Shown here: in pieces, positions 1-64,000 of the stretch
How positions within the stretch are numbered: the stretch's first letter is position 1
Layout of the letters: each line of letters opens with the position of its first letter
NCBI GenBank assembly: GCA_963665115.1
Contig: OY762007.1
Coordinates: 448,001-512,000, forward strand
Direction: 5' to 3'
Length of the DNA: 64,000 nucleotides
Origin: an uncultured Rivularia sp.
GTDB lineage: Bacteria; Cyanobacteriota; Cyanobacteriia; Cyanobacteriales; Nostocaceae
Made by a program: the position numbers and the translations under genes
The notes under the pieces: generated by a model
The model's input: the letters and a program-made list of their open reading frames with translations, nothing else
Database searches by the model: none
Told to the model about the DNA's origin: nothing

Positions 1-135
1 TTAAAAATTGTAGAGACGTAGCACTGCTACGTCTATTGTTAAGTTAGGAGTCAAAAGTTAGGAGTTGCAAGTTATAAAATAACGAATAATCTAATAATTG
101 ATAATTGATAATTGATAATTGATAACTGTATAAAA

Positions 136-2277
136 ATGTTGGGAAATACACTTGTTGGAAGATACCAAATAATTAGTAATTTGGGAGGTGGGGGATTTGG
201 CGAAACCTTTGTTGCTTACGATACGCATTTACCGGGTTCTCCTCAATGTGTTGTTAAAAAGCTGAAACCTCAAGCAAACGATCCTACTACTTTACAAACT
301 GCAAGACGTTTATTTGATACAGAAGCTCAGGTTTTGTATAAGCTGGGAATACACGAGCGTATTCCTCAACTTTTAGCTTATTTTGAAGAAAATCAAGAGT
401 TTTATCTGGTACAGGAATATATTTACGGGCACGATTTAGATGAAGAAATAAAGCCTGGAGAACCTATAAGTCAAGATCGAGTTATTTCCCTTTTACAAGA
501 GATACTAGAAATCTTGGAATTTGTCCATCAGCAAAAGGTTATTCATCGCGATATTAATCCACGAAATATTCTCAGGAATGATAAAGATGAAAAGCTCGTT
601 TTAATTGATTTTGGAGCAGTTAAACAAATTACGACTCAGCTAGTTTCCCCGGCTAATCAAACACAAATTACTGTAGCTATTGGTACTCCAGGATACATTC
701 CCGGCGAACAAGCTCAGGGAGAACCAAAGTATAGTAGCGATATTTATGCTTTGGGAATAATGAGTATCATGGCACTCACAGGATTGTCTCCCGACGAGTT
801 GGAAAAGGATGATGATACCAACGAAATTGTCTGGCAAAAACACGCTGAAGTTAGTCAAGAGTTGGCTGAAATTATAGATAAGATGGTGCGTTATGATTTT
901 AGACAGCGTTATTCTTCGGCAACTCAAGCAAAAGAGGCACTTAATAATCTTAATAAACCAGCTTCTTCTAATACGATGGTATTGAATGTTGCACCCCATT
1001 CACAAGTTTTCAAACCTCGTAAGAAGATTGAATTTAAAAAAATATTTATTAAAGCTTTTATGGCGCTGTTGCTAACTGGGGCTGGCGCAACTGCATCTCT
1101 ATTTATTCTTAACAGTATTAATACCGCTAACGCTGGCGACTTATATAAAAAAGCTAATACATTTTACGAGTTGCAGCGCTATGAAGATGCGCTAGATAAT
1201 TATCAACAAGCGATAGACATTAAGCCGGAATACGCTCAAGCATGGAACGGACAAGCTAAAGCACTGTATGAGTTAGATTCACATGAAAAAGCGCTTTCTG
1301 CATATGATAAAGCAATTGAGCTTGAGCCAAATTATCTAGATTCTTGGAGAGGAAGAGGTTTTGCATTAAATAAGTTAAAGCGATATCAAGAAGCTATTTA
1401 CTCTTTTGACAAAGCTTTGAAATTACAGCCAGAATCTCCCGAAGTGTTAAATGCTAAGGGGCAGGCTTTGAGTAATTTGAAGAGATATGATGAAGCTATA
1501 AATTCCTACGATAAAGCCGTAGAATTGCAGCCAGATTATGACCAAGCTTTGTACAATAAAGCATGGGTTTTATATAATTTGAAACGCTATAAAGATGCGC
1601 TCGCCACTTACGAGCAAGTTATCTATTTAAAACCGAATAACGAACGAGCTTGGTACAATAGCGGCAATGCTTTGATTAACTTGAAGCGCGAAAACGATGC
1701 TATTAAAGCATACTCTAAGGCAGTGCAGTACAAACCTAATTTTTACCAAGCTTGGTTATCCAGGGGTAACGTACTAATAAGTTTACGGCGCTATCCGGAA
1801 GCTATTGATTCTTTTCAAGAAGTATTAAAATATAATCCTGGCAACTTTGATGCATTGTATTCTCAAGGTTGGGCATTGCATCAAATGCAGCGTTACGAAC
1901 AAGCAATTATATTTTACGATAAAGCTATTGCAGTCAGACGAAACAATTACAAAGTATGGTACAGTCGCGGCAATTCGCTTTACAATTTGCAGAAATATCA
2001 AGAAGCATTATCTGCTTATAATCGCGCTGTTCGCTATAAAAAAGATCATGCGGAAAGTTGGTATAGCAAAGGTAATGTTTTAGTTAATTTAGGCAAAGAG
2101 AAAGAAGCATTAACAGCTTACGATACCGCAATTAAATATAATCCAGATTACCGGGAAGCGATTAAAGCAAGGAGGAAGGTACAGGAAAGATTAGAAGAAC
2201 AATTAGAAGATAAAGATCAAGATCAAGATAAAAATAAAGATAAAAAAACAGGATTTTTAAATTTTTTTAGAAGGTGA
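136..2277 (+). CDS. Ser/Thr protein kinase (Hanks type) with TM helix and C-terminal TPR array
   Basis: GGGGFG P-loop, VVKKL, HRDINPRN, DFG and GTPGY motifs; hydrophobic FMALLLTGAGATASLFIL; about 10 TPR repeats. ATG at 136 (MLGNTLVGRY) preferred over the ORF-track start at 112. Confidence 0.92.
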   Translation: MLGNTLVGRYQIISNLGGGGFGETFVAYDTHLPGSPQCVVKKLKPQANDPTTLQTARRLFDTEAQVLYKLGIHERIPQLLAYFEENQEFYLVQEYIYGHDLDEEIKPGEPISQDRVISLLQEILEILEFVHQQKVIHRDINPRNILRNDKDEKLVLIDFGAVKQITTQLVSPANQTQITVAIGTPGYIPGEQAQGEPKYSSDIYALGIMSIMALTGLSPDELEKDDDTNEIVWQKHAEVSQELAEIIDKMVRYDFRQRYSSATQAKEALNNLNKPASSNTMVLNVAPHSQVFKPRKKIEFKKIFIKAFMALLLTGAGATASLFILNSINTANAGDLYKKANTFYELQRYEDALDNYQQAIDIKPEYAQAWNGQAKALYELDSHEKALSAYDKAIELEPNYLDSWRGRGFALNKLKRYQEAIYSFDKALKLQPESPEVLNAKGQALSNLKRYDEAINSYDKAVELQPDYDQALYNKAWVLYNLKRYKDALATYEQVIYLKPNNERAWYNSGNALINLKRENDAIKAYSKAVQYKPNFYQAWLSRGNVLISLRRYPEAIDSFQEVLKYNPGNFDALYSQGWALHQMQRYEQAIIFYDKAIAVRRNNYKVWYSRGNSLYNLQKYQEALSAYNRAVRYKKDHAESWYSKGNVLVNLGKEKEALTAYDTAIKYNPDYREAIKARRKVQERLEEQLEDKDQDQDKNKDKKTGFLNFFRR

Positions 2278-2366
2278 TTCAATTAACAATTTTTAACCAA
2301 AAGGTTTGTAGTAAGGGCTTTAGCCCTTTAATTGAGGACTAAAGTCGGCACGTAGAACAAGGTTTC

Positions 2367-3554
2367 TTAAATTTCACCCGAAAAAGCACGTTGAGCCAAG
2401 GAATTAAACAGTTGCTCGGCAAGTTGTGCATCTCGATCTAATTTATTTAGCCATGCGTGAAACTTTAAAAACCAACTACCAAATTCATGTTGTTTTTCTT
2501 GGGGAGGATTAAGAAAAATAATATCGGAAAATTTACTTTTAGTTACTAAACCTTTGATGGAATTTGTCGATTTAGCTTGAACTAAATGTTGAGCTACAAA
2601 GAAATGACTGTATAGAAAATAAGGATTTATGCCTTTTTTAGGAATAATCGCATTAATTTGTTGATTAAATGTAACTTCTCTATGTGTTAATGCTGCTCTA
2701 CCGATGCTATTCTGACTACCTGCAATGCAAGTTACCAAAATTGAGCCAGATGGTACGGTTCTTCCTATTTGTTTTCCTTGGTATGATAACTTTTCTACAG
2801 CTTCTGTGATGAAATGATCCGGGGTTGTAATGTTATCGGATTTTATCCACTCAATACAATCGCCGTAATTTTCAGGATTGGCTCTTGGTGGTGTATTTCC
2901 TATCATAACTTTACCTAAATTTCCGATTTTTTCTAATTCCCATCCATAAGGATTTGCAACCGGATTGCCGAACATTTCCAGAAACTGCGATCGCAACAAG
3001 TTTTCTGTAAGTTTAATCGCTGCTTCTCGTTTACGACGTATTCTATCAGCTTTGTCTAAAATAGCAGCAATTCGATGCTGCTGAGGTAAAGATGGCAGGG
3101 TAATTTTAAGTTTTTCAATCCGAAAAAGCGCTAGTTTTGGTTGATTTGTAGCCTTTACTTGCTTCTTTATTTCATGCTGACCTAAAGTATTTAAATAATA
3201 AGCTAAATAGCTTCGATCTAATTTATTTTTATCTCTAATAACAAGTTTGGCTGCATTCTCAGTGAAATTTGCACCACAAAGGTGTTTGGGAACAATCCCT
3301 GCAATACCGATGCTTCCGGCAATAGATATATAAACATCTTCGGTGGAAATGGTATACTGCGAAATTTTAGAATGTGTCTCTTTAGTTAAATAGCGCAAGT
3401 TTGTTTCATCTATCGATCCAGAAGCAAAATCGCAGACACGCAGATATGGATGCTGTGTACGATTCGGAGCATATTTATCTCCTTTGGGTAGTCTTTTTCC
3501 TCCTTTAACAGTTACTAACTCACCAAGATGACGAATTGGATAAATAAGTTTCAA
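2367..3554 (-). CDS. hsdS: Type I restriction-modification specificity subunit
   Basis: Two TRD-like halves separated by the conserved LPSLPQQHRIAAILDKAD...FLEMFGNP spacer; ends LFNSLAQRAFSGEI; overlaps the hsdM stop. Confidence 0.93.
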   Translation of the reverse strand: MKLIYPIRHLGELVTVKGGKRLPKGDKYAPNRTQHPYLRVCDFASGSIDETNLRYLTKETHSKISQYTISTEDVYISIAGSIGIAGIVPKHLCGANFTENAAKLVIRDKNKLDRSYLAYYLNTLGQHEIKKQVKATNQPKLALFRIEKLKITLPSLPQQHRIAAILDKADRIRRKREAAIKLTENLLRSQFLEMFGNPVANPYGWELEKIGNLGKVMIGNTPPRANPENYGDCIEWIKSDNITTPDHFITEAVEKLSYQGKQIGRTVPSGSILVTCIAGSQNSIGRAALTHREVTFNQQINAIIPKKGINPYFLYSHFFVAQHLVQAKSTNSIKGLVTKSKFSDIIFLNPPQEKQHEFGSWFLKFHAWLNKLDRDAQLAEQLFNSLAQRAFSGEI

Positions 3555-4954
3555 CCCAATAATTCCTCTAAATCGTTCAAATCCTGCTGAATCTCATTCT
3601 CCAATTCCCGCATCTTTTGTAAAATCACCTTTGGCGGCTCATACTCTACCTTTTCATACTCAATTTCTTTGTAGCGATGGATTGATAAATCGTAACTATT
3701 CTCTTTTATCTCTTCCTTAGCAACAAAAAATGCTTTATTGGTGGGTGTATTCTCCTGGAAATTTCTTTGCTTCCACTGCTGCAACAAATCCGGAATATCA
3801 TTATCTTCCACTGGCTGACGTTTATCATCTAAAGAGAAACCATCTGCTTGCAAATCGTAAAACCAGACATAATCGGTTCCTCCAACCCCAGTTTTTGTGA
3901 AAATCACCACCGCTGTTGATACTCCCGCATAAGGCTTAAATACCCCAGAGGGCATGGAAATAATTGCTTCTAATTTATGCTCCTCGACCAATATTTCGCG
4001 GATATTTTGATGTGCTTTTGAAACTCCAAATAACACTCCATTCGGTACAATTGCCGCTGCTCTTCCGCCAATCTTTAATAACCTGAGAAATAAAGCAATA
4101 AATAATAATTCAGTCTTCCCAGTATCAATTACCTTAATTAAATTCTTGGCAACAGTAGACTTTTCCACCGAACCTTTAAAAGGTGGATTCGCCAAAATTA
4201 AAGTAAACGCCTCACTAATTTCCTCATATTCTTGAGAAAGCGAATTTCGCGCTTCAATTTGCGGGTTTTCCATGCCGTGTAACATCAAATTCATGCTGCA
4301 AATTCGCAACATGGTGCGATCAAAATCAAATCCGTGAAACTGGTGATTAAGAGATGCATTTAAATTGCTTAAATATTCCGCCGCAGCAACCAAAAACCCT
4401 CCAGTACCACAAGCTGGATCGCAAATAGTGTCTGTAACTTCCGGTGACATCAATTCCACTATCATCTTAATAATGTGTCGCGGGGTGCGGAATTGTCCGT
4501 TAGTGCCTGCTGCGTTCAACTTCGAGAGCATATACTCATATAAATCTCCCGATATATCCCTATCTTCTATCGGAATACGATCAATTTGTTTCACCACATT
4601 AGCTAACAATGTGGGACTAGAAATTAAAAAAACGGCATCCTTCATGTGCCGAGTATAGGCGTTTTCCCCTACAGTTGCTGCCAAATTTTTGATAAAAGGA
4701 AAAGCCTCATCTCGCACAATTTGCAACATTTCCTCCGAATCGGCGAGATTCTTAAAAAAACACCAGCGATACCGCTGTTGCTCTGGGGAAAAAATCGGCT
4801 TATCCAAAGATTTACCCAACTCCAAATCATCCAACCGCTTAATAAATAACAGGTAAGAAATTTGCTCTATCGCTGCAAGGGGATTACTAATCCCATTATT
4901 CCAAAAAGTAGTCAAAAGGCGGTCAACCTTTGACTTCATCTTACCCGTTATCAT
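3551..4954 (-). CDS. hsdM: Type I restriction-modification N6-adenine methyltransferase subunit
   Basis: GQFRTPRHII, motif I DPACGTGGFL, motif IV ANPPF, FKPYAGVST; likely start MITGKMKSKVD (ATG at 4954). Confidence 0.95.
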   Translation of the reverse strand: MITGKMKSKVDRLLTTFWNNGISNPLAAIEQISYLLFIKRLDDLELGKSLDKPIFSPEQQRYRWCFFKNLADSEEMLQIVRDEAFPFIKNLAATVGENAYTRHMKDAVFLISSPTLLANVVKQIDRIPIEDRDISGDLYEYMLSKLNAAGTNGQFRTPRHIIKMIVELMSPEVTDTICDPACGTGGFLVAAAEYLSNLNASLNHQFHGFDFDRTMLRICSMNLMLHGMENPQIEARNSLSQEYEEISEAFTLILANPPFKGSVEKSTVAKNLIKVIDTGKTELLFIALFLRLLKIGGRAAAIVPNGVLFGVSKAHQNIREILVEEHKLEAIISMPSGVFKPYAGVSTAVVIFTKTGVGGTDYVWFYDLQADGFSLDDKRQPVEDNDIPDLLQQWKQRNFQENTPTNKAFFVAKEEIKENSYDLSIHRYKEIEYEKVEYEPPKVILQKMRELENEIQQDLNDLEELLG

Positions 4955-5036
4955 ATTCTCAATGAACAATTATCAATGAACAGTCAATGCACTTAACAAA
5001 CCAACCTATCATCTAATAATGATAATTGATAACTGA

Positions 5037-6830
5037 TTACTGAATATTAATTTCACCTAAATAGGTTCCCATTTGGAAATCATTGATTCGAGTATTTGTT
5101 GTACTGCGAATAAATGAGTCTGTATTATCGATTGCAGACTTGATTTCCGATGCAGCAGCTTTGTCTAATTTGGCGATAATACGCTTTTTACTGTTGTACT
5201 CAGCTAGTTTGACTCGTGCTTTAGCGAAAACTGGCGTATTTTCGGGTACCTTTTGCAGATATTGAATAGCAGTATCAAACTTACCTAATTCTGCTTGGTT
5301 ATAAGCTTGTTGTAAAAGGTAAGTTGCTCTTACAAGCTGCTTTTGCTCGTATTCTGCTAACTTTTCCGCGATTAAATTACTATCTGAAGATTCTCTGGGA
5401 ATTTGACGCAGGTAATGTAAGGCAGTGCTAAAGTCTTTTTCTGTAGCTTTTTCGTAGGCTTTTGCAAGGTACTCGTCTTTCTGCAACTCAATATAAGCCC
5501 GCGCTTGCTTTGCCAATACATCTGTTTTTGTTTGCCAATATAAAATATCGGGAAGATCGACTGTATGGTTAATTACATCTCCCCAGCGTTTTTGTTCGGA
5601 AGCTATTTTAGCGGCTTCGTATTTCTGAGCAGCAATTTGCCATTCCTGCTGCCATTCACCAATTGTAGCTTGGGCTTCTGGATAAACATTGCTATCACTT
5701 GGAATCGATTTTGCTAGGGCGATAGCACCTTGCAAATCTCCAGATTGAAATTCCTTTTGTGCTTCAGATAATGTTTGATTTTCTCCTAATACTGGAGAAT
5801 GATTCATTAAAGAATAAGCTCCAAATCCGATAATCACGGAATTAGCAGCTAAACCAATTTTCATTCCTGTTAATAAAGGAGATGAATTCTCCAAATTCGA
5901 TTTTTTGGAACTTCTAAAATAGTTATGATTTTGAGGAGCCTCTGAGTAAACGGTATACTCGGCATCAATAATTTGAGAAGCTGGATCTATAGGAATTTGT
6001 TTGAGTGCTTGCAGTACATCTGAAGTCGTTTTAAAACGTTCTTGATGCTTGTAGCGAACCATTTTGCTAATCACAGCAGCAACATAATCGCTAACTGCGG
6101 TGTTTCGACTACGCCACAATACTTCATTATTTGATGGGTGTTTTTTTAATTGTAGAGGAGTTAATCCCGTCAAAGCCTGAATCGCAATCATTCCCAAAGC
6201 ATAAATATCGCTCGAAGGTTGGGTTTGCCCGATAAATTGTTCTGGAGGTATATAACCAAGAGATGTAACGGGAATTGAATAAATAGGTAATACTTCGTCT
6301 GCTCCAAAATCAACTGGTTGAATGGAACCGAAATCAATTAATACTAATTTACCATCCCTTGCACGTCGAATTAAATTCTCTGGCTTCACATCGCAATGTA
6401 TTACACCTTGAGAATGAACGTATTCCAGAACGCTTAAAACGTCTTTTAAGAACTTAACAACGCCGTTTTCGCTCCATAAATACTCTGGATTTTTATTTTC
6501 TGGTAATTCCGCACTTAGGGAATGTCCCTCAATAAATTCTTGTACCAAATAAAAACGTTCGTTTTCTTCAAAACAAGAAATTAGCTGAGGAATTTGTTTG
6601 TGATGTCCCAGATGTTTGAGAGTACGAGTCTCCGTAAGAAAACGCAACCTTAAATCTTGTAAAAAACTCGGTTGTAAACTAGTTACCTTGAGTTGTTTTA
6701 CAACACACTTAGGGTTGTTCGGATGTTCTATGTCCACTGATATGTATGTCTGTCCAAATACCCCTGCACCGAGGCTTTGGACAATTTGGTAACGCTCTTG
6801 CAGTACCTTTCCAATCATGTAGTTGGTCAT
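5037..6830 (-). CDS. Ser/Thr protein kinase with TM segment and helical-repeat C-terminus
   Basis: LGAGVFG, HCDVKPEN, DFG, GYIPPEQ; hydrophobic IGLAANSVIIGFGAYSLM; repeated A..L..IP..S motifs. Confidence 0.88.
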   Translation of the reverse strand: MTNYMIGKVLQERYQIVQSLGAGVFGQTYISVDIEHPNNPKCVVKQLKVTSLQPSFLQDLRLRFLTETRTLKHLGHHKQIPQLISCFEENERFYLVQEFIEGHSLSAELPENKNPEYLWSENGVVKFLKDVLSVLEYVHSQGVIHCDVKPENLIRRARDGKLVLIDFGSIQPVDFGADEVLPIYSIPVTSLGYIPPEQFIGQTQPSSDIYALGMIAIQALTGLTPLQLKKHPSNNEVLWRSRNTAVSDYVAAVISKMVRYKHQERFKTTSDVLQALKQIPIDPASQIIDAEYTVYSEAPQNHNYFRSSKKSNLENSSPLLTGMKIGLAANSVIIGFGAYSLMNHSPVLGENQTLSEAQKEFQSGDLQGAIALAKSIPSDSNVYPEAQATIGEWQQEWQIAAQKYEAAKIASEQKRWGDVINHTVDLPDILYWQTKTDVLAKQARAYIELQKDEYLAKAYEKATEKDFSTALHYLRQIPRESSDSNLIAEKLAEYEQKQLVRATYLLQQAYNQAELGKFDTAIQYLQKVPENTPVFAKARVKLAEYNSKKRIIAKLDKAAASEIKSAIDNTDSFIRSTTNTRINDFQMGTYLGEINIQ

Positions 6831-7165
6831 GAGCTAGTTACTTAATCACTCCACTACTAAGGTTTTCGCAGCATCCTTTATATTTCCGGAAATCCTTATG
6901 ATTTAATAGCTTGGAGCATTTATTTATTATTCTGTAAATGCCATATATACTGAAACATATGTATGTTTTTATATCTTTTTAAAGTTATATACCTTTTTAA
7001 GTACTGAGTAACAAGTATTTCCATCGCTTTAGAGTATAGGCATTAATTTTTACCAACACCATACTTCCGTAGAGAGATTTTTTGTATCATGTATTGCTAC
7101 ACAGTATACGGTGAGGGAGTTAGGAGTAGAGAATAAGTTATTCTTCCCCTTGTCCCCTTGTCTCC

Positions 7166-7265
7166 CCCTTCGGGTATCTCCTCCGGAGACGCTGAGCCGC
7201 ACGCTCCGCGTGAACGCTAACACCACTCCCCTCAACGGAGGGAACCTCCGCACGGGGGTGGATTC
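7166..7265. repeat. GC-rich nested palindromic small dispersed repeat
   Basis: CCACTCCC...CGGAGG-GAA-CCTCCG...GGGGGTGG nested hairpin plus TCTCC-TCC-GGAGA, inside a pyrimidine-rich STRR-like tract; resembles Nostocales small dispersed repeats (SDR). Confidence 0.6.
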
Positions 7266-7376
7266 ACCATCTCCTCACCTCATATCTATAAACTTTTGTA
7301 TCTACACTCGGAATTTTCGAGCAAAATCTTTGATAAATAACAGAGCTATTTTTATACTAATATTTTGTACTGGCTA

Positions 7377-8036
7377 ATGAAAACTGAAAAGAAAACAGGG
7401 GAATGGTGGAAATATGTACTCTTATTCACATTACTTTTGACATTTAGACCAATTTCGTTTTTTATCAGACAGGCGCAAAGCGGGCACCCGTTAGATGTTA
7501 ACTACTTTTGGACTGAATTTTCACCATTTGGATTATTTCAACATTGTTACAACGGTAACGGCGGTAAGGATTGGAAAATCGGTGAATGTAAAATCACAGT
7601 TTTAAATGCTGAACAATTGCGTACTCTACCTTTATTAAGGAAATTTGCGCTCTCTCTTGTGAATAGAGATCGTAATATAAATAATTTATCCTCTTTGCGA
7701 AAAGATAAATTACTTTCTCAAACAGCGCAGCTTCATGCAGAAGATATGCTTTCGAGACGATATTTTAATCATGTGTCCCCCGAAGGTACAACTCCCCGTC
7801 AACGGTATGTAATAGTTGGTGGTAGTAACTGGTTAGGAGTTGGCGAAAATATAGCTAAAGGTGGCACTAAAGGTTTAGCGTTGACTTACGGTGAAGTAGA
7901 AAAATGGCAGCGTGGTTGGATGTACAGTAATGGACATCGCGCTAACCTTCTTACTCCGGAATACAGAAAATTTGGCTATGGTATTGCTACTGGTGCTGAT
8001 GGGCGGAGTTATGCAGTTCAGATGTTTTCCAATTAG
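7377..8036 (+). CDS. CAP (SCP/PR-1) domain protein with N-terminal hydrophobic anchor
   Basis: AQLHAEDMLSRRYFNH, GENIA, WMYSNGHRANLL, YAVQMF motifs; ATG at 7377. Confidence 0.88.
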   Translation: MKTEKKTGEWWKYVLLFTLLLTFRPISFFIRQAQSGHPLDVNYFWTEFSPFGLFQHCYNGNGGKDWKIGECKITVLNAEQLRTLPLLRKFALSLVNRDRNINNLSSLRKDKLLSQTAQLHAEDMLSRRYFNHVSPEGTTPRQRYVIVGGSNWLGVGENIAKGGTKGLALTYGEVEKWQRGWMYSNGHRANLLTPEYRKFGYGIATGADGRSYAVQMFSN

Positions 8037-8235
8037 AAGCTTCCCACAGAATTTTTAGAACATTTTTTAGAACATAAAAATCTATGAAGCTATAGCAATT
8101 TCAATGATAAATTCTGTTCCTTTTCCTACTTTTGAATTACAAAATAATTTTTAACTCCTAATTGCTCGCTCATATCTCATATCTCCTAACTTACTAATAA
8201 TGGGATATTGTTAAAGAACAAAGAAATGTAAAGTA

Positions 8236-9408
8236 ATGATGAAGCTGGCAGCAAGAATTAGTCAGGTATCACCTTCTCTAACTTTGGCGATCGCCGCGAA
8301 AGCCAAGGCTATGAAAGCGGAAGGTATTGATGTTTGTAGCTTTAGTGCTGGGGAACCGGATTTTGATTCACCAGCCCATGTTAAAGCTGCTGCAAAGAAG
8401 GCATTGGATGAGGGTAAGACAAAATATGGCCCTGCGGCTGGGGAACCCAGGTTAAGGCAGGCTATAGCCCAGAAGTTGCAAAGGGAAAATAATCTGGATT
8501 ATCAAGCAGAGAACATCATCGTTACTAATGGTGGTAAGCATTCTCTGTTTAATTTAATGCAGGCTTTGATTGAACCGGGTGATGAGGTAATTATTCCCGC
8601 GCCTTACTGGGTAAGCTATCCTGAGATGGTTAAATTAGTCGGTGGCAATCCAGTAATTGTCATGACGGATCAAACAAATGGGTATAAAATTCAGCCGGAA
8701 ATTTTAAGAAGTGCAATTACGCCAAAGACTAAATTATTCGTTTTGAATTCACCATCAAATCCTACGGGAATGGTGTATACACCCGAAGAAATCAAAGCTT
8801 TAGCGGAAGTTATTGTTGAGAAAGATATTTTAGTAGTTTCCGACGAAATTTACGAAAAAATCCTTTATGACGGTGCAAAACATCTGAGTATCGGCTCTTT
8901 AAACGACGAAATATTTGCCCGTACCATTGTTAGTAACGGTTTTGCCAAAGGTTACTCAATGACGGGTTGGCGTTTGGGTTATTTAGCTGCACCCGTGGAA
9001 TTAATTAAAGCCGCAACCACCGTTCAAGGTCATAGTACATCTAATGTATGTACCTTTGCTCAATATGGTGCAATTGCTGCCTTAGAAGAATCGCAAGATT
9101 GTGTTGAGGAAATGCGTCAAGCTTTTGCAAAACGCCGCAAAGTGATGTTGGAAAGAATCAATGCGATTCCGGGATTAAGTTGCGCTAAACCCGATGGTGC
9201 ATTTTATTTATTTCCAGATATTAGTGAAACCGGCTTAAAATCCTTAGATTTCTGCAAAACTTTATTAGATGAGCATCAAGTAGCAGTAATCCCCGGTGTC
9301 GCTTTCGGTGCAGATAATAACATTCGTTTATCTTACGCCACCGATATGGCAACAATTGAAAAGGGGATGGATCGATTGGAGAAATTTGTGAAATCGGTTA
9401 ACGGTTAA
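8236..9408 (+). CDS. aspC: Aspartate aminotransferase (class I PLP-dependent)
   Basis: [35 protein letters not shown]-lysine motif. Confidence 0.93.
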
Positions 9409-9775
9409 CAGTGAGCAGTGAGCAGTTATCAGTTGTTTATTATTAAATAGCTGGTAACTGTTTTTTTCCGATTCGGAGTATGCGCTTAAGCGTAAAATAA
9501 CTTTGAGTGCAATAAACTTATATATTAAGTAATTCTGACATAGTTGATATTGATAGCGAGTAAAATTAAATAATTAATCTATTTAAAATACTTGTTTACA
9601 GATTTATGGATAAATGGGAATTAGAAGCAAGATTTTTGGAAAATCCTCAATTGTTAGCAATGCTATCTAAAACTAAGTTAAAAGATTTATTATCAAAAAA
9701 GTAGATGACAAAATTCAAGTTTTTTCACCATTTTAGTTTTAAAATAAGTTAATAACGTAATAATAACTTTGGTTT

Positions 9776-10048
9776 ATGCAAGCAATATTTTTTAGTCGCG
9801 AAGAAGTTGCCCGACGTGCGAAGCTACTATACGAAAATGGCATACGTCAGAAGGTTGAGTCAGAAGATAATATAGGTAAAATGATTATTATTAATATTGA
9901 AACAGGTGACTATGAGATAGACGAAACTGGCTTAAAAGCAGCACGTAACCTACGTCAAAAATATCCAAACGCAAGACTTTTCGGTATTCGTATTGGTTAT
10001 AAGGTTGCGGCATCATTTGGTGGTGGTATGGAGCGTGTATCTAAGTGA
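9776..10048 (+). CDS. Small hypothetical protein translationally coupled to a clan AA aspartic protease
   Basis: 90 aa ORF with GKMIIINIETGDYEID...RIG motif; its stop overlaps the GTG start of the protease. Confidence 0.75.
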   Translation: MQAIFFSREEVARRAKLLYENGIRQKVESEDNIGKMIIINIETGDYEIDETGLKAARNLRQKYPNARLFGIRIGYKVAASFGGGMERVSK

Positions 10049-10410
10049 TTTCTGGTATCGTTATTAATAGACACGCTACAGTCAGATTAACATTTCTACT
10101 TCCGAATGGCTCAAGCTTACCAATTGAATTTGTCATAGATACAGGGTTTACTGACCATTTATGTTTGCCTTCAGAGACAGTTACTCTACTAGGCTTGCCT
10201 TTTATATATGATATTCCTGCGAATTTGGCAGATAATAGTGAGGTTTCCTTACCAGTTCACGAAGCTATTATTATATGGAATGGCGAAGAACAAGAAGTTC
10301 GGGTAATTGCTACAGGAAGACGACCTTTACTTGGAACCGCTTTATTAGATGAGCAAGAACTTGTGATTCAGTTTACCGAAGGTGGATTGGTAACAATTGA
10401 AGGGTTATAA
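10045..10410 (+). CDS. Clan AA (retropepsin-like) aspartic protease
   Basis: VIDTGF catalytic motif and PLLG motif. Confidence 0.85.
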   Translation: MISGIVINRHATVRLTFLLPNGSSLPIEFVIDTGFTDHLCLPSETVTLLGLPFIYDIPANLADNSEVSLPVHEAIIIWNGEEQEVRVIATGRRPLLGTALLDEQELVIQFTEGGLVTIEGL

Positions 10411-10416
10411 CTACTT

Positions 10417-10837
10417 TTACAAAACCGTCAAATAAGTATCTTTCCCTTGCTCCGGTAAAACTCGTAATTTTTGATTATTCAAATCGGGTTCTAATCCTAA
10501 ATCTTCTGGCATATATTAATCCCAATAATGGCTCGCAATCTTCTGGCAATTCAATACAGTTAAATACTCCTTCCCTCCCTTCAACAGAGAGATTCAGCAT
10601 TTTAAAAACACGAACCTTTTCTACTCCTGTTGCCCTGTTCACATCTGCTTCCCCTTGAAGAGGTAATCCCAACTCAAGAATAATATTTTTAGGCAAGCAA
10701 AGTCTTGTTGCTCCAGTGTCAACTAAAACGTTATCTAATGTTATTGAACGAATTTGTTCTGTAGGAATAAACCCTCTTTTAGCTAAAGTCAGATCGATTT
10801 GGTTGGTAACTTTAATTGTAGTTGTGACTTTGCCCAT
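10417..10837 (-). pseudogene. Retropepsin-like aspartyl protease with frameshift near 10512
   Basis: LVDTGAT and PLLG motifs; after LLGLI a family-like tail PEDLGLEPDLNNQKLRVLPEQGKDTYLTVL* continues in another frame to the stop at 10417. Confidence 0.75.
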
Positions 10838-10857
10838 GTTTCATTTATAAATGTTCA

Positions 10858-11228
10858 TTAGTTCTCTACATCTTCAACACTATGGTGTTCATACTCAGTG
10901 ATAATATTGCTAATCTCCGAAGCTGTAATGTCAGCTTGTTTAGATTTTGTATAAATAGTCAGCAAAATGATACCTGTTGCTGTTTTGAGGTAATAAATGA
11001 GTCGATAGCCACCGCTTTTACTTTTTGAATGTCGCTATTACGAACTCGTAATTTAAAAATTGTATAATCAGTTCCAGATATTTTGTCTCCTGGTAATTCT
11101 CCTTGTTCAAGTTGTTCGATTACAGGTTGTATATCATTACGGATACTGCGATATTTTTTTGCTAAAGTTCGTAGATTTTTATGAAAGGTTGGTGCGATTT
11201 CGACTTGAATAAACTGCTGCTCAGACAT
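10858..11228 (-). pseudogene. RelE/HigB-family toxin with 1-bp frameshift at about 11021
   Basis: Adding one G at CAA AAA G^T AAA restores DIQKGKSGGYRLIYYLKTATGIILLTIYTKSKQADI, the RelE/HigB GKSGGxR signature, ending TAA at 10858. Confidence 0.8.
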
Positions 11229-11463
11229 CCTCAATATCTTCCCATAATTGAGAAGCAGGAATAGTTTTTCCCGTCATTGCTTCATGCCAAGCTTGACGAA
11301 AATCTTCTAAAATTTCTTCTTTCGGTTTTTCATCCTCATCTTCTGCTTCTTCTGAAACTAAAACAATCACTTCAACACGACTATTTTTATTTAAATTTAA
11401 AGGTGTATCTAAAGCAAGTTGCCCTTCTTCGTCAATCGTTGCCATTACTTTGACTGCTTTCAT
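11221..11463 (-). CDS. Antitoxin partner of the RelE-family toxin
   Basis: 80 aa acidic ORF (FRQAWHEAMTGKTIPASQLWE) overlapping the toxin start. Confidence 0.75.
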   Translation of the reverse strand: MKAVKVMATIDEEGQLALDTPLNLNKNSRVEVIVLVSEEAEDEDEKPKEEILEDFRQAWHEAMTGKTIPASQLWEDIEDV

Positions 11464-11558
11464 AACTATTTCAAAACTTTTAGACTTTATTCGAGCGTAT
11501 AGCTTTACGATAACGTGAATTTAAAAATATATAACTCCTAGCTCCTAACTCTTAATCC

Positions 11559-12758
11559 CTAACTCTTAACTTCCAAACCCATATCTTTCAACCCTTTTCT
11601 TAACTGCTCTGCTGCAAAGTGGTTGTTTTGCTTTACGTGCAAATTAATTGCTTCTTTAAATGCTGTTAAACTATCTTCTACATAACCAGCTTTTAACAAT
11701 ACAACGCCCAAATTTTGATAAGCTTGAGCATATTCTGAATTCAAATCGATAGCTTTAACATAAGCGGCAATGGCTTCTTTAAATAAACCCATTGCTTTAT
11801 ATGTCATTCCTAAATTGTAATATCCGATAACGAAAGAAGGGTCGATTTTTATAATTGTTTCGTAAGCTTTTTTCGCACCGTTTAAATCTCCTTTCTCTTT
11901 GAGCAAATTACCGAGATTGTTATATGCTCCTAACTTGAGTATGGGATAAATCGGTAGTTTAATTGCTGCTTGATAATGTGCGATCGCCTGTTGATGATTT
12001 TTCAACCGACTGTAAGCGATGCCCAAATGATAATAAAGTTCGTACAATATCTCGTAATTTTCGCGACTTAAGGAAACTCCTTTCGATAATAACTGGATAC
12101 TTTGAGGAATTTTCCCTAAATCAATATACAATGCTCCCAATTTGCTGCAAACATAAGGATCTTCGGGATTATTGGCAAAAAACTCTTCCATTGCTGCTTG
12201 CGCTTTAACAAGTTTATTTTTGCGATTAATTTGGCTTTGCTGATAGCCTGAATGTAAAATCGCAATTCCTTGTATATAACCTATTTGCCAATGCGGTTCT
12301 TTCTGTAATATTTCTGATACACTATCATCAACTAAAGCATGATAGGGACGTGAAAATTTGATATCGGGGTGGTTGCGAAACAGCCGCGAAACCATAGAAT
12401 AAGGCGATTGTGCTGCACCAATTTCGTCGCGCACTAAATTTATCAGTAAGTACTCTTCTCTTTGTATTGCTTCTCGCAACTGGGGAATAATTTCTGGTGC
12501 TAAGGTTTCGTCGGCATCTAAAACTAAAATCCAATCGCCAGTTACATATTTTAAAGCTTCATTACGAGCGGCACTAAAATCATTACACCATTCAAAATGA
12601 TGTACTTTAGCACCATATCCTTGAGCAATTTTTACTGTTTTATCGGTTGAACCAGTATCTAATATTACTATCTCGTTGACAAACTTTTTGGCGCTACTCA
12701 AGCACTTTGATAACGTTGATTCTTCGTTTTTTACAATCGCGCACAGGCTGATTTTCAT
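11559..12758 (-). CDS. Glycosyltransferase family 2 with C-terminal TPR repeats
   Basis: ISLCAIVKNEE, DTGSTD, DFSAARN, LDADE motifs; TPR repeats after about residue 200. Confidence 0.92.
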   Translation of the reverse strand: MKISLCAIVKNEESTLSKCLSSAKKFVNEIVILDTGSTDKTVKIAQGYGAKVHHFEWCNDFSAARNEALKYVTGDWILVLDADETLAPEIIPQLREAIQREEYLLINLVRDEIGAAQSPYSMVSRLFRNHPDIKFSRPYHALVDDSVSEILQKEPHWQIGYIQGIAILHSGYQQSQINRKNKLVKAQAAMEEFFANNPEDPYVCSKLGALYIDLGKIPQSIQLLSKGVSLSRENYEILYELYYHLGIAYSRLKNHQQAIAHYQAAIKLPIYPILKLGAYNNLGNLLKEKGDLNGAKKAYETIIKIDPSFVIGYYNLGMTYKAMGLFKEAIAAYVKAIDLNSEYAQAYQNLGVVLLKAGYVEDSLTAFKEAINLHVKQNNHFAAEQLRKGLKDMGLEVKS

Positions 12759-12945
12759 AGTTAGTTGTTAATTGTTGGTTGTTAGTGATTAGTAGTTAGA
12801 AGTAAATGATAAAGGTAATTATGCTAAATGCACCATACATATTACTACTCCCTGTTCCCCGTTGCCTACAAATTATTTATAAACCAAAATTTTGTGCAAA
12901 AATATACATCTATCAATATAAATTTGAAAATGATTAGTTAATTGT

Positions 12946-14388
12946 ATGAATCTTATGAATCAAACATTAAGCGGACGTTATCAAATTGTTCAAGAATTAG
13001 GGAGAGGGGGTTTCGGCGTTACTTATATTGCTGAAGATTTACAACGTCCTGGAAATCCGAAATGTGTGGTTAAACTATTTAAACCTGCCGCAAAAGATCC
13101 TTACACTTTAAATGCGGGGAAAAATTTATTTGATAGAGAAGCCGAGGCTTTAGAAAAATTAGGAAATCATGACCAAATTCCCCGACTTTTAGCGCATTTT
13201 GAAGATAACCAAAAGTTTTATCTGGTGCAAGAACTTATTGAGGGGCACGATTTAAGTAAAGAATTACTACCAAATAAACAATTAAGCGAAGCCTTTGTAA
13301 TTCAGTTTTTGGAAGATATTTTAGAGGTTTTAGCTTTTGTACATCAGCAAGGAGCAATTCATCGCGATATCAAACCTTCTAATATTCGACGACGTAAATC
13401 GGATGGAAAATTGGTGCTAATTGACTTTGGTGCTGTTAAACAAGTCAGTACTCAAGTCGTGAATTCACAAGGGCAAACTAAGGTAACGATCGCCATCGGC
13501 TCTCCCGGATATATGCCCAGCGAACAATCTAGTGGTAAACCGCATTTTAGCAGCGATGTTTATGCCGTGGGAATAATTGCGATCGCAGCTTTGAGTGGAG
13601 TATTTCCGATAAGTACAGATCCTCAAACAGGAGAAATTGCTTGGCATCATTTAAGAACTGTAAATCCTAAATTAGCCAATCTTATAGATACGATGGTTCG
13701 TTATGATTTTCGTCAGCGTTATCCTACAGCCCAATTGGCATTGCAAGCTGTAAAAACATTGTCAACGTCTAGCCAACTACCCGATACTTTAGTTGGAAAT
13801 AAATCACAGGATACCGGGAAAACAAAGAAGATTTTAATTGCTTCTGGGATAGCAGGGATTATCGCTGCAAGTGCGGCTATTTTACCGTGGATAATTAATC
13901 CTAATAAAATTGAAGATTTTTCCAGTTACGAGCAATCTAGTTTGGGAATTACAGTCAAATATCCTCAGAGTTGGCAAAGGCAAGATATCGATAATATTTT
14001 TACACAAGAATTAGTGACATTTTTATCGCCTCAATCGAGCGATACAGATAATTTTAAAGAAAAAGTAATTTTAAGTATAAAAGACTATTCCGGAACTTTG
14101 AATCAATCAAAAGATGTTTTTACCCAAGACATAAATAAAACATTACCATCAGCGAAAATTATCAAAACTACTTCCACTACACTGGCATACAAACCTGCTT
14201 TTGAAATAGTTTATACATGGAAAGATGAAGAACAAGATTTAAATTTTAAAAACCTGCAAATTTGGACTTTGAAAGGTAATAAGGCATACATTCTTACCTA
14301 TACCGCGAAAGAAGAAGATTACGATAAGTTTATTCCCGTTGTGGAAAAAATGATTAAAACTTTTGAAATCGAAAATTTAAAAGACTAA
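12946..14388 (+). CDS. Ser/Thr protein kinase with TM helix and PsbP-like extracytoplasmic domain
   Basis: GRGGFG, HRDIKPSN, DFG; TM ILIASGIAGIIAASAAILPWII; C-terminal VKYPQSW...AYILTYTA...MIKTFEI PsbP-like pattern. Confidence 0.88.
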   Translation: MNLMNQTLSGRYQIVQELGRGGFGVTYIAEDLQRPGNPKCVVKLFKPAAKDPYTLNAGKNLFDREAEALEKLGNHDQIPRLLAHFEDNQKFYLVQELIEGHDLSKELLPNKQLSEAFVIQFLEDILEVLAFVHQQGAIHRDIKPSNIRRRKSDGKLVLIDFGAVKQVSTQVVNSQGQTKVTIAIGSPGYMPSEQSSGKPHFSSDVYAVGIIAIAALSGVFPISTDPQTGEIAWHHLRTVNPKLANLIDTMVRYDFRQRYPTAQLALQAVKTLSTSSQLPDTLVGNKSQDTGKTKKILIASGIAGIIAASAAILPWIINPNKIEDFSSYEQSSLGITVKYPQSWQRQDIDNIFTQELVTFLSPQSSDTDNFKEKVILSIKDYSGTLNQSKDVFTQDINKTLPSAKIIKTTSTTLAYKPAFEIVYTWKDEEQDLNFKNLQIWTLKGNKAYILTYTAKEEDYDKFIPVVEKMIKTFEIENLKD

Positions 14389-14852
14389 TGAGTAGATTGC
14401 AAATTCGTGAAGATGACCTGACGGGTAAAAAGATTGCTGAGTTTCTTCGGGAACACCTGGAAAATATGAATAAGATTACACCACCCGAAAGCGTTCATGC
14501 TCTTGATTTGGAAGCATTGCGATCGCCCAATATTACTTTTTGGACGGCTTGGGAAGGTTCGGAATTACTTGGATGCGGGGCATTGAAAGAACTAGATTCA
14601 AAAACTGGTGAAGTTAAATCAATGCGTACAGCTACAGATCACCGTCGTAAGGGTGTTGCTTCAAAAATTCTCGAACGCATTATCGAGGAAGCCCAACAAC
14701 GTGCTTATGAACGCTTGAATTTGGAAACTGGGTCTTTTCCTGAGTTCGCACCAGCACGAGCTTTGTACGCACGATACGGGTTTGAGTACCGAGGTCCCTT
14801 TGCTGAATATATTGACGACCCGAATAGCGTATTTATGACGAAAAAGTTTTAG
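14388..14852 (+). CDS. GNAT family N-acetyltransferase (YedL-like)
   Basis: PPESVHALD, GEVKSMRT, RRKGVA acetyl-CoA motif, LETGS, YGFEYRGPF. Confidence 0.9.
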   Translation: MSRLQIREDDLTGKKIAEFLREHLENMNKITPPESVHALDLEALRSPNITFWTAWEGSELLGCGALKELDSKTGEVKSMRTATDHRRKGVASKILERIIEEAQQRAYERLNLETGSFPEFAPARALYARYGFEYRGPFAEYIDDPNSVFMTKKF

Positions 14853-15154
14853 AATCTACTGTTCGGAATACCCATAACTTCCTTCCTGATTGAGAAAATT
14901 GTGTTTGTACTACAACTCTAATACAAGCCAAAATCATGATGCAAACAAACATTAACCAATTTATTACACCTACGACTGCTGTAGCATCTGTGGAAATTCG
15001 TCTAACAAACCAGGTATCCGTCAAGCTATCTAGAAATAAAGGAAATGCTCTTCGTTGCGATCGCACGATAGTCAATCGCTCTTTTTCCTTGGGAACTTAC
15101 TTTTAAAGCAGGTAAACATAGTTCGGATTAAATGCCATAGCAAACGTTCCGCAA

Positions 15155-15811
15155 TTAGGATTGCCAAACTAGACGATCGAGCATTTCTTTCCAGCAATCG
15201 TAATCACAGATATAATCAAAACCGCATACTGTTTTAATAGAGGTTGAGCGTTCGTTGAGTAGTTGATGAATCTGCTTACCTACCTGTGGAGTTTTAAGGC
15301 GATTGCCGTAATTATTCCAAATCAATTGGTTCTCCACTAGCCCAACGTAATCGCAAATGAACAGAATATCTTCAAAGAAGTATAGTGTGAATCCTGGGGT
15401 ATGTCCTCCCACAACTACCGCTTCAATTCCAGAAAGTTTAAAATCAGTTTCAAATAAACGATCGAAGGGAAAAAACCGACTGTTTGGATGAGCTGCATCA
15501 CTCTTATGAATCCAAACCTTAGCATCAAACTGCTGACGGTATAAGTTGGATGCACCTAAAAAATCACTATGAGTAAATAAAATATAGTCCATCGGTGCGA
15601 CACCCAAATCAAATGATGATGGACAATCAATCCAAATTACAGCATCGCTAGTGTTAACTTGGTAAGCTGCGTGTTCAATACCTAATTGTGGAACCGATCG
15701 TAACTGAGTGACGCAATCGCTAACGGGAATACTTTTAACTTGATAGATTGCCGAACATTCTTGGGCAGTTAAAAAGCGATCTGGTGTATTCAATTCAAGT
15801 TTAAAGGTCAA
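15155..15811 (-). CDS. MBL-fold metallo-hydrolase (start uncertain)
   Basis: FTHSDF, WIHKSD, GGHTPG, FICD motifs; only a TTG start is available. Confidence 0.7.
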   Translation of the reverse strand: MTFKLELNTPDRFLTAQECSAIYQVKSIPVSDCVTQLRSVPQLGIEHAAYQVNTSDAVIWIDCPSSFDLGVAPMDYILFTHSDFLGASNLYRQQFDAKVWIHKSDAAHPNSRFFPFDRLFETDFKLSGIEAVVVGGHTPGFTLYFFEDILFICDYVGLVENQLIWNNYGNRLKTPQVGKQIHQLLNERSTSIKTVCGFDYICDYDCWKEMLDRLVWQS

Positions 15812-15822
15812 AATTTAATAAC

Positions 15823-15915
15823 TTCAGGACTTATGTAAAGCTCCCCTTTTAAGAAGGCTTGAGGATTTTAAGAGGTGGAATACTTAACTTCTCTTGCGGT
15901 TGCGTAAGTCCTGAA
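15823..15915. mobile_element. Putative MITE with CAGGACTTACGCA-type terminal inverted repeats
   Basis: Left TTCAGGACTTATGTA versus right TGCGTAAGTCCTGAA: 13 of 15 positions match as an inverted repeat around a non-coding interior of about 63 bp. Confidence 0.55.
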
Positions 15916-15944
15916 TTCCTAACTCCTAACTCCCAATCCCTAAA

Positions 15945-15982
15945 TAAAAAGAAACCCGGTTTCTTTAAGAAACCGGGTTTTT
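15945..15982. terminator. Hairpin downstream of gnd (probable intrinsic terminator or palindromic repeat)
   Basis: AAACCCGGTTTCTT-T-AAGAAACCGGGTTT flanked by A and T tracts. Confidence 0.7.
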
Positions 15983-16014
15983 GATATCAAAGGTGAATCG
16001 GTACTAATTAATAA

Positions 16015-17472
16015 TTAGTCCATTTTCACTACTGATTCATTGCTGACGGTAGCTTCGTCAATTGGTGTCCATGCAGTATGGAAACTTCCTTCTTTGTCGG
16101 TACGCAGGTAAGTATGTGCGCCGAAGTAGTCGCGTTGTGCCTGGGTGAGGTTTTGAGGCAAACGTTCGCGACGGTAGCTGTCGAAGTAATCTAAGGATGC
16201 GCTAAATGCGGGAACGGCGATTCCTAATTTAGCTGCGGTAATAATTACTTCGCGCCAAGCATCTTGTCTATCAAGAATGGTTTGCTTGAATTCGGGGGCT
16301 AGTAGCAAGTTGGGGAGTGAAGGATTCTGATCGAATGCTTTCTTGATTTTGTTCAAGAATCTAGCACGAATGATACAACCACCTTTCCAAATTCGTGCCA
16401 TTTCACCAAGATCCAAGTTGTAGTTAAACTCATTGGAAGCTTTGTACAGCAGCGCCATACCTTGAGCGTAGGAGCAGATTTTGGAACAGTAGAGAGCATC
16501 GCGCACCATGTTGATAAATTTCTTGGTGTCGCCTTCGTACTTACCGCTAGGGCCAGAAATTTCCTTGGATGCTGCTACTCTTTCCTGTTTGTAGGATGAC
16601 ATAATTCGAGCATTTACTGCTGCACCAATGGTAGGAATTGGCACGCCCAAATTAAGTGCATCTACTGCCGTCCAGCGTCCGGTACCTTTTTGTCCGGCTG
16701 CGTCAACGATTAAATCTACTAGAGGTATACCAGTTTCTTCATCAACATAAGGGAAAATCTTGCTAGTAATTTCAATCAAGAATGAATCTAATTCCTCAGT
16801 GGTATTCCACTCAGTGAATACTTCATGTAATTGATTGTGGTCTAAACCAGCTGCATTTTTCAATAAATCGTAGGCTTCTGCAATTAACTGCATATCGCCA
16901 TACTCGATACCGTTGTGAACCATTTTCACATAATGTCCGGCACCGCCAGGGCCGCAATAGGCAACACAAGGGCCATCGTCAACCTGAGCCGCAATTTTAG
17001 TGAAGATAGGCGACAGGTACTCATAAGAACTTTCGGTACCTCCAGGCATCAAAGAGGGACCGTTGAGCGCTCCTTCTTCACCACCACTTACACCCATGCC
17101 GATGAAGCGAAAACCTTTGGGTTCTAATTCGCGGGTGCGTCGTTCGGTGTCTTCGTACAGCGAGTTACCACCGTCGATGATGATGTCACCTTCATCTAAT
17201 AAAGGTGTGAGTTGTTCAATTACCTTATCAACTGGTCCACCAGCTTTTACCATCACCAAAATTTTGCGGGGACGTTCGAGCAAACCCACAAATTCTTCCA
17301 AGGTGTACCCTGCTTTCACATTTCTACCTTGGGCGCGTTGTTCCATAAACGCATCAGTTTTTTCACGCGAGCGGTTATAAACTGCGATCGGGAAGCCGTT
17401 ACGCTCTACATTCAGAGCGATATTTTCTCCCATAACAGCTAATCCAATCACACCAAAGCTTTGTAATGTCAT
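16015..17472 (-). CDS. gnd: 6-phosphogluconate dehydrogenase, NADP-dependent decarboxylating
   Basis: GVIGLAVMG, VSGGEEGA, KMVHNGIEYGDMQ, QKGTGRWT, QAQRDYFGAHTY. Confidence 0.98.
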   Translation of the reverse strand: MTLQSFGVIGLAVMGENIALNVERNGFPIAVYNRSREKTDAFMEQRAQGRNVKAGYTLEEFVGLLERPRKILVMVKAGGPVDKVIEQLTPLLDEGDIIIDGGNSLYEDTERRTRELEPKGFRFIGMGVSGGEEGALNGPSLMPGGTESSYEYLSPIFTKIAAQVDDGPCVAYCGPGGAGHYVKMVHNGIEYGDMQLIAEAYDLLKNAAGLDHNQLHEVFTEWNTTEELDSFLIEITSKIFPYVDEETGIPLVDLIVDAAGQKGTGRWTAVDALNLGVPIPTIGAAVNARIMSSYKQERVAASKEISGPSGKYEGDTKKFINMVRDALYCSKICSYAQGMALLYKASNEFNYNLDLGEMARIWKGGCIIRARFLNKIKKAFDQNPSLPNLLLAPEFKQTILDRQDAWREVIITAAKLGIAVPAFSASLDYFDSYRRERLPQNLTQAQRDYFGAHTYLRTDKEGSFHTAWTPIDEATVSNESVVKMD

Positions 17473-17677
17473 AAATTTTTTCTGGCTAACTCTTCCAAAT
17501 CCTTTCTTTTATCTCTTAGGGTAGTCCGAGATTTTCAGATCGCTTATAAAGAAGACATTAAGACTTTATTTAGATAGTAAAAATGCATTATGGATACACA
17601 TAATTATTTTTAATTTGTATATCAATCAACAATTTGTCTCTAAAATTCGCTAAATTGTAATATTTACTATAAATTAT

Positions 17678-17960
17678 TGGGCAATGGGGATGGGGCCGCA
17701 GGGGATGGGGGGACAAGGGGAAAGGGGGATAAGGAGAGAGGGGGAAGATAGGTAGTGCGAGCATCTTGCTCGCTATATATGTATGGACCAGCGAGCAAGA
17801 TGCTCGCACTACAATTACCCATTACCAATTACCAATCCCCTATTCCCTATTCCCAATCCCCAGCGAGCAAGATGCTCGCACTACAATTACCCATTACCCA
17901 TTACCAATTACCAATCCCCAATCCCCCTATTCCCAATCTAAAATCCAAAATCCAAAATTC
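17678..17960. repeat. STRR heptamer tracts with three copies of a GTAG-type palindromic REP
   Basis: GTAGTGCGAGCATCTTGCTCGCT at 17752-17774 and its reverse complement at 17790-17812 and 17862-17884; CCAATTA, CCCCAAT and AAAATCC heptamers. Confidence 0.85.
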
Positions 17961-17962
17961 TT

Positions 17963-18757
17963 ATGACACACATCTTGGCTTTGATTGTCGGTTTGGGCAG
18001 TTTGGCGATTTATTTGGCGGCTTTCTTTTTTCCTGAAGTTCACCGCAAAAATGATTTTTATTTGAGTGGGGTAGGTTTGTTTTATGCCCTTGTATTGTGG
18101 GTGTTTGCGCCGCGTATCGGTGGCTGGTTTTTTCTAGGTCAATTGGCTGCGGTTGGCTTGTTATTTTGGTTCGGGTTGCAAATGTTTTCGTTGCGTCGTC
18201 AAGTTACTCCGGCGATGCAACAAACCCCGGTACCTAATGTTGAAGCGGTGAAAGGTAATATTAACGAACCCGCTGCAAAATCGCTGCAACAACGTGCGGG
18301 AGGATTATTTAAGTCTGTCAGCGGTATTTTACCTGGTAAAAAAGAAAAAGTTTCTCAAACCCCTACCGCAACACAACCCGTATCTACACCTTCTACTGTT
18401 GAAGATACTTCTGCTGCGACAATAGGCAAAACTTTAACTGATGCGATTGATGAGGAGACTGAAGTTAAAACTCCAGTATCTGATGCTTCTGTAACTATCG
18501 TTGATAATACAGGTGCCGCAACTACAACTGAAACTGCTTCTGAAGCAACTTCAACAGATGCCGCAACGACAACTGAAATCCCAGAAGCTATTGCACCTGA
18601 CTCCCCACCCCAAGAAGTAGTAGAAGCTTCTGAAAATGCTGATGCAGAAGAAAAAACCATACCTCCTGTAGAAGAAATTGCTCCTGATGCCGTACTTGCT
18701 CCCCCGGCAGAAGCATCACCAGAAAAAACTCCACCCACCGATTTACCTCAAACATGA
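17963..18757 (+). CDS. ycf66: Ycf66-family membrane protein with low-complexity T/E/A/P tail
   Basis: FFFPEVHRKNDFYLSGVGLFYALVLW...LGQ N-terminal TM domain typical of the Ycf66 family. Confidence 0.8.
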   Translation: MTHILALIVGLGSLAIYLAAFFFPEVHRKNDFYLSGVGLFYALVLWVFAPRIGGWFFLGQLAAVGLLFWFGLQMFSLRRQVTPAMQQTPVPNVEAVKGNINEPAAKSLQQRAGGLFKSVSGILPGKKEKVSQTPTATQPVSTPSTVEDTSAATIGKTLTDAIDEETEVKTPVSDASVTIVDNTGAATTTETASEATSTDAATTTEIPEAIAPDSPPQEVVEASENADAEEKTIPPVEEIAPDAVLAPPAEASPEKTPPTDLPQT

Positions 18758-18802
18758 GTAAATAAAGAAAATTACTTATTGTTGTCAAATCAATATATAA
18801 GT

Positions 18803-18852
18803 AAATGTAAATCCCCTCCAGATATTTTCTCCGGAGGGGATTTACATTTTTT
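18803..18852. terminator. Bidirectional terminator between convergent ycf66 and ferredoxin genes
   Basis: AAATGTAAATCCCCTCC...GGAGGGGATTTACATTT followed by a T tract. Confidence 0.75.
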
Positions 18853-19009
18853 ATAGGGAATTGGGAGTTAGGAGTTAGGAGGAGTAAGTAGTGAGTAGTG
18901 AGTTAAATAATTCCGTCTAGGATTATTGTCACAGGGCTGCTCAACTATTTATTATTTCTTACTTTTTACTCACTACTCTTTACTCACTACTTTAAGAATC
19001 TCCCCATCC

Positions 19010-19237
19010 CTACTGCGGTGTTTTCTGCAACTCTGGCTGTTCTTCTGGAAGAATCGCCCCTTCTACGGGACATACCTGTATACAAATGCCGCAGTCGATA
19101 CAGGTAGCGAAGTCAATCCAAAACCAATCGGTGCCTTTGACGTTTTTTCCTGGCCCCGGATGAATGCAAGCTACTGGGCAAGCATCTACGCAATCGGCAA
19201 TTCCTTCACAAACATCAGTAACAATCGTGTGTGCCAT
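19010..19237 (-). CDS. Bacterial-type dicluster ferredoxin (4Fe-4S/3Fe-4S)
   Basis: CEGIADCVDACPVAC and CIDCGICIQVCP cysteine motifs. Confidence 0.93.
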   Translation of the reverse strand: MAHTIVTDVCEGIADCVDACPVACIHPGPGKNVKGTDWFWIDFATCIDCGICIQVCPVEGAILPEEQPELQKTPQ

Positions 19238-19321
19238 GTTTCCCCTCTATGCATCAGTTATCAATTATTAATTATCAATGTAATTGTTCATTGATAATTG
19301 ATAATTGTTCATTGCTAACTG

Positions 19322-20536
19322 CTAACTGCTAACTGATTCAACTGTTTTTGAACCGTCGGCTTTTATCCAGGCAATTTGAGCAATTTCTCGATCGCTTGCG
19401 TATTTTTGAATTGCTTGTTTATCTCTTCCGCTCAATTCCATTTCGACTTTTACTAAATGAGTTGAGGAACGCAGTTTTTCGGCGTAGGTGAAAGCGGCGG
19501 CGATCGCACTGCTATTTTCTGGTACTACTAACCAGTCACTGGCTAATTTTGGCTGCGGTAATTGCCCAGAAGTTGATAGTACGTGGTATAAATCTTCAAT
19601 AAATAATGCGAAACCAGTACCGGGTATGTCTTTACTTTGGGGATGATATAGCCCTAAAAGTTTATCGTAACGTCCGCCGCGTCCTATGACTCTTGCTTGG
19701 TTATCGATGTCGCTAACTACTTCAAATACAAATCCGGTGTAGTAGTCAAAGGTTTGAATTAAGCTGAGATCGAGTATTAAGGAGCAATTCCCTTGGGATT
19801 CTATCAACTCAACCAAAGCTTTAAGATTGTTAACTGCTTCTTGCTGCCCGGTGTCGAGATTTAAAGTTCCGATCTTTTGCAAAACGTCGGCACTTTTCCC
19901 GCGCAAATCTAACATGACTTTAGCGCGATCGCGATGTTCTTCGCTTAGAGGTAAGGTGTCTATCGTGACTCTATCCAAGTGAACGATGGCGCTGCGAATT
20001 TTACTTTGTAAGTCAGCGGGGAAGGCTTTGAGTAAAGATTGAGTAATTTCGGCTTCCCCAACAATTAAATGCCAATCCTGTAGCTGTAGTGCTTGCAAAC
20101 AAGCGGCTACTAGTAGCAATACTTCTGCATCTGCAACTAAGCCACCACCGCCTAACAACTCAACTCCAGCTTGATAAAATTCTTGCTGGCTATTGTGTTT
20201 AGATTCTGGTGTTCTTCCGAAAACGTTGGCATTGTAATAAAGCCGTTGCGGGTAATTAGCGCCAGCCATGCGCGTTACGGCAGCACGGGCTATGGAAGCC
20301 GTTAATTCTGGCCGCAATCCCAATTCTTCATCTTGGATATTTTGCAGTTGAATCACCGTTGAGCGCTCAATTGCACCTCTTGCCATCAGCGTGTCAATAC
20401 GTTCCAAGGTTGAGGTGATAATCCTGTGATAACCCCAACCTTGAAATACTTGTTCTAATCTGTCTTCAATCCAGCGCTTTTGAGCTACATCTAAGGGTAA
20501 TAAATCCCTGGCTCCCACCGGAGGTTGATACACCAT
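19322..20536 (-). CDS. hisZ: ATP phosphoribosyltransferase regulatory subunit
   Basis: HisRS-like fold: PPVGARDLLP, LRPELTASIAR, EFYQAGVELLG, DYYTG, GGRYD. Confidence 0.92.
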   Translation of the reverse strand: MVYQPPVGARDLLPLDVAQKRWIEDRLEQVFQGWGYHRIITSTLERIDTLMARGAIERSTVIQLQNIQDEELGLRPELTASIARAAVTRMAGANYPQRLYYNANVFGRTPESKHNSQQEFYQAGVELLGGGGLVADAEVLLLVAACLQALQLQDWHLIVGEAEITQSLLKAFPADLQSKIRSAIVHLDRVTIDTLPLSEEHRDRAKVMLDLRGKSADVLQKIGTLNLDTGQQEAVNNLKALVELIESQGNCSLILDLSLIQTFDYYTGFVFEVVSDIDNQARVIGRGGRYDKLLGLYHPQSKDIPGTGFALFIEDLYHVLSTSGQLPQPKLASDWLVVPENSSAIAAAFTYAEKLRSSTHLVKVEMELSGRDKQAIQKYASDREIAQIAWIKADGSKTVESVSS

Positions 20537-21492
20537 TATTTTTTCTTTCCACCAAACAATCCACCAAATAAACCGCTACTTTCAGACTTTGAAGATTTAC
20601 TCGCAGCAGCACTCACAGTACTCTTTTTACCAGCATCGGGTGAACTTTTCTTCAAAAACTTATCAATTTTAGTTTTCCCTTCCAAGGCAGTTGCATCTTT
20701 AGGATCTAATTGCAAAGCGCGATCGAAGTGAATTTTTGCCATTTTTACTTGATTTTGCTTCAAATAGACTACTCCAATCAAGCTGTGACACTGATTGCTA
20801 TTTGGCTTCATCTTTAAAGCATCTTTTAATTCAACCTGTGCTTGTGATAATTGATTCTTTACAATTAATTCTTGGGCACGACGCATATACCCAGCAAAAA
20901 CTGGATCTTCCTTGGGTTGGGCTGGTGCTGAATTATTTCCCGCAGCAGTATTAGTCTTAGAATTAGGGGCACCAGCAGACACGGTGGATGAAGACGAGCC
21001 AGATTTTAAAGATTTTCCCGCACTCCGCATCAAATAAACTAAATTTAACTCGCTGATCTGAGAAATCGCTTCTACAGCTTGCGCCAAAGAATTGTATTGA
21101 ATTTTAGCTACTTGGGATATAGCATTTTTATAAGCACTTTCAAAATTAGGCGTACTTGCTAACTGTCTGGCATTATCGGTAGTTAATTCCACAGAAGCAG
21201 AATCTTGAGCCAAACGCTTCGCTATTTGGATTAAAACGGCGTTATGTTCTGCATGATTCTTCTCGTGATGAAGATGTTCGTAAGCTGGATTAACCAATTT
21301 TGATAATAGTTCGCTCGCTAGGCGTTTTTCCTCATCGTTAGCTTTAGCACAGCTATCGGGATGCAAGCGACGGGCAATTTTCAGATAGCGTTTGCGAATT
21401 TCCGAAGCATCTGCATCCACTCGCACGCACAAAATTGCGTGATAATCTATAAAATCATACTTAAATAAGCCGCGTTCTATTTGAAAAGACAT
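20536..21492 (-). CDS. J-domain (DnaJ-like) protein with C-terminal TPR
   Basis: DYHAIL...IRKRYLKIARRLHPD (HPD motif); TPR motifs near the C-terminus. Confidence 0.9.
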   Translation of the reverse strand: MSFQIERGLFKYDFIDYHAILCVRVDADASEIRKRYLKIARRLHPDSCAKANDEEKRLASELLSKLVNPAYEHLHHEKNHAEHNAVLIQIAKRLAQDSASVELTTDNARQLASTPNFESAYKNAISQVAKIQYNSLAQAVEAISQISELNLVYLMRSAGKSLKSGSSSSTVSAGAPNSKTNTAAGNNSAPAQPKEDPVFAGYMRRAQELIVKNQLSQAQVELKDALKMKPNSNQCHSLIGVVYLKQNQVKMAKIHFDRALQLDPKDATALEGKTKIDKFLKKSSPDAGKKSTVSAAASKSSKSESSGLFGGLFGGKKK

Positions 21493-21916
21493 AGAGGTAT
21501 TTTATACTAAAGCGAACATTAATCTTACTAGTTTACTTCTATCCCTTGGGTGTTTGTCAGTAGTTGATTGTCCGTAAATTTCAAATTAATTACCAGTATC
21601 AGTTACTAGTTAATAATCGCAGTCCGAATCGTGTTTGATATTTATAGCTGTTTTCAGCAGTGAAATTTAGGGAAATATAGCAGTATTTATCAAATTAAAT
21701 AGGTCTTTGTTTCAGTGATTACTCTGGCTAATTTGATTCTTATGGCGTTTATTGATACTAAATTGTAAATGTTGTTCTAGTTAAATTTATTGAATCTTCC
21801 ATTTGAGCAAGGAAAACTAATTTGAAATAAACTTATAGATTTTTTCATGAAATATTTATAAAGTGAGGGTTTTTCTATTTTTTGCCTGCGTAATTTACGC
21901 AGTAATAAAAATATTA

Positions 21917-21982
21917 TTCGTAGTAGTACTGTACTGACATTCAAATTCTGAAATATGATGCGCTAAAGCGCTACTACGAACC
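21917..21982. repeat. Degenerate REPIN-like paired palindrome
   Basis: TTCGTAGTAG...GAAATATGATGCGCTAAAGCGCTACTACGAACC; aligns with the intact copy at 23365-23431. Confidence 0.7.
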
Positions 21983-21990
21983 CTTATACT

Positions 21991-23277
21991 ATGAGTGAAA
22001 TTTACAAGGGCAATATTATGGCAGGCTACAATCCCGACTTTTTAGGGAATGAGATTAACCTTCCCGTACCCAGCTTTGCTCCATCAATAGCCGGGGATGT
22101 ACTCCGCAGTTCTTTATTGGAAGACGATATTTTTGCTACCTATATTAATTATTCCATTATCACCAATCGGGTTCGACGTTCGACTATTGTCGCTTGTGCA
22201 AATATTGACCAGAATTTGATTAAAAATGTATCAAGGAAACAAGGTTGGGATATTGATACTCGTATCGGTGCGGATTTTCAACTTGATAATGACTACTATC
22301 GCAATAATCCTTGGGATCGAGGACATTTAGCGAGACGAGGTAGTATGGCTTGGGGAAAAACTGAAAGGGAAGCGAAACGGGCTTCTGATGATACTTTTTA
22401 TTATTCCAATGCAGCGCTACAGCATGAAAACTTTAATCAAGATGAATGGTTGGCTTTAGAAAATTGGGTGTTTGACCTCAATTTAGATAGTAATGGTAAA
22501 ATAACCGTTTTCACCGGGCCAGTTTATGGCGATTTTCCTCGAACCATTACTCCACAGGGAAGAGAATCCGCACTTATTCCTTCAGCTTTTTTCAAAGTTG
22601 TTTGCTTCGTAAATAAAGACACTAACGAACTTGATGTCCGGGCTTTTCTGATGTTCCAAGATGAGGAAGCTTTAAGGGATAAACAAGGTAATAAATTATT
22701 TAATTTTCAAACTTATCAGGTAACAATTACTGAAATTGAAAGATTAACGGGTTTGGAATTTGATGATGAGATTTACGAGAAAAATCCTTTGTTATTTAAC
22801 GAAAATCCCGAAAAGAAAGAAAAACTTCATATCGCACAGTTTCCCGAACGAATTGAAGTTGATGCACCTGCTGAAATGATTGCCAAAGGTGAAGTTAGAG
22901 ATTCAATTACTATAGATAATGCTGCCATTTTTATTGCTGCTGCGATGGTAAATCCGTCGGGAGATGAAAGAGCATCGGAATGGGTTTCTGTAATCAATCT
23001 TTCTTCGGAGCCAGTGAATTTAGAAGGTTGGAGATTATCGGATACAAAGCATGAATCGTTGCAGCTAAATTCAATTTTGAAAGAGCAACAAAGGATATTA
23101 AAACCAGGGGAAGCGGTGAGGATACAGCCTTTAAATCCGGTGATGTTATCAAATCGTGGTGGGGTAATTAGTTTGTACGATAATCAAGGTAAAGGTAGAC
23201 GGGTTGATAGAGTGAATTACACTGCAAGAGATGTTGAGCGAGAGGATGCTACGGTGAGATTTTTGCGTCGGGGTTGA
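21991..23277 (+). CDS. DNA/RNA non-specific (His-Me, Serratia/NucA-type) endonuclease with C-terminal lamin-tail domain
   Basis: WDRGHL, NAALQHENFNQDEWLALE, VFTGPV, IPSAFFKV; C-terminal NPSGDERASEWVSVINLS..VNLEGWRLSD lamin-tail pattern; alternative start at 22018. Confidence 0.88.
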   Translation: MSEIYKGNIMAGYNPDFLGNEINLPVPSFAPSIAGDVLRSSLLEDDIFATYINYSIITNRVRRSTIVACANIDQNLIKNVSRKQGWDIDTRIGADFQLDNDYYRNNPWDRGHLARRGSMAWGKTEREAKRASDDTFYYSNAALQHENFNQDEWLALENWVFDLNLDSNGKITVFTGPVYGDFPRTITPQGRESALIPSAFFKVVCFVNKDTNELDVRAFLMFQDEEALRDKQGNKLFNFQTYQVTITEIERLTGLEFDDEIYEKNPLLFNENPEKKEKLHIAQFPERIEVDAPAEMIAKGEVRDSITIDNAAIFIAAAMVNPSGDERASEWVSVINLSSEPVNLEGWRLSDTKHESLQLNSILKEQQRILKPGEAVRIQPLNPVMLSNRGGVISLYDNQGKGRRVDRVNYTARDVEREDATVRFLRRG

Positions 23278-23301
23278 TGGGAGGATGTTTTGATAAAATA
23301 T

Positions 23302-23431
23302 CCGGCGGTTGAAACCGCGTCTACACAAGCAAAACCCGCCGTGGCAGCGGGTTAGAACATTTTAGGTTCGTAGTAGCGCTTCAGCGCATCCGGATTCGGA
23401 AATATGAGGCGCTGAAGCGCAACTACGAACC
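23302..23431. repeat. Cluster of GTAG-type REP palindromes, including an intact REPIN-like doublet
   Basis: GCGGTTGAAACCGCGTCTAC (GTAG on the minus strand); GGTTCGTAGTAGCGCTTCAGCGC...GCGCTGAAGCGCAACTACGAACC at 23365-23431. Confidence 0.8.
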
Positions 23432-23477
23432 TTTTTTACCAAAAAATACAATCAATATTCTCAAAAAATTCGGTCAG

Positions 23478-26400
23478 TTACTTACTTCGACAAACCTTTA
23501 ATCTTTCCCGTACTTGGGGATTGCTATTTAAATAATCTTTTAACCAGTCGCATCCGCGTGTTAATAACCCGTCTAAATGATCAATCTGCCAAATTAACAC
23601 CTCATTTCCTTGAGGTTGATTACCTTGAACGTGCGCGAGTATGTATTTACCATCTGGGCTGAATTTGGCTTCAGTTATGAAGGTAGATAAATACTTATAT
23701 TCTGCAAGCTGCTTACCTGAAGTATCCCAAATTTGAAATTTCTTGTCCTTTGAAGCTGTGAGGATACGCTTACCATCCGGGCTAAATTTAGCATAGACAA
23801 TCGGACTTTGATGAGGTATTTCAACTAATTGTTTGCCATTCGTATCCCAAATAATTGCCGTATTGTTTGTGGAAGTCGCAATAATTCGTTTTCCATCTGG
23901 ACTAAAACTAGGGCTAAAAATATCTTGATTTGCTTTAATTTCTGATAACTTTTTACCTGATGTATTCCAAATGGTTGCTATTCTTCCATTACTTGCAACA
24001 ATACGTTCCCCATCTGGGCTAAAGTTAGCACCGAGATAACTATATTCACTTGCTGGAAACTCTACTATTTTTTCACCTGAAATATTCCACAAACTAGAAT
24101 AATTTTTGCCATCATAATCAAACTTAGCAATAATATATTTACTATTTGGACTCCAAGTCATACCTCTAGCTTTGAATGTAGAGATTAACTTTCCCGTATC
24201 CGACCAAATTCTTGATTTACCATCGTAAGTTGTAGTTAAAATATGCTTGCCATCTGGACTAAAAGCAGCATAATCTAATCCCTTTTCATGTCCGGAAAGT
24301 AACAGTAATTGTTTTCCAGATGTATTCCAAACACGAGCAGTTTTATCAACTGATGCTGTAACTATTTTTTTGCCATCTGGACTAAAATTAGCGCTACTAA
24401 CTATACCTGAATGTCCTTGAAATCTTGCTAACTGCTTACCAAACTTATCCCAAAGTAATACAGATTTCCAAGTTGGGGTAACTACATATTTACCATCCGG
24501 ACTCCAACTTGCTCCATTAATTTTATCTTTTGAATTAATGTTTGCTGTAACTACTGGTATTTCATCAGATAAATTCCAAATACGAACGTTTCTATCAAAT
24601 CCATAAGTAACAATATGTTTACCATCAGGACTCCAACGGGGACTTCTTTGATCTCCTGCTAATTCAGCGATTAAATCGGCAGATAAATCCCATGCTTTTG
24701 CAGCACCATCTCTTATATCCCATACTTTTATAGTGTCGTCGGTGGTAAAAAATTGCTTCCCATCAGGGCTAAATTCTGCATTACTATTTAATTCTTTTTG
24801 ATTTTTTATTTCTCTAATTAACCTACCAGATAAATCCCAAACATAAGTTTTCTCAGATGTGGTTACAAAGATACGCTGACTGTCGGGGCTAAAACCAGCA
24901 TCCGCATTCCCTGAACGATCATCTACTTTAAATCTTGCAATTTGTTTACCTGAAATATCCCAAACATAGGAATCATCAGAGTTAGTTAAAATATATTTTC
25001 CATTTGGACTCCAATAAGCGCTGCTAACAGCTTTTGTATGTCCTGAAAGCGCTTTTACTAATTTACCCGAAGTATCCCAAATACGGGCAGTTTTATCATT
25101 AGAAGCAGTCAGAATATATTTGCTATCCGGGCTAAAACTAGCGCTATTAACTGTATCTTTAAGTTGTAGTAATAAATTACCCGATAAATCCCAGATACGA
25201 ACTATTTTTTCATCAGAGCCACTAACCACACTTTTTCCATTTACAATTGTTTCAGTTTGTGGTTGTTGAGAAATAGTAATTATACGTTTCCCATCTGGAC
25301 TAAAACTGGCACTATTTACCCATTCTTGATGTTTTATTATCGCTACTTGTTTTCCAGAAAAGTCCCATATCCGAACGTTTTTACCATAAGAAGCAGTAAT
25401 AATATGTCTACCATCAGGACTAAATTCAGCCTTATAAACTCCATCTTTATGTCCTTTCAGTTCGGTTATCAGCTTACCCGACAAATTCCAAATTCTAGCG
25501 GTTTTATCTGTGGAACCAGTAATCAAAAACTTTCCATCATGGCTCCAATTCACAGTTGTAATATTGTCTTGATGGGTTGCAAATTGTTTTACCTCACGAA
25601 TATTGTTTGTTATTGTTTGCAAAGCTAAAAGCGGACTGGTTGCAGGATATTTTTCTAAGGAACGTCCATCTTGTACTAAATTTTTCAATCTTTGTCCAGC
25701 ATCCATTGCTGTTACTAAAGATTCAATTTGTTTGGTTTCAAACTGTTTTAAAGCTGTAACTCCTGCTCTTTCTAATTTTGTACCTTCTTGAGCTTCTTGT
25801 AATTGATGATTTGCTCCTATAAAAGCAATCGTAGCTCCAATCACAGAACAAATTAGAACGCCACCACCAATACGAATTTGTCGTTTAGCTTTATGTTGAG
25901 CTGTAGTTAAAGTATCATTTGCTTGTGCTAAAATGCGACTTTCTTCTTCTTGAATAGCTAATGCGGTAGTTATTTCTTGTTTTTCCAATTCCTGACTAGC
26001 ATTTAAAAACTGATAATCTTGTTTACTTAAACTTTTATCCGCAGCCCAAATATTAGCGTCTTCTAATGCTTTTCCTCGCAATAATCTAGAATCATCTTGA
26101 AAATTTGAAGTAACCCAAGCTGATAATGCTTCCGAATATGGTCTTAAATTCATAAGTTCTTTTTCTACCCAATTTAAATCAAATACTGTTGCATAAATAC
26201 GGTTGTAAACCTGTAAATACCCTTGATTTTCTACAACTAATCCTGATAGCCGTAATTCAATTTGTTCTGGACTATCATCAGCGGGTATTTGTCCTAATTG
26301 TAAAATTTTCTGATACAAACCAAGCAATGCACCTGTATTATGCTTGCTCCTTAAAATCCGATCTTTAATAGTTTTTAAATGCGGTGGTTCGTCAAAAGAT

Positions 26401-27233
26401 TCCCAATTGTCAATTATTTTCTGTCTGACAATATTTTCTACATCTTGATTTTTTAATCCTGGAAAACCTGCTAATAAATCGCATAATTTCTGTGTTAATA
26501 ATGGTTGCCCCCCAGTCCAATCCAAAACTTCTTTTAAAACAGCTTGGGGATTTTCAACTTCTTTAAATCCTGCTGCTAAAGGTGAAACTTCATCTATTTG
26601 AAAACCATTAACTTGAATAGCGCTACCAATATTAAAAGGTGTTCTAACTTTATCGGCTATTAAATCGCTTGGTGTTGCTACTCCGAGAAGCACAAAAGTA
26701 ATCCGATTAAATTCTTTGTTAAAATTACGCTTTTCATAACAGCTTCTAATCCAAGAGAAAAAGTCATCGCAGGGGAAATTTAAGCTTAAAATACTATCAA
26801 TTTCATCAATAAAGATAACTATTTTACTTTGAATTTTTTCTAATAATATTTCTTCAATAAATATATCCAAACGCTGTAAAGGTGATAATTCGCTGTTTTC
26901 CTTCCACGATGTTCTAATAAACTCGCTGGGGTTAGCTATACCAAAATTAGCAACCAACGTATAAACAATTCCTGCATACCACTGTTCTGGATTGATATCT
27001 TTACTACCCCTTCCAGAAATATCAATTGTTGTACAAGCGATTCCTTCAGCTTGCAATCGTTTGATGGTGCGAACCTGTAAACTGGTTTTACCCATTTGTC
27101 GGGAATTGAAAATATAGCAAAAGTTGCCTGCTTTGAGTTCGTTGTAAAGGTCAAAATCTGCTTTTCTAACTACATAACTGGGAGCATTTTCCGAAAGACT
27201 TCCACCAACTTTGTAAGAAAAATTGTTGTTCAT
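23478..27233 (-). CDS. AAA_35 (STAND-like) NTPase with TM helix and WD40 beta-propellers
   Basis: YKVGGSL, Walker A NSRQMGKT, Walker B IFIDEID, TPFNIG, WTGGQP; TM IGGGVLICSVIGATIAFIGA; about 14-16 diverged FSPDG/IWD WD40 repeats. Confidence 0.92.
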   Translation of the reverse strand: MNNNFSYKVGGSLSENAPSYVVRKADFDLYNELKAGNFCYIFNSRQMGKTSLQVRTIKRLQAEGIACTTIDISGRGSKDINPEQWYAGIVYTLVANFGIANPSEFIRTSWKENSELSPLQRLDIFIEEILLEKIQSKIVIFIDEIDSILSLNFPCDDFFSWIRSCYEKRNFNKEFNRITFVLLGVATPSDLIADKVRTPFNIGSAIQVNGFQIDEVSPLAAGFKEVENPQAVLKEVLDWTGGQPLLTQKLCDLLAGFPGLKNQDVENIVRQKIIDNWESFDEPPHLKTIKDRILRSKHNTGALLGLYQKILQLGQIPADDSPEQIELRLSGLVVENQGYLQVYNRIYATVFDLNWVEKELMNLRPYSEALSAWVTSNFQDDSRLLRGKALEDANIWAADKSLSKQDYQFLNASQELEKQEITTALAIQEEESRILAQANDTLTTAQHKAKRQIRIGGGVLICSVIGATIAFIGANHQLQEAQEGTKLERAGVTALKQFETKQIESLVTAMDAGQRLKNLVQDGRSLEKYPATSPLLALQTITNNIREVKQFATHQDNITTVNWSHDGKFLITGSTDKTARIWNLSGKLITELKGHKDGVYKAEFSPDGRHIITASYGKNVRIWDFSGKQVAIIKHQEWVNSASFSPDGKRIITISQQPQTETIVNGKSVVSGSDEKIVRIWDLSGNLLLQLKDTVNSASFSPDSKYILTASNDKTARIWDTSGKLVKALSGHTKAVSSAYWSPNGKYILTNSDDSYVWDISGKQIARFKVDDRSGNADAGFSPDSQRIFVTTSEKTYVWDLSGRLIREIKNQKELNSNAEFSPDGKQFFTTDDTIKVWDIRDGAAKAWDLSADLIAELAGDQRSPRWSPDGKHIVTYGFDRNVRIWNLSDEIPVVTANINSKDKINGASWSPDGKYVVTPTWKSVLLWDKFGKQLARFQGHSGIVSSANFSPDGKKIVTASVDKTARVWNTSGKQLLLLSGHEKGLDYAAFSPDGKHILTTTYDGKSRIWSDTGKLISTFKARGMTWSPNSKYIIAKFDYDGKNYSSLWNISGEKIVEFPASEYSYLGANFSPDGERIVASNGRIATIWNTSGKKLSEIKANQDIFSPSFSPDGKRIIATSTNNTAIIWDTNGKQLVEIPHQSPIVYAKFSPDGKRILTASKDKKFQIWDTSGKQLAEYKYLSTFITEAKFSPDGKYILAHVQGNQPQGNEVLIWQIDHLDGLLTRGCDWLKDYLNSNPQVRERLKVCRSK

Positions 27234-27252
27234 GATGTGATATTTATTTTAA

Positions 27253-27307
27253 GTTTGTAGTAGGGACTTTAGTCCTCTCCGGAAGGGCTTAAGCCCCTAC
27301 TACGAAC
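27253..27307. repeat. REPIN-like GTAG paired palindrome
   Basis: GTTTGTAGTAGGGACTTTAGTCCT...AGGGCTTAAGCCCCTACTACGAAC; a related, more degenerate copy is at 2304-2358. Confidence 0.75.
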
Positions 27308-27309
27308 AA

Positions 27310-28191
27310 TTAGATTCTATTTTTACTAATCAAAGCTTCTAATTGCTTCAACCTATCGTCAATTAATACTATTTCTGGATGAACTGGACTATACCTTTTT
27401 GAAAGTTGCGATTTTTGGACTTTCAAATCTTCCATTTTTCGATAAGCAGCATTATTTATTAGGCTTTTAACTGTGCCTTTATATGGCTGCGGTTGCGTAT
27501 TTTCAAATTGTTTATATAAATCCTCAAGTTTAACTTCAAAATCTTGAATCATTGGATGTTGAGGTGATAATCTTGCTGAATTTATTGCTTTTTCTACTTC
27601 TATTTTGGCGATTGATTTTAAAATATCGGCAGTGGTAAGATTAGGCTCTGAAAGCGATACCCCTAATTGTGATAATTCTGTCCTAACTTCAGCGAACTTT
27701 TCTTTACTAATTCCTTCCATATGACCATTTCCAAAAACCCCATTTAACTCTTGCTGCAATATTTTATCTGCTGCTTTATAATCTTTAATAGCGTTTTCTT
27801 TATCTCCTAAATCTCGATACAGATTAGCTCGACGAATATAAGCTTCAGTATTAACCAAATCATTATCATCAATGTATTTATTCAAATTTAAAATTGCTTT
27901 TCGTTTTTCACCAGATTTTTCATAAGCCATAGCTTTTTCATCGTATTTCCTCCGCTCTTGGCTCAACACAGCTTTTTGATGTTGGTTGAGTATGTAACCA
28001 AAGCACCTTTTTGGAACTCCTGCTATCTTCAAGATGTTCTCTGCTGAATCAAAAGTTTTTGGATTTACGATTTTACATTCATGGTAATCATCGGGAACTG
28101 AAATCTGTCCAAGTAAAGGTATAGAAAAACCTAGAAATAAAATAGATGATGTATGAGCAATTATAGAAGTTATAGAGAATGGAAATTTCAT
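27310..28191 (-). CDS. Secreted TPR protein with two (Y/L)SPxHP helical-hairpin repeats
   Basis: Signal-peptide-like N-terminus MKFPFSITSIIAHTSSILFLGFSIPLLG; TPR AYIRRANLYRDLGDKENAIKDY; LSPQHP and YSPVHP motifs. Confidence 0.75.
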   Translation of the reverse strand: MKFPFSITSIIAHTSSILFLGFSIPLLGQISVPDDYHECKIVNPKTFDSAENILKIAGVPKRCFGYILNQHQKAVLSQERRKYDEKAMAYEKSGEKRKAILNLNKYIDDNDLVNTEAYIRRANLYRDLGDKENAIKDYKAADKILQQELNGVFGNGHMEGISKEKFAEVRTELSQLGVSLSEPNLTTADILKSIAKIEVEKAINSARLSPQHPMIQDFEVKLEDLYKQFENTQPQPYKGTVKSLINNAAYRKMEDLKVQKSQLSKRYSPVHPEIVLIDDRLKQLEALISKNRI

Positions 28192-28254
28192 TATTATTTA
28201 ATCGATAGCTATTTTATTTACGATTAGGATTAGCGTTTGTAGGTTCCACTAAAA

Positions 28255-29272
28255 CTACATCCGATTACGGCTAATTAATGCTTTTAATTGCTCTATTTGA
28301 TTAGTAATGAAAATTCTTTCGGGATGCGTTGCAGTAAACTTTTTTGTAAGTTGCGATCGCATTACTTTCAAACGTTGGATTTTTATATGAGCAGCAGCCA
28401 CTATTATGCCTTTTTCTATTTCTTCATCTGGCTGTACTTGTGTATTTTCAAGTTGTTTATGCAAGTCCTGAAGCTGAGCGTCAAAATGCTGAATTAATGG
28501 GTTTTGAGGTTTGAATTTTGCTAAATTTAATGCTCGTTCGACTTCTATTTCAGCAATTGATTTTAAAATCTTAGCAGTGGCAAGATCCGGTTCTGGAACT
28601 GATACCCCTAGTTGTGATAATTCAGTTCTAACTTTATCCATCATTTCTTGATACATGGGATCTATACCACTAATCGCAAAAAGCATATTGAAATCTTCCC
28701 GCAAGATTTTATCTGCTACTTTGTAATCTTGAATAGCATTATTTTTATCTCCCAAATCCCGATACAGATTAGCTCTGTAAATATAAGTCTCAGCTCCAGC
28801 CTTAGCAGAGGAAACCACTATCACGAATGTATTTAGTCAAATCTGAAATTGCTTTTTGTTTTTTACCTAATTTTTCATAAGCCCTAGCCCTGTTCAAATA
28901 TGCAGCGTCACTCGAATCCAATCTACCTGTATTTATATTAATTACTTCGGTATAATCCTTAATTGCGGCTTTGTAATTCCCAATTTGAAAGTAAGCATTT
29001 GCACGTTGATAGTAGGGAGCTTCTACTTCAGGATTCAGTTTAATTGCTTGGGTGTAAGAAGAAATTGCAGCTTGTGAGTCTTTTTCGCACCCCATTTGAA
29101 ACAATCCCATTCTTATGAAGTCATCTACTGTATTAAGTTGTGGTGGCTTAGGAATTTTGCATTCATCAGGATTATTAGAAGCTAGGATTGGTGTAACTAA
29201 TGGTAGAGCAATTAGCAGCAAAATAGATGATGTATGAGCAATTATAGAAGTTATAGAGAATGGAAATTTCAT
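28255..29272 (-). pseudogene. Secreted TPR protein, paralog of 27310-28191, split by a 1-bp frameshift at about 28812
   Basis: Same first 18 residues as the paralog; removing one base joins DSG to SSAKAGAETYIYRANLYRDLG; C-terminal half aligns with the paralog. Confidence 0.8.
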
Positions 29273-29436
29273 AATTAAGTAATTTAGAATAATTTTCAGT
29301 AAAATTAGATCGGTAGTGCGACCATCTTGGTCGCTAGTAATACTCCACTAATCTCATTTAACCCCAACGATATCTGAGTTGACATGGGAGTATATCGAGT
29401 TCGTATCGACTTTGTGACGAGATTGAAAATAACGCA

Positions 29437-29525
29437 AACCTAACCCCCAACTCCTTCCCTACGAGGGAAGGGGAGTAACAATTAAAGCCTCTCTCCTACA
29501 AGGAGAGAGGTTTGGAGAGAGGTCA
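29437..29525. repeat. Dispersed palindromic repeat (AACCTAACCCCC...CCTCTCTCC type)
   Basis: Hairpins CCTTCCCT-ACG-AGGGAAGG and CCTCTCTCCT-ACA-AGGAGAGAGG; reverse complement matches 59663-59740. Confidence 0.8.
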
Positions 29526-29530
29526 AAAAT

Positions 29531-30805
29531 ATGCCACGCTCAGTTCAAGTACGTTCTGAATTTATCTCTAAGGTAAAGTCTGCTCTACCCCGTAATGGTT
29601 ATATTCGTCAAACTGATTTAGCTGAATATTTGCAAATTTCTCAATCTACTATCAGCAGTTTTCTCAACGGTAAACCTGTTGATTATTTGAATTTTAGAGA
29701 AATTTGTCGGGCTTTAAGTTTGGAATGGCAAGATATCGCGGATTTAATGCTAGAAACTTCACCTGTAATTTCAAATCCAGAAATATCGAGTTCCAACTCT
29801 TTAGAACATCCATCTGGATTAGTGCCGTTAGATTCGCCATTTTATGTTGGGCGATCGCCAATTGAAGAACGATGTTACCAACAAATCAACCAACCCGGTA
29901 CTTTAATTAGAATAAAAGCTCCCAGACAGATGGGGAAAAGCTCGCTTCTAGCAAGAATTATTGATAAATCGCAATCTCAAAAAGATCGTACTGTAACTTT
30001 AGATTTTCAACTGGCAGCGCAGCAGATTTTTGTTAATTCAGATAAATTTCTACGTTGGTTTTGTGCCAGCATCGGTTTAGCTTTAAATATTCCTAATAAA
30101 ATTAACGAATATTGGGATTTAGCTGAAATTGTTGGTAGCAGCATGGCTTGTAAAGCTTATTTTGAAGAGTATTTATTACCAACTATCGATAATCCGCTAA
30201 CTCTTGGTTTGGATGAGGTTGATAAAGTTTTTGAATATCCAGAAATTTATCGAGATTTTTTTGGGTTGCTGCGGGCTTTACATGAAGAAGGTAAACGACG
30301 TGAAATTTGGAAAAGGCTGCGATTAATAATTGTACATTCTACAGAGGTTTACGTTCCCCTCGATATTAATCAATCACCATTTAATGTTGGTTTATCGATA
30401 GAATTACCCGAATTTAATAGCAATCAAATTTTAGATTTAGCACAAAGACATCAACTTGATTGGAATAATACCGAAGTTGAAAAAATCATCAATTTAGTCG
30501 GTGGACATCCGTTTTTAATTCGTCTTACTCTGTATCATATAGCTAGTGGAAATATTACCTTAAATCAAATATTAGAAAATGTAACTAATCCCAAAAGCAT
30601 TTACGCAGAACATTTACGCCGCCAAAGTTTAATTCTGACGCAACAACCGGAATTAGCAGCGGCTATGAAAGATATAGTTAATAACAACAATACTGAACTA
30701 TCAACTGTTACTAAATTTAAGTTACAAAGTATGGGATTGGTTAAATTGCAGGGAGATAGTGTATTTCCAAGGTGTAATTTATATCGTCAGTTTTTACGAA
30801 TTTAG
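29531..30805 (+). CDS. XRE-type HTH fused to an AAA_35 NTPase
   Basis: QTDLAEYLQISQSTISSFLNGKPV HTH; Walker A KAPRQMGKS; Walker B LGLDEVD; SPFNVG; GGHP; KLQSMGLV winged-helix-like tail. Confidence 0.9.
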   Translation: MPRSVQVRSEFISKVKSALPRNGYIRQTDLAEYLQISQSTISSFLNGKPVDYLNFREICRALSLEWQDIADLMLETSPVISNPEISSSNSLEHPSGLVPLDSPFYVGRSPIEERCYQQINQPGTLIRIKAPRQMGKSSLLARIIDKSQSQKDRTVTLDFQLAAQQIFVNSDKFLRWFCASIGLALNIPNKINEYWDLAEIVGSSMACKAYFEEYLLPTIDNPLTLGLDEVDKVFEYPEIYRDFFGLLRALHEEGKRREIWKRLRLIIVHSTEVYVPLDINQSPFNVGLSIELPEFNSNQILDLAQRHQLDWNNTEVEKIINLVGGHPFLIRLTLYHIASGNITLNQILENVTNPKSIYAEHLRRQSLILTQQPELAAAMKDIVNNNNTELSTVTKFKLQSMGLVKLQGDSVFPRCNLYRQFLRI

Positions 30806-31198
30806 TTTTACTTTTAATTCACACTGTTGAAAAATATAATTTACTGCTGCAAACAACTTATCTAAATCATTATATCTTTATCAAACTAGTTGGCACACCT
30901 GCCGGTTAAGTGGACTATTTCAATTGGTGGGTTACGTCTGTTTTATGCCGTTTGACCAAATTATCGGTACCTTCTTGAAATACTGGGAGATACACTCAGA
31001 TCCTGTATCAGTATTAATTACGCAACTTCCAAGACTGCATACCCTCCACACCACACAGATATATAAAAAATTAGGAAAGCGAAATTTCCAAAACTGAATA
31101 ACCTCGAAACACCCAAACCTATAAATAAATAGAACACAACACCAACGTGCATTTACTATCCCGATAATTCATTAACGATTACAACAAGAGGAACGCAA

Positions 31199-31741
31199 AT
31201 GAAAGGTTTACAAGCAGCATTCGCACTAGTTTTCAGCTTCATAATAATTAGTCCCAGAGTAAACGCTCAAACGCCCGATACTAACGTCAAACCACAAATT
31301 GAGAAATTGCAAGTTGCATCAACCCCAAATCAGAATTTGACACCAAACCGGAAAGCACTCTCTTATTTAAAACAGGGACACACTTTTTTGAAAAATAGAA
31401 ACTATCCCGAAGCAGTAAAGGCTTTTGATCAAGTAATCAAAATTCAACCAAACAATCAATATGCTTACCAAGGTAAAGGAGCTACTTACCTTCGCACGGG
31501 ACAATTTAAACAGGCAAAAACCGATTTAGATAAATCGATTCAACTAGATAATTCACTCTCTTATGCTCACTATTACCGGGGATTAGTTAATATTGCATTA
31601 GGTAATAAAGATAATGCAAATACAGATTTTGAAACAGCAGCGAATCTATTTGAGAAAGAGGGAAACACAAAATTAGCTAAATTAAGTCGTGAGTTCAAAA
31701 AGCATTACTCAGAATATTTACGCCGTCAGAGTTTAATTTGA
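31199..31741 (+). CDS. Secreted TPR protein whose 3' end runs into a duplicated AAA_35 tail
   Basis: Signal peptide MKGLQAAFALVFSFIIISPRVNA; three TPRs; RBS GAGGA; final residues YSEYLRRQSLI come from the AAA_35 repeat. Confidence 0.8.
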   Translation: MKGLQAAFALVFSFIIISPRVNAQTPDTNVKPQIEKLQVASTPNQNLTPNRKALSYLKQGHTFLKNRNYPEAVKAFDQVIKIQPNNQYAYQGKGATYLRTGQFKQAKTDLDKSIQLDNSLSYAHYYRGLVNIALGNKDNANTDFETAANLFEKEGNTKLAKLSREFKKHYSEYLRRQSLI

Positions 31742-31909
31742 TCGCAACAACCGGAATTAGCTGAGGCTATGAAAAATATTGTTAATAACAGCAATCCGAC
31801 GTTATCAACAGTCATTAAATTTAAATTACAAAGTATGGAATTAGTTAAATTGCAAGGAGATAATGTATTTCCAAGTTGTAATTTATATCGTCGGTTTTTG
31901 AGGATTTGA
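31696..31909 (+). pseudogene. Degenerate copy of the last ~70 codons of the HTH-AAA_35 gene
   Basis: Direct repeat of 30592-30805 encoding YSEYLRRQSLI*SQQPELAEAMKNIVNN...KFKLQSMELVKLQGDNVFPSCNLYRRFLRI*. Confidence 0.85.
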
Positions 31910-31938
31910 TAAGGCTCATAACGAGCGCTAAAGCGCAA

Positions 31939-32760
31939 CTATGAGCCTTTATTTTCCACTTTCCAAACTTCACGCGCTCTCCCCAACTCCTCACTCAAAC
32001 TTTGATGAATATAACCATTAGTAGCTAAAATTCTTCCCGAATCCATCTTAAAATCGCTACCATCATACGCAGTAACTTTACCACCAGCTTCCCGTAAAAT
32101 AATTATTCCAGCAGTAATATCCCAAGGTGACAAACCTCTTTCCCAGTATCCATCCAAACGCCCGCAAGCAGTATGAGCTAAATCCAACGCAGCGGAGCCA
32201 CCACGCCTTACTCCTTGAGTTAAATGAGTTAAATGACAAAATTCCGTATAGTTGTTATCTGATGTTTCCCGACGGTCATAAGCGAAACCAGTAACTAACA
32301 AACTTTTACTTAATTCTGAAGTCTTAGAAACACTTATCGGACGGCGATTACAAATTGCTCCCAACCCTTGAGCAGCGCGGTATAATTCATTGCGGTAAGG
32401 GTCGTAAATTACACCAACTTGCGGCACACCATTAATTAAAAGCCCAATGGAAACCGAAAAAAACGGATATTCGTGAGCGAAATTTGTCGTACCATCCAAC
32501 GGATCGATCGCCCAAAGATATTCTTGATTTTGATTACCTAACTTCCCAGATTCTTCAGCAAGAATAGCGTGTTCGGGAAAATGACGGCGTAAAGTTTCTA
32601 AAACCACAGCTTCCGAAGCTTTATCGGCAGCAGTCACCAAATCACCAGGACGTTTTTCCGCAGTTTTATCTTCCACCTTACCTAAATAACCTTGTAAAAC
32701 AGCACCAGCAGACAGCGCTGCTTCAGTTGCAATATCTAGAAAAATTTGTAAGTCAGCCAT
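31939..32760 (-). CDS. suhB: Inositol monophosphatase family protein
   Basis: DLVTAAD, LAEES, WAIDPLDGTTNF, GSAALDL, PWDITAG. Confidence 0.92.
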   Translation of the reverse strand: MADLQIFLDIATEAALSAGAVLQGYLGKVEDKTAEKRPGDLVTAADKASEAVVLETLRRHFPEHAILAEESGKLGNQNQEYLWAIDPLDGTTNFAHEYPFFSVSIGLLINGVPQVGVIYDPYRNELYRAAQGLGAICNRRPISVSKTSELSKSLLVTGFAYDRRETSDNNYTEFCHLTHLTQGVRRGGSAALDLAHTACGRLDGYWERGLSPWDITAGIIILREAGGKVTAYDGSDFKMDSGRILATNGYIHQSLSEELGRAREVWKVENKGS

Positions 32761-32885
32761 GAATTAGGTTAAAGGTTAAAGGTTAAAGGTCAAAGGTATT
32801 GAGTTAGGAGTTAGGAGTTAAGAGTTAGGAGTGAAGAGTTAAGAATTTTCTTGTCTCCTTGTCTCCTCATCTCCCTATCTCCCCA

Positions 32886-33411
32886 TCACCTGTAAACGCG
32901 GCGAAACTCAGATGGAGAAAGACGCATGGGATCTTCGGGGTTCCAAATTCCTTCTCCCATCAGTCTAGACCAATGTTGTGCGCGTTCCAAACGGGAATCG
33001 TATTTGTGATTTGGCGATCGCGCTATGAATATTGCGTGTCCCTTCTTTAATTAGTTGTTCGTTTATTAATGTGTCATCTTTCCATACGTAAGCTAAGGTT
33101 CTGCCAAATTTATCTTTAGCTTCTAAGTCAAATTCTAATCTGACGGGTGAAGATTTATCTTGAATTAACTCCCTCAAACGTTCTTTGGAAGCTTCTCCCC
33201 AAGGTCGATGACGTGTAGAAGGGGCGCTAATACCAGTCAAACGCACTTCGGAAATTAAAGTAGGCTGTTCCCGAAAACCCATAACTTGCAAAGTTTGTCC
33301 GCTAACAACCCGCACCACTTTAATCGGCACCATTCCCGCTTGAAATGTATCTTTTTTAGCTTGGCACCCCAGCAGCAACAAGCAACATAAGACAATAACT
33401 ACTGACTTCAT
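32886..33411 (-). pseudogene. Thermonuclease (SNase-like) lipoprotein with 1-bp frameshift at about 33040
   Basis: Lipobox LLGC; DKFGRTLAYVW; removing one G restores KEGHAIFIARSPNHKYDSRLERAQHWSRLMGEGIWNPEDPMRLSPSEFRRVYR*. Confidence 0.8.
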
Positions 33412-33524
33412 TGAATTTTAGATTTTAGATTAATAGTTATAAGTTAGGAGTAAAGGGTTATAAATTTAAATAAAATCCCCCTATCTCCCCATGCCCAATG
33501 CCCCATCCCCAATTCCCATCCTAA

Positions 33525-33893
33525 TTAATCTTCCTCAATCGGTAATCCCGCACGAACTCTACCTTTGGCAAAATAACGCCCGAATTGAAGTACGTAAACT
33601 TCGTCTTCGTCTTGGGTTTCTACTTCCAAGTCGGAACAGGCATAGCTAACGCATAGTAATGCATAGCCTTTTCTTTGCAGGTGAGGGGATAATCCCACGG
33701 CTTCTGGTTGAGATATATTTCCTTTAATAACTTTGACGGCACAAGTCGTACAAGCACCATTACGACAGGAAAACGGCAAATCTACGCCTTGTTTCTCAAA
33801 ACTGTGCAGGATGTAGCGATCGCCGGGTACTTCTAAGGTGTGTGTGGTGCCTTTTGCTCGATCTCTAACTGTGACTTTATATGTGGAGGACAT
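33525..33893 (-). CDS. 2Fe-2S ferredoxin with C-terminal extension (Fed2/FdC2 type)
   Basis: LPFSCRNGACTTC, LLCV, QDEDEVYVLQFGRYF tail. Confidence 0.9.
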   Translation of the reverse strand: MSSTYKVTVRDRAKGTTHTLEVPGDRYILHSFEKQGVDLPFSCRNGACTTCAVKVIKGNISQPEAVGLSPHLQRKGYALLCVSYACSDLEVETQDEDEVYVLQFGRYFAKGRVRAGLPIEED

Positions 33894-33943
33894 AATGATT
33901 TCAGATTTCGGATTCGGTAATTATAGAATTATTCTCTCAAGGA

Positions 33944-33972
33944 TTGCAGTTTATTTGATTTCAATGTAAGAT
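33944..33972 (+). promoter_or_regulatory. Sigma70-like promoter for tRNA-Ser
   Basis: TTGCAG-N17-TAAGAT ending about 22 bp upstream of the tRNA. Confidence 0.55.
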
Positions 33973-33994
33973 GTCTTCTTGTGGCACTCCACCT

Positions 33995-34081
33995 GGAGAG
34001 GTGGCCGAGTGGTTTAAGGCGCAGCACTGGAAATGCTGTTTACTCGAAAGGGTAGCGAGGGTTCGAATCCCTCCCTCTCCG
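33995..34081 (+). tRNA. tRNA-Ser(GGA)
   Basis: Acceptor GGAGAGG/CCTCTCC-G; D arm GCCGAGTGGTTTAAGGC; anticodon arm CAGCA-CTGGAAA-TGCTG; long variable arm; GTTCGAATCC T loop; CCA not encoded. Confidence 0.96.
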
Positions 34082-34403
34082 TTTATAAATTTAAGTTATG
34101 TTATACCCACGTACACAATCGAGTATGTGGGTTTTTTGCTGAGTATAATCTCGAAACTTCAAATTTCAAGCTCTGAATCGAACATTCAACTATTGCGATC
34201 GGTAATGTTGTGACTTGTATCACTGAAGGTAACTTGTAAGCGCGGTCATTATGTAAAAGTGATGATGACCTTAAGGAAAGCTTATGGTAAAGCTGCAATT
34301 GAGAATTAACATTTCGATTAACGGGACTTAATGTCCAAGGAGTGTAATTCCTTAAGCGTTCAAAGTTGGGTTTGCGGATTTTTGTAGCTGTACAGGTAAA
34401 AGA

Positions 34404-36672
34404 ATGAAAAAGTTGGCATTGCTGATTGGGGTAAGCGAATATGAGTACGACTTGAATCCCCTACCAGGTGCCCTTAAGGATGTTGATGCAATCCAACGTG
34501 TTTTACAACATCCAGATATGGGTGATTTTTCCCCAAATAATATCAAACTATTGAAAAATCCGCAGATACCAAATATGGGAATGGAAATTGAGAAAATTTT
34601 CTCTAATTGCCAGAAGCATGATTTGGTGTTGCTATATTTTTCCGGGCATGGGATTAAAGATGATAATGGCAATCTTTATTTAGCGAGCAGTCAAACTTGC
34701 AAGCATCCTAACGGGCAATTGATTACTTCAAGCACTGTCGCTGCAAGTTTTATACACAATATCATGGATAAAAGCCCTTCTCGGAGGCAAGTAATTATTC
34801 TTGATTGCTGCTTCAGCGGTGCTTTTGCTCGCGGTATGACGGTAAAAAATGATGGTGATGTAGATATTAAAAATCAATTGGGAGGGGAAGGAAGGGCAGT
34901 TTTAACTTCTTCTACTTCTACTCAATATTCTTTTGAGGAACAGGCATCCAATCACTCAATTTATACGCGCTACCTTGTCGAAGGAATTGAAAATGGTAAA
35001 GCCGATTTGGATGGTGATGGTGTAATTTCAGTTGATGAACTGCATGAATATACTCGCACTAGAATGCAAGAAGTTGCACCCAAAAGTAAACCTGAGATTT
35101 ATGCTTTCAAGGAAGGTTATAAGATTCAGTTGGCAAAAGTATGTCTAACTCAACAGCTAATTCCGATTGCTAAAAATCAAATAGGTTTCGGTGAATTAAA
35201 GTTGGGAAGAATGCTGCAAGAGGAAAGCGCTGAAGATGAATTGCAAGTTGATTATCTACCTAATTTTTTAGAACCGTTTGATTTTTTGATTAAAACTTTA
35301 ATTACCAAACTCACTGAAAACTTTTTTACTAACGATCGAGCAAATAATTTATCTATTGATTCTGAATTTGAAATTCAAATATTAGAAATTATCCGAGAAG
35401 CTTCTGAAGCCGATTTTGTATTTATACTCGAAAATGATAGTCAGGATAACTGTTTTGTTAAATCACAAAGTAATTTAGCAGAAAATATTGAGAAGAATGG
35501 CTATATTAATATACTAAACACAATAATTTTTCCAATTATCTCTCATGAATCAGTTTTTAATCCCTCGCATCACGGCACTTATAAAATTCATGAATATGCT
35601 AAAGGTTCTGCCAATGCTTTTGTGATGATACCGTTAAAAATGCCTCCGAATGCTGAAATTATGGTAATTTGCGGTGTGCCTCGAAATTCGCATTTATTAG
35701 GAAATGCCTACGGTAGGATTTTATCTAGTTTTTATCAAAGCAGTCAAACATTTTTACAACCTGCATTAGTAGAAGCCGCTATTATTGATTCTTTAAAAAA
35801 GGATTTTAAATTTGTATCTGAATCGTTATACGAAAGACGTTTTCAACTATTTTGCGAACGGTTGCAGAAAATGGTTGTTTATTTTGAACCCTTAATTTGC
35901 ATAGATGCCAATGAATTTTTTATCAGTGGTTGGGAAGCTTTAGCTAGAGATCCTGAAAGTTTAACTGCTCCCGTCGATCTATTTCAAGCCGCAGAATTAT
36001 GGGGTTCTCGATTCAAAGTTGAGTTAGACCAATATTTTCTGAAAGTTGCAGCAAAAAGCTATAAAGAAGCTAGGAAGTTAAAACAAAGAAGACTGAGTGA
36101 TGTTGTACCATTGTCAGTTAATGTATATCCGGAATCATTAGTTAGAACGGAATATTTTGAAACTGTTAGAGAAATTTTGGCAGAAGATATTATTTCACCA
36201 CGAAATTTGGTCTTAGAAATTTCTGAAAAATCAGAATTACCAGAGTTTGACGATAGTATTCGATTAGATAATCCTTTAGCTTTTTTCAAAAATAAACTTT
36301 TAGAATACGTACATCAATTTAATATTCGATTTGCTATCGATGATTTTGGAGTTGGTTATTCTTCAGTTTCTCGACTAGCTGGTTTGAACCCATGTCATGT
36401 TAAAATTGACCGCGAAATCCTGCATCATCAATCTAGCGATCTAATTATTCGTTTCGTTCATCAAATTGTTAAAGATAATAATTTATATCCACCGAATGTA
36501 ATAGTTGAGGGTGTAGATGAAGAAACTCCGATTAGTTTATATCAATTAAAAAAAATAGGTGTAACTTATATTCAAGGGCATATTGTTGGTAAACCAGAGT
36601 CAGAAGTTTATCGTCTCAGCCAGGAAAAATATATAGAAACTCAAGAAAATGATTTCAGGTGAGATTGTTTAA
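34404..36672 (+). CDS. Caspase-like (peptidase C14) - GAF-like - EAL fusion protein
   Basis: KLALLIGV, YFSGHG, ILDCCFSG (His/Cys dyad); EAL motifs WEALARD, SVNV, LEISE, AIDDFGVGYS, KIDR, VEGVD, IQG. ORF as given stops at 36662; removing one A at about 36638 would give IELKKMISGEIV* at 36672. Confidence 0.88.
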
Positions 36673-36745
36673 GGGAAAATCTTTAATTTTCGGAGTTATT
36701 GCTCTTATAATTGTTTATGTAAGTATAATCTCGCAATAGGGCTGT

Positions 36746-37126
36746 ATGATTACTGACTTGACTGACGTGAAGCTGACTATTTCTTTTGTAGATCCAGATT
36801 TAGACGAGGAAGAAAAAGAAGCAGAGGTAATTAAGCTGCTTGCACAAATGAAGAATTTAGATGAAGTTGAAGAAGTTGGGCGGGTTGCCGAAGCGAGTGT
36901 ACCTCAAAACAGCAAGTCAATATCGGGTTATATCGCTGGAAAAGTTTGGACTTTCGTGAAATCTCAGAATATTAAACAAGTATGGGGATTTTTGAGCGAG
37001 CGTCTTGGTAATAAAGTTATTGAAGTAGAAGCAGAAGCTAATGGTAAGAAAATTAAGGTAAAAGCTAAAAATTCCCAAGAGTTACAAGAAGCAGTTAAAG
37101 CAGTGCAGGAATTTATTAAAAGTTAA
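36746..37126 (+). CDS. EACC1-like (effector-associated constant component) small protein
   Basis: DPDLDEEEKEAEVIKLLAQM...PQNSKS...FLSERLGNKVIEVEAEANGKKIKVKAKNSQEL pattern, recalled as the partner of cyanobacterial caspases; adjacent and co-oriented with the caspase gene. Confidence 0.72.
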   Translation: MITDLTDVKLTISFVDPDLDEEEKEAEVIKLLAQMKNLDEVEEVGRVAEASVPQNSKSISGYIAGKVWTFVKSQNIKQVWGFLSERLGNKVIEVEAEANGKKIKVKAKNSQELQEAVKAVQEFIKS

Positions 37127-37203
37127 ATAAGATGTAGTTCGATTTTGACCGGCTGAACCTTAGTTTAACCAGTATTTTAGAATTGATTTTTCATCTAAAA
37201 CTC

Positions 37204-37463
37204 TCTAACATAAACAATGGTAAGTTTCTTGTTGAGTTATTTCATCAACTGCTGTTTGACGATAAGCCTTGTATCTATTACCTGAAGGGGCAAGCCAAGC
37301 AGAGATTTTCAAAGATACTTTCCCCTCCTGCCGAACGAGGAACAATATGTTCTAATTCAAAGGTACTTATTGTCAGGGATTCATTTGTACGACAATAAGC
37401 ACAACAGTTATTAAAATGATTGCGAATTCGCCGTTGTAACTCTACAGCAATATAAACACTCAC
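37204..37463 (-). pseudogene. HNH endonuclease, frameshifted and truncated
   Basis: CAYC...EHIVPRSAGG...NLCLACP; frameshift at about 37288, then SGNRYKAYRQTAVDEITQQET in another frame before an early stop. Confidence 0.75.
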
Positions 37464-37474
37464 GCGATTTCACA

Positions 37475-37804
37475 TTACCCCTGAAGATGATTTAAGCTAT
37501 ATCTAGCTCTAGTTTTTAGAATATTTAGCTGGTCAACCTTTGTCAATAAACTATCTAAAATTTCACTTTCATTATTTGACAGTTGATTATCGCTATTTCT
37601 TGCTAATAAATCATTTAATTCAGTTTGAGTGCTTGTAGATAACTTAATATCCGCTAAAGCTTGTAATTCATCTATACTTAAATTAGTTAAAAGTTCAGAA
37701 TCTACCACCGATTGATTCATCAATTTATGGTAAGTGTCCAAATCTAACAATACGCCTATTCTTTCTCCTTGGTTGTTGGTAAGATACTGTACTGATTCAG
37801 TCAT
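37475..37804 (-). CDS. Antitoxin-like hypothetical protein paired with the HNH gene
   Basis: QYLTNNQGERIGVLLD...ELNDLLARN...LNILKTRARY; immediately upstream of and co-oriented with the HNH gene. Confidence 0.65.
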   Translation of the reverse strand: MTESVQYLTNNQGERIGVLLDLDTYHKLMNQSVVDSELLTNLSIDELQALADIKLSTSTQTELNDLLARNSDNQLSNNESEILDSLLTKVDQLNILKTRARYSLNHLQG

Positions 37805-38168
37805 AATTATTGATTCCCTTTACAATAACTTTTTTAATACAAAACTTCTTACTATCAATTTTAACGGTTATAGCTGTGTTTTTTATGCTAACTAAGTAGT
37901 AAAAAAGGGAGTAGTGAATAGAAAACGGTGGCAAGACGAATAGATAATAATAGCTCGATCAATTTCTATTATCAAACAGCAGTTTGTATTCCTAGACACA
38001 TTTATATCAATACATAGTTCTTGTAAACAATCGCAAAGTAAACTTAACTACCATTCGTAGCAAAAACTATAATAATTGGTTTGGCAAGACTTTAAAATAA
38101 AAAATACTTGCAGTATCGCTGCACTCAGTTAAGAATTAATACGGTAAAGCACGCGGAGTAATTATAAG

Positions 38169-39600
38169 GTGAGTCAGTCATTTGATTACGATTTAGCGAT
38201 CGTCGGCGCTGGAGTAGGTGGACATGGCGCTGCCTTACACGCCGTTAGCTGTGGATTAAAAACTGCAATTATTGAAGCTGGTGATATGGGGGGAACCTGC
38301 GTTAACCGTGGTTGTATCCCCTCGAAGGCGTTACTTGCTGCTTCTGGAAGAGTGCGGGAGTTACGCGATGCTTACCATCTCAAGTCGATGGGTATTCAAA
38401 TTGATAACGTAAGATTTGAAAGAAATGATATAGCAAACCATGCGAATAATTTGGTGGCGAAGATTCAAGGAGATTTAACTAATTCTCTTAAACGTTTGGG
38501 TGTTGATATTATTCAAGGTTGGGGTAAAGTTGCCGGAAAACAAAAGGTAACTATTGATACTCCTGACGGTGAAAAAACTATTACAGCTAAAGATATTATT
38601 CTTTCTACTGGTTCGGTTCCTTTTGTCCCACCGGGGATTGAAGTTGATGGTAAAACGGTGTTTACCAGCGACCAAGCGGTAAAGTTGGAATGGTTGCCGC
38701 AATGGGTAGCAATTGTTGGTAGCGGCTACATCGGTTTGGAATTTTCCGATGTTTACTCGGCTTTGGGTTGCGAAATCACCATGATAGAAGCTTTACCCCA
38801 ATTAATGCCGGGATTTGACCGCGATATTGCTAAACTTGCCGAAAGAGTATTAATAAATCCTCGCGATATTGAAACTTATTCTGGAATATACGCTAAAAAA
38901 ATTACTCCTGGTTCACCAGTAATTATTGAATTAGCTGATTTTAAGACTAAAGAAGATGTAGACGTATTAGAAGTTGATGCTTGTTTGGTTGCTACCGGAA
39001 GAATTCCAGTCACGCAAAACATTGGCTTAGATTCGGTGAGTGTTGAATTAGATAGACGCAAGTTTATTCCGGTAAATGATTCGATGGCAGTACTCTCTCA
39101 AGGGGAAACCCGTACCGCATTTATGGGCGATTGGCGATGCTACTGGCAAAATGATGCTGGCTCATGCTGCTTCCGCTCAAGGTATTACCGCCGTGGAAAA
39201 CATCTGCGGTAGAACAAAGGAAATTGATTATGCAAGCATTCCCGCAGCAGCATTTACTCATCCAGAGATTAGCTATGTGGGAATGACGCAGGAACAAGCT
39301 AAAGAAAAAGCCCAAACCGAAGGCTTTGAAGTTGGAGTTAGTAAAAGTTATTTTAAAGGTAATTCCAAAGCTTTAGCAGAAGGAGAAGCCGACGGAATCG
39401 CCAAAGTTGTTTATCGCAAAGATACCGGAGAAGTGCTTGGAGTCCACATCTTCGGACTTCACGCAGCCGATATCATCCATGAAGCAAGTGCGGCGATCGC
39501 CAATCGTCAAAGCGTAAATTCACTAGCCCATCTAGTCCACGCCCATCCCACACTTTCCGAAGTCTTGGATGAAGCATATAAAAGAGCGGCAGTCAGTTAA
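38169..39600 (+). CDS. lpdA: Dihydrolipoamide dehydrogenase (apparent +1 frameshift at about 39107)
   Basis: [19 protein letters not shown] redox disulfide, [20 protein letters not shown]; the two ORFs join as [16 protein letters not shown] if one A is removed. Confidence 0.93.
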
Positions 39601-39716
39601 TCAGGTTAGAGGTTAAAGGTTAAAGGTCAAAGGTTATAAATGTAGTGGGAGCGTCTCGCTCCCTATTTACAATAAAGTTGTGAATTGAAATTTTCTCCTC
39701 CCTCTACCCCCAATCC

Positions 39717-39810
39717 CCAATTACCAATTACCAATTACCAATTACCAATTACCAATTACCAATTACCAATTACCGATTACCAATTACCAATTACCAATTA
39801 CCAATTACCA
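39717..39810 (+). repeat. STRR tandem heptamer (CCAATTA) x about 13
   Basis: Near-perfect tandem array abutting the trpC ATG. Confidence 0.92.
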
Positions 39811-40701
39811 ATGCAAATCCGTCGTCGTCCCCCCAATCCCGATATTGCCGTAATGTCATTGCGGTATCAAATTGCTGCTGCTGATGCCGAGCCAAGCAAT
39901 ATTTTAGAAGAAATTGTTTGGTATAAAGAAGCTGAAGTTGACCAAATGCGCGATAAGCAGTCTTTACAGGATTTGCAGCGCCAAATGGCTAATACTCCAC
40001 CCGCTCGCGATTTTCTGGCTGCTTTACGTCAAGGAAAAACTAAACCGGCTTTAATCGCAGAGGTAAAAAAAGCTTCTCCTAGCAAAGGCGTATTACGGGA
40101 AGATTTTGACCCCGTACAAATTGCTCTTGAGTATCAAAAAGGTGGCGCTAGCTGTCTTTCGGTGCTTACAGATAAAAAGTTTTTTCAGGGTAGTTTTGAA
40201 AATTTATCTAAAGTCAGGGCTGCTGTAGATTTACCTCTGCTGTGTAAGGAATTTATTATTTATCCTTACCAAATGTATATGGCACGTCTTCGCGGTGCTG
40301 ATGCAGTTTTACTTATAGCAGCGGTACTCAGCGACCAAGATTTACAATACTTTGTAAAAATCGCTAAGGCTTTACAGTTAACGGCTTTGATTGAAGTTCA
40401 TACTCTGGAAGAACTTGACCGTGTTTTAGCTGTAGATGGTGTTTCCTTAATTGGGATCAATAATCGTAATTTGGAAGACTTTTCTGTTGACTTACAAACT
40501 ACTTGTAAGTTATTACAGGCAAGGACTAAACAATTGCAGGAACGAAATATCCTTGTAGTTAGCGAATCGGGATTACATACCCCATCGGATTTAAGTTTAG
40601 TAGCCAAAAGTGGTGCCTCTGCGGTATTAATTGGTGAATCTCTGGTAAAACAGCCAGATCCAGCTTTGTCTATTACCAATCTATTCGCAAATTTTTCATA
40701 A
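39811..40701 (+). CDS. trpC: Indole-3-glycerol phosphate synthase
   Basis: [49 protein letters not shown]; start MQIRRR at 39811. Confidence 0.96.
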
Positions 40702-40812
40702 CCAACTTTTTTGGACTTGCAACAATTCACTTGTTGGCTGTGTAACAATTTATTTATTACATACCTTGAGCTTGGCTAGAGCCTCAACCCTATCAACTAT
40801 CTTTTAAACTTC

Positions 40813-41064
40813 ATGGAGCAAATTCCTCTTCCTTCACCCGTTCATTACGAACTATTACTGCAATTACTTGAAAGGCAAACCATGAATGCAGTTAATCAAA
40901 ATCCCAATTTACGGAACCAGGTAAATCAATTAATTATTACCCTCCGTAAAGCAGCTGTCCAACAAAAGCATTTGGAACAAGTCTGTGAGGTTTCTTCTAT
41001 GGAAGTTTCGCACCGTTGGTCTATCAATCACCTTAGCTCCGGACAAATTGCAGCTTCTGAGTAA
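40813..41064 (+). CDS. Conserved cyanobacterial small protein (DUF5340-like)
   Basis: PLPSPVHYELLLQLLERQT...LIITLRKAAVQQK...HRWS motif. Confidence 0.75.
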   Translation: MEQIPLPSPVHYELLLQLLERQTMNAVNQNPNLRNQVNQLIITLRKAAVQQKHLEQVCEVSSMEVSHRWSINHLSSGQIAASE

Positions 41065-41426
41065 CGTGCTAGTTACCATAACTGCTAGTAGGGCAACACA
41101 AATACAAAGCATTACCTAAGTTTTGTCTTCGGTCTATTTGTCTTGAAAGCATAGAAAATATACTTTAACCACCAAGTCTGAGGAGCGCTATATATAGCCT
41201 TGGCTGAATAACAACAATTTACTATCTGCCCTACAACAGTTTCTTTTACTTTAGACTGCTAATCTACAAATCTATTGTACAAATAGCATAAATAATAAAA
41301 TAGACACCTATTATACCATTAAATTTAATTGTCACTACAAAATAATTAATAGGAAGTAGGGAACAGGCAAGAGGGAATAGGCAATTATTATTAACTCCTC
41401 ACTCCTAACTCTCAATCCAAAATCCC

Positions 41427-41469
41427 AAACAAAAGAGCGAGTTGAATATTCAACTCGCTCTTTTGTTTT
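41427..41469. terminator. Perfect palindrome, probable bidirectional terminator
   Basis: AAACAAAAGAGCGAGTTGAATATTCAACTCGCTCTTTTGTTT between convergent genes. Confidence 0.75.
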
Positions 41470-41557
41470 ATATATAATTACATTCGGAATCAGTCTTCGC
41501 AAAAAGTGGAGTCTTTGCAACAACATCTTTTTATTCTCCCTATTGCTAACTCATTAC

Positions 41558-41749
41558 CTATGCTGTTTCTAACCAATCGTATATTTGCTCCAACTGCTCT
41601 AAAGTTACCAAACCATATTGCCACAAAATCATCGGTAAAGGACCTGGATCTTGTTCGCTGTGACGTAAAGCTACCGCTAGCGAAGCCGTAGAAATCGATA
41701 AGTCATCTTGCAAAAAACGTATCAGTCTCGAATAATTAGATTGTGCCAT
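41558..41749 (-). CDS. DUF2949-family small protein
   Basis: LIRFLQDDLSI...PLPMILWQYGLVTLEQLEQIYDWLE; GGAGG RBS before the ATG at 41749. Confidence 0.85.
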   Translation of the reverse strand: MAQSNYSRLIRFLQDDLSISTASLAVALRHSEQDPGPLPMILWQYGLVTLEQLEQIYDWLETA

Positions 41750-42270
41750 TTTTGTCTCACCTCCTTCAGTAGGGTGTATTGTCATATATCTATCCATTCT
41801 TTATCCGTAGCTAGTAGCTAGTAATTCATGTGTCACTGCACGGTTGTCTAATAAACAGTTGAGTATAGTTTGTCCAATGCAAGACGACAAAGGAGAACCA
41901 AGGGAAATAAATATCTTAGCTTGATTTATATCAATAGTCTCAAGTAACACTTCACTTAATTTAAAAGAGTTTAATTCTTTCTACTTAAGTGATGATAGCT
42001 AATTTAATTTCTTGTAACAAAGATTCCATAGCTTATACTCCCCCATTTGCAGCTGTTTACACGTACACCAAAAGGAAGATTTTTGGGATCGAATATAAAT
42101 TTTGACTTGACTTGAACCCAGACAGTTAGTAATAGACTAGCAGCAATGCAAATCTTAACATCACATTCGATTTTTATACCACTATTATTGATACTTTTTT
42201 ATCAACAATCGTTTAAATATATATCTATTAAGCTATATAAGCAGATATGCTGTCTTTATCTATTAAGTAA

Positions 42271-42789
42271 TTATTGGGATTGCGTAGAATCAATTGTTAC
42301 TTGATCGCCTTTTTTTAAGTCTAGTTCAGTAGCTCTCCCAGAACGTAATTCAATCACTTGGTCGATAAGAGTTCTTGGCCCGTAGGTGGGGCAAGGTTCT
42401 TCTGTGCAGGGAGGTGCGGAAACTTCTACATATTGGACTACTCCTTTACGCAGAAAAACCATATCTAAAGCAACTGGTACATTTTTCATCCAAAAACTAA
42501 CTGGTTGGGCAGAAGGAAAGTTAAACAGCATTCCTCGGTTATCAGGCAAAGCTTGTCTGTACATCAATCCCATTGCTTGTTGCTGTGGTGTCCGCGCTAC
42601 TTCTAACTGAATTTGCGTACCGTCGGGAATAGTCGCTACAGCAGATATTGGTAGTTCTTGACCTAAATTATTCACACTTAAAGGAGTTGGGGATACGGTG
42701 ATATTAGGAGCTTTTGCTGGTGTCTGTTGGGAACAGCTTATAAGTAAAATGCCTAATACTATAGGTAATAATCTTTGACAATATTTCAT
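42271..42789 (-). CDS. DUF192 domain lipoprotein
   Basis: Lipobox LISC; LEVARTPQQQAMGLMYR, GMLF, FWMKN, VIEL. Confidence 0.88.
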   Translation of the reverse strand: MKYCQRLLPIVLGILLISCSQQTPAKAPNITVSPTPLSVNNLGQELPISAVATIPDGTQIQLEVARTPQQQAMGLMYRQALPDNRGMLFNFPSAQPVSFWMKNVPVALDMVFLRKGVVQYVEVSAPPCTEEPCPTYGPRTLIDQVIELRSGRATELDLKKGDQVTIDSTQSQ

Positions 42790-43100
42790 GAAATTTTTAA
42801 TCGTTACTCCAAAATTTGATAGTTTCAGACTTGGCATTTTAACTGTATGAAAGAATTAATAATTGGATCGCTCCCGTCATTGTGGGTTGCCGATTCCTAA
42901 ATGAATACTTCAAATAATCCGGAGAGCCATTGCTCACCATCTGTTTTTTTATTTGAAATGACTATATAAATTAAGATTTTCTTCATACTTTAATTGGGCA
43001 AACGGATATCAAAAACTGTATCCCTAATAGAAGAAAATCAATTTTGACAATAATAAAATTCTGGCTCTTCTTGGAATTGTCTGTTCGGTCAACTTTACAA

Positions 43101-43787
43101 TTAAGATTCTCTTAATACATAGCCGACACCGCGTACAGTTTGAATTAATCGTTTTTGACTTTCGTCTTCTATTTTTAGTCGCAGGTAGCGAATATAAACT
43201 TCGATGACGTTAGACTCGCCCATAAAGTCATAACCCCAAACATTTTCCAGAATCTGCTCGCGAGTTAACACTTCACGGGGATGTTCCATGAGATATTTTA
43301 GCAATTCAAATTCTTTCATTGTCAAATCAATGACTCGTTCGTTATTAATAGCACGACGAGTGGCTAGGTCTAAAATTAAATCTCCAAAACGCAATTGCTC
43401 AGAAGTATCAACATCTGGTTTCAAATACAAGCGAACCAGATTCATGAAATTTTCCGAACGGTAAGGCTTGAGAAAATAATCATCCGCACCTGCTTCTAAA
43501 CAAGCCACTCGATCGTCAATTGAATCTCTTGCCATTAACATTAGTATCGGAGCACACACACCACTACCTCTAAGATTTTTACATAACGAGATTCCCGATT
43601 CTCCGTGAAGCATTCTATCAACAACAATTAAAGCAGGTTGGCGATCGCGATTATGTTGCAAGCCAGAAACTGTATCGTGAGCCAAAATCGGTTCGTAACC
43701 AATTTCTTTTAAGTCGGAAGAAAGTTGGCTGGCAAGATTTTCGTCGCTTTCTATCACTAAAACACAAGGGTTATAAGCATTTTGCAT
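43101..43787 (-). CDS. nblR: OmpR-family response regulator NblR
   Basis: Atypical receiver (IESD, VVDRML, LMARD), GADDYFLKPY, wHTH LTMKEFELL...TVRGVGY; located next to the NAD kinase gene. Confidence 0.82.
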   Translation of the reverse strand: MQNAYNPCVLVIESDENLASQLSSDLKEIGYEPILAHDTVSGLQHNRDRQPALIVVDRMLHGESGISLCKNLRGSGVCAPILMLMARDSIDDRVACLEAGADDYFLKPYRSENFMNLVRLYLKPDVDTSEQLRFGDLILDLATRRAINNERVIDLTMKEFELLKYLMEHPREVLTREQILENVWGYDFMGESNVIEVYIRYLRLKIEDESQKRLIQTVRGVGYVLRES

Positions 43788-44183
43788 TCGATTTTAGATT
43801 TTAGATTTTAGATTGTCTTCTTTAATCCAATCTAGGAGCAGGGCTATCAGACTTTTAATCAAGTTTTTACAAAATATATTTTACAAGCAACCGTTTTTTA
43901 CATCTGAGTGAAAAGTAAGACGCAAAATGATTGTAATAGTTGCCTTGGTTACAATTTATTTATACTGCATACGTTTCTACAAGATGTTTTAGCACGTCCA
44001 AGTATTAATCGAAGAAATTTAAATATCTAGTATTTTTAATAGTTTATTAACAATTGACTTTTTTATTTATGATAATGGGTGGGGAATTGGTAATTGGTAA
44101 TTGGTAATTGGGGATTGTGCATGGGGAGACGAGGAGAAGAATAACTTATTTATTTCCTACTCCCTACTCCCTACTCCTAACTC

Positions 44184-45110
44184 CTAACTGCGATTCGGAA
44201 GCTCTACAGAACTAGGCTTGGCAATATGAGGTAAACCCCAACCTAATTTTTCTCGTAAAACTTGGAAAAATTCGGGTGTTTGAAGGCGGATAAAACGAGC
44301 ACTGTAATCGGATTTTTCGATATAAATGCGGTCTTCTGGCAAAATATAACATCCAGCGTTGCCATCAACTGTCATCACTAATTGGGTTGCATTTACCGAA
44401 TGAATATTAACTGGTTCGCTATCTGGAAATACTAATGCTCTTGATGCTAAAGAATGAGGGCAAATAGGTACTAGCTGTAATACTGCAACACCGGGAGTTA
44501 TGACTGGGCCACCAGCACTTAAACAATAGGCTGTGGAACCCGTTGGTGTAGAAACAATAATGCCATCTGCGGCTATATCTACAGCAGCATGACCACCAAT
44601 TCCGATTTCAAAATGGCACATCGAAGTCAAAGGCTCGCGATGCAATACCATTTCATTTAGACATAGAGCTTCCCAAAATACTGTTTCTTTACGAAACACT
44701 TTGACGGCAAGCATTGCCCTCTCTTCGATTTGATAATTACCCTGGCTTACTTGTTCTACTGCTTGAGGTAATTGATTAACATAAGCTTCAGTTAAAAAGC
44801 CCATGTGACCAGTATTTATCGCCAGCATAGGAATTTTGCAGGGTGCGACTTGGCGAGATGCGGATAAAACCGTACCATCACCTCCTAATACCACTACGAA
44901 TTTCATAGATGAATCGAAACCGGGGGGAGTCAGCCCATCTATTGGCGTATGACATACAGGGCTTCGCGGAGTCGAATAGCCCAAAATTCCACCGATACCA
45001 GTCGCGACACATACGTCCCAACCTTTTTCGGTGAACTTTGCTTCTAATTCGATAGCGATGTCATTCGCTATCGGCTTTTCGTCATTGTATATAATGCCTA
45101 CTTTCGGCAC
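44184..45110 (-). CDS. nadK: NAD(+) kinase
   Basis: [33 protein letters not shown]; likely GTG start at 45110 ([10 protein letters not shown]). Confidence 0.93.
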
Positions 45111-45301
45111 GTTCAAATATCCAAATTTAAGGAACCGTTTTTTATGTAATTTATAGTTACACATTTTGCGTGTCTAGTACACACTTTATATTGAAAGGGA
45201 ATGGGGCATGGGGCATGGGGCAATAGTTAAAGGTAATAAGTACCAGAATTTATAATTTCTTACCAACTCCCAATCCCCTATGCCCTATGCCCAATCCCCT
45301 T

Positions 45302-46286
45302 TTAAGAAGATTGTTTAAAAGGAGTTCTTTTCTCTTTCTTTTTCTTACTTTTATTTTGCTGGTAATCGAGTTTCTCTAAGTTTTTTGGTAATTCTGTTGA
45401 AATATTCTTGCAAATAAGATTCTAAAGTAGTTACTTCGCTTTTATCTATGTCAAAGGCTTTGTATGTCTCATCCATTGAAGCATCTAATGCCTTACCGCT
45501 TGCCAAAACTTCTGTAAATGAAAGTCTATCGGATACGTTCCATCCCCATTGAAAGATACGCAGCAGATTACGAATGGTGCGAAGTAAGTTTAACGGCATC
45601 CGGGTTATTCTTGCTGTCTTGCCGGATAAACGTTCGCATAAGTTAATGACTTCTTGGGCACTCCAAGCACGAGTTCCCACCACTGGGAAGGTTTTATTTT
45701 CAGTTTCTTCAGTTTTGAGCGCTTTGATGGCAAATTTTGCAATATCTTGAGTATCCATATAAGCAATGGGGGAAGAATCTCCCGTTACCCATACTGGCTG
45801 TGCTTCTAAAATCGGAATACCGTATTGTCCAATTAAGCCCTGCATGAAGCCTGCTAACTGTAAAACGGTGTAATTTAAGCCGGATTCTGCCAAAAATAGT
45901 TCCGTACACCGCTTGATTTCCATCAAGGGTACTTCTGGATAATCTTGGTTATTCAATATTGAGAAAAAGATAAAGCGTTCAACATTCGCTGCTGCTGCCG
46001 CTTGAATTAATGCTACTTTCCCATCCCAATCTACTTGTTTAATACTTAGTGAATCTGTGGGACGAGAAGTGGATGCATCTATTACCGCATCTACACCATC
46101 AAGTGCTGCTTCGAGGGTTTCAGGGTAGCATAAATCTCCCCGGACTAATTCTGCACCCCATTCTTTAAGAAATGATGCTTTCCTAGAACTTCGGGCAAGA
46201 CAACGTACCTCATAACCTTCATCGATCGCATGACGAGCAACCTGTCTTCCCAAGGTACCGGTAGCACCTACTATCAATATTTTCAT
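45302..46286 (-). CDS. ycf39: Ycf39 (atypical SDR) with apparent +1 frameshift at about 45372
   Basis: GATGTLGRQ, FLKEWGAELV, PLMEIK, LAGFMQGLIGQY; removing one A restores LRELDYQQNKSKKKKEKRTPFKQSS*. Confidence 0.85.
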
Positions 46287-46457
46287 CAGGTTTGATTAAA
46301 AAATGTTAACTTTTATTAAAACGATTTTATCAGAATTGTTTTTTTAAGCAAAAGTAATGCAAAATTTGTGACTTAAAACCGCTGTAGAATGGCAGAGACT
46401 ACATTTAAAGTCTCTAGCCAAAGTTTAAAGAGCTTTTCTGTGAATTGTAGACTACTC

Positions 46458-46565
46458 TTATTCTGGCTCTGCACCTTGAATTTTGAGTAACAAAGCACCT
46501 ATAGCCCAACCAACGAAGATTAAGCCGAAGGATAATACAGCTGCGTTGAACATTTCGCCGCCCAT
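46458..46565 (-). CDS. petM: Cytochrome b6f subunit VII (absent from the ORF track)
   Basis: [44 protein letters not shown]; lies between ycf39 and pdxA. Confidence 0.93.
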
Positions 46566-46624
46566 GTGAGTTCTCCTTTATGAATCGTTTTATTAAGATA
46601 AGTTTACCAGAGCAGTTGTTAACT

Positions 46625-46828
46625 GGGGGATTGGGGATGGGGGATTGGGGATTGGGCATTGGTAGTTGGGGTAGAAAGAAATTAAAATTGCTAAATTCTA
46701 ACTATTAACTCTTCTCATAATTCCTAATTCCTAACTCATAATTCCTAACTCATAATTCCTAATTCCTAACTCATAACTCATAACTCATAACTCCTAATTC
46801 CTAATTCCTAACTCCTAACTCCTAACTA
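46625..46828. repeat. STRR heptamer tracts
   Basis: GGGGATT repeats followed by a long CTAATTC/CTAACTC/ATAACTC array. Confidence 0.85.
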
Positions 46829-46833
46829 TTCTT

Positions 46834-47883
46834 ATGTATCAATTAACTCCAGAACAAGCTGTTTCCAGTTTAGATATTCGTCCTCGTTTGGCGGTGACTT
46901 TGGGGGACCCGGCAGGGATTGGAACTGAAGTTGTTTTAAAGGCTTTGACCGATCCGGATGTTGGTCAATATTGCAATTTAACTGTAGTTGGAAACCGAGA
47001 TTTACTATTAACAAATTATACTAGTTTGCGGTTAAATGAGAATATAGATTTTTTAGATGTAAATTTGGACGGCAATATTAAAGAAGAAGTTACTCTGGGT
47101 GTTGAAAATGCGGCGAGTGGTGCGGCAAGTTTTGCTTATATGGAAGCTGCTATAGCTGCTACGCTTGCGGGGAATTTTGATGGTATCGTTACTGGGCCAA
47201 TTGCTAAGTCTGCTTGGAAGGCTGCGGGTTATAATTATCCGGGGCAAACGGAACTTTTAGCTCAGAAGGCTGGTATAGATAAATTTGGAATGCTTTTTGT
47301 AGCTCGATCGCCTCATACTAATTGGACTCTGCGAACTCTGCTTGCAACCACACATATACCATTGTGTCAAGTTCCAGAAACGCTGACACCGGAATTGATG
47401 ACGCAGAAGCTTGATTTATTGGTGGAATGTTTGGAAACAGATTTTGGGATAAAAAATGGAAAGATTGCGATCGCAGGATTGAATCCCCACAGTGGAGAAA
47501 AAGGACAGTTGGGGCGTGAAGAAGCAGATTGGTTGATTGATTGGTTGGAAGAAGAAAAGACAAAGCGTCCAAATTTAACTTTAATTGGTCCAATTCCTCC
47601 AGATACAATGTGGGTGAAACCGGGACAAGCTTGGTATGGTAATTCTAAAGTTCAAGCAGCCGATGGTTATTTAGCGCTTTACCACGATCAAGGTTTGATT
47701 CCGGTAAAATTAATGGCTTTCGATCGAGCAGTTAATACTACGATTGGATTACCTTTTATTAGAACATCTCCCGATCACGGAACAGCATTTGATATTGCTG
47801 GTAAGGGAATTGCCGACGCTACAAGTATGAAAGCTGCAATTGAGTTAGCGAGTGAGTTAGTATCTGTGAGGTTGGCAAAATAA
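46834..47883 (+). CDS. pdxA: 4-hydroxythreonine-4-phosphate dehydrogenase
   Basis: [42 protein letters not shown]. Confidence 0.96.
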
Positions 47884-47998
47884 TATATTTCTGTACCAAT
47901 TCTCTATCAAAAGATAATAACAGTTTAATTTTTGGTTAAGGAGTTATTAACAGGGGGCATCTATATTTTAATTACCCTTTCCTCCCCTGGATAATATC

Positions 47999-49495
47999 AT
48001 GCTTCGTAAGCTATTCTTTTTTCTCTTTTTCCTAATCGGGCTTTATGGTTGTTTTGGATATAAAACAAGTATTAACAACACGACTGTTGCACAAAGCCAA
48101 GTGGTATTGACTTCACAAATAGAAAATGTTGGTGTTCCGAAGAATAAAGCTCAAACAATTTTAACTTTTGCCAAATCTGAGAATGTTATTTATGTCGCTG
48201 TCAATGGTAGTAATAAAACTGGTAATGGCAGTTTAGATAAACCATTACAAACTTTAGAGAAAGCTTTCAAAGTTGCGAAAAAGAACGCTTTGATTAAGAT
48301 GGGTGAAGGTACTTTTGAAGTCAACCGGATGATAACAGTTTCTTCTCACGTCAGTTTAGAAGGTATTGGCGAAAAAACGGTTATTGTACCAAGTAATAAT
48401 TATAAAGGTGTACTTTTTGAAGCAAAGGATTTTAAGAACAAAAAAGGTGATGGCTATCAGTATTTTCGGAATTTTTATGTCGATGGAAAAGACAGAGCCA
48501 AATTAGGATTCCGGGCTTGGGGTAGAGAGAATACTTTGTTTGAAAATATTACTTTTAAAAATTTGAATAATGCTGGTATTGATATTTCAGGTTTAAATGG
48601 TGAAATCAGTAGTTGTCGATTTATTAATGCTGCTGGTAGGGAAGGTAAGAAAAATCAACATTTCTCTGGAGCAATCCGATTTATGGGTACTAAAGGCTTG
48701 CAAATCCATGATAACTATATAGAAGAGAATTCTGGCGGTGGTATTAAAAGCGTTGCCAGTAAAATTCGTGATACTCAAATATATAATAATAAAATTAATA
48801 TTACAGGTTCAAAAAAGAAACCAGTAAATAAGTCTGCTTCTATTGAAATTTGGGATTTACAAAAAGGAAATAAAATCTACAATAACGATTTAAATGGTTG
48901 GGTTTCATTAATCAATCAATGGAATAAAGACGAAGAAATTGCAGAAACTGGTAACTTGATTTTCTATAAGAATAAATTGTACGCAAATCCCGGTGTAACT
49001 GACGATATGTCAGGTTTAGAATTAGGTATGAAGGGAGCCGAATTTTATGAAAATACTTTTAATGGATATAAACATCGTATTTTCTGGATAGAAGGTTGGG
49101 GTGGAAAGAAAAAAACGACTAAAAATATTACCATTCATCATAATACGTTTAACGATTGCGGTAATGCAATGAATCTCGGTCCGAATGGAAATGGGGTTGA
49201 AAATCTGAAGTTTTATGATAATTGGATTCAGAATTGTAATGGTGTAGCTATGGGAATGGGAGGAAATAAAAAGTTAGTTAACATTGCACTTACCGATAAT
49301 ATTTTTGTCAATGCTAAGAAAGCTATTTCTTTAAGTGGGAAGAGCAAACAGTATGTTAAACTTCGTATTGCTGATAATAAAGCTTATAGTTCCAAAGTTG
49401 GTCTGGACAATAATGTTAATGGATTAAATATTCGCCAAAGTAATCCAGTGACTTTAAAAAAAGGTTTGCCAGCGAATAAAGATTCTGATAACTAA
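47999..49495 (+). CDS. Secreted right-handed parallel beta-helix protein (pectin-lyase-like fold)
   Basis: Signal or lipoprotein-like N-terminus; IYVAVNGSNKTGNGSLDKPLQTLEKA start motif; repeated I.IHDN/IYNN/IHHNTF strands. Confidence 0.75.
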   Translation: MLRKLFFFLFFLIGLYGCFGYKTSINNTTVAQSQVVLTSQIENVGVPKNKAQTILTFAKSENVIYVAVNGSNKTGNGSLDKPLQTLEKAFKVAKKNALIKMGEGTFEVNRMITVSSHVSLEGIGEKTVIVPSNNYKGVLFEAKDFKNKKGDGYQYFRNFYVDGKDRAKLGFRAWGRENTLFENITFKNLNNAGIDISGLNGEISSCRFINAAGREGKKNQHFSGAIRFMGTKGLQIHDNYIEENSGGGIKSVASKIRDTQIYNNKINITGSKKKPVNKSASIEIWDLQKGNKIYNNDLNGWVSLINQWNKDEEIAETGNLIFYKNKLYANPGVTDDMSGLELGMKGAEFYENTFNGYKHRIFWIEGWGGKKKTTKNITIHHNTFNDCGNAMNLGPNGNGVENLKFYDNWIQNCNGVAMGMGGNKKLVNIALTDNIFVNAKKAISLSGKSKQYVKLRIADNKAYSSKVGLDNNVNGLNIRQSNPVTLKKGLPANKDSDN

Positions 49496-49681
49496 TTGAG
49501 CAAAGCAAAAATCTACCATTCTGCATAGGTGATGCATCACACAGCTTTCTCTCACATCTAAATTCCAAGAATTTTTCTAAATAACACTTCGCATTCTTTA
49601 TTTTCGGGTTATGCTAGTATTATGGTGATTTAGATAACCTTAATCCACCGAAATTTCCACACTTCACACACACTATATTTG

Positions 49682-49724
49682 AAATCAGTAGCTCTGCAAT
49701 CAAAGGATGCTACTGATTTTTTTT
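49682..49724 (+). terminator. Intrinsic terminator
   Basis: AAATCAGTAGC...GCTACTGATTT followed by a T tract. Confidence 0.65.
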
Positions 49725-49912
49725 ATTTATAAGACAGAAAATAAAAAAGTAGTAATCTATACTCTCAGTGCTGACAGTGAAAACCGCTGAAAACCTACTA
49801 TTTTAAGAGCGTTGAGGAAATTTCAATGCTTATTATATATAAGAATTAAAATATCCCCCTTAAAAAAACAAAGGGGGATTCTAACGTTTACTAATATGTC
49901 TATCGTAGAAAA

Positions 49913-50197
49913 CTAAGTACTAGGTGTAGGTGCTTCTCCTAACGGCATTACTGCACTTATTTGAGGTGCGTGGGCAAAAAACGCTATGCCTCCGCAGGTA
50001 GGACACTGTACTCTATGATCTATTGGTTCGCTGCCATCGTGATGGGTTTGAATTAATAAAGGTTGATCGCATTTATAGCATTGTGTAAAAACACGCGGGC
50101 TATCAGTATTGCAATCTACCACCGTAATTGGCTGGAATTTTTTAGGTACTGGTGGTTTAGGTTTTGGTTTTGGGGTATTCTGTGAATCTGTCATCAA
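49913..50197 (-). CDS. Small putative Zn-ribbon protein
   Basis: CYKC...CPTC pairs, Pro/Lys-rich N-terminus; hairpin ATCCCCCT...AGGGGGAT downstream. Confidence 0.6.
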   Translation of the reverse strand: MMTDSQNTPKPKPKPPVPKKFQPITVVDCNTDSPRVFTQCYKCDQPLLIQTHHDGSEPIDHRVQCPTCGGIAFFAHAPQISAVMPLGEAPTPST

Positions 50198-50635
50198 ATT
50201 ATGTGTTTACTAGCTTTACTTGAGTTGTGTTTTGAGAACCTACATATAATGACTTACAAATCAATTATTGCAAAATCACCACATTTGTTGTGCATTAATT
50301 TTCACTCGGGCATAGGCTTTCTACTACACAAAGCTATTTAAAACAATCTAAAGATAATTTGAGCGATCGCCTCCACTTCCCATTACTCGGGCTAATGCAC
50401 TCATGAAGCGCCGCGCCTCCGATCAACTCAACTTCCACCAATCTGCCATACCACACGATAAAAATTGGCGATATTCTTCGGAATTGCTCATCAGCAGAAA
50501 TTGATTACATCTGCATTTATACAGGTAGATAAACAATAATATTTACCAAAACTACTTAAAAAGTTTAAAATCCCTTCAAATTTTTCTGAAATAATATTTT
50601 TAACCGTCAAACTGCAAGCACTGCTACAAATATTA

Positions 50636-53600
50636 GTGACTTACAATACCTCTATCAAAACCATTTTAATTCTCGCCGCTAATCCCAAAACTACCTCCCG
50701 ATTGCGCTTGGATGAAGAAATACGAGAAATTGATGACGGGTTGAAGAATAGCGAACATTTTAGGTTGGTAACTAAATTGGCTGTGCGTCAGCGTGATTTT
50801 TACAGGGCAATTCTAGAATATCAGCCGCAAATTATTCACTTTTGCGGGCATGGTGAGGGAGATGATGGAATTGTTTTAGAAGATGATATTGGACAATCTG
50901 TGACTATGGGAAACTGAAGCCCTATCTCGATTGTTTAAATTATTTGCTGTCAAAGGAGTTGAATGTGTTGTTCTTAATGCTTGCTACTCGGAGGTGCAAA
51001 CCTTAGCTATTAGCCAATACATAAAATATGTGGTTGGCATGAATACAGCTATTGGGGATAAAGCTGCAATTAATTTTGCTGTCGCTTTTTACGATGCATT
51101 AGGAGCAGGGGAAGATGTGCAGTTTGCTTATGATTTGGGCTGTAGTCAACTTGTTGGATTAAATGAAGATAGTACTCCAGTTCTCAAAATTACGGAAATA
51201 CATCCTGCTGATATTCAATTTGTCGCTGGTGATATTCCTCCCAATCCATATTTAGGATTATCTGCTTTTGCAGAAAAAGATGCGGCTTTCTTTTTTGGCA
51301 GGGAGAAGTTTACGGATGAGTTATTTGATATGGTTCATCAGCAAAACTTAGTAGCAGTAATTGGTGCTAGCGGTAGTGGAAAATCTTCGGTGGTGTTTGC
51401 AGGTTTAATTCCCAAACTGCGAGAAGAAGGAACTTGGTTGATAGAATCATTTCGTCCCAAAAGTCAACCCTTTGATGAACTAGCTTTGGCTTTGGTAAGC
51501 CAATTAGAACCCAATATTGATGGTGTAGATAAAACTATTAAAGTTGGTAAATTAGCAGAAAGTTTAAACAAAGGGGAAGTCAAATTACATCAAGTTGCAT
51601 CACAAATTTTAGAAAATCAACCACAAAAACGCTTTCTATTAATCGTAGACCAATTTGAAGAACTTTATACTCAATCTCAAGATAAAGAACAGCAACAAAG
51701 CTTTATTGATACATTACTTTTAGCTGTTAATCAAAAAAGTATCACATTAGTTTTTACATTACGTGCTGACTTCTACGGTTATGTGCTTTCTTACCGTCCA
51801 TTTAGCGATGCATTAGGGCAAATTACTTTTAAACCGTTGGGGTTAATGAATCGCGATGAATTACTTACAGCTATTGAACAACCTGCCCAAAAGTTAGGGG
51901 TAAAATTACAAACCCATTTGGCAGAAAGAATACTTGATGATGTTGGTCAAGAGCCAGGAAATTTACCATTATTAGAATTTGCTTTAACTCAATTATGGGA
52001 CAAGCAAAAGAATAATCAATTAACTCACCAAGCTTACGATGAAATTGGTGGTGTCAAACAAGCTTTAGTTAAACATACAGAAGAAGTTTATCACAAATTA
52101 AGTGAAGCACAAAAGCAGCAAGCACAGCGTATTTTTCTTTCTTTAGTAAGGTTGGGAGAAACAACAGAAGATACCCGACGTGTAGCGACTCGTGAAGAAA
52201 TTGGCAAGCAAAATTCGGATTTAGTCAGGTATTTAGCAGGTTCACAAACCCGGTTATTAGTGACAGGAAGGAAAGATAAATCGGGAGAAGAAACAGTAGA
52301 AGTTGTTCATGAAGCGCTGATACGAGAGTGGGGAACTTTGCGTAAATGGGTAGATGAAAATCGGGAGAAATTGATACAGAAGCGTAAGATTGAAGCGGCA
52401 GCAATTGAGTGGCGAGATAAAAATAAATTAAAAGGTTATTTGTTGACAGGGAGACAATTAAAAGATGCTCAAGCATTTCAGAAACAGCAGAATATTAATT
52501 TAGGATTATCAGATTTGGCTAGTGAATTTATTAAAACAAGCAACAAGCAACAGCGAGTTAGGTTGCTTCAAACATCTAGTATTTTAATAATTCCGATTTT
52601 AATTGCGGCAGGAATTATAGTTCCATATCAACGACAGCAAAGTTATAACCAAGCCTGGGAAATTATCAGAAGTCGTAAACAAGGAACTCGTGCAGCACTA
52701 GAGTTACTCACTGAAGGCTGTTGGGCAAAAGATATTCCTATTTTCAGTTTGTTTTTTGGTGAATGTCATAACTTTGTTGGTACTGACCTCAGTCGTGCCA
52801 ACTTCAATAATGCCAACCTCAATAATGCCTACCTCTGGAGTGCCAACCTCAGTCGTGCCGAACTCTGGGGTGCCAACCTAGAACGTGCCAACCTTAATAA
52901 TGCCAACCTAGAAGGTGCCAACTTCAATGATGCCAACCTCAAAAATTCCTACCTCAGTAATGCCAACCTAGAAGGTGCCAACCTCAAAAATGCCAACCTC
53001 AAAAATGCCTACCTCTGGGATACCGAACTCAATAATGCCGAACTTAATAACGCCAACCTAGAAGGTGCCGAACTCAATAATGCCAAACTCAGTAATGCCA
53101 ACCTAGAAGGTGCCAACCTCAAAAATACCTACCTCAGTGGTGCCGAACTCTGGGGTGCCAATCTAGAACGTGCCAAGCTCTGGGATGCCAATCTACAACG
53201 TGCCAACCTACAACGTGCCAACCTCAAAAATGCCAACCTCAAAAATGCCAACCTCAAAAATGCCAACCTCAAAAATGCCAACCTCAAAAATGCCTACCTC
53301 AGTAATGCCAACCTCATTGATGCCGATCTCAGTCATGCCAACCTCATTGATGCCTACCTCAGTCATGCCAACCTCATTCGTGCCGACCTCAGAAATGCCA
53401 ATCTCATTAATGCCGACCTCATTGATACCGATTTCATTGATGCCGATCTCAGTGATGCTGACCTCAGTGATGCTGACCTCTTTATTGCTAACCTCACTGG
53501 TGCCTACCTTGTTGGAGCCAATCTCGCTAGTGCTAACCTCATTGGTGCCAACCTCAGTGGTGCAATATTCTGGGATAAAACTTCGGGTGAAGCCAAAAAC

Positions 53601-53696
53601 ATAACCCCAGAACAAATCAAAGAAGCCAAAAACTGGGAGAAAGGAATATATAGCCCAGAATTTCGCAAAAAATTAGGTTTACCACCAGAGAAATAA
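50636..53696 (+). CDS. CHAT protease - nSTAND1-type NTPase - TM - pentapeptide repeat protein (apparent frameshift at about 50910)
   Basis: ILILAANP, IHFCGHG, VLNACYS (CHAT His/Cys); NPYLGL, FFGRE, GASGSGKSS, IVDQFEE, LPLLEFAL, HEAL; TM ILIIPILIAAGIIV; about 50 A(N/D)L pentapeptides. Confidence 0.88.
52790..53565 (+). repeat. Pentapeptide-repeat coding array with 15-bp periodicity
   Basis: GCCAACCTC core every 15 bp; exact (AAAAATGCCAACCTC)x4 at 53226-53285. Confidence 0.92.
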
Positions 53697-53779
53697 CCAT
53701 CACCTTCTAGGAACGGCTAACAGCATCACTTCTGAACACAACTCATAAGAAGTCAGTTACAAGAAACTTGATTTCCCAA

Positions 53780-55279
53780 CTACGAATTATCCCCCACCTC
53801 TTCCGCTTGCTGATGAATTATTTCCAATTCTTCGGGAGACATCTTATCAAGATTCCTCAATATAAAATTCATCCTTCCCTCATTCTTCAATTTATCTCGA
53901 TGTCGGTTGAGAAAATCCCAATATAAATAGTTGAAGGGACAAGCTTTTTCTCCGGTACGTTGGGAATGCTTGTAAAAACAACTTTTACAATAATCGCTCA
54001 TCTTATTAATATAGTTGGCAGATGCTGCATAAGGTTTTGATGCGAGTAAACCACCATCTGCATATTGCCCCATTCCTATAACGTTGGTTTGCATTACCCA
54101 ATCGTAAGCATCTATAAATGCTGCATGAAACCAGTTTTCTAATTCTTGCGGTGATATTCCGGCAATTAAGCCAAAGTTATTTAGTACCATCAATCTTTGA
54201 ATATGATGGGCGTAACCTGTATCCATCACCTGGGTTAATATTTGATGCAGGCAGTTCATTTTGGTTTCACCATTCCAAAAAAATTCTGGTAATGGTTTAT
54301 GATGTTCAAACCAATTCTGCTGGGAATAATCTGCATCGACATGATGATAAATCCCGTGCATATATTCTCTCCATCCCAGCACCTGACGAATGAATCCTTC
54401 GACACTATTTAATGCAAGTTGATTTTCGTAATACGCTGCTTCTGCTGCTTGAATAATTTCTAAGGGTTGTAGTAAACCAATATTAATATAGGGAGAAAGC
54501 ATAGCGTGCCACATTGTTTCCTCTCCCGTTACCATCGCATCTTGATATGGTCCAAAATCTGGTAAACGAATCTCGATAAAATATTTTAGTACTTTTAATG
54601 CTTGTTTGCGAGTTACTCCCCAACGAAATTCTTTTAAGTCTCCATAAGTTGGGATATCAAGGGAGTTAACTTGTTGAATTACTTCTTTCGTAATTTTATC
54701 AGGTTCAAACCATAAAGGCTCTGGAGTATTTAATTTACCTTTGGGTGGTTTGCGATTTTCCTTATCAAGATTCCATTTTCCCCCAACAGGGCGATCGCCT
54801 TCCATTAAAATATCAAAGCGTTTTCTTCCTTCTCTGTAAAAGTCTTCCATTAATAAACGTTTGCGATTTTTAGCCCATTGATGAAAATCTTCAGTACTCC
54901 ATAAAAATTGATTGTTGGGAAGCAGAGTTATATCGCAAGGTAATTTTAAATTTTCGATTATTTGCAGAAAAGGTTTGTCATTGGGAGACATTATTTGTAA
55001 TTCGTCAATTTGATTTTCTTTTACCCATGTAAGCAGGGGAGTTTGAAAATCTTCGGCGATTTCGTAAGTTACTGAATAACTTTGTTGACGTAATTCTTCT
55101 GCAAAATGACGCATTGCCGACCAAATTAATACTAATTTTTGTTTGTGATATTTAATTTGTTTGATGTGGGAGTAGGATTCGATGAAGATAATTTCTGCTT
55201 CTGAAGGATTGTTGCAAGTTTGTAAAGCTGATTGGGTTAAATATAGTTGATCGCCTAATATCCAGATTCCTGTTGTCAT
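53780..55279 (-). CDS. Cryptochrome/photolyase, FeS-BCP (PhrB/CryB-like) class
   Basis: ILGDQL, HKQKL..SAMRHFA, FGPYQDAM, YAHHIQRLM, KPYAAS, Fe-S cysteines MNCL / DYCKSC / ACPF. Confidence 0.9.
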   Translation of the reverse strand: MTTGIWILGDQLYLTQSALQTCNNPSEAEIIFIESYSHIKQIKYHKQKLVLIWSAMRHFAEELRQQSYSVTYEIAEDFQTPLLTWVKENQIDELQIMSPNDKPFLQIIENLKLPCDITLLPNNQFLWSTEDFHQWAKNRKRLLMEDFYREGRKRFDILMEGDRPVGGKWNLDKENRKPPKGKLNTPEPLWFEPDKITKEVIQQVNSLDIPTYGDLKEFRWGVTRKQALKVLKYFIEIRLPDFGPYQDAMVTGEETMWHAMLSPYINIGLLQPLEIIQAAEAAYYENQLALNSVEGFIRQVLGWREYMHGIYHHVDADYSQQNWFEHHKPLPEFFWNGETKMNCLHQILTQVMDTGYAHHIQRLMVLNNFGLIAGISPQELENWFHAAFIDAYDWVMQTNVIGMGQYADGGLLASKPYAASANYINKMSDYCKSCFYKHSQRTGEKACPFNYLYWDFLNRHRDKLKNEGRMNFILRNLDKMSPEELEIIHQQAEEVGDNS

Positions 55280-55492
55280 GATTTGTGGTTGTAGTTTTGT
55301 TTTTTAAGTATAGGTAGGGAAGTTATACAATTTACTTTTATATTACGGATTATAAAACCGCAGAGAGCGCAGAGAGCGCTGAGGGAAGATAGTAAGAGAG
55401 AAATGGTTTGTTTTAAAGTGGGAATATTAAAAAATGAATTAAACAAAAGGTAAGAACAAGCTTTAGAATATGGTTAATGGAGGATAAAAATA

Positions 55493-56122
55493 ATGGTAAG
55501 TCTAAAAGAACTCATAGAAGAGCCAGAAGACAGTTTCGCTGACGATCCAGAGGAGCGGTTAACTGTTAGTGGTGTAAGTTGGGAGAGTTTTGAAAGACTG
55601 TTAAACAAGTTAGAAGATAATTCGCATTACCGTGTCACTTACCTAGATGAAATATTAGAAATAGTGTCCCCCTCACAAAAACATGAAACGGTTAAATCTC
55701 GTATAGGTTTTCTTTTAGAGTTTTATTTCTGTGCGAAAGGAATAAAACACATCTCAATGGGAAGCACTACCGTCAAAAATCGCTTAAAAAAAGCTGGAGC
55801 AGAACCGGATGAATGTTACTGCATAAGCGAGAAGAAGGATATACCAGATTTAGCTATAGAAGTAACTATTACCAGTGGTAGTATCAAGAAATTAGAAACT
55901 TATCGTCGTTTGGGAGTGAAGGAGGTTTGGTTGTGGAAGAACAACCAACTTAACTTATACTATCTGCGTGAAGAAACTCCGAAAGATTTTGCTGATACCT
56001 ACGGATACGAAAAAATACAATCCTCGATTATTGTCCCCGAACTAAATATTGACTTTTATACTGAATGCATTTTAATCCCAGATCAAGTAGAAGCATGGAC
56101 TCGTTTTCAACAAGGAATATAG
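55493..56122 (+). CDS. Uma2 family (PD-(D/E)xK) endonuclease
   Basis: VSWESF, SPSQKHE, EPDECY, PDLAIEV, YRRLGVKEVW. Confidence 0.9.
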   Translation: MVSLKELIEEPEDSFADDPEERLTVSGVSWESFERLLNKLEDNSHYRVTYLDEILEIVSPSQKHETVKSRIGFLLEFYFCAKGIKHISMGSTTVKNRLKKAGAEPDECYCISEKKDIPDLAIEVTITSGSIKKLETYRRLGVKEVWLWKNNQLNLYYLREETPKDFADTYGYEKIQSSIIVPELNIDFYTECILIPDQVEAWTRFQQGI

Positions 56123-56493
56123 TGACGTAAAATTTTACTTGTCTACAACCAGTCTTCACAATCGCCTAAGAATTTATTCTCAGGCTAATAAACAAAGTTG
56201 TCTAAAGACGACTGGAAAATACTTTTAGTTGACATTAGTTGTGGCTGTATATTTGCTGTATGTATAAATTTTTATAAATAGTTGATTTTTTAGTTCTATT
56301 TTAAATATTTATAACTTTATCAAAGTGATTCATTGACTTCGATGTTATTCTTTCTATCAATTTGTTAGTTTTATTTATTTGAAGAGCATTTCAGTTAAAA
56401 AAGTTTACAAATCGCTCTTATGAAATTACTTAATCTCAAGCTGTAATTTAGATAATGCGTATTTATCATTAATTATTTATCTACCCATATAGC

Positions 56494-58557
56494 ATGAATC
56501 AGTATTCTTTAATTGGAAAAAAACTGCGCGATCGCTACCAAATTCTCGAAAAGATAGGAGAGGGGGGATTTGGAGATACTTATCGAGCGATTGATTTCGA
56601 TTTACCAGGGGAGCCGGTATGTGTCGCTAAACATTTTAAGCCCAAGAATCCCCATCCTGCGGTATTAGAAATTGCGAAGGATAAGTTTAACCAAGAGGCA
56701 CAAACTTTATATCGGTTGGGTAATGCTAACAAGCAAATCCCCAGTTTATTTGCTCATTTTGAAGAAAATGGGCAATTTTATTTGGTTCAGGAATTTGTTG
56801 ATGGGTATGACTTAACGAAAGAAGTTCTTTCAGGTAATCCCAAAAAAGAGCAAGAGGTATTGCAACTTTTAAAGGAAATTTTGGAGGTGTTGGCGTTTGT
56901 ACATCAGCAAAACGTTATCCACCGGGATATTAAACCGCAGAATATTATGCGCCGCAAAGATGGCAAGATAGTCTTGATTGATTTTGGGGCTGTTAAGGAA
57001 ATTGCTGGTTTAGGTGTCAATCCCCAAGAAATTTCTCAAACTGTTGCAATCGGAACTCCCGGTTATATGCCTCGCGAACAACAATCTGGTTATCCCAATT
57101 TCAGCAGCGATATCTATGCAGTAGGAATTATTGGTTTTCAGGCTTTAACTGGTTTATATAGAAATCCGCTAGAGCTACCGCAAGATTATCATACCAAAGA
57201 GTTGTATTGTGCTTTGTTCCCATGCGAGGTTAGCCCAGCTTTTGCGGAGATATTAGACAAAATGGTGCGTTATGACAATCTTCAGCGTTACAAAAATGCT
57301 GCTGTTGCCCTAGAAGCCGTAAATAATTTACTAAATTTAGAACAGACAACAACGGTAGTTGTACCGTCACCAAACTTAAACACAACTGTACAGGAAAATC
57401 GAAATTATATAAGAAGCAATACTTCCATTCAAACAGAACCTTCTTTGTTTCAGAAAATTATCGGATTTTTCCGGGATTTATTGAGCGATGAACCGGAATT
57501 TCCACCAACTGTTGTCTCCAATCCTACTGTTAATAGTAATAGTTATGAGCAACCGGAAGGACAAGTAAGCCTTGATTCTGCTTTTTATATCGCACGCCCA
57601 CCGATTGAAAATGACTGTTATGAAACGATTTTACAACCGGGGGCGTTGATTCGCATCAAAGCACCGCGTCAAATGGGGAAAACTTCTCTGTTGTCGCGGA
57701 CTTTGGATTATGCCAAAAAGCAAGGTTGCCAAGCTGCATATTTAAATTTGCAATCCGCTGATGCAGAGTTTCTCGATAGCTTAGATAAATTCTTGCAGTG
57801 GTTTTGCGGTAGCATTGCCCAAGAGCTTACCTTGAAGGATAAATTAGCCGAACATTGGCAGGGTGTGCTGGGTAGTAAAAATAAGTGTACGAATTACTTT
57901 CAAAGATATTTGCTATCAGAAATTAAAAGCCCGGTGGTTTTGGGCTTGGATGAAGTAGACCAAATTTTTCAGCATCCGCAAGTAGCAGCAGAATTTTTCG
58001 GTTTGTTGCGAGCTTGGCACGAAAAGTCCAAGAATCAAGCAACTTGGCAAAAATTAAGATTGGCGATCGCCCATTCCAAGGAAGTTTACATCCCCTTAAA
58101 TATCAATCAGTCGCCGTTTAATGTCGGCTTACCTATTGAGTTACCGGAGTTTAACCAGTCGCAGGTTAAGGATTTAGTACAAAGATATCATTTGGATTGG
58201 GGAGAGGAAGAAATTAAGCAACTGATGGCAATGGTAGGTGGACATCCTTATTTAGTGCGGAAGTCGTTGTATGAAATTGCCCGCGACAGAATTAGCTTGT
58301 CACAGTTTTTACAGATTGCGCCCACGGAACAAGGAATGTTTAGCGACCATTTGCGCCGTCATTTGTCGAATTTAAGGGAGGATGACGGGTTAGTATCAGC
58401 GATGAAATAAGTAATTACCGAAAACAATCCCGTAAGGTTAGATACGAATTCGGGCTTTAAATTACGCAGTATGGGCTTGGTGAGGTTTCAAGGAAATGAT
58501 GTCATACCTTTGTGCGATTTGTATCGTTTGTATTTCCAGGAGCATTTAAAAGGCTGA
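56494..58557 (+). pseudogene. Ser/Thr kinase fused to an AAA_35 NTPase, with premature TAA at 58408
   Basis: GEGGFG, HRDIKPQN, DFG; KAPRQMGKT, LGLDEVD, SPFNVG, GGHP; the frame continues past TAA as VITENNPVRLDTNSGFKLRSMGLVRFQGNDVIPLCDLYRLYFQEHLKG*. Confidence 0.88.
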
Positions 58558-58568
58558 TGAGTGGAATT

Positions 58569-58595
58569 GTAGAGACGTAGCATTGCTACGTCTCT
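58569..58595. repeat. GTAG-type REP palindrome (second copy at 10-34)
   Basis: GTAGAGACGTAGCATTGCTACGTCTCT versus GTAGAGACGTAGCACTGCTACGTCT. Confidence 0.8.
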
Positions 58596-58692
58596 CCGGA
58601 TTTAGGCCATAAACGAACCAATCAAAAATCCGAAATCCCGCGAAGACAATTAGTAGTTAAAATCCCACATAACAATCTCTAAAAAAGATGCC

Positions 58693-61600
58693 ATGAGTCA
58701 AACAAGTTTACCTTCATACCAATATCAAGTAGGGGGAAGTCTACCAACTAACGCTCTTACCTATGTGAAAAGAAAGGCTGATGATGAATTATATCAAGCT
58801 TTGAAAAATGGTGAGTTCTGCTATGTGTTGAACTCCCGACAAATGGGAAAATCAAGTTTGCGGGTGCAAACTATGCAACGTTTGCAGGATGAAGGTTTTG
58901 CCTGTGTGGCGATTGATATTACAAATATTGGTACGGCGGATATTACTTTAGAACAATGGTATGCGGGAATAATTGATAGTGTTATTAATAGTTTGGAGCT
59001 TTACGATAACTTTGATTTAAATGATTGGTGGATGCAGCAAGGTTTGCTGTCTCCGGTGAATAAGTTAAGTAAGTTTTTTGAATCGGTTTTATTAAAATTA
59101 ATTTCACAGAAGATTGTAATTTTTATCGATGAAATTGATAGTGTTTTAAGTTTAAATTTCCCCGTTGATGATTTTTTCGCTTTGATTCGGGAATGTTATA
59201 ACAGTCGCGCTTCTCAACCAGATTATCAACGGTTGACTTTTGCTTTGTTGGGGGTGACGACTCCCAGCGATTTAATTCAAGATAAGCGCCGCACCCCGTT
59301 TAATATTGGTAGAGCGATTGAATTGACTGGTTTTGAGTTGGCAGAAGCGGAACCATTAGCGCAAGGTTTAGCGAAGAAAACTAGTCAGGCGATCGCCGTG
59401 ATGGATGCGGTATTGTATTGGACTGGGGGACAACCTTTTCTCACCCAAAAGCTGTGTAAGTTGATTTTGAATCATCATGGTGTGATTCCGGAGGATGGAA
59501 TTAACGAATGGGTAGGGCATTTGGTGCAATCTGGGGTAATTGATAACTGGGAAGCACAAGATGAACCGGAGCATTTAAGGACGATTCGGGACAGGATTTT
59601 ACGGGGTGGTGGACAATTGACGGTAAGGTTATTGGCGATATATAAAGAAGTACTTGAAGGGGAAAACCTCTCTCCTACAAGCACAGAGGCTTTAGATGTT
59701 CCCCCTTCCCTTGCAGGGAAGGGGGTTAGGGGGTTAGGTCAGAGTGTGCGAACTGCCGATACACCCGAACAAGTGTATTTACGGTTGTCGGGATTGGTGG
59801 TAGAGCAGCAGGGGAATCTCAGAGTTTATAACCACATTTATGAATCGATTTTTAATTTAAATTGGGTCGATCAAGAATTAAAAAACCTCCGTCCCGATTT
59901 TTATGCTACAGCTTTCGAGGCTTGGGTTGAGTCCGATTATGAAGATAATTCGCATTTATTGCGGGGACAACAACTTGGTGATGCTTTAGCATGGGCGGAA
60001 GGAAGAAGTTTAAGCAATCAAGATTATCGGTTTATTACAGCCAGTCAAAAATGGGAATTTGAGCAAGCACAGCAAGCAACAACACAGGCACTCAAAGAAG
60101 CGGAGGAAGCACGGGAAGCGACGAAGTTAGAAAGATTGGGAAATTTAGCCTTGCGGCAGTTTGAATACAACCCAACACCACAGGTAGTAGCAACAGCTAT
60201 GGAAGCCGGAACAAGGCTAAAAGCACTAGTAAAAGATGGACGACCTTTAGAAAAATACCCCACCACTAGTCCTGTGTTGGCTTTAAATACTGTTCTTGAT
60301 ATCCCCAAACGTAAAACGCTCAGAGGGCATGAGGGTGGAGTTATCCATGCCGACTTTAGCCCCAGCGGACAGCGGATTGTGACTTTCTTAGCATTTGTGT
60401 TAGGTAAAACTAAAGATGATACCGCTTTTAGCTCTAACAGACAGCGGATTGTCACTGCATCTGCGGACGGAACAGCAAAAGTGTGGGACATCAATGGTCA
60501 ACTGCTGCAAACACTCAAGGGGCATCAAGGTTCTGTCAGATATGCCGCCTTTAGCCCCGACGGCAAGCGGATTGTCACTGCATCTGCGGACGGAACAGCA
60601 AAAGTGTGGGACATCAATGGTCAACTGCTGCAAACACTAAAGGGGCATCAGAGTTCGGTCGGAAATGCTGCCTTTAGCCCCGACGGCAAGCGGATTGTGA
60701 CCGCATCTAGGGACAAAACAGCGAAAGTGTGGAACATTAACGGTCAACTGCTGCAAACATTCAAGGGGCATCAGAGTTCGGTCAAACATACCGCCTTTAA
60801 TTGGGTTCATGCCGCCTTTAGCCCTGACGGACAGCGGATTGTCACTGCATCTATGGACGGAACAGCGAAGGTGTGGAACATCAACGGTAAACTATTGCAA
60901 ACCCTCAAGGGACATCAGGATTTTGTCTCCCATGCTGTTTTTAGTCCCGATGGACAACGGATTATCACTTCATCTGCGGACGGAACAGCGAAGGTGTGGA
61001 ACATCAACGGTAAACTATTGCAAACCCTCAAGGGGGGGCATCAGAGTTGGGTTTATGCCGCCTTTAGCCCCGACGGCAAACGTATTATCACTGCATCCAG
61101 TGATAAAACAGCAAAGGTGTGGGACATCAATGGTCAACTGCTGCAAACCCTCAGTGGGCATCAACGTTCTGTCCACGATGCGGCTTTTAGCCCCGACGGA
61201 CATAGGATTGTGACTGCATCTGCGGACGGAACAGCAAAAGTGTGGGACATTAATGGTCAACTATTGCAAACACTCAGTGGACATCAAGATGAAGTCAAAT
61301 ATGCCGCCTTTAGTCCCGATGGCAAGCAGATTGTGACTGCATCTACGGACGGAACAGCAAAAGTGTGGGAAATCAACAGTGAACTGCTGCCAACCCTTAA
61401 TGGGCATCAGAGTTGGGTCAATCATGCCGCCTTTAGCTCCGACGGCAAGCGGATTGTTACTGCATCAAGTGATAATACAGCAAAGGTGTGGGACATCAAC
61501 GGTCAACTGTTACAAACCCTCAACGGGCATCAGTCTGGGATCAGATATGCCGCCTTTAGCCCCGATGGACAGCGGATTCTCACTGCATCAGATGATAAAA

Positions 61601-62523
61601 CAGCAAAGGTGTGGGACATCAACGGTCAACTGTTGCAAACCCTCAACGGGCATCAGAGTTGGGTTTGGGATGCCGCCTTTAGCCCCGACGGACATAGGAT
61701 TGTGACTGCATCTACGGACGGAACAGCAAAAGTATGGGACATCAACGGTCAATTGCTGCAAACACTCAAGGGGCTTCAAGGTTCTGTCAGATATGCCGCC
61801 TTTAGCCCCGACGGACAGCGGATTATTACTGTTATATTCAACGAGTACATTATTAGCGAAGGAAGTATCACGATTTTCAAGATTGACCATAATACAGCGC
61901 AAGTATGGGATATCAATGGTCAACTGCTGCAAACCCTCAACGGGCATGAAGTTGAAGTCTACCATGCCGCTTTTAACCCCGACAGCAAGCGGATTGTCAC
62001 TGCATCTAAGGACGGAACAGCAAAAGTGTGGGACATTAACGGTCAACTGTTGCAAACCCTCAAAGGGCATCAGTATGATGTCAGATATGCCGCCTTTAGT
62101 CCCGATGGACAGCGGATTCTCACTGCATCAGATGATAAAACAGCAAAGGTGTGGGACATTAACGGTCAATTACTACAAACACTCTATGGGCATCAGAATT
62201 CGGTTGGATATGCCGCCTTTAGCCCCGATGGCAAGCGGATTGTAACTACATCAAGTGATAATACAGCAAAGGTGTGGGACATCAACGGTCAACTGCTGCA
62301 AACCCTTAAGGGACATCAGAGTTCTGTCTGCCATGCGGCTTTTAGCCCCGACGGCAAGCGGATTGTCACTGCATCAATTGATAATACAGCGAAAGTCTGG
62401 CAGTTGGAAAGTTTAGATAAATTGCTGGCGCGAGGGTGCGATTTGTTGGAGGATTATTTCGTTGATAATCCGGAGGCTAGGGAGAGAACGGGATGCGCTC
62501 AGAAGTTAGGAGTTGGGAGTTAG
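58693..62523 (+). CDS. AAA_35 NTPase with highly internally conserved WD40 repeats (no TM)
   Basis: YQVGGSL, NSRQMGKS, IFIDEID, TPFNIG, WTGGQP; about 16 near-identical 41-aa repeats GHQ..V..AAFSPDG.RIVTAS.D.TAKVWDINGQLLQTL. Confidence 0.93.
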   Translation: MSQTSLPSYQYQVGGSLPTNALTYVKRKADDELYQALKNGEFCYVLNSRQMGKSSLRVQTMQRLQDEGFACVAIDITNIGTADITLEQWYAGIIDSVINSLELYDNFDLNDWWMQQGLLSPVNKLSKFFESVLLKLISQKIVIFIDEIDSVLSLNFPVDDFFALIRECYNSRASQPDYQRLTFALLGVTTPSDLIQDKRRTPFNIGRAIELTGFELAEAEPLAQGLAKKTSQAIAVMDAVLYWTGGQPFLTQKLCKLILNHHGVIPEDGINEWVGHLVQSGVIDNWEAQDEPEHLRTIRDRILRGGGQLTVRLLAIYKEVLEGENLSPTSTEALDVPPSLAGKGVRGLGQSVRTADTPEQVYLRLSGLVVEQQGNLRVYNHIYESIFNLNWVDQELKNLRPDFYATAFEAWVESDYEDNSHLLRGQQLGDALAWAEGRSLSNQDYRFITASQKWEFEQAQQATTQALKEAEEAREATKLERLGNLALRQFEYNPTPQVVATAMEAGTRLKALVKDGRPLEKYPTTSPVLALNTVLDIPKRKTLRGHEGGVIHADFSPSGQRIVTFLAFVLGKTKDDTAFSSNRQRIVTASADGTAKVWDINGQLLQTLKGHQGSVRYAAFSPDGKRIVTASADGTAKVWDINGQLLQTLKGHQSSVGNAAFSPDGKRIVTASRDKTAKVWNINGQLLQTFKGHQSSVKHTAFNWVHAAFSPDGQRIVTASMDGTAKVWNINGKLLQTLKGHQDFVSHAVFSPDGQRIITSSADGTAKVWNINGKLLQTLKGGHQSWVYAAFSPDGKRIITASSDKTAKVWDINGQLLQTLSGHQRSVHDAAFSPDGHRIVTASADGTAKVWDINGQLLQTLSGHQDEVKYAAFSPDGKQIVTASTDGTAKVWEINSELLPTLNGHQSWVNHAAFSSDGKRIVTASSDNTAKVWDINGQLLQTLNGHQSGIRYAAFSPDGQRILTASDDKTAKVWDINGQLLQTLNGHQSWVWDAAFSPDGHRIVTASTDGTAKVWDINGQLLQTLKGLQGSVRYAAFSPDGQRIITVIFNEYIISEGSITIFKIDHNTAQVWDINGQLLQTLNGHEVEVYHAAFNPDSKRIVTASKDGTAKVWDINGQLLQTLKGHQYDVRYAAFSPDGQRILTASDDKTAKVWDINGQLLQTLYGHQNSVGYAAFSPDGKRIVTTSSDNTAKVWDINGQLLQTLKGHQSSVCHAAFSPDGKRIVTASIDNTAKVWQLESLDKLLARGCDLLEDYFVDNPEARERTGCAQKLGVGS

Positions 62524-62584
62524 GAAATTAAAATAAATAATTGCTAGAGTAAAGCTACTTTTATTAAGTAAGAACGGATAACTA

Positions 62585-62842
62585 ATTAATATCTAACTCA
62601 AACCCGAACATCAGCAATTTATCCAAGCACAAATGGCTAGCGGTAGATTTACTAATGCAGATGATGTTATCGATGAAGCATTTAAGTTGCTAGAAGAAAG
62701 AGAAAGAAGGTTAGAGGAATTACGTCAGAAAATTGCTGTTGGAACCCGAGAGATTGAACAAGGACGAGTTACGGATGGTGAGGTAGTTTTTGCACGGTTG
62801 CAAGAAAAAATACGGAAGATTGCCGAGGAATCGGAAGGATGA
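62585..62842 (+). pseudogene. ParD-family antitoxin with damaged 5' end
   Basis: ASGRFTNADDVIDEAFKLLE...LRQKIAVG; the upstream frame reads ATT AAT ATC TAA CTC AAA CCC GAA CAT (I-N-I-*-LKPEH), i.e. a lost start and a stop codon. Confidence 0.75.
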
Positions 62843-63112
62843 GCAATTCAAGATTTAGATGATATATGTGAATATATCGCTCGTCGTAATTCTAAAGCTG
62901 CTAGCAAGCTTTTTGATGATATACGTAAAAAGTGTAAGTTAATCGCTGATTTTCCGAGCATGGGGAAAAGTTATGAAAGACTAGTACCAACTTTACGCGG
63001 ATTTATTGTAGATGATTATATTGTATTTTATTATCCGAAAGAAGATGGAATTAATGTGACTCGTGTATTAAGCGGTTTTAGAGATTTGGAATCATTATTT
63101 TCTGATGAGTGA
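62839..63112 (+). pseudogene. ParE/RelE-family toxin with 5' frameshifting deletion (absent from the ORF track)
   Basis: ATG AGC AAT overlaps the ParD stop; out-of-frame body IQDLDDICEYIARRNSKAASKLF...FPSMGK...YIVFYYP...RVLSGFRDLESLF. Confidence 0.8.
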
Positions 63113-63262
63113 TTATAAAATCTCTATGACTAAAGTCATGAGTAAAAACATGATTTTATCCATATATATATGATGAGTATTCATGACTTTCTCTTCATGT
63201 GTATGTCGCAGTTTGCTTTTTATGATGGTAGATATCAAAGCCAATAAACCGAAATATTTATC

Positions 63263-63772
63263 ATGTTGAATTTACAATCTACATCTGCTGTAAAAACTCC
63301 AAATATTCAAAGCTTTTTTACTTTTATTGATAATTTTGCTGAATCTAGGGGTGCTAGCGTACCTCAAATTATAGAGATAGAAAAATTACGTTCTTTTCCT
63401 AAAGGAAGTTTTGGTAAAGCTTGGGCTGATTTTCTGCTCGGAAATAATTTACAACCTTTAACTACTGGTTTTCGTCGCAAACAATTACATGATGGGATTC
63501 ATGTTTTAACTGGTTATGACAGTAGCCCAATTGGTGAAGCTGAATTACAAGCTTTCTTATTAGGAGCAAAGTTTGGTTTGCTTAATTTACTTATAGGTGT
63601 TGGATTACTAAGAGTGATTCGTAAACGCTTACCAAATCAAACTCAAGTTAAAGAAAAAATTTGGAAAGCTTATCAACGTGGCAAAAGTTGTAATTTCAAT
63701 CCAGATACATGGGAACCGGAGTTACTTTGGGATTTACCTTTGGAGGAAGTGAAGGCTATGTTTTGCGTTTAA
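63263..63772 (+). CDS. Coq4-family protein
   Basis: FPKGSFGKAW, QLHDGIHVLTGY...GEAELQAF (HDxxH...E motif). Confidence 0.8.
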   Translation: MLNLQSTSAVKTPNIQSFFTFIDNFAESRGASVPQIIEIEKLRSFPKGSFGKAWADFLLGNNLQPLTTGFRRKQLHDGIHVLTGYDSSPIGEAELQAFLLGAKFGLLNLLIGVGLLRVIRKRLPNQTQVKEKIWKAYQRGKSCNFNPDTWEPELLWDLPLEEVKAMFCV

Positions 63773-63801
63773 TTTGATTAACTAATTAAAAAAATAAATT
63801 A

Positions 63802-64000
63802 TTAATTGCTGACAAACCAATTTTCAATTTGCAATTCGCTAAAATTAGCAAAATCTGATACATTATTGGTCACAAGAATCAAGTCATTAACTTTGGCAAT
63901 CGCAGCAATTTGACTATCTGCAAATGATGGTGTTTTACCAATTTTCATTAAACGCGCTCTTTCCGTAGCGTGCCATTTTGCAGCCTTAGCATCATAGCTA
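63802..64000 (-). CDS. VapC/PIN-domain toxin, 3' part (runs off the window)
   Basis: Translates to ...ERARLMKIGKTPSFADSQIAAIAKVNDLILVTNNVSDFANFSELQIENWFVSN*. Confidence 0.85.
   Translation of the reverse strand, partial: SYDAKAAKWHATERARLMKIGKTPSFADSQIAAIAKVNDLILVTNNVSDFANFSELQIENWFVSN

Follow-up and report, generated by a model that had tools for sequence, protein, structure and literature searches.

A candidate split transmembrane NTPase pair and a phased repeat array in an uncultured Rivularia

Known STAND proteins are switches built from a single cytoplasmic chain, which oligomerise in a nucleotide-dependent way when a ligand binds. Within a 64,000-nucleotide stretch of DNA from an uncultured Rivularia sp. 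(GCA_963665115.1, OY762007.1:448001-512000; hereafter the window), two STAND-like NTPases of the AAA_35 type are encoded divergently around an intergenic repeat, one predicted to be a membrane receptor with WD40 propellers and the other an HTH-bearing regulator. Might the two constitute a single switch divided between membrane and cytoplasm, as a first-pass annotation had proposed? We think this somewhat probable: the locus would be a split transmembrane signalling pair, in which the receptor (type A) and its HTH-bearing paralogue (type B) switch the operon that encodes secreted TPR proteins and the receptor itself.

The divergent cassette

The predicted genes were judged to be real, and domain searches place housekeeping genes on the flanks of the cassette. 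Profile search, hydropathy and orthologues (78-96% identity) identify the minus-strand gene at 23478..27233 as encoding P0001 (1251 aa), an A-type AAA_35 NTPase followed by a coiled linker, a transmembrane (TM) segment and a double WD40 propeller in which 16 WD-type motifs were counted. Its NTPase module (residues 11-351; 26181..27203, minus strand) contains the Walker A motif NSRQMGKT, the Walker B motif IFIDEID, a conserved Arg and GQP. From hydropathy only, a single TM helix is predicted at residues 455-473 (25815..25871, minus strand), the one hydrophobic stretch of the protein (KD 2.11), with basic residues on the NTPase side (four K/R before, one after). The window also encodes a second WD40-bearing A protein, without a TM segment.

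On the plus strand, 29531..30805 encodes P0005 (424 aa), characterized by profile search and modelling as a B-type Xre-HTH-AAA_35 protein without a TM segment and predicted to regulate transcription. HTH_3 spans residues 25-65 and AAA_35 residues 94-423, and the Walker motifs are intact (GKS and DEVD retained). Both proteins pass the Pfam gathering cut-off of 27 bits for AAA_35 (PF14516), P0001 with 97.5 and P0005 with 477.6 bits. The motif pairs originally reported for the two NTPases, NSRQMGK/IFIDEID and APRQMGK/LGLDEVD, are both present in the translated sequence, and the proposed subtypes are indeed separate paralogous families (19% identity, HH probability 99.9).

The five-gene layout described initially thus holds for the A and B genes, their domains and their motifs, but not for an intact TPR1 or for TPR3 as part of the unit. 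TPR1 (28255..29272, minus strand), a signal-peptide TPR gene whose product measures about 335-339 aa in relatives, is split here by one extra base near 28812, so that it appears as a pair of ORFs, 28802-29272 and 28255-28824, which overlap and are read in different frames. Among four sibling runs from one study, contigs of X1, X2 and X4 lack this base and only those of X3 contain it, so that the frameshift looks like a recent, strain-level lesion. TPR2 (27310..28191, minus strand; 293 aa) is a signal-peptide protein and a shortened TPR1 paralogue with two C-terminal helical hairpins. TPR3 (31199..31741, plus strand; 180 aa), likewise with a signal peptide, was rejected as a component of the system, being found in one of nine orthologous loci; it is a passenger, enclosed by two copies, 83% identical, of the 3'-terminal 212 nt of the gene for the HTH-AAA_35 protein. 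The second copy (31696..31907, plus strand; compared with 30592-30803) is decayed, has an internal stop, provides the final TPR3 codons and accounts for the right-hand boundary (31909) initially assigned to the system. Note that signal peptides in the cassette were assigned from hydropathy and visual inspection only, and that a crude test for signal peptides wrongly classed as secreted a GNAT fragment (locus L058) and, at Microcoleus loci, the membrane-anchored NfeD, Band7 and pilin products.

The TPR proteins had also been suggested as co-receptors. As obligate co-receptors they were rejected because most divergent A/B loci hold other genes or none in the corresponding slot and nine of 30 TPR homologues occur without an A/B pair; they look more like regulated cargo. 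The TPR1 model (pLDDT 83.7) matches generic TPR solenoids only, and its hairpins bear a weak likeness, far below cut-off, to chain-length-determinant motifs (E 2.6e-4).

Two AAA_35 subtypes and their pairing

Across relatives, type A (NSRQMGK) is usually arranged as NTPase, TM segment and sensor, and type B (APRQMGK) is soluble and carries an output domain: 68 of 93 A proteins have a TM segment after the NTPase, and 3 of 69 B proteins have one at all. The Walker B Glu is present in 88/88 A versus 58/78 B proteins, with the Walker A Lys and one Arg kept in both. Of the 251 cyanobacterial genomes sampled, 87 contain such pairs, with as many as about ten copies per genome and, in small genomes, single conserved copies; none was found in the 14 control genomes searched.

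A neighbourhood survey, in which B genes were sought in the DNA surrounding the best 80 A matches, located one nearby at 67 of these 80 loci, in tandem B>A arrangement at 47 and often abutting, and none at 13. In the host genome, a B gene lies no more than 5 kb away at eight of ten A loci. B is present in all 60 A-bearing genomes re-searched and absent from 17 of 20 A-negative genomes, and some genomes have one A and one B gene, unlinked. A and B are fused, in either order, in eight of 150 representatives and in one further protein (genome G022). Adjacent pairs co-diverge (rho 0.56), with nearest-neighbour agreement in 31 of 49 cases versus 3 expected. The co-occurrence of subtypes that had been anticipated is therefore strong across cyanobacteria but not obligate at individual loci. 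Co-occurrence and co-divergence would also be expected from operon co-duplication.

B-type fusion partners in relatives include TIR, CHAT, trypsin, kinase, EAD4 and GGDEF. Type A terminates kinase-AAA_16-GAF(-PAS) proteins, in the position of a histidine kinase, which we take to be their usual ending. Family-wide, A seems by analogy to behave like a two-component transmitter and B like a receiver. The parts appear to be swappable, with WD40, CHASE2, peptidoglycan-binding and PBP domains as A sensors and HTH, GGDEF, cyclase, kinase, TIR and caspase domains as B outputs.

Many B proteins carry TIR, CHAT, trypsin or EAD domains, which are typical of conflict systems, and the same mechanics could serve immunity rather than physiology: in a paired NLR-like counter-invader system, A would detect at the envelope a protein from a phage, a predator or a competitor, and B would execute, the executor at this locus being transcriptional and the secreted TPRs neutralising. 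B fusions to TIR, CHAT, trypsin, kinase and EAD4 fit such a role, as do numerous paralogues per genome, patchy presence, frequent breaks and an EAD1-FGE gene in the slot at one divergent locus (L047), and in PMC8195603 (sections 7 and 15) NTPases of the Npun2340/2341 family are listed with counter-invader FGS systems and nSTAND2 pairs are predicted to be counter-invader systems. We nevertheless regard this role as rather unlikely. Neither the NTPase modules nor the TPRs match curated defence models (PADLOC-DB 2.0, 2023, including Avs and bNACHT; a library that predates newer families), the cassette has no toxic effector and is flanked by housekeeping genes, relatives combine A with CHASE2, PBP and GAF/PAS and B with GGDEF, which are ordinary signalling parts, and small genomes conserve single copies.

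The intergenic array and the orientation of the receptor

The first-pass annotation had placed control in the divergent intergenic DNA. There we find a phased array of 11-bp direct repeats (29371..29423, plus strand; consensus about YATYGASTT), with units near 29371, 29392, 29403 and 29414 (spacing 21, 11, 11). This array is a new observation. It forms a conserved block within variable flanks in the intergenic alignment and is a candidate operator of the HTH-AAA_35 protein. A conserved TTTAAC about 10 bp to its left (29357..29362, strand unassigned) fits the sigma-70 consensus poorly and may belong to the core promoter from which the TPR and receptor genes are transcribed leftward; a sigma-70 promoter scan returned fewer sites than shuffles.

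The array tracks the Xre-HTH class of B genes. Among 20 held-out Xre-HTH B genes, 12 have it upstream with a score of at least 15, always on the same strand (about seven lineages, kin not being independent), and the other eight score below 15; the corresponding figures are 5 of 79 for the remaining B genes and 0-1 of 20 for shuffles. It is the only clear match in a genome scan (31.5 versus 24.0 for the next) in which 2.4% of sequence was masked, the unmasked scan being swamped by heptamer tandem repeats. This genome-wide scan found no wider regulon; the apparent regulon is the cassette only. All 18 TPR cassettes with a promoter in view have the array (about seven being training loci or their equivalents), as against none of nine orphan TPR loci. 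At rearranged loci it mostly stays with the TPR/A-side promoter; at L193 no array was found. Taken together, these patterns give us moderate confidence in the prediction that P0005 binds the array.

Imagine, alternatively, that no signal passed from A to B: B would be a self-contained local regulator (an autorepressor, for example), A and the TPRs an envelope scaffold, and the pairing a product of co-duplication of an old gene pair. Locus L047, which retains B and the array and has lost A and the TPRs, fits such plain autoregulation, Xre-type HTHs are often repressors, the Walker motifs of P0005 are intact, and A and B are unlinked in some genomes. This scenario does not readily explain why A and B fuse in both orders, why presence and copy number match even when the genes are unlinked, why 20 of 78 B proteins lack the catalytic Glu yet keep the Arg, as for a partner-dependent subunit, or why B outputs and A sensors are exchanged as modules, and we judge it quite unlikely.

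Returning to the split pair, on which side of the membrane would the propellers lie? The outward placement proposed at the outset is backed by what relatives carry after the TM segment. Among 39 TM-bearing A proteins without WD40, 12 have an extracytoplasmic domain there (seven peptidoglycan-binding, three CHASE2, one PBP, one 7TMR-HDED), of which peptidoglycan-binding, CHASE2 and PBP domains require the periplasm, whereas none of 13 TM-less counterparts does, these carrying GAF, HATPase, kinase, cyclase or HetR instead. A positive-inside bias accompanies the TM segment in 34 of 44 A proteins. We therefore strongly favour the prediction that the WD40 propellers lie outside the membrane. Seven of 52 WD40-bearing A proteins lack a TM segment, so propellers are able to work without one. 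A C-terminal Cys pair, considered as a marker of an oxidising compartment, was matched by regular expression in 33 of 44 TM-bearing versus one of seven TM-less A proteins, with several TM-less tails retaining cysteines by eye.

A possible precedent comes from Synechocystis. In two genomes (G177 and G139), an A-type gene encoding 1191 aa immediately precedes a run of V4R, ferredoxin, phycobiliprotein-like, TPR (320 aa) and kinase genes that follows the order of slr0144-slr0152, and slr0143 is, we assume, Hat, which reportedly resides in thylakoids. Hat is thus probably an A-type AAA_35-TM-WD40 protein, and a genetic phenotype comes with it, control of high-affinity inorganic carbon uptake, according to the portions of PMC4057619 available, where neither an NTPase nor a partner is mentioned for Hat. 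Its B partner would be unlinked. For this reason the earlier statement that no characterised example exists requires a caveat. That the pair signals with propellers facing the thylakoid lumen, or with the hydrophobic stretch as a mere anchor and a cue from inside the cell, for instance the carbon status suggested for Hat, is very unlikely for P0001: the Hat-like neighbourhood, the carbon-uptake role and the TM-less WD40 variants speak for it, but relatives carry peptidoglycan-binding, CHASE2 and PBP domains in the same post-TM slot, the co-transcribed TPRs have signal-like N-termini, and identity between P0001 and the G177 protein, which share Walker motifs and the position of the TM segment, is only about 36%.

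We accordingly picture the split pair as follows. The A protein would sit in the membrane with its propellers outside; once activated, its NTPase module would co-oligomerise with soluble, HTH-bearing B, which would then bind the phased array and switch on the TPR-receptor operon. Secreted TPR1 and TPR2 would be the output under regulation, the receptor would come under positive feedback, and both TPR proteins may also bind the propellers. We place moderate confidence in a direct A-B hetero-oligomer and weak to moderate confidence in activation instead of repression at the TPR/receptor promoter. The candidate operator offers a direct handle on this model.

More tentatively, and with the odds somewhat against it, AAA_35 A/B pairs might represent a third kind of modular transmembrane signalling, so far undescribed and spread across cyanobacteria, in which a membrane STAND receptor nucleates a hetero-oligomer with a soluble paralogue, the Xre-HTH branch reads 11-bp phased operators, and Hat is a receptor with the single unlinked B as its partner. 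If true, split membrane-spanning STAND pairs with interchangeable sensors and outputs would form a signalling class beside two-component systems, and the old, unexplained Hat phenotype in Synechocystis, with its one A and one B gene, would acquire a mechanism.

Relation to known systems

In a fold comparison the AAA_35 model comes nearest to two STAND ATPases of archaea, 2qen (Z 21.1, rmsd 4.1 over 309 aligned residues) and 2fna (Z 20.0, rmsd 4.1 over 306), with the next structure at Z 17.0; when PDB sequences were searched with the A profile, the only matches were spurious ones to RecA P-loops. We take 2qen and 2fna (PabY2304, SSO1545) to be MNS-clade types, and the closest affinity of AAA_35 is accordingly to archaeal MJ/PH/SSO-type ATPases. 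Both subtypes have a P-loop of GK[ST] plus hhhhDE, the first Walker A Gly being replaced by Asn or Ala, and a GxP motif (GQP/GHP; G 100%, P 98-100%). Helices and terminal strands in the model, together with the full-length fold match, indicate a C-terminal helical bundle and winged helix. According to the available parts of PMC2323615, STAND NTPases have conserved motifs in two places, the N-terminal helix and strand 4. Judged without the exact Leipe consensus, their counterparts here are Y-x-x-R-x-x-[DE], at 97-98%, and a strand 4 ending in GVAT (A) or HST (B).

Judging by fold, AAA_35 is presumably the Npun2340/2341 family of the MNS clade, a cyanobacterial STAND family named from two consecutive locus tags. 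That family is named among counter-invader FGS systems, and the available text of PMC8195603 gives no membrane receptor/DNA-binding pair, operator or mechanism for it. The same source, so far as available, describes nSTAND2 as a two-gene operon and predicted counter-invader system. Its products, both STAND proteins and paralogous to each other, are predicted to assemble into a hetero-multimer, and the one with eroded NTP motifs bears a variable output. The likeness lies in the pairing. The outputs of nSTAND2 are GT4 or HEPN, with neither a membrane sensor nor a DNA-binding output described there, and the B family here is partly eroded (20 of 78 without Glu), P0005 itself being intact. Membership of nSTAND2 was rejected: P0005 matches only AAA_35, HTH_3 and HTH_26, still has GKS and DEVD, and bears an HTH in place of GT4 or HEPN, and P0001 was judged on 25 of 44 families listed. 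In the literature searched, neither the pair nor its topology or operator is described; the proteins may be listed in the PMC8195603 source data and in the PMC12803255 clade tables.

Also related in logic are MalT, whose structure (8bob) matches the AAA_35 model at Z 15.6, and the AfsR/SARP-STANDs. In these proteins, nucleotide-dependent oligomerisation drives binding to repeated, phased DNA boxes. They are single cytoplasmic chains with sensor, NTPase and HTH, whereas here sensor and HTH belong to two paralogues with a predicted membrane between them, and the HTH is N-terminal and of the Xre type. A modular sensor-transmitter and receiver-output logic, with adjacent or head-to-head genes, is also found in two-component systems and in paired sensor-helper NLRs. 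A domain search of the five cassette proteins found no histidine kinase or receiver, although the A/B families use the same sensors (CHASE2, GAF, PAS, PBP) and outputs (HTH, GGDEF, cyclase) as two-component systems. What would set the AAA_35 pairs apart is the coupling, which would be NTPase co-oligomerisation at a membrane-anchored receptor.

Two paired NTPase subtypes

On sequence comparisons, we somewhat favour a scheme in which a cue at outside-facing WD40 propellers would open the module of the A protein (AAA_35 of the NSRQMGK subtype); the opened module would recruit the B protein (APRQMGK subtype) into a mixed oligomer, and multivalent B would bind phased units lying immediately ahead of the leftward promoter, thereby raising expression of the TPR genes and the receptor.

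A and B are paralogous families at 19% identity, and the first-pass annotation was right to place the two NTPases in distinct subtypes. In the product of the A gene (23478-27233, minus strand), an AAA_35 module and a linker are accompanied by one hydrophobic stretch (455-473) and 16 WD-type motifs; that of the B gene P0005 (29531-30805, plus strand) has an Xre-type HTH with AAA_35. The Walker A Lys, one Arg and GxP are retained in both families, the Walker B Glu in 88/88 A and 58/78 B proteins; the NTPase motifs of P0005 are intact. Of 93 A proteins, 68 have a TM helix after the NTPase; one is present in 3 of 69 B proteins, and in B the extra domain is chiefly N-terminal (HTH types, kinase, CHAT, TIR; GGDEF is seen too). 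The structure model of B (pLDDT 91.7) has the archaeal ATPases 2qen and 2fna as its closest folds, followed by NLRs, MalT and ORC. That A and B form an immune pair we consider unlikely.

The source genome (8.69 Mb), to judge by its named close matches that of a filamentous cyanobacterium resembling Rivularia/Calothrix, contains 10 B genes and 12 A ORFs; the latter make up 10 loci, since two A genes are split, and B is at most 5 kb from A at eight of the 10 loci. Obligate pairing of the two subtypes, which the first-pass annotation put forward for checking, holds only in part. Among the best 80 of 608 A loci found in GTDB, B lies near A in 67, within the sequence examined around A (47 tandem B>A, 18 divergent, 1 convergent, 1 A>B), while 13 have no visible B, several of these being truncated by contig ends. 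Of 251 genomes sampled across the phylum, 87 have A, at most eight candidates being scored per genome; 107 of the 251 were listed, the other 144 being A-negative, and in the 80 listed genomes that were re-searched B was present in 60/60 A-positive and 3/20 A-negative ones. Some small genomes carry a single A and a single B gene, unlinked, and eight of the best 150 50%-identity representatives have A and B fused in one chain, in either order. Adjacent pairs co-diverge (rho 0.56; 49 non-redundant of 87 pairs), as would also be expected from co-duplication alone.

Several variants of the module deserve mention. A second A/B pair of the window (56494-58410 and 58693-62523, both plus strand) comprises a Ser/Thr kinase-B that is cut short by a stop codon some 47 codons ahead of the family end, then an A-WD40 protein without a TM helix; an nSTAND1-pentapeptide-repeat protein (50931-53696, plus strand) is the window's third STAND gene. 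At two loci (L139, L140) one B gene precedes a tandem series of between two and four A-TM(-WD40) paralogues, adjoining an ethylene-receptor-like gene, an arrangement of one output and several receptors. A third (L146:12337-15027) encodes A-type AAA_35, nucleotide cyclase and B-type AAA_35 in one chain. Giant kinase-AAA_16-GAF(-PAS) proteins, which usually end in a histidine kinase, have that slot taken by a C-terminal A-type module (L137:2511-8207, L146:3799-10050, L147:14379-20000), and the A-type representative P0124 is fused to a HetR-like protein (Peptidase_S48 + HetR_C), a possible link to heterocyst-type regulation.

Candidate operator and cargo slot

One block, the array (29371-29423), is common to 12 orthologous intergenic regions with variable flanks, its units lying at 21, 11 and 11 bp. 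With these 12 regions as training set, a matrix scored at least 15 upstream of 12/20 held-out B genes with a P0005-like HTH, all on the same strand, and of 5/79 other B genes; at a score of at least 12 the counts are 15/20 versus 9/79. Shuffled sequence gave 0-1 matches, and out-of-phase spacings 3, 2 and 0 of 21. All 15 array-positive loci are divergent and represent about seven lineages; in the five negative loci B is in tandem with A, has no partner or lies 7.7 kb away from A. In a genome scan with heptamer repeats masked, the only clear match was the present locus, itself a training site. Weak phased-repeat matches upstream of B genes with other, non-Xre N-terminal domains (L094, L080, L132; L028, L029, L106) may represent a second operator type.

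B might be a lone local regulator, a reading we think improbable. One relative retains B and the array, TPR and A being lost; three TPR-A operons without an adjacent B retain the array, and so does a displaced TPR copy, with an array of its own; elsewhere in these genomes there is a B relative (65-82%). Where a GNAT toxin-antitoxin piece is inserted, the array remained beside A in L188 (a repeat of a locus already counted) and was not upstream of B in L189. In L192 it separates an Xre-B from an A whose TM pattern is CHASE2-like; the scan found no array in L193 and gave only a repeat-like match in L191. Short palindromic repeats are inserted between genes at 27253-27307, 29305-29335 and 29440-29525, and relatives have other palindromic repeats at matching places.

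Returning to the A/B circuit, its proposed secreted TPR pair stands in part: the two paralogous genes between A and B (28255-29272 and 27310-28191, minus strand) have signal-like N-termini, but the first, TPR1, is split by one additional base near 28812. That base is absent from contigs of three of four runs and present in one, all from one study; relatives' TPR1 genes are intact (333-339 aa). The third TPR gene (31199-31741, plus strand) is no component but a passenger, since it lies between two copies of the HTH-gene 3' end and is seen in 1/9 orthologous loci. Of 301 family genomes, 56 have the TPR family, in about 33 of them with matches over the full length; of its best 30 loci, 21 are in the cassette and nine are orphans. 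The array accompanies 18/18 cassette TPR loci with the promoter in view (about seven being training loci or equivalents) and 0/9 orphans.

TPRs had also been suggested as possible co-receptors; the 18 divergent loci do not support an obligate role of this kind: three have a TPR1/2-type TPR between A and B, seven (one Microcoleus-like lineage) other membrane genes, and the rest none or unrelated ones, so that this appears to be a cargo slot. Two Microcoleus-like loci scanned hold NfeD, Band 7 and pilin-like genes; at L117:6582-9981 and at Microcoleus loci related to it, the slot under the array is filled by NfeD, Band 7 and three genes of pilin G/H-like type. The TPR1 structure model comprises TPR repeats and helical hairpins only. 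By eye, the cassette or B adjoins peptide-export/RiPP-like clusters (L044:1-5881, L051, L190:12698-14000) with a C39-type ABC transporter and short precursor-like ORFs. Elsewhere in the window, a Caspase-EAL fusion (34404-37126, plus strand) and a following 126-aa ORF are conserved in the genus, and a dihydrolipoamide-dehydrogenase-like gene (38169-39600) lies in two frames, undivided in L046, through lesion or assembly error.

Predicted topology of the receptor

The placement of WD40 outside, proposed at first pass, is upheld as a prediction. A Pfam scan of 39 TM-bearing, non-WD40 single-A representatives found seven peptidoglycan-binding proteins (one with an additional hydrophobic stretch), three CHASE2, one PBP and one 7TMR-HDED; six GUN4, five CHAT and five TPR proteins are uninformative on topology. 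In 13 TM-less A proteins the domains found are GAF, HATPase, kinase, cyclase, HetR, GUN4, TPR or WD40, and 0/13 have any of these outside-type domains of the TM-bearing set. A TM helix is present in 44/52 WD40-bearing A proteins, and of these 44 its NTPase side has a K/R excess in 34 and a deficit in four. Against this, seven of the 52, including the window's second A gene, lack a TM; that sensing is lumenal or internal we nevertheless rate as quite unlikely.

Relation to known systems

Literature searches found no account of the A/B pair as a signalling system. The Npun2340/2341 family is named and an nSTAND2 pair described in PMC8195603, and the gene order slr0144-slr0151 is published (PMC4853703); further background comes from other papers (PMC7159879, PMC12803255, PMC5587647, PMC11119718, PMC6113231, PMC2491639, PMC4057619, PMC2323615). 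In two genomes a 1191-aa A-type gene directly precedes a run from V4R through TPR (320 aa) to kinase, ordered like slr0144-slr0151, and slr0143 is therefore probably A-type. We take slr0143 to be Hat, which is reported to be located in thylakoids. A/B is a real, widespread and apparently undescribed paired-STAND module, here with a candidate operator open to test; a transmembrane A/B hetero-oligomer, if shown, would make it categorically new.

Follow-up and report, generated by a model that had tools for sequence, protein, structure and literature searches.

A caspase fused to GAF-like and EAL domains in a filamentous cyanobacterium: a candidate nucleotide-gated variant of the EACC1-caspase systems

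What role does an EAL domain play when it is carried on the same polypeptide as a caspase? The question is raised by a gene in the window, the whole stretch of 64,000 nucleotides that was analyzed on contig OY762007.1 of an uncultured Rivularia sp., in which a caspase, a GAF-like segment and an EAL domain are fused, with a gene for a small protein following (Table 1). The earlier note on this DNA had offered two answers, a caspase gated by a nucleotide and cleaving the small partner, or a phosphodiesterase released by the protease. In the two-gene EACC1 system as described by Kaur 2020 (PMC7159879), the EACC1 gene lies 5′ and up to 50 C-terminal domains are found; the EACC1 caspase is reported to cut EACC1 into a pore (Evans 2025, bioRxiv 10.1101/2025.11.14.688446). 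The host genome is complete, at 8.69 Mb, and its closest named relatives are Rivularia/Calothrix-type filamentous cyanobacteria, a group in which no molecular pathway for regulated cell death has been established according to PMC7965980. For one of the many orthocaspases of filamentous cyanobacteria the fusion offers a candidate small-molecule input, while the fusion and its partner together supply a candidate caspase substrate with a predicted cut site. Natural variants with or without the caspase, and with or without the partner, serve as controls.

Table 1. Features of the locus (positions within the window)
Feature	Position	Strand	Basis or remark
tRNA-Ser(GGA)	33994..34082	+	fixed upstream neighbor; ferredoxin gene beyond the tRNA
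Caspase-GAF-like-EAL fusion gene, 752 aa	34404..36662	+	true C-terminus probably differs by a few residues
EACC1-associated-type caspase domain, residues 1-245	34404..35138	+	NF047832, residue conservation, dN/dS
EF-hand-like loop inside caspase, residues ~199-213, possible Ca2+ site	34998..35042	+	EF-hand_5
Variable linker, residues 246-284	35139..35255	+	pLDDT 41-52; dN/dS 0.16-0.93
GAF-like (profilin-like) domain, residues ~285-451	35256..35756	+	predicted fold
Helical connector into EAL domain, conserved	35757..35861	+	E457, D462, K465, Y476, R479, F483
EAL domain, residues 487-735, complete catalytic set	35862..36608	+	profile, residues, fold
Extra base, likely assembly error shifting the last codons	36637..36637	.	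missing in 3/4 runs
EACC1-like small protein, 126 aa	36746..37126	+	Lys57 codon 36914-36916, predicted cleavage site

The fusion is real. A single contig of read run X2 spans the tRNA, the fusion and the partner (33900-37224, with 0 substitutions and 1 gap), so neither the fusion nor the adjacency is a mis-assembly, and homologs support the fusion as well. Runs X4 and X5, from other strains and the latter from another study, also cover the partner. Since three of four runs lack the base at 36637, the end of the ORF (its last ~7 residues) probably reflects an assembly slip, which leaves the EAL domain unaffected; the split of the downstream lpdA at 39106 is probably a slip too. A joint of 37224 to 36526 is seen in read-run contigs, and no repeat matching it was found within the window. 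The promoter scan at the locus gave a chance-level result (13 versus 12), and the one RNA run contained 0.06 of the sequence words.

The N-terminal part is a caspase of the EACC1-associated type. PF00656 covers residues 2-234 (E 1e-23, Pfam scan of the full ORF) and NF047832, named 'caspase, EACC1-associated type', scores 175 bits against a cut-off of 140, the sole match above that cut-off in the host genome. The His/Cys dyad that had been read from the sequence as intact is confirmed as His82 (of SGHG) and Cys136 (the second Cys of DCC) by conservation across the family, the catalytic Cys being kept in 134 of 136 rows, with overlap between the protein lists and the loci. Ala23 presumably sits where metacaspases keep their auxiliary Cys. 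Asp26 and Asp134 are both present and, as an acidic pocket, would confer an Arg/Lys preference; a basic P1 preference is typical of non-animal C14 proteases (PMC5756287). EF-hand_5 scores 19.3 bits on the EF-hand-like loop, under its cut-off of 25.9, and the pattern recurs in 37 of 70 fused caspases, every one of them in the EACC1-type clade.

At the other end, PF00563 (EAL) matches residues 487-731 with E 1e-27, and the catalytic set is complete (E511, R515, N573, E605, E608, D646, D647, K667, E702, Q724). The EAL motifs listed earlier thus hold, with metal, base and substrate residues all present, and these residues recur in 249-253 of 253 rows, protein lists and loci overlapping in this count too. 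The predicted fold matches solved EAL structures. The domain in the middle has no match in a Pfam scan. Folded alone with AlphaFold (pLDDT 89, pTM 0.86), it is modeled as a sheet of five strands flanked by helices, with two more helices after it, and a search of 48,161 solved chains placed GAF, longin and roadblock folds level at the top with Z of 9.1-9.6 (longin Z 9.6, rmsd 2.9, 119 aligned; GAF, 3cit, Z 9.1, rmsd 4.3, 137 aligned). The GAF matches extend over one extra N-terminal helix compared with the tied longin and roadblock matches, and Foldseek and Atlas (0.86, a lead only) point weakly in the same direction. 'GAF-like' is then a fair label for the modeled fold: the by-eye call stands as a GAF/profilin-like fold and is tied with longin and roadblock as to which. 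In the full-length model (pLDDT 88.7, pTM 0.65) confident domains are joined by a low-confidence linker, and in the connector leading into the EAL domain D462 is invariant and E457, K465, Y476, R479 and F483 are kept at 91-98%.

Purifying selection acts on each of the three domains. In comparisons with 10 close relatives the caspase has a dN/dS of 0.06-0.20, the GAF-like domain one of 0.13-0.27 and the EAL domain one of 0.10-0.19; values for the linker range over 0.16-0.93. The GAF-like domain is the fastest-changing of the folded domains, its dN in more distant relatives being ~2-3 times that of the EAL domain.

A ferredoxin-tRNA-Ser(GGA) pair lies upstream in 40 of 81 loci of the family and in 14 of 14 close relatives; no integrase was seen by eye in the window or among the neighbor clusters, and no tRNA-end repeat was found at the site. 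With synteny fixed to this degree a tRNA-integrated mobile island was rejected. The position itself is stable, while small cassettes come and go on its flanks, among them partner-caspase pairs other than this one, additional caspases and genes of toxin-antitoxin-like type. No cyclase or defense gene recurs among the neighbor clusters present in at least 3 of the 81 loci (by eye). As 15 GGDEF matches but no SMODS cyclase match turned up in the host genome, and no cyclase recurs nearby, the nucleotide is likely to be c-di-GMP rather than cGAMP, as far as gene content can tell. A CBASS or cGAMP link was rejected on the same SMODS result, and nothing speaks for cGAMP, which had been an option for the ligand.

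With the C-terminal 503 residues as query 450 relatives were found, and with the middle domain alone a search of 1.84 billion proteins gave 66 clusters (50% identity). Domains were scanned in 59 of these clusters, the remaining seven being short fragments: PF00656 was found in 35 representatives, EAD4 in 4, TIR in 1, only EAL in 16 and nothing in 3. Three of the EAL-only representatives have a caspase by a purpose-built profile, which brings the caspase-bearing representatives to 38 of 59. None of the 59 carries GGDEF, REC, PAS or a kinase at its N-terminus. Among the loci there are also CHAT forms (L120 and L166, scanned; L121, by similarity) and an EAD7 form (L165). Judged from these sequences, the GAF-EAL unit is a distinct family whose recognized N-termini are all of the death or conflict type. 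Caspase, CHAT and TIR domains are proximity-activated.

By source name the caspase-fused members come from Cyanobacteria, an Anaerolineae bacterium (Chloroflexota) and Engelhardtia mirabilis (Planctomycetota). The GAF-like domain is present in 80 of 301 genomes of the host's family, almost always in single copy, and in 8 of 251 genomes of the class; plasmid records gave one match to the family and the phage records searched gave none. A metagenome scan added 6 family loci among the 80 matches listed, the others being ordinary EAL genes. The possibility should be considered that the protein is an anti-phage guard, in which the GAF-like domain responds to a phage product or to a metabolite of infection by turning on the caspase, with the EAL domain only resetting or monitoring the c-di-GMP pool. 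Its patchy distribution in the class, the TIR and EAD fusions and the pace at which the GAF-like domain changes would suit such a guard, and the EACC1 systems tested respond to phage (Evans 2025, 10.1101/2025.11.14.688446). We consider it improbable, given the one copy per genome and unchanging chromosomal position seen in many genomes, neighborhoods without recurring defense genes, the near absence of the family from the plasmid and phage records, a PADLOC result at the locus that consists of a generic caspase match and nothing else, and a GAF-like dN/dS that remains within 0.13-0.27.

The 81 loci comprise 38 that are caspase-fused, 38 that are caspase-less, 1 with EAD4, 2 with CHAT and 2 that are cut or broken. 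The last strand of the caspase still precedes the linker in 13 of the 38 caspase-less loci (by eye) and the deep branches are mostly fused (FastTree, long branches flagged), so the fused state looks ancestral, with the caspase-less forms having apparently arisen by loss. In 38 of 81 loci the caspase is lost while GAF-EAL is intact, so the latter would also have a role without the protease. The caspases of the family fall into two clades separated by a branch of ~1.9 changes per site, versus ~0.1 for their GAF-EAL halves, and 10 of 10 tested members of one clade are below the NF047832 cut-off whereas 7 of 8 of the other pass; at least one wholesale replacement of the caspase is therefore likely from these trees and profiles. 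Among caspases of the EACC1 type, those fused to GAF-EAL do not form a single clade (AU p 8e-81). A genus-specific caspase swap was also considered and dropped: with extra caspases the grouping was rejected at p 3.5e-6, and with the same 17 proteins the GAF-EAL grouping was not rejected by the caspase tree (p 0.36).

Such traffic invites the explanation that the whole is a loose mosaic, in which GAF-EAL is an ordinary signaling phosphodiesterase at a fixed locus, the caspase a passenger shuffled in cassettes beside the tRNA-Ser, and the partner a decaying relic. Repeated loss of the caspase with remnants left behind, the shuffling of caspase domains among C-termini that the AU test reveals, the coming and going of partner-caspase cassettes and toxin-antitoxin-like genes at the site, and a partner that is missing or broken in relatives are all what it would predict. 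A passenger would not be expected to experience purifying selection equal in strength to that on the EAL domain, nor to prevail in fused form in deep branches and three phyla, and where the caspase is replaced it is by another death or adaptor domain every time, never by an ordinary signaling input; the explanation is thus unlikely.

The small protein encoded 3′ of the fusion scores 12.4 bits on PF19953 (EACC1), below the cut-off of 23.6, so that its description as EACC1-like owes itself to family context. Ten of 47 relatives match PF19953 at E<=0.1 (best 1.5e-4), and the best family member reaches 22.7 bits (model 2-95) and is encoded upstream of a caspase-GAF-EAL gene; Atlas relates the partner at 0.89 to a cluster with 35% EACC1. 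By sequence the partner belongs to an EACC1-like cyanobacterial family, and the direct EACC1 call is borderline. The family has 74 matches and is present in 82 of 121 genomes. In the host genome, where a PF19953 search gave no match, the partner is its sole member.

At 25 of the 29 best-scoring partner loci a caspase on the same strand comes next (one is broken); the others are followed by a TIR-like gene (by eye, 1) or an inverted caspase fragment (1), or run off the contig (2). At further same-genus loci the partner is directly upstream of a caspase in 9 of 10. Gene order thus ties the family tightly to EACC1-type caspases, and supports the EACC1-like call of the earlier note at the level of the family. 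A constant pair of caspase and partner at this locus is not supported. The partner lies 3′ and not 5′ here, and of 38 caspase-fused loci five have a family member directly upstream, two downstream and 31 none within ~5 kb (two of the 31 being cut short); the caspase-less locus L103 has one downstream as well. Among 14 close-relative loci the partner is absent from 12, unreadable at one contig end and a pseudogene in one (L012, with an internal deletion and a stop), that is, absent or broken in all 13 that can be read. A 31-residue match (E 0.025) that might have been a caspase remnant after the partner was treated as none.

The partner's nearest relatives (56-64% identical) mostly adjoin the caspases nearest this one (66-71%, with one exception at 54%), and partner and caspase similarity correlate with rho 0.52 over 28 rows, which include two duplicates and kin that are not independent. 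Of 34 genomes with an EACC1-type fusion 30 contain the family, versus 26 of 37 with a caspase-less form (Fisher p 0.08, kin again not independent, four type-A carriers left out). A second partner-caspase cassette of relatives is deleted in the host genome. Most relatives that have no local partner do have a member of the family at another place in the genome, so the adjacent gene is not necessarily the one that encodes the substrate.

All 35 locus rows of the partner family, two of them duplicates, have Lys or Arg at position 57, and 45 of 47 rows in the alignment have Lys there; a cut after Lys57 would yield fragments of 6.4 and 7.7 kDa. The small-residue patch of the would-be membrane segment aligns but carries a Lys, and the 19-residue hydropathy maximum of 0.30 is the lowest of 35 rows (others 0.49-1.42). 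A complex prediction for a caspase dimer with the partner scored 0.15 (mark 0.32) and is no evidence either way.

The reading that we favor, with a probability of roughly 0.4, is that GAF-EAL is a c-di-GMP-degrading trigger that gates the caspase, and that the caspase cuts an EACC1-like protein after Lys57, with a pore and cell death as the outcome. The EAL domain would be active as a phosphodiesterase degrading c-di-GMP; its ligand or its dimer state would switch the caspase, a GAF ligand, possibly Ca2+, would tune the EAL domain, and the EF-hand-like caspase loop could add a Ca2+ input. The switched caspase would cleave an EACC1-like protein after Lys57, whether encoded locally or at another locus, and the freed fragment would form the predicted membrane pore that kills that cell. 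The restriction of GAF-EAL to death and conflict N-termini, the full catalytic sets and purifying selection argue for this reading, as do the place of the partner family directly upstream of caspases, the basic residue at position 57 with fragment sizes near those reported for EACC1, the correlated kinship of partners and caspases, and a host genome with one partner-family gene and one NF047832 caspase. Precedents are the C-terminal sensors of EACC1 caspases, the one of Evans 2025 (10.1101/2025.11.14.688446) being modeled as a dimer with the sensor in control, the E. coli trigger phosphodiesterase YciR/PdeR, which is proposed to govern a further output by binding and degrading c-di-GMP (PMC3715855), and the tie of EAL activity to dimerization and its inhibition by Ca2+ (PMC5301497). 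Against it stand the 3′ position of the partner, its loss or breakage in close relatives and its absence from ~5 kb around 31 of 38 caspase-fused loci. The partner is also under the EACC1 cut-off and has the least hydrophobic would-be membrane segment of the 35 rows, 38 of 81 loci keep GAF-EAL without a caspase, co-occurrence at genome level is weak (p 0.08), no cyclase or known defense system recurs nearby, the characterized EACC1 is reported to be cut at Asp, and Ala23 presumably takes the place of the auxiliary Cys of metacaspases.

The converse is self-cleavage of the caspase within the linker, after which the freed GAF-EAL would drain c-di-GMP and the EAL domain would be the effector. Auto-proteolytic release of the C-terminal domain was proposed for EACC1 systems (Kaur 2020, PMC7159879), orthocaspases self-process (PMC5756287), and the linker here is flexible and contains basic residues. 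Such release would require no adjacent partner, and by analogy its product could be lethal, as c-di-GMP below about half of the wild-type level kills Anabaena and does so through CdgR in Nostocales (PMC13075795). Yet caspase-free GAF-EAL with full catalytic sets is stable in 38 of 81 loci, so the module when free is not toxic in itself; for the TIR form there is no protease to bring about a release, and those C-terminal domains of EACC1 caspases that were tested act as sensors, in systems triggered by phage (Evans 2025, 10.1101/2025.11.14.688446). Because the sensors of EACC1 caspases are C-terminal and free GAF-EAL forms are common and intact, a nucleotide-gated caspase fits better than a released enzyme, which is quite unlikely.

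If the coupling in the gated reading is true, a housekeeping lifestyle signal, c-di-GMP, directly gates a caspase and a pore, and EACC1 systems are extended beyond the sensing of phage proteins. A broader and doubtful suggestion is that the dedicated GAF-EAL clade is the first c-di-GMP input of a bacterial caspase-to-pore death and feeds caspase, CHAT, TIR and adaptor outputs in three phyla; in filamentous cyanobacteria it might serve filament fragmentation (necridia, hormogonium release) or the containment of infection by single-cell killing.

The combination of caspase and EAL is listed as a rare architecture, in 2 of 473 cyanobacterial orthocaspases, in Table 1 of PMC8283722; the available text of that paper mentions neither a GAF-like domain nor a partner for it, and does not go into the range of the family, other N-termini or a mechanism. 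The word 'EAL' is absent from the main text and two supplementary files of Kaur 2020 (PMC7159879), files that also do not contain 'EAD4' and probably omit the architecture tables, and from the available text of PMC7475262 and PMC3501461. The text of Evans 2025 (10.1101/2025.11.14.688446) does not name an EAL fusion, though its figures or supplements may show one. No study of a caspase-GAF-EAL fusion or of a c-di-GMP-gated caspase was found in a search that subscription papers were largely outside. The caspase-EAL architecture was already tabulated in 2021 but not studied; the literature searched yielded no mention of the GAF-like domain, the family range, the restriction to death-domain fusions or the predicted Lys57 cut.

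Among known systems, LapD contains a degenerate EAL domain and controls the cysteine protease LapG by c-di-GMP, LapG being periplasmic, separate and not a caspase, with an adhesin as its substrate. The c-di-GMP-dependent control of a cysteine protease through an EAL domain would be alike, whereas here the protease is a fused caspase and the EAL set is complete. With YciR/PdeR an EAL-controlled output would be shared, to judge by the architecture; in E. coli it acts in trans on a cyclase and a transcription factor, whereas a fused protease would be the output here. Two of the orthocaspases in PMC8283722 share the caspase-EAL architecture as tabulated there. The closest likeness is to the EACC1-caspase systems, in the N-terminal caspase subfamily, the variable C-terminal domain and a small partner of ~125 aa. 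In contrast to these, the C-terminal module here is GAF-like plus EAL and the locus is fixed and not island-like; the partner is 3′, sporadic and below the Pfam cut-off, where EACC1 is 5′. For the characterized EACC1, fragments of 5.7 and 7.1 kDa were reported, with the cut placed at Asp (Evans 2025, 10.1101/2025.11.14.688446); the sizes predicted here are close, and the residue at the likely cut is a conserved Lys/Arg. As the gene order differs and the EACC1 call is borderline, the locus is best regarded as a variant of the EACC1-caspase system with a probably nucleotide-handling sensor and not as a canonical member.

The site formed by a ferredoxin gene and tRNA-Ser(GGA) upstream of the fusion gene is a recurring address for EACC1-type modules. 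In other genera it lies upstream of the partner gene (L134, L140, L146 and L155), and the partner and caspase cassettes found there carry other C-terminal domains. Elsewhere, the host genome has a deletion (G000:C1:7320983-7321238) where relatives have their canonical partner and caspase cassette. At the window junction near 37220 the usual neighbour of the RelB-like gene, an HNH-like fragment recognized by eye, is missing, as is the PemK/MazF-like toxin-antitoxin pair of relatives. Further upstream in the window, the ATPase-WD40 and HTH-AAA genes point apart, flanking the TPR genes.

Because three of the four sequencing runs lack one base at window position 39106, the apparent split of lpdA there is probably an assembly error. 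The final ~24 codons of the thermonuclease-like gene are out of frame with respect to relatives, a change that is probably another assembly slip.

Features of the window and of GAF-EAL genes with other N-terminal fusions
Feature	Location	Remark
AAA_35-like ATPase-WD40 gene and HTH-AAA gene, several TPR genes between	window 23478-31741	labels by eye
Thermonuclease-like gene	window 32965-33411	comparison with relatives
RelB-like gene	window 37220-37804	PF18506, weak match
lpdA, apparently two ORFs	window 38169-39600	comparison with four runs
CHAT-GAF-EAL gene, divergent from coiled-coil and TIR gene	L120:4206-9398	
EAD7-GAF-EAL gene, alpha/beta hydrolase gene upstream	L165:2755-7125	metagenome contig

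At six loci (L077, L082, L087, L128, L129 and L132) one or two stand-alone caspase genes lie 85-569 bp downstream of a caspase-less GAF-EAL gene and on its strand, an arrangement that possibly represents coupling in trans. The GAF-EAL unit also has other N-terminal partners, CHAT and EAD7 among them; the contig with the latter has a GC content of 61%, and its EAD7-GAF-EAL gene with the alpha/beta hydrolase is a conflict-system-like pairing outside cyanobacteria-like DNA.

What the first reader, a model, noticed from the sequence alone, without database searches (positions are those of the whole stretch)
56494..62523. Second AAA_35 pair with a different output (Ser/Thr kinase) and a cytoplasmic sensor
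Seen: the same two AAA_35 subtypes are adjacent again, but the APRQMGK partner carries a Hanks kinase instead of an HTH, and the NSRQMGK-WD40 partner lacks the TM helix while keeping the LVKDGRPLEKYPTTSP linker shared with the first copy. Inference: a modular effector-NTPase plus sensor-NTPase chassis with interchangeable outputs and sensing compartments, reminiscent of paired sensor/helper NLRs; possibly immune or stress signalling.
Basis: partly seen in the sequence, partly recalled or inferred. Interest (0 to 1): 0.72.

Follow-up and report, generated by a model that had tools for sequence, protein, structure and literature searches.

The report
Damaged paired-NTPase receptor kinase
Two neighbouring cyanobacterial genes encode related ATP-switch proteins, one fused to a protein kinase and one to a fast-varying propeller sensor, which are predicted to bind each other and likely relay an outside signal to the kinase; in this genome the kinase gene has a premature stop and the sensor has lost the membrane anchor that its closest relatives keep.

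Summary
The architecture is real. 56494-58557 is Ser/Thr kinase + subtype-A AAA_35 NTPase, broken by a TAA; 58693-62523 is subtype-B AAA_35 + 14 WD40 repeats, no membrane helix. The 'cytoplasmic sensor' is derived: an in-frame loss of 197 codons (membrane helix + coiled-coil stalk) that a 91%-identical relative and all 4 sister loci keep; 90-93%-identical kinase genes are full length. So this copy is a damaged member of an intact, widespread kinase-A / B-TM-stalk-WD40 pair. Membrane-less B forms also exist elsewhere (37 of 145). The chassis idea holds: 8 of 10 A genes in this genome have a B partner within 5 kb, A and B trees agree (rho 0.73; within-genome shuffles 0 of 5000), outputs and sensors are swapped freely, and an intact sister pair is predicted to bind (0.73, best control 0.00). 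It is the Pfam AAA_35 family, probably Npun2340/2341 of the MNS STANDs; I found no experimental study. Immune function is untested: hypervariable propeller sites and a variable genomic slot favour it, ordinary signalling domains in the family do not. The scan already reported this pair on at least five other genomes.

The parts
56494..58410 (+). Ser/Thr kinase (aa 15-267) fused to subtype-A AAA_35 STAND NTPase (aa 354-638, Walker A variant APRQMGKT, Walker B LGLDEVD), ended early by TAA
   Evidence: full-length 687-688 aa relatives at 90-93% identity
58408..58410 (+). Nonsense codon TAA; Gln (CAA/CAG) in 4 of 4 sister loci; falls in helix 282-293 of the modelled core and removes the last helix-wing-helix of the winged-helix domain
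58411..58557 (+). Orphaned last 48 codons of the A NTPase, in frame
   Evidence: AAA_35 profile 288-331, E 4.9e-12
58564..58600 (.). Short high-copy intergenic palindromic repeat between the two genes
   Evidence: 557 short BLAST hits in the genome
58693..62523 (+). Subtype-B AAA_35 STAND NTPase (NSRQMGKS, IFIDEID) + helical domain + linker + double WD40 propeller; no membrane helix
   Evidence: fold of the sister core closest to SSO1545 and PAB2304
59664..59746 (.). Dispersed hairpin repeat inserted in frame in a loop of the B winged-helix region (26 extra residues)
   Evidence: 30 hits in the genome, 24 of at least 60 bases; alignment; skipped in a biofilm contig
60064..60070 (+). Junction of the in-frame deletion of 591 bases (197 codons: membrane helix + coiled-coil stalk), with a 7-base overlap
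   Evidence: table 8 (run X4, record 21); 197-residue gap against P0003 and L076
60322..62415 (+). Highly repetitive WD40 region; variation concentrated at six positions per repeat
55493..56122 (+). Uma2 putative endonuclease gene, in the same 7.2-kb accessory segment (about 55414-62585)
   Evidence: segment missing between the same flanks in G003, G013, G019
62633..63112 (+). parD-parE toxin-antitoxin pair on the right flank of the segment
29531..30805 (+). First pair, A partner: Cro-type HTH + subtype-A AAA_35, intact
23478..27233 (-). First pair, B partner: subtype-B AAA_35 + membrane helix + WD40, intact, divergent from its A partner

Best explanation
This is a damaged copy of a two-gene receptor kinase in which two paralogous STAND NTPases are predicted to form a heteromeric switch that likely couples a WD40 sensor to a Ser/Thr kinase. 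In the intact relatives, subunit B has its NTPase before a single membrane helix, then a coiled-coil stalk of about 150-200 residues and a double propeller (shown by sequence); the NTPase is likely cytoplasmic and the propeller outside the inner membrane (inferred from the positive-inside rule). Ligand binding to the variable face of the propeller would change the nucleotide state of B; B would assemble head to tail with subunit A, whose conserved Arg helix is predicted to touch B's P-loop and Walker B; assembly would cluster the kinases and switch them on by trans-phosphorylation (inferred from STAND and Hanks-kinase biology). The ligand is probably a foreign or damaged macromolecule at the envelope (inferred, about 55%). 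In this genome A has lost its last 49 residues to a nonsense codon and B has lost membrane helix and stalk (both shown), so the copy is likely inactive or decaying.
For: Damage: 90-93% identical kinase-A proteins are 687-688 aa and 116 of the 120 best hits reach the end of the A profile; P0003 (91% identical B) and L076 have 197 more residues at the junction; a biofilm contig has 591 more bases there; 4 of 4 other members of the starred 5-row clade (SH-aLRT 99) are kinase-A followed by a B with a membrane helix. Partnership: 8 of 10 A genes paired in this genome, 21 of 30 in five genomes of the genus (my count by coordinates); patristic distances of A and B correlate (rho 0.71, 91 pairs; 0.73, 62 thinned pairs; 0 of 1000 shuffles), and real pairing beats shuffling partners within genomes (0.83 against 0.16 +/- 0.14, 0 of 5000). 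Complex of the intact G015 sister cores: score 0.73, best of 3 controls 0.00; that mark was reached by 116 of 157 solved complexes and 2 of 215 mismatched pairs; runs agree in at least 89% of contacts, partner pLDDT at least 85; the interface list holds A R157 (invariant) and B R42-Q43, D139-E140. B Walker B is DEID in 88 of 91, A is DEVD in only 64 of 91. Topology: more K/R before than after the helix in 85 of 106. Sensor variation: pN/pS 1.14, 1.18 and 2.72 at six sites against 0.19-0.26 elsewhere in three sister proteins. Accessory: absent from the same slot in G003, G013, G019; found whole by DNA in 1 of 24 genomes of the genus; 5 of 20 AAA_35 genes damaged in this genome against 4 of 70 kinase domains (p 0.02).
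Against: No experiment on any member was found. Congruent trees follow from linkage alone and do not show physical co-evolution; within this genome alone the correlation is weak (rho 0.37, reached by 144 of 720 permutations). The complex was folded for a sister pair, not this copy, with my own alignments, and ring-forming relatives (ORC/Cdc6, CED-4, NRC resistosomes) are solved, so the pass may reflect likeness. 9 of 30 A genes in five genomes have no B nearby. The two C-terminal cysteines are kept in membrane-less forms too (21 of 24 with a visible tail), so they say nothing on location. Many sensors and outputs in the family are ordinary signalling domains (CHASE2, GAF, periplasmic binding protein, HisKA, 7TM-HD, GGDEF, PAS/receiver), and no PADLOC or NCBIfam defence model matches the NTPases. 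Most predicted interface residues of A lie before the stop, so the shortened protein might still bind.
Confidence: 0.68

Rival explanations
1. The membrane-less B is a working, re-addressed cytoplasmic sensor (an Apaf-1/HET-E-like intracellular receptor), and only the nonsense codon in A is recent damage, perhaps fixed in culture.
For: The deletion is in frame and clean; 37 of 145 B-WD40 proteins lack a membrane helix (a few of them multi-NTPase proteins); P0023 shows a separate 183-residue loss against its 91%-identical relative P0024, and a full-length kinase-A (P0130) has the same longest-contig length as P0023 (60,141), so they may be an intact kinase + membrane-less pair; B keeps both Walker motifs and its repeat framework shows pN/pS 0.16.
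Against: All 4 sister loci and the nearest B relatives (P0003, P0011, P0012, P0025) keep helix and stalk; the low-complexity stalk and 7-base overlap make a chance deletion easy; the partner is broken; P0130 and P0023 were not shown to be neighbours; purifying selection on the repeats may predate the deletion.
Confidence: 0.2
2. The pair is a general envelope or environmental signalling device, a cyanobacterial alternative to two-component systems, with no role in defence.
For: HTH-like heads on 77 of 132 A proteins and sensors such as CHASE2, GAF, periplasmic binding protein and 7TM-HD; several pairs are kept across the genus; a reference list names HatA/HatR of Synechocystis as WD40 proteins tied to carbon uptake (title only; that HatA is a B subunit is recalled and untested).
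Against: TIR in 61 of 132 A heads, CHAT and trypsin heads; hypervariable repeats of the kind linked to non-self recognition in fungi (passage in 10.1101/2020.01.06.895854); patchy presence, plasmid carriage (38 and 45 plasmid records) and a slot beside toxin-antitoxin genes.
Confidence: 0.4
3. A and B are only co-inherited tandem paralogues that work as separate homo-oligomers.
For: Linkage explains tree congruence; unpaired A and B genes exist; some proteins carry two or three B cores in one chain and no A (11 of 120 hits).
Against: A almost never has a C-terminal sensor and B almost never an N-terminal output; the link survives tandem, divergent and convergent layouts (58, 28 and 2 of 91 pairs); predicted A-B complex 0.73 against 0.00.
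Confidence: 0.12
4. The stop codon and the deletion are assembly errors.
For: Other AAA_35 genes in this assembly are frameshifted; the contig over the stop was not shown when runs were laid.
Against: One run holds a share of 1.00 of 213 sampled words across the stretch with the stop, and a contig of run X2 matches 58564-60300, junction included, with no difference; these runs may be the source of the assembly, so they exclude a consensus error, not a culture mutation.
Confidence: 0.05

Closest known systems
Pfam AAA_35 (PF14516); probably the Npun2340/2341 family of the MNS clade of STAND NTPases (Leipe et al. 2004, seen only as a name in section 7 of PMC8195603)
   Same: Both subunits pass the AAA_35 cut-off, are homologous to each other (HHalign 99.9%, 22% identity), and the B model's top structural matches are the archaeal ATPases SSO1545 (2FNA) and PAB2304 (2QEN).
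   Different: The sources I could read give the name only, in STAND-FGS systems; none describes a heteromeric A-B switch, a kinase output, a stalked membrane sensor or its loss.
Paired sensor/helper NLRs of plants and animals (RRS1/RPS4, RGA4/RGA5, NAIP/NLRC4; recalled)
   Same: Two linked, co-inherited STAND proteins with divided labour; predicted hetero-assembly; head-to-head or tandem layout.
   Different: NTPases are AAA_35, not NB-ARC or NACHT; the output subunit has no repeat domain; the sensor is usually across a membrane (106 of 145); outputs include HTH, cyclase and GGDEF; no immune role shown.
Fungal NWD receptors HET-E/HET-D and bacterial NLR-like proteins with highly conserved internal repeats
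   Same: STAND NTPase + WD40 repeats about 80% identical in DNA with variation at a few positions (passages).
   Different: Those are single-chain cytoplasmic NACHT proteins with their own effector; here the effector is on a second NTPase and the propeller is on a membrane-anchored stalk in intact copies.
Avs / bNACHT antiviral STANDs and anti-phage kinases (Stk2, PD-T4-6)
   Same: STAND switch with exchangeable effectors; the kinase domain matches PADLOC PD-T4-6 profiles (best 308 bits).
   Different: The PADLOC match covers only the kinase, as any cyanobacterial Hanks kinase might; no defence model matches either NTPase; AAA_35, PF14516 and Npun do not occur in the 7 supplementary files of the 2026 STAND survey (PMC13581612).

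Membership tests
Pfam AAA_35 / MNS-clade STAND | Match above the Pfam AAA_35 gathering score | tested here: met
   A 430.9 bits, B 107.1 bits, cut-off 27
Pfam AAA_35 / MNS-clade STAND | P-loop domain followed by a GxP helical domain and a winged helix, closest to archaeal MNS ATPases | tested here: met
   Models of sister cores, pLDDT 93; GGHP/GGQP motifs; top Foldseek hits 2FNA and 2QEN. The winged helix of A is cut in this copy.
Npun2340/2341 family | Orthology to the two Nostoc punctiforme proteins that name the family | not tested
   The 2004 paper and the named proteins were not available; the assignment rests on the name in PMC8195603 and on recall
NLR (NACHT or NB-ARC receptor) | [quoted passage not shown] | tested here: not met
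   Pfam gives AAA_35 (and a weak AAA_22) only
NLR (NACHT or NB-ARC receptor) | Effector, NTPase and repeat sensor in one chain | tested here: not met
   Effector on A, sensor on B; no A-B fusion in the 139 stretches examined
Paired sensor/helper NLR (as a way of working) | Two linked STAND genes that are inherited as partners | tested here: met
Paired sensor/helper NLR (as a way of working) | Physical hetero-complex | tested here: inconclusive
   Predicted for the G015 sister pair, 0.73 against best control 0.00; a prediction, not a measurement
Paired sensor/helper NLR (as a way of working) | Pathogen-triggered activation leading to immunity or cell death | not testable with these tools
   Needs phage challenge or activation assays
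Highly repetitive (HIC) WD40 sensors | High internal repeat identity with a few hypervariable positions | tested here: met
   11 regular repeats, mean DNA identity 0.79; six sites pN 0.59 against 0.07 elsewhere; same sites variable in three sister proteins
Hanks-type Ser/Thr kinase | Gly loop, catalytic Lys, HRD and DFG motifs | tested here: met
   Pkinase 115 bits; motifs read; HRD-type motif in 115 of 120 relatives

The most novel reading that the evidence does not exclude
Cyanobacteria have a receptor-kinase class built from a heteromeric STAND switch: a hypervariable double propeller held on a roughly 25-30 nm coiled-coil stalk beyond the inner membrane detects invaders at the envelope and fires a Ser/Thr kinase through an A-B ATPase ring, and single in-frame deletions of the membrane helix and stalk repeatedly turn this surface receptor into a cytoplasmic NLR-like sensor. 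This locus would be one such switch of compartment caught in the act.
Probability: 0.25. Interest if true: 0.8.

Novelty: new variant of a known kind. Interest (0 to 1): 0.5.

Why it matters
STAND proteins are known as homo-oligomeric, cytoplasmic switches. A large cyanobacterial family (about ten pairs in this genome, at least 7,991 database proteins for subunit B) that splits sensor and output over two paralogous NTPases, predicted to bind each other and often working across a membrane, would be a separate bacterial route to sensor/helper pairing and to receptor kinases, with a simple bench test. This particular copy matters less as a working system, since both genes are damaged, but it shows how the sensing compartment can change in one step, and it points to intact sister loci in named, cultured strains (L076, L060, L069) as the right material.

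Tried and rejected
Expression: no RNA holder listed. Reads over the stop: the first laying showed no source contig over 56300-58563 and cut the table of differences before that place, so the letter at the stop in the biofilm strains stays unknown. Promoter and terminator scan of 56100-58750: at chance level (8 against 6.9; 3 against 2.6). Sequence search of solved structures: nothing for B, only a P-loop match to RecA fusions for A. C-terminal cysteine pair as a marker of location: uninformative. The linker as a sign that the two window pairs are recent duplicates: rejected; it is family-wide and the two A proteins fall in separate clades. PADLOC kinase hits as evidence of defence: rejected as generic. 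A-B single-chain fusions: none in 139 stretches; no search of longer proteins was run. Papers: 7 searches (Npun2340; AAA_35 with cyanobacteria/WD40/STAND; repetitive WD40; slr0143/HatA; STAND heterodimer terms; cyanobacteria NLR WD40 phage periplasm; AAA_35 alone) found no study of the pair; Leipe 2004 was not seen and the Hat paper is not held. The six 'hot' repeat positions were picked by eye on this protein, so its own ratio (2.2) is circular; only the three sister values are a fair test.
Full report
What is there. The window is part of an 8.69-Mb single-contig genome whose nearest named relatives for these genes are filamentous cyanobacteria. ORF 56494-58410 has a Hanks kinase (aa 15-267) and an AAA_35 NTPase that stops at profile position 286 of 331; the 48 codons behind the TAA match positions 288-331. 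ORF 58693-62523 has the second AAA_35 subtype and 14 Pfam WD40 stretches, with no hydrophobic helix. I call the APRQMGK subtype A and the NSRQMGK subtype B; they are homologous at 22% identity. The earlier pair in the window is HTH-A (29531-30805) and B-TM-WD40 (23478-27233), divergent and separated by three TPR-like ORFs, so it is linked but not adjacent.

Both genes are damaged. The three closest kinase-A proteins (90-93% identical) are 687-688 aa, and 116 of the 120 best hits, all kinase + AAA_35, reach the end of the A profile. Four sister loci have Gln at the stop. On a model of the sister core the stop falls in helix 282-293 and removes the following helix, beta-wing and last helix. For B, P0003 (91% identical) has 197 more residues between the helical domain and the linker: a basic patch, a hydrophobic helix (KD 2.3) and an Ala/Gln/Lys-rich coiled-coil-like stalk. 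L076 has the same 197, other relatives 155-190, and a biofilm contig has 591 more bases at 60064-60070 with a 7-base overlap. In the A tree (54 rows, quick IQ-TREE) this kinase-A sits in a 5-row clade (SH-aLRT 99) whose other four members all lie upstream of a B with a membrane helix. The defects are unlikely to be consensus errors: one run holds a share of 1.00 of the sampled words across the stop and a contig of another matches the junction exactly; both may be the source of the assembly.

Membrane-less sensors exist all the same. Of 145 B proteins with WD40 ends, 106 have a helix, 37 do not and 2 are unclear (a few of the 37 are multi-NTPase proteins). P0023 lacks 183 residues against its 91%-identical relative P0024 at another junction, an independent loss, and may sit beside an intact kinase-A (same longest-contig length as P0130; adjacency not shown).

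The pairing is real. This genome has 10 A and 10 B genes; 8 A genes have their own B within 5 kb. In five genomes of the genus 21 of 30 A matches have a B within 6 kb (subtypes told apart by bit score). From 139 stretches (L011-L107, L138-L177 and two of the window; L001-L010 and L108-L137 left out as short or duplicate) I took 135 A and 102 B cores and 91 pairs: 58 tandem A then B, 28 divergent, 3 B then A, 2 convergent. The stretches were found with A queries, so the sample leans to A relatives of this window, and two pairs (L016, L018) are probably mis-assigned by my nearest-gene rule and were kept. Tree distances of A and B correlate (Spearman 0.71; 0.73 after thinning to 62; 0 of 1000 shuffles), and real pairing beats shuffling partners within the same genome (27 pairs, 6 genomes: 0.83 against 0.16 +/- 0.14, 0 of 5000). 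Genome by genome: 14 of 720, 2 of 720 and 2 of 24 permutations reach the observed value in three relatives, but 144 of 720 in this genome. Linkage alone can give such congruence. On plasmids A occurs in 38 and B in 45 records; of the 23 records in both displayed lists, 17 have them within 5 kb.

The chassis is modular. Among 132 A heads: TIR in 61, HTH-like domains in 77, CHAT in 17, kinase in 11 (one more by eye), cyclase in 6, trypsin in 1 (heads can hold two domains; two of my three HTH-like labels had no Pfam hit and are by eye). B tails include WD40, CHASE2, GAF, TPR, HEAT, HisKA, trypsin, periplasmic binding protein, 7TM-HD, COP23 and NACHT. Kinase and CHAT heads interleave on the tree (5 changes of kinase state among 54 rows; no shuffle control).

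Mechanism. The B core folds like the archaeal ATPases SSO1545 and PAB2304, then RuvB, ORC/Cdc6, CED-4 and NRC proteins. The intact G015 sister cores were folded together: score 0.73, best of three controls 0.00; the mark was reached by 116 of 157 solved complexes and 2 of 215 mismatched pairs; runs agree in at least 89% of contacts, partner pLDDT at least 85. This supports binding and does not show it; my own alignments were used, and solved AAA+/STAND rings may have lent the geometry. The listed interface joins the helix of A that carries invariant R157 to B's GGSLP start, P-loop (R42, Q43) and Walker B (D139, E140), which suggests that A completes B's nucleotide site in trans (inference; no direct contact was printed). 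It fits the stricter Walker B of B (DEID 88 of 91) than of A (DEVD 64 of 91). Four of the listed A residues lie behind the stop. More Lys/Arg lie before than after the helix in 85 of 106 B proteins, which puts the NTPase inside and the propeller outside; 197 helical residues would be some 25-30 nm (arithmetic). Kinase activation by clustering is inferred from general knowledge of Hanks kinases and STANDs.

Purpose. The 11 regular repeats are 79% identical in DNA with variation at six positions; at those positions pN/pS is 1.14, 1.18 and 2.72 in three sister proteins against 0.19-0.26 elsewhere, which is relaxed or diversifying selection. Passages in PMC5587647 and 10.1101/2020.01.06.895854 describe such repeats and link them, in fungi, to non-self recognition. 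The 7.2-kb segment (Uma2, A, B) is missing between the same flanks in G003, G013 and G019; in G007 and G015 the flanks were not found together. It abuts parD-parE, and only 1 of 24 genomes of the genus matched the whole kinase-A gene by DNA. In G015 the pair lies directly upstream of what reads as a VMAP-MoxR-vWA-FGS conflict system (my reading of the ORFs, no profile search). AAA_35 genes are damaged more often than kinase domains in this genome (5 of 20 against 4 of 70, p 0.02). All this leans to threat sensing for this clade. Against it, the family carries many ordinary signalling domains, and no defence profile matches the NTPases.

Known and new. PMC8195603 (section 7 read) names the Npun2340/2341 family of MNS STANDs only in passing; PMC7159879 has no mention (passages); the 2026 STAND survey names MNS in a figure legend and its seven supplements lack AAA_35, PF14516 and Npun (passages and supplement search); PMC11119718 lists AAA_35 as an accessory domain of sigma factors (passage). 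Seven paper searches found no study of the pair. The scan itself reported the same A-B system on at least five other genomes, one with a kinase-TIR head. What this locus adds is a kinase-only clade with a long stalk and a repetitive propeller, tests of co-inheritance and predicted binding, and a dated-by-relatives loss of the membrane anchor. Verdict: real, a damaged member of an uncharacterised but widespread paired-STAND system; interest 0.5.

Noticed in passing
window 59664-59746: A dispersed genomic hairpin repeat sits in frame inside the B NTPase gene; P0003 and L076 carry related inserts in the same loop and P0011 another, so the loop seems to collect such repeats.
   Followed up: partly
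P0002, P0004, P0006-P0010, P0013, P0015-P0017, P0021, P0026, P0027: Proteins with two or three whole B-type NTPase cores in one chain, and others (P0005, P0014, P0018-P0020, P0022) with one core followed by up to five repeats of its C-terminal part; may bear on ring stoichiometry.
   Followed up: no
L011:23-5443 (G015 C16): Three genes that read as an EAD1-VMAP / MoxR / vWA-FGS ternary conflict system directly downstream of the sister kinase-A / B pair.
   Followed up: no
window 50636-53696: nSTAND1 NTPase + pentapeptide repeats (Pfam), with a short upstream ORF that may be its frameshifted head; a third STAND 3 kb from the finding.
   Followed up: partly
window 27310-29272 (-): Three TPR-like ORFs between the first A and B genes; two start with the same signal-peptide-like 18 residues and two share a C-terminal region, suggesting a local duplication.
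   Followed up: no
window 34404-36662 (+): Caspase-like peptidase C14 fused to an EAL domain.
   Followed up: no
window 21991-23277 (+): Non-specific endonuclease + lamin-tail domain gene convergent on the first B gene.
   Followed up: no
window 62633-63112 and 63802-64000: parD-parE pair and the end of a PIN-like gene with an upstream partner beyond the window: a slot with variable content across the genus.
   Followed up: partly
window 32965-33411 (-) and 38169-39600 (+): ORFs that look frameshifted (a nuclease-like gene ending abruptly; a dehydrogenase-like gene in two overlapping frames), read by eye; may be assembly indels.
   Followed up: no
plasmid records NZ_CP128401.1 and NZ_CP128402.1: A-type NTPases also occur in Candidatus Chlorohelix, outside cyanobacteria.
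   Followed up: no
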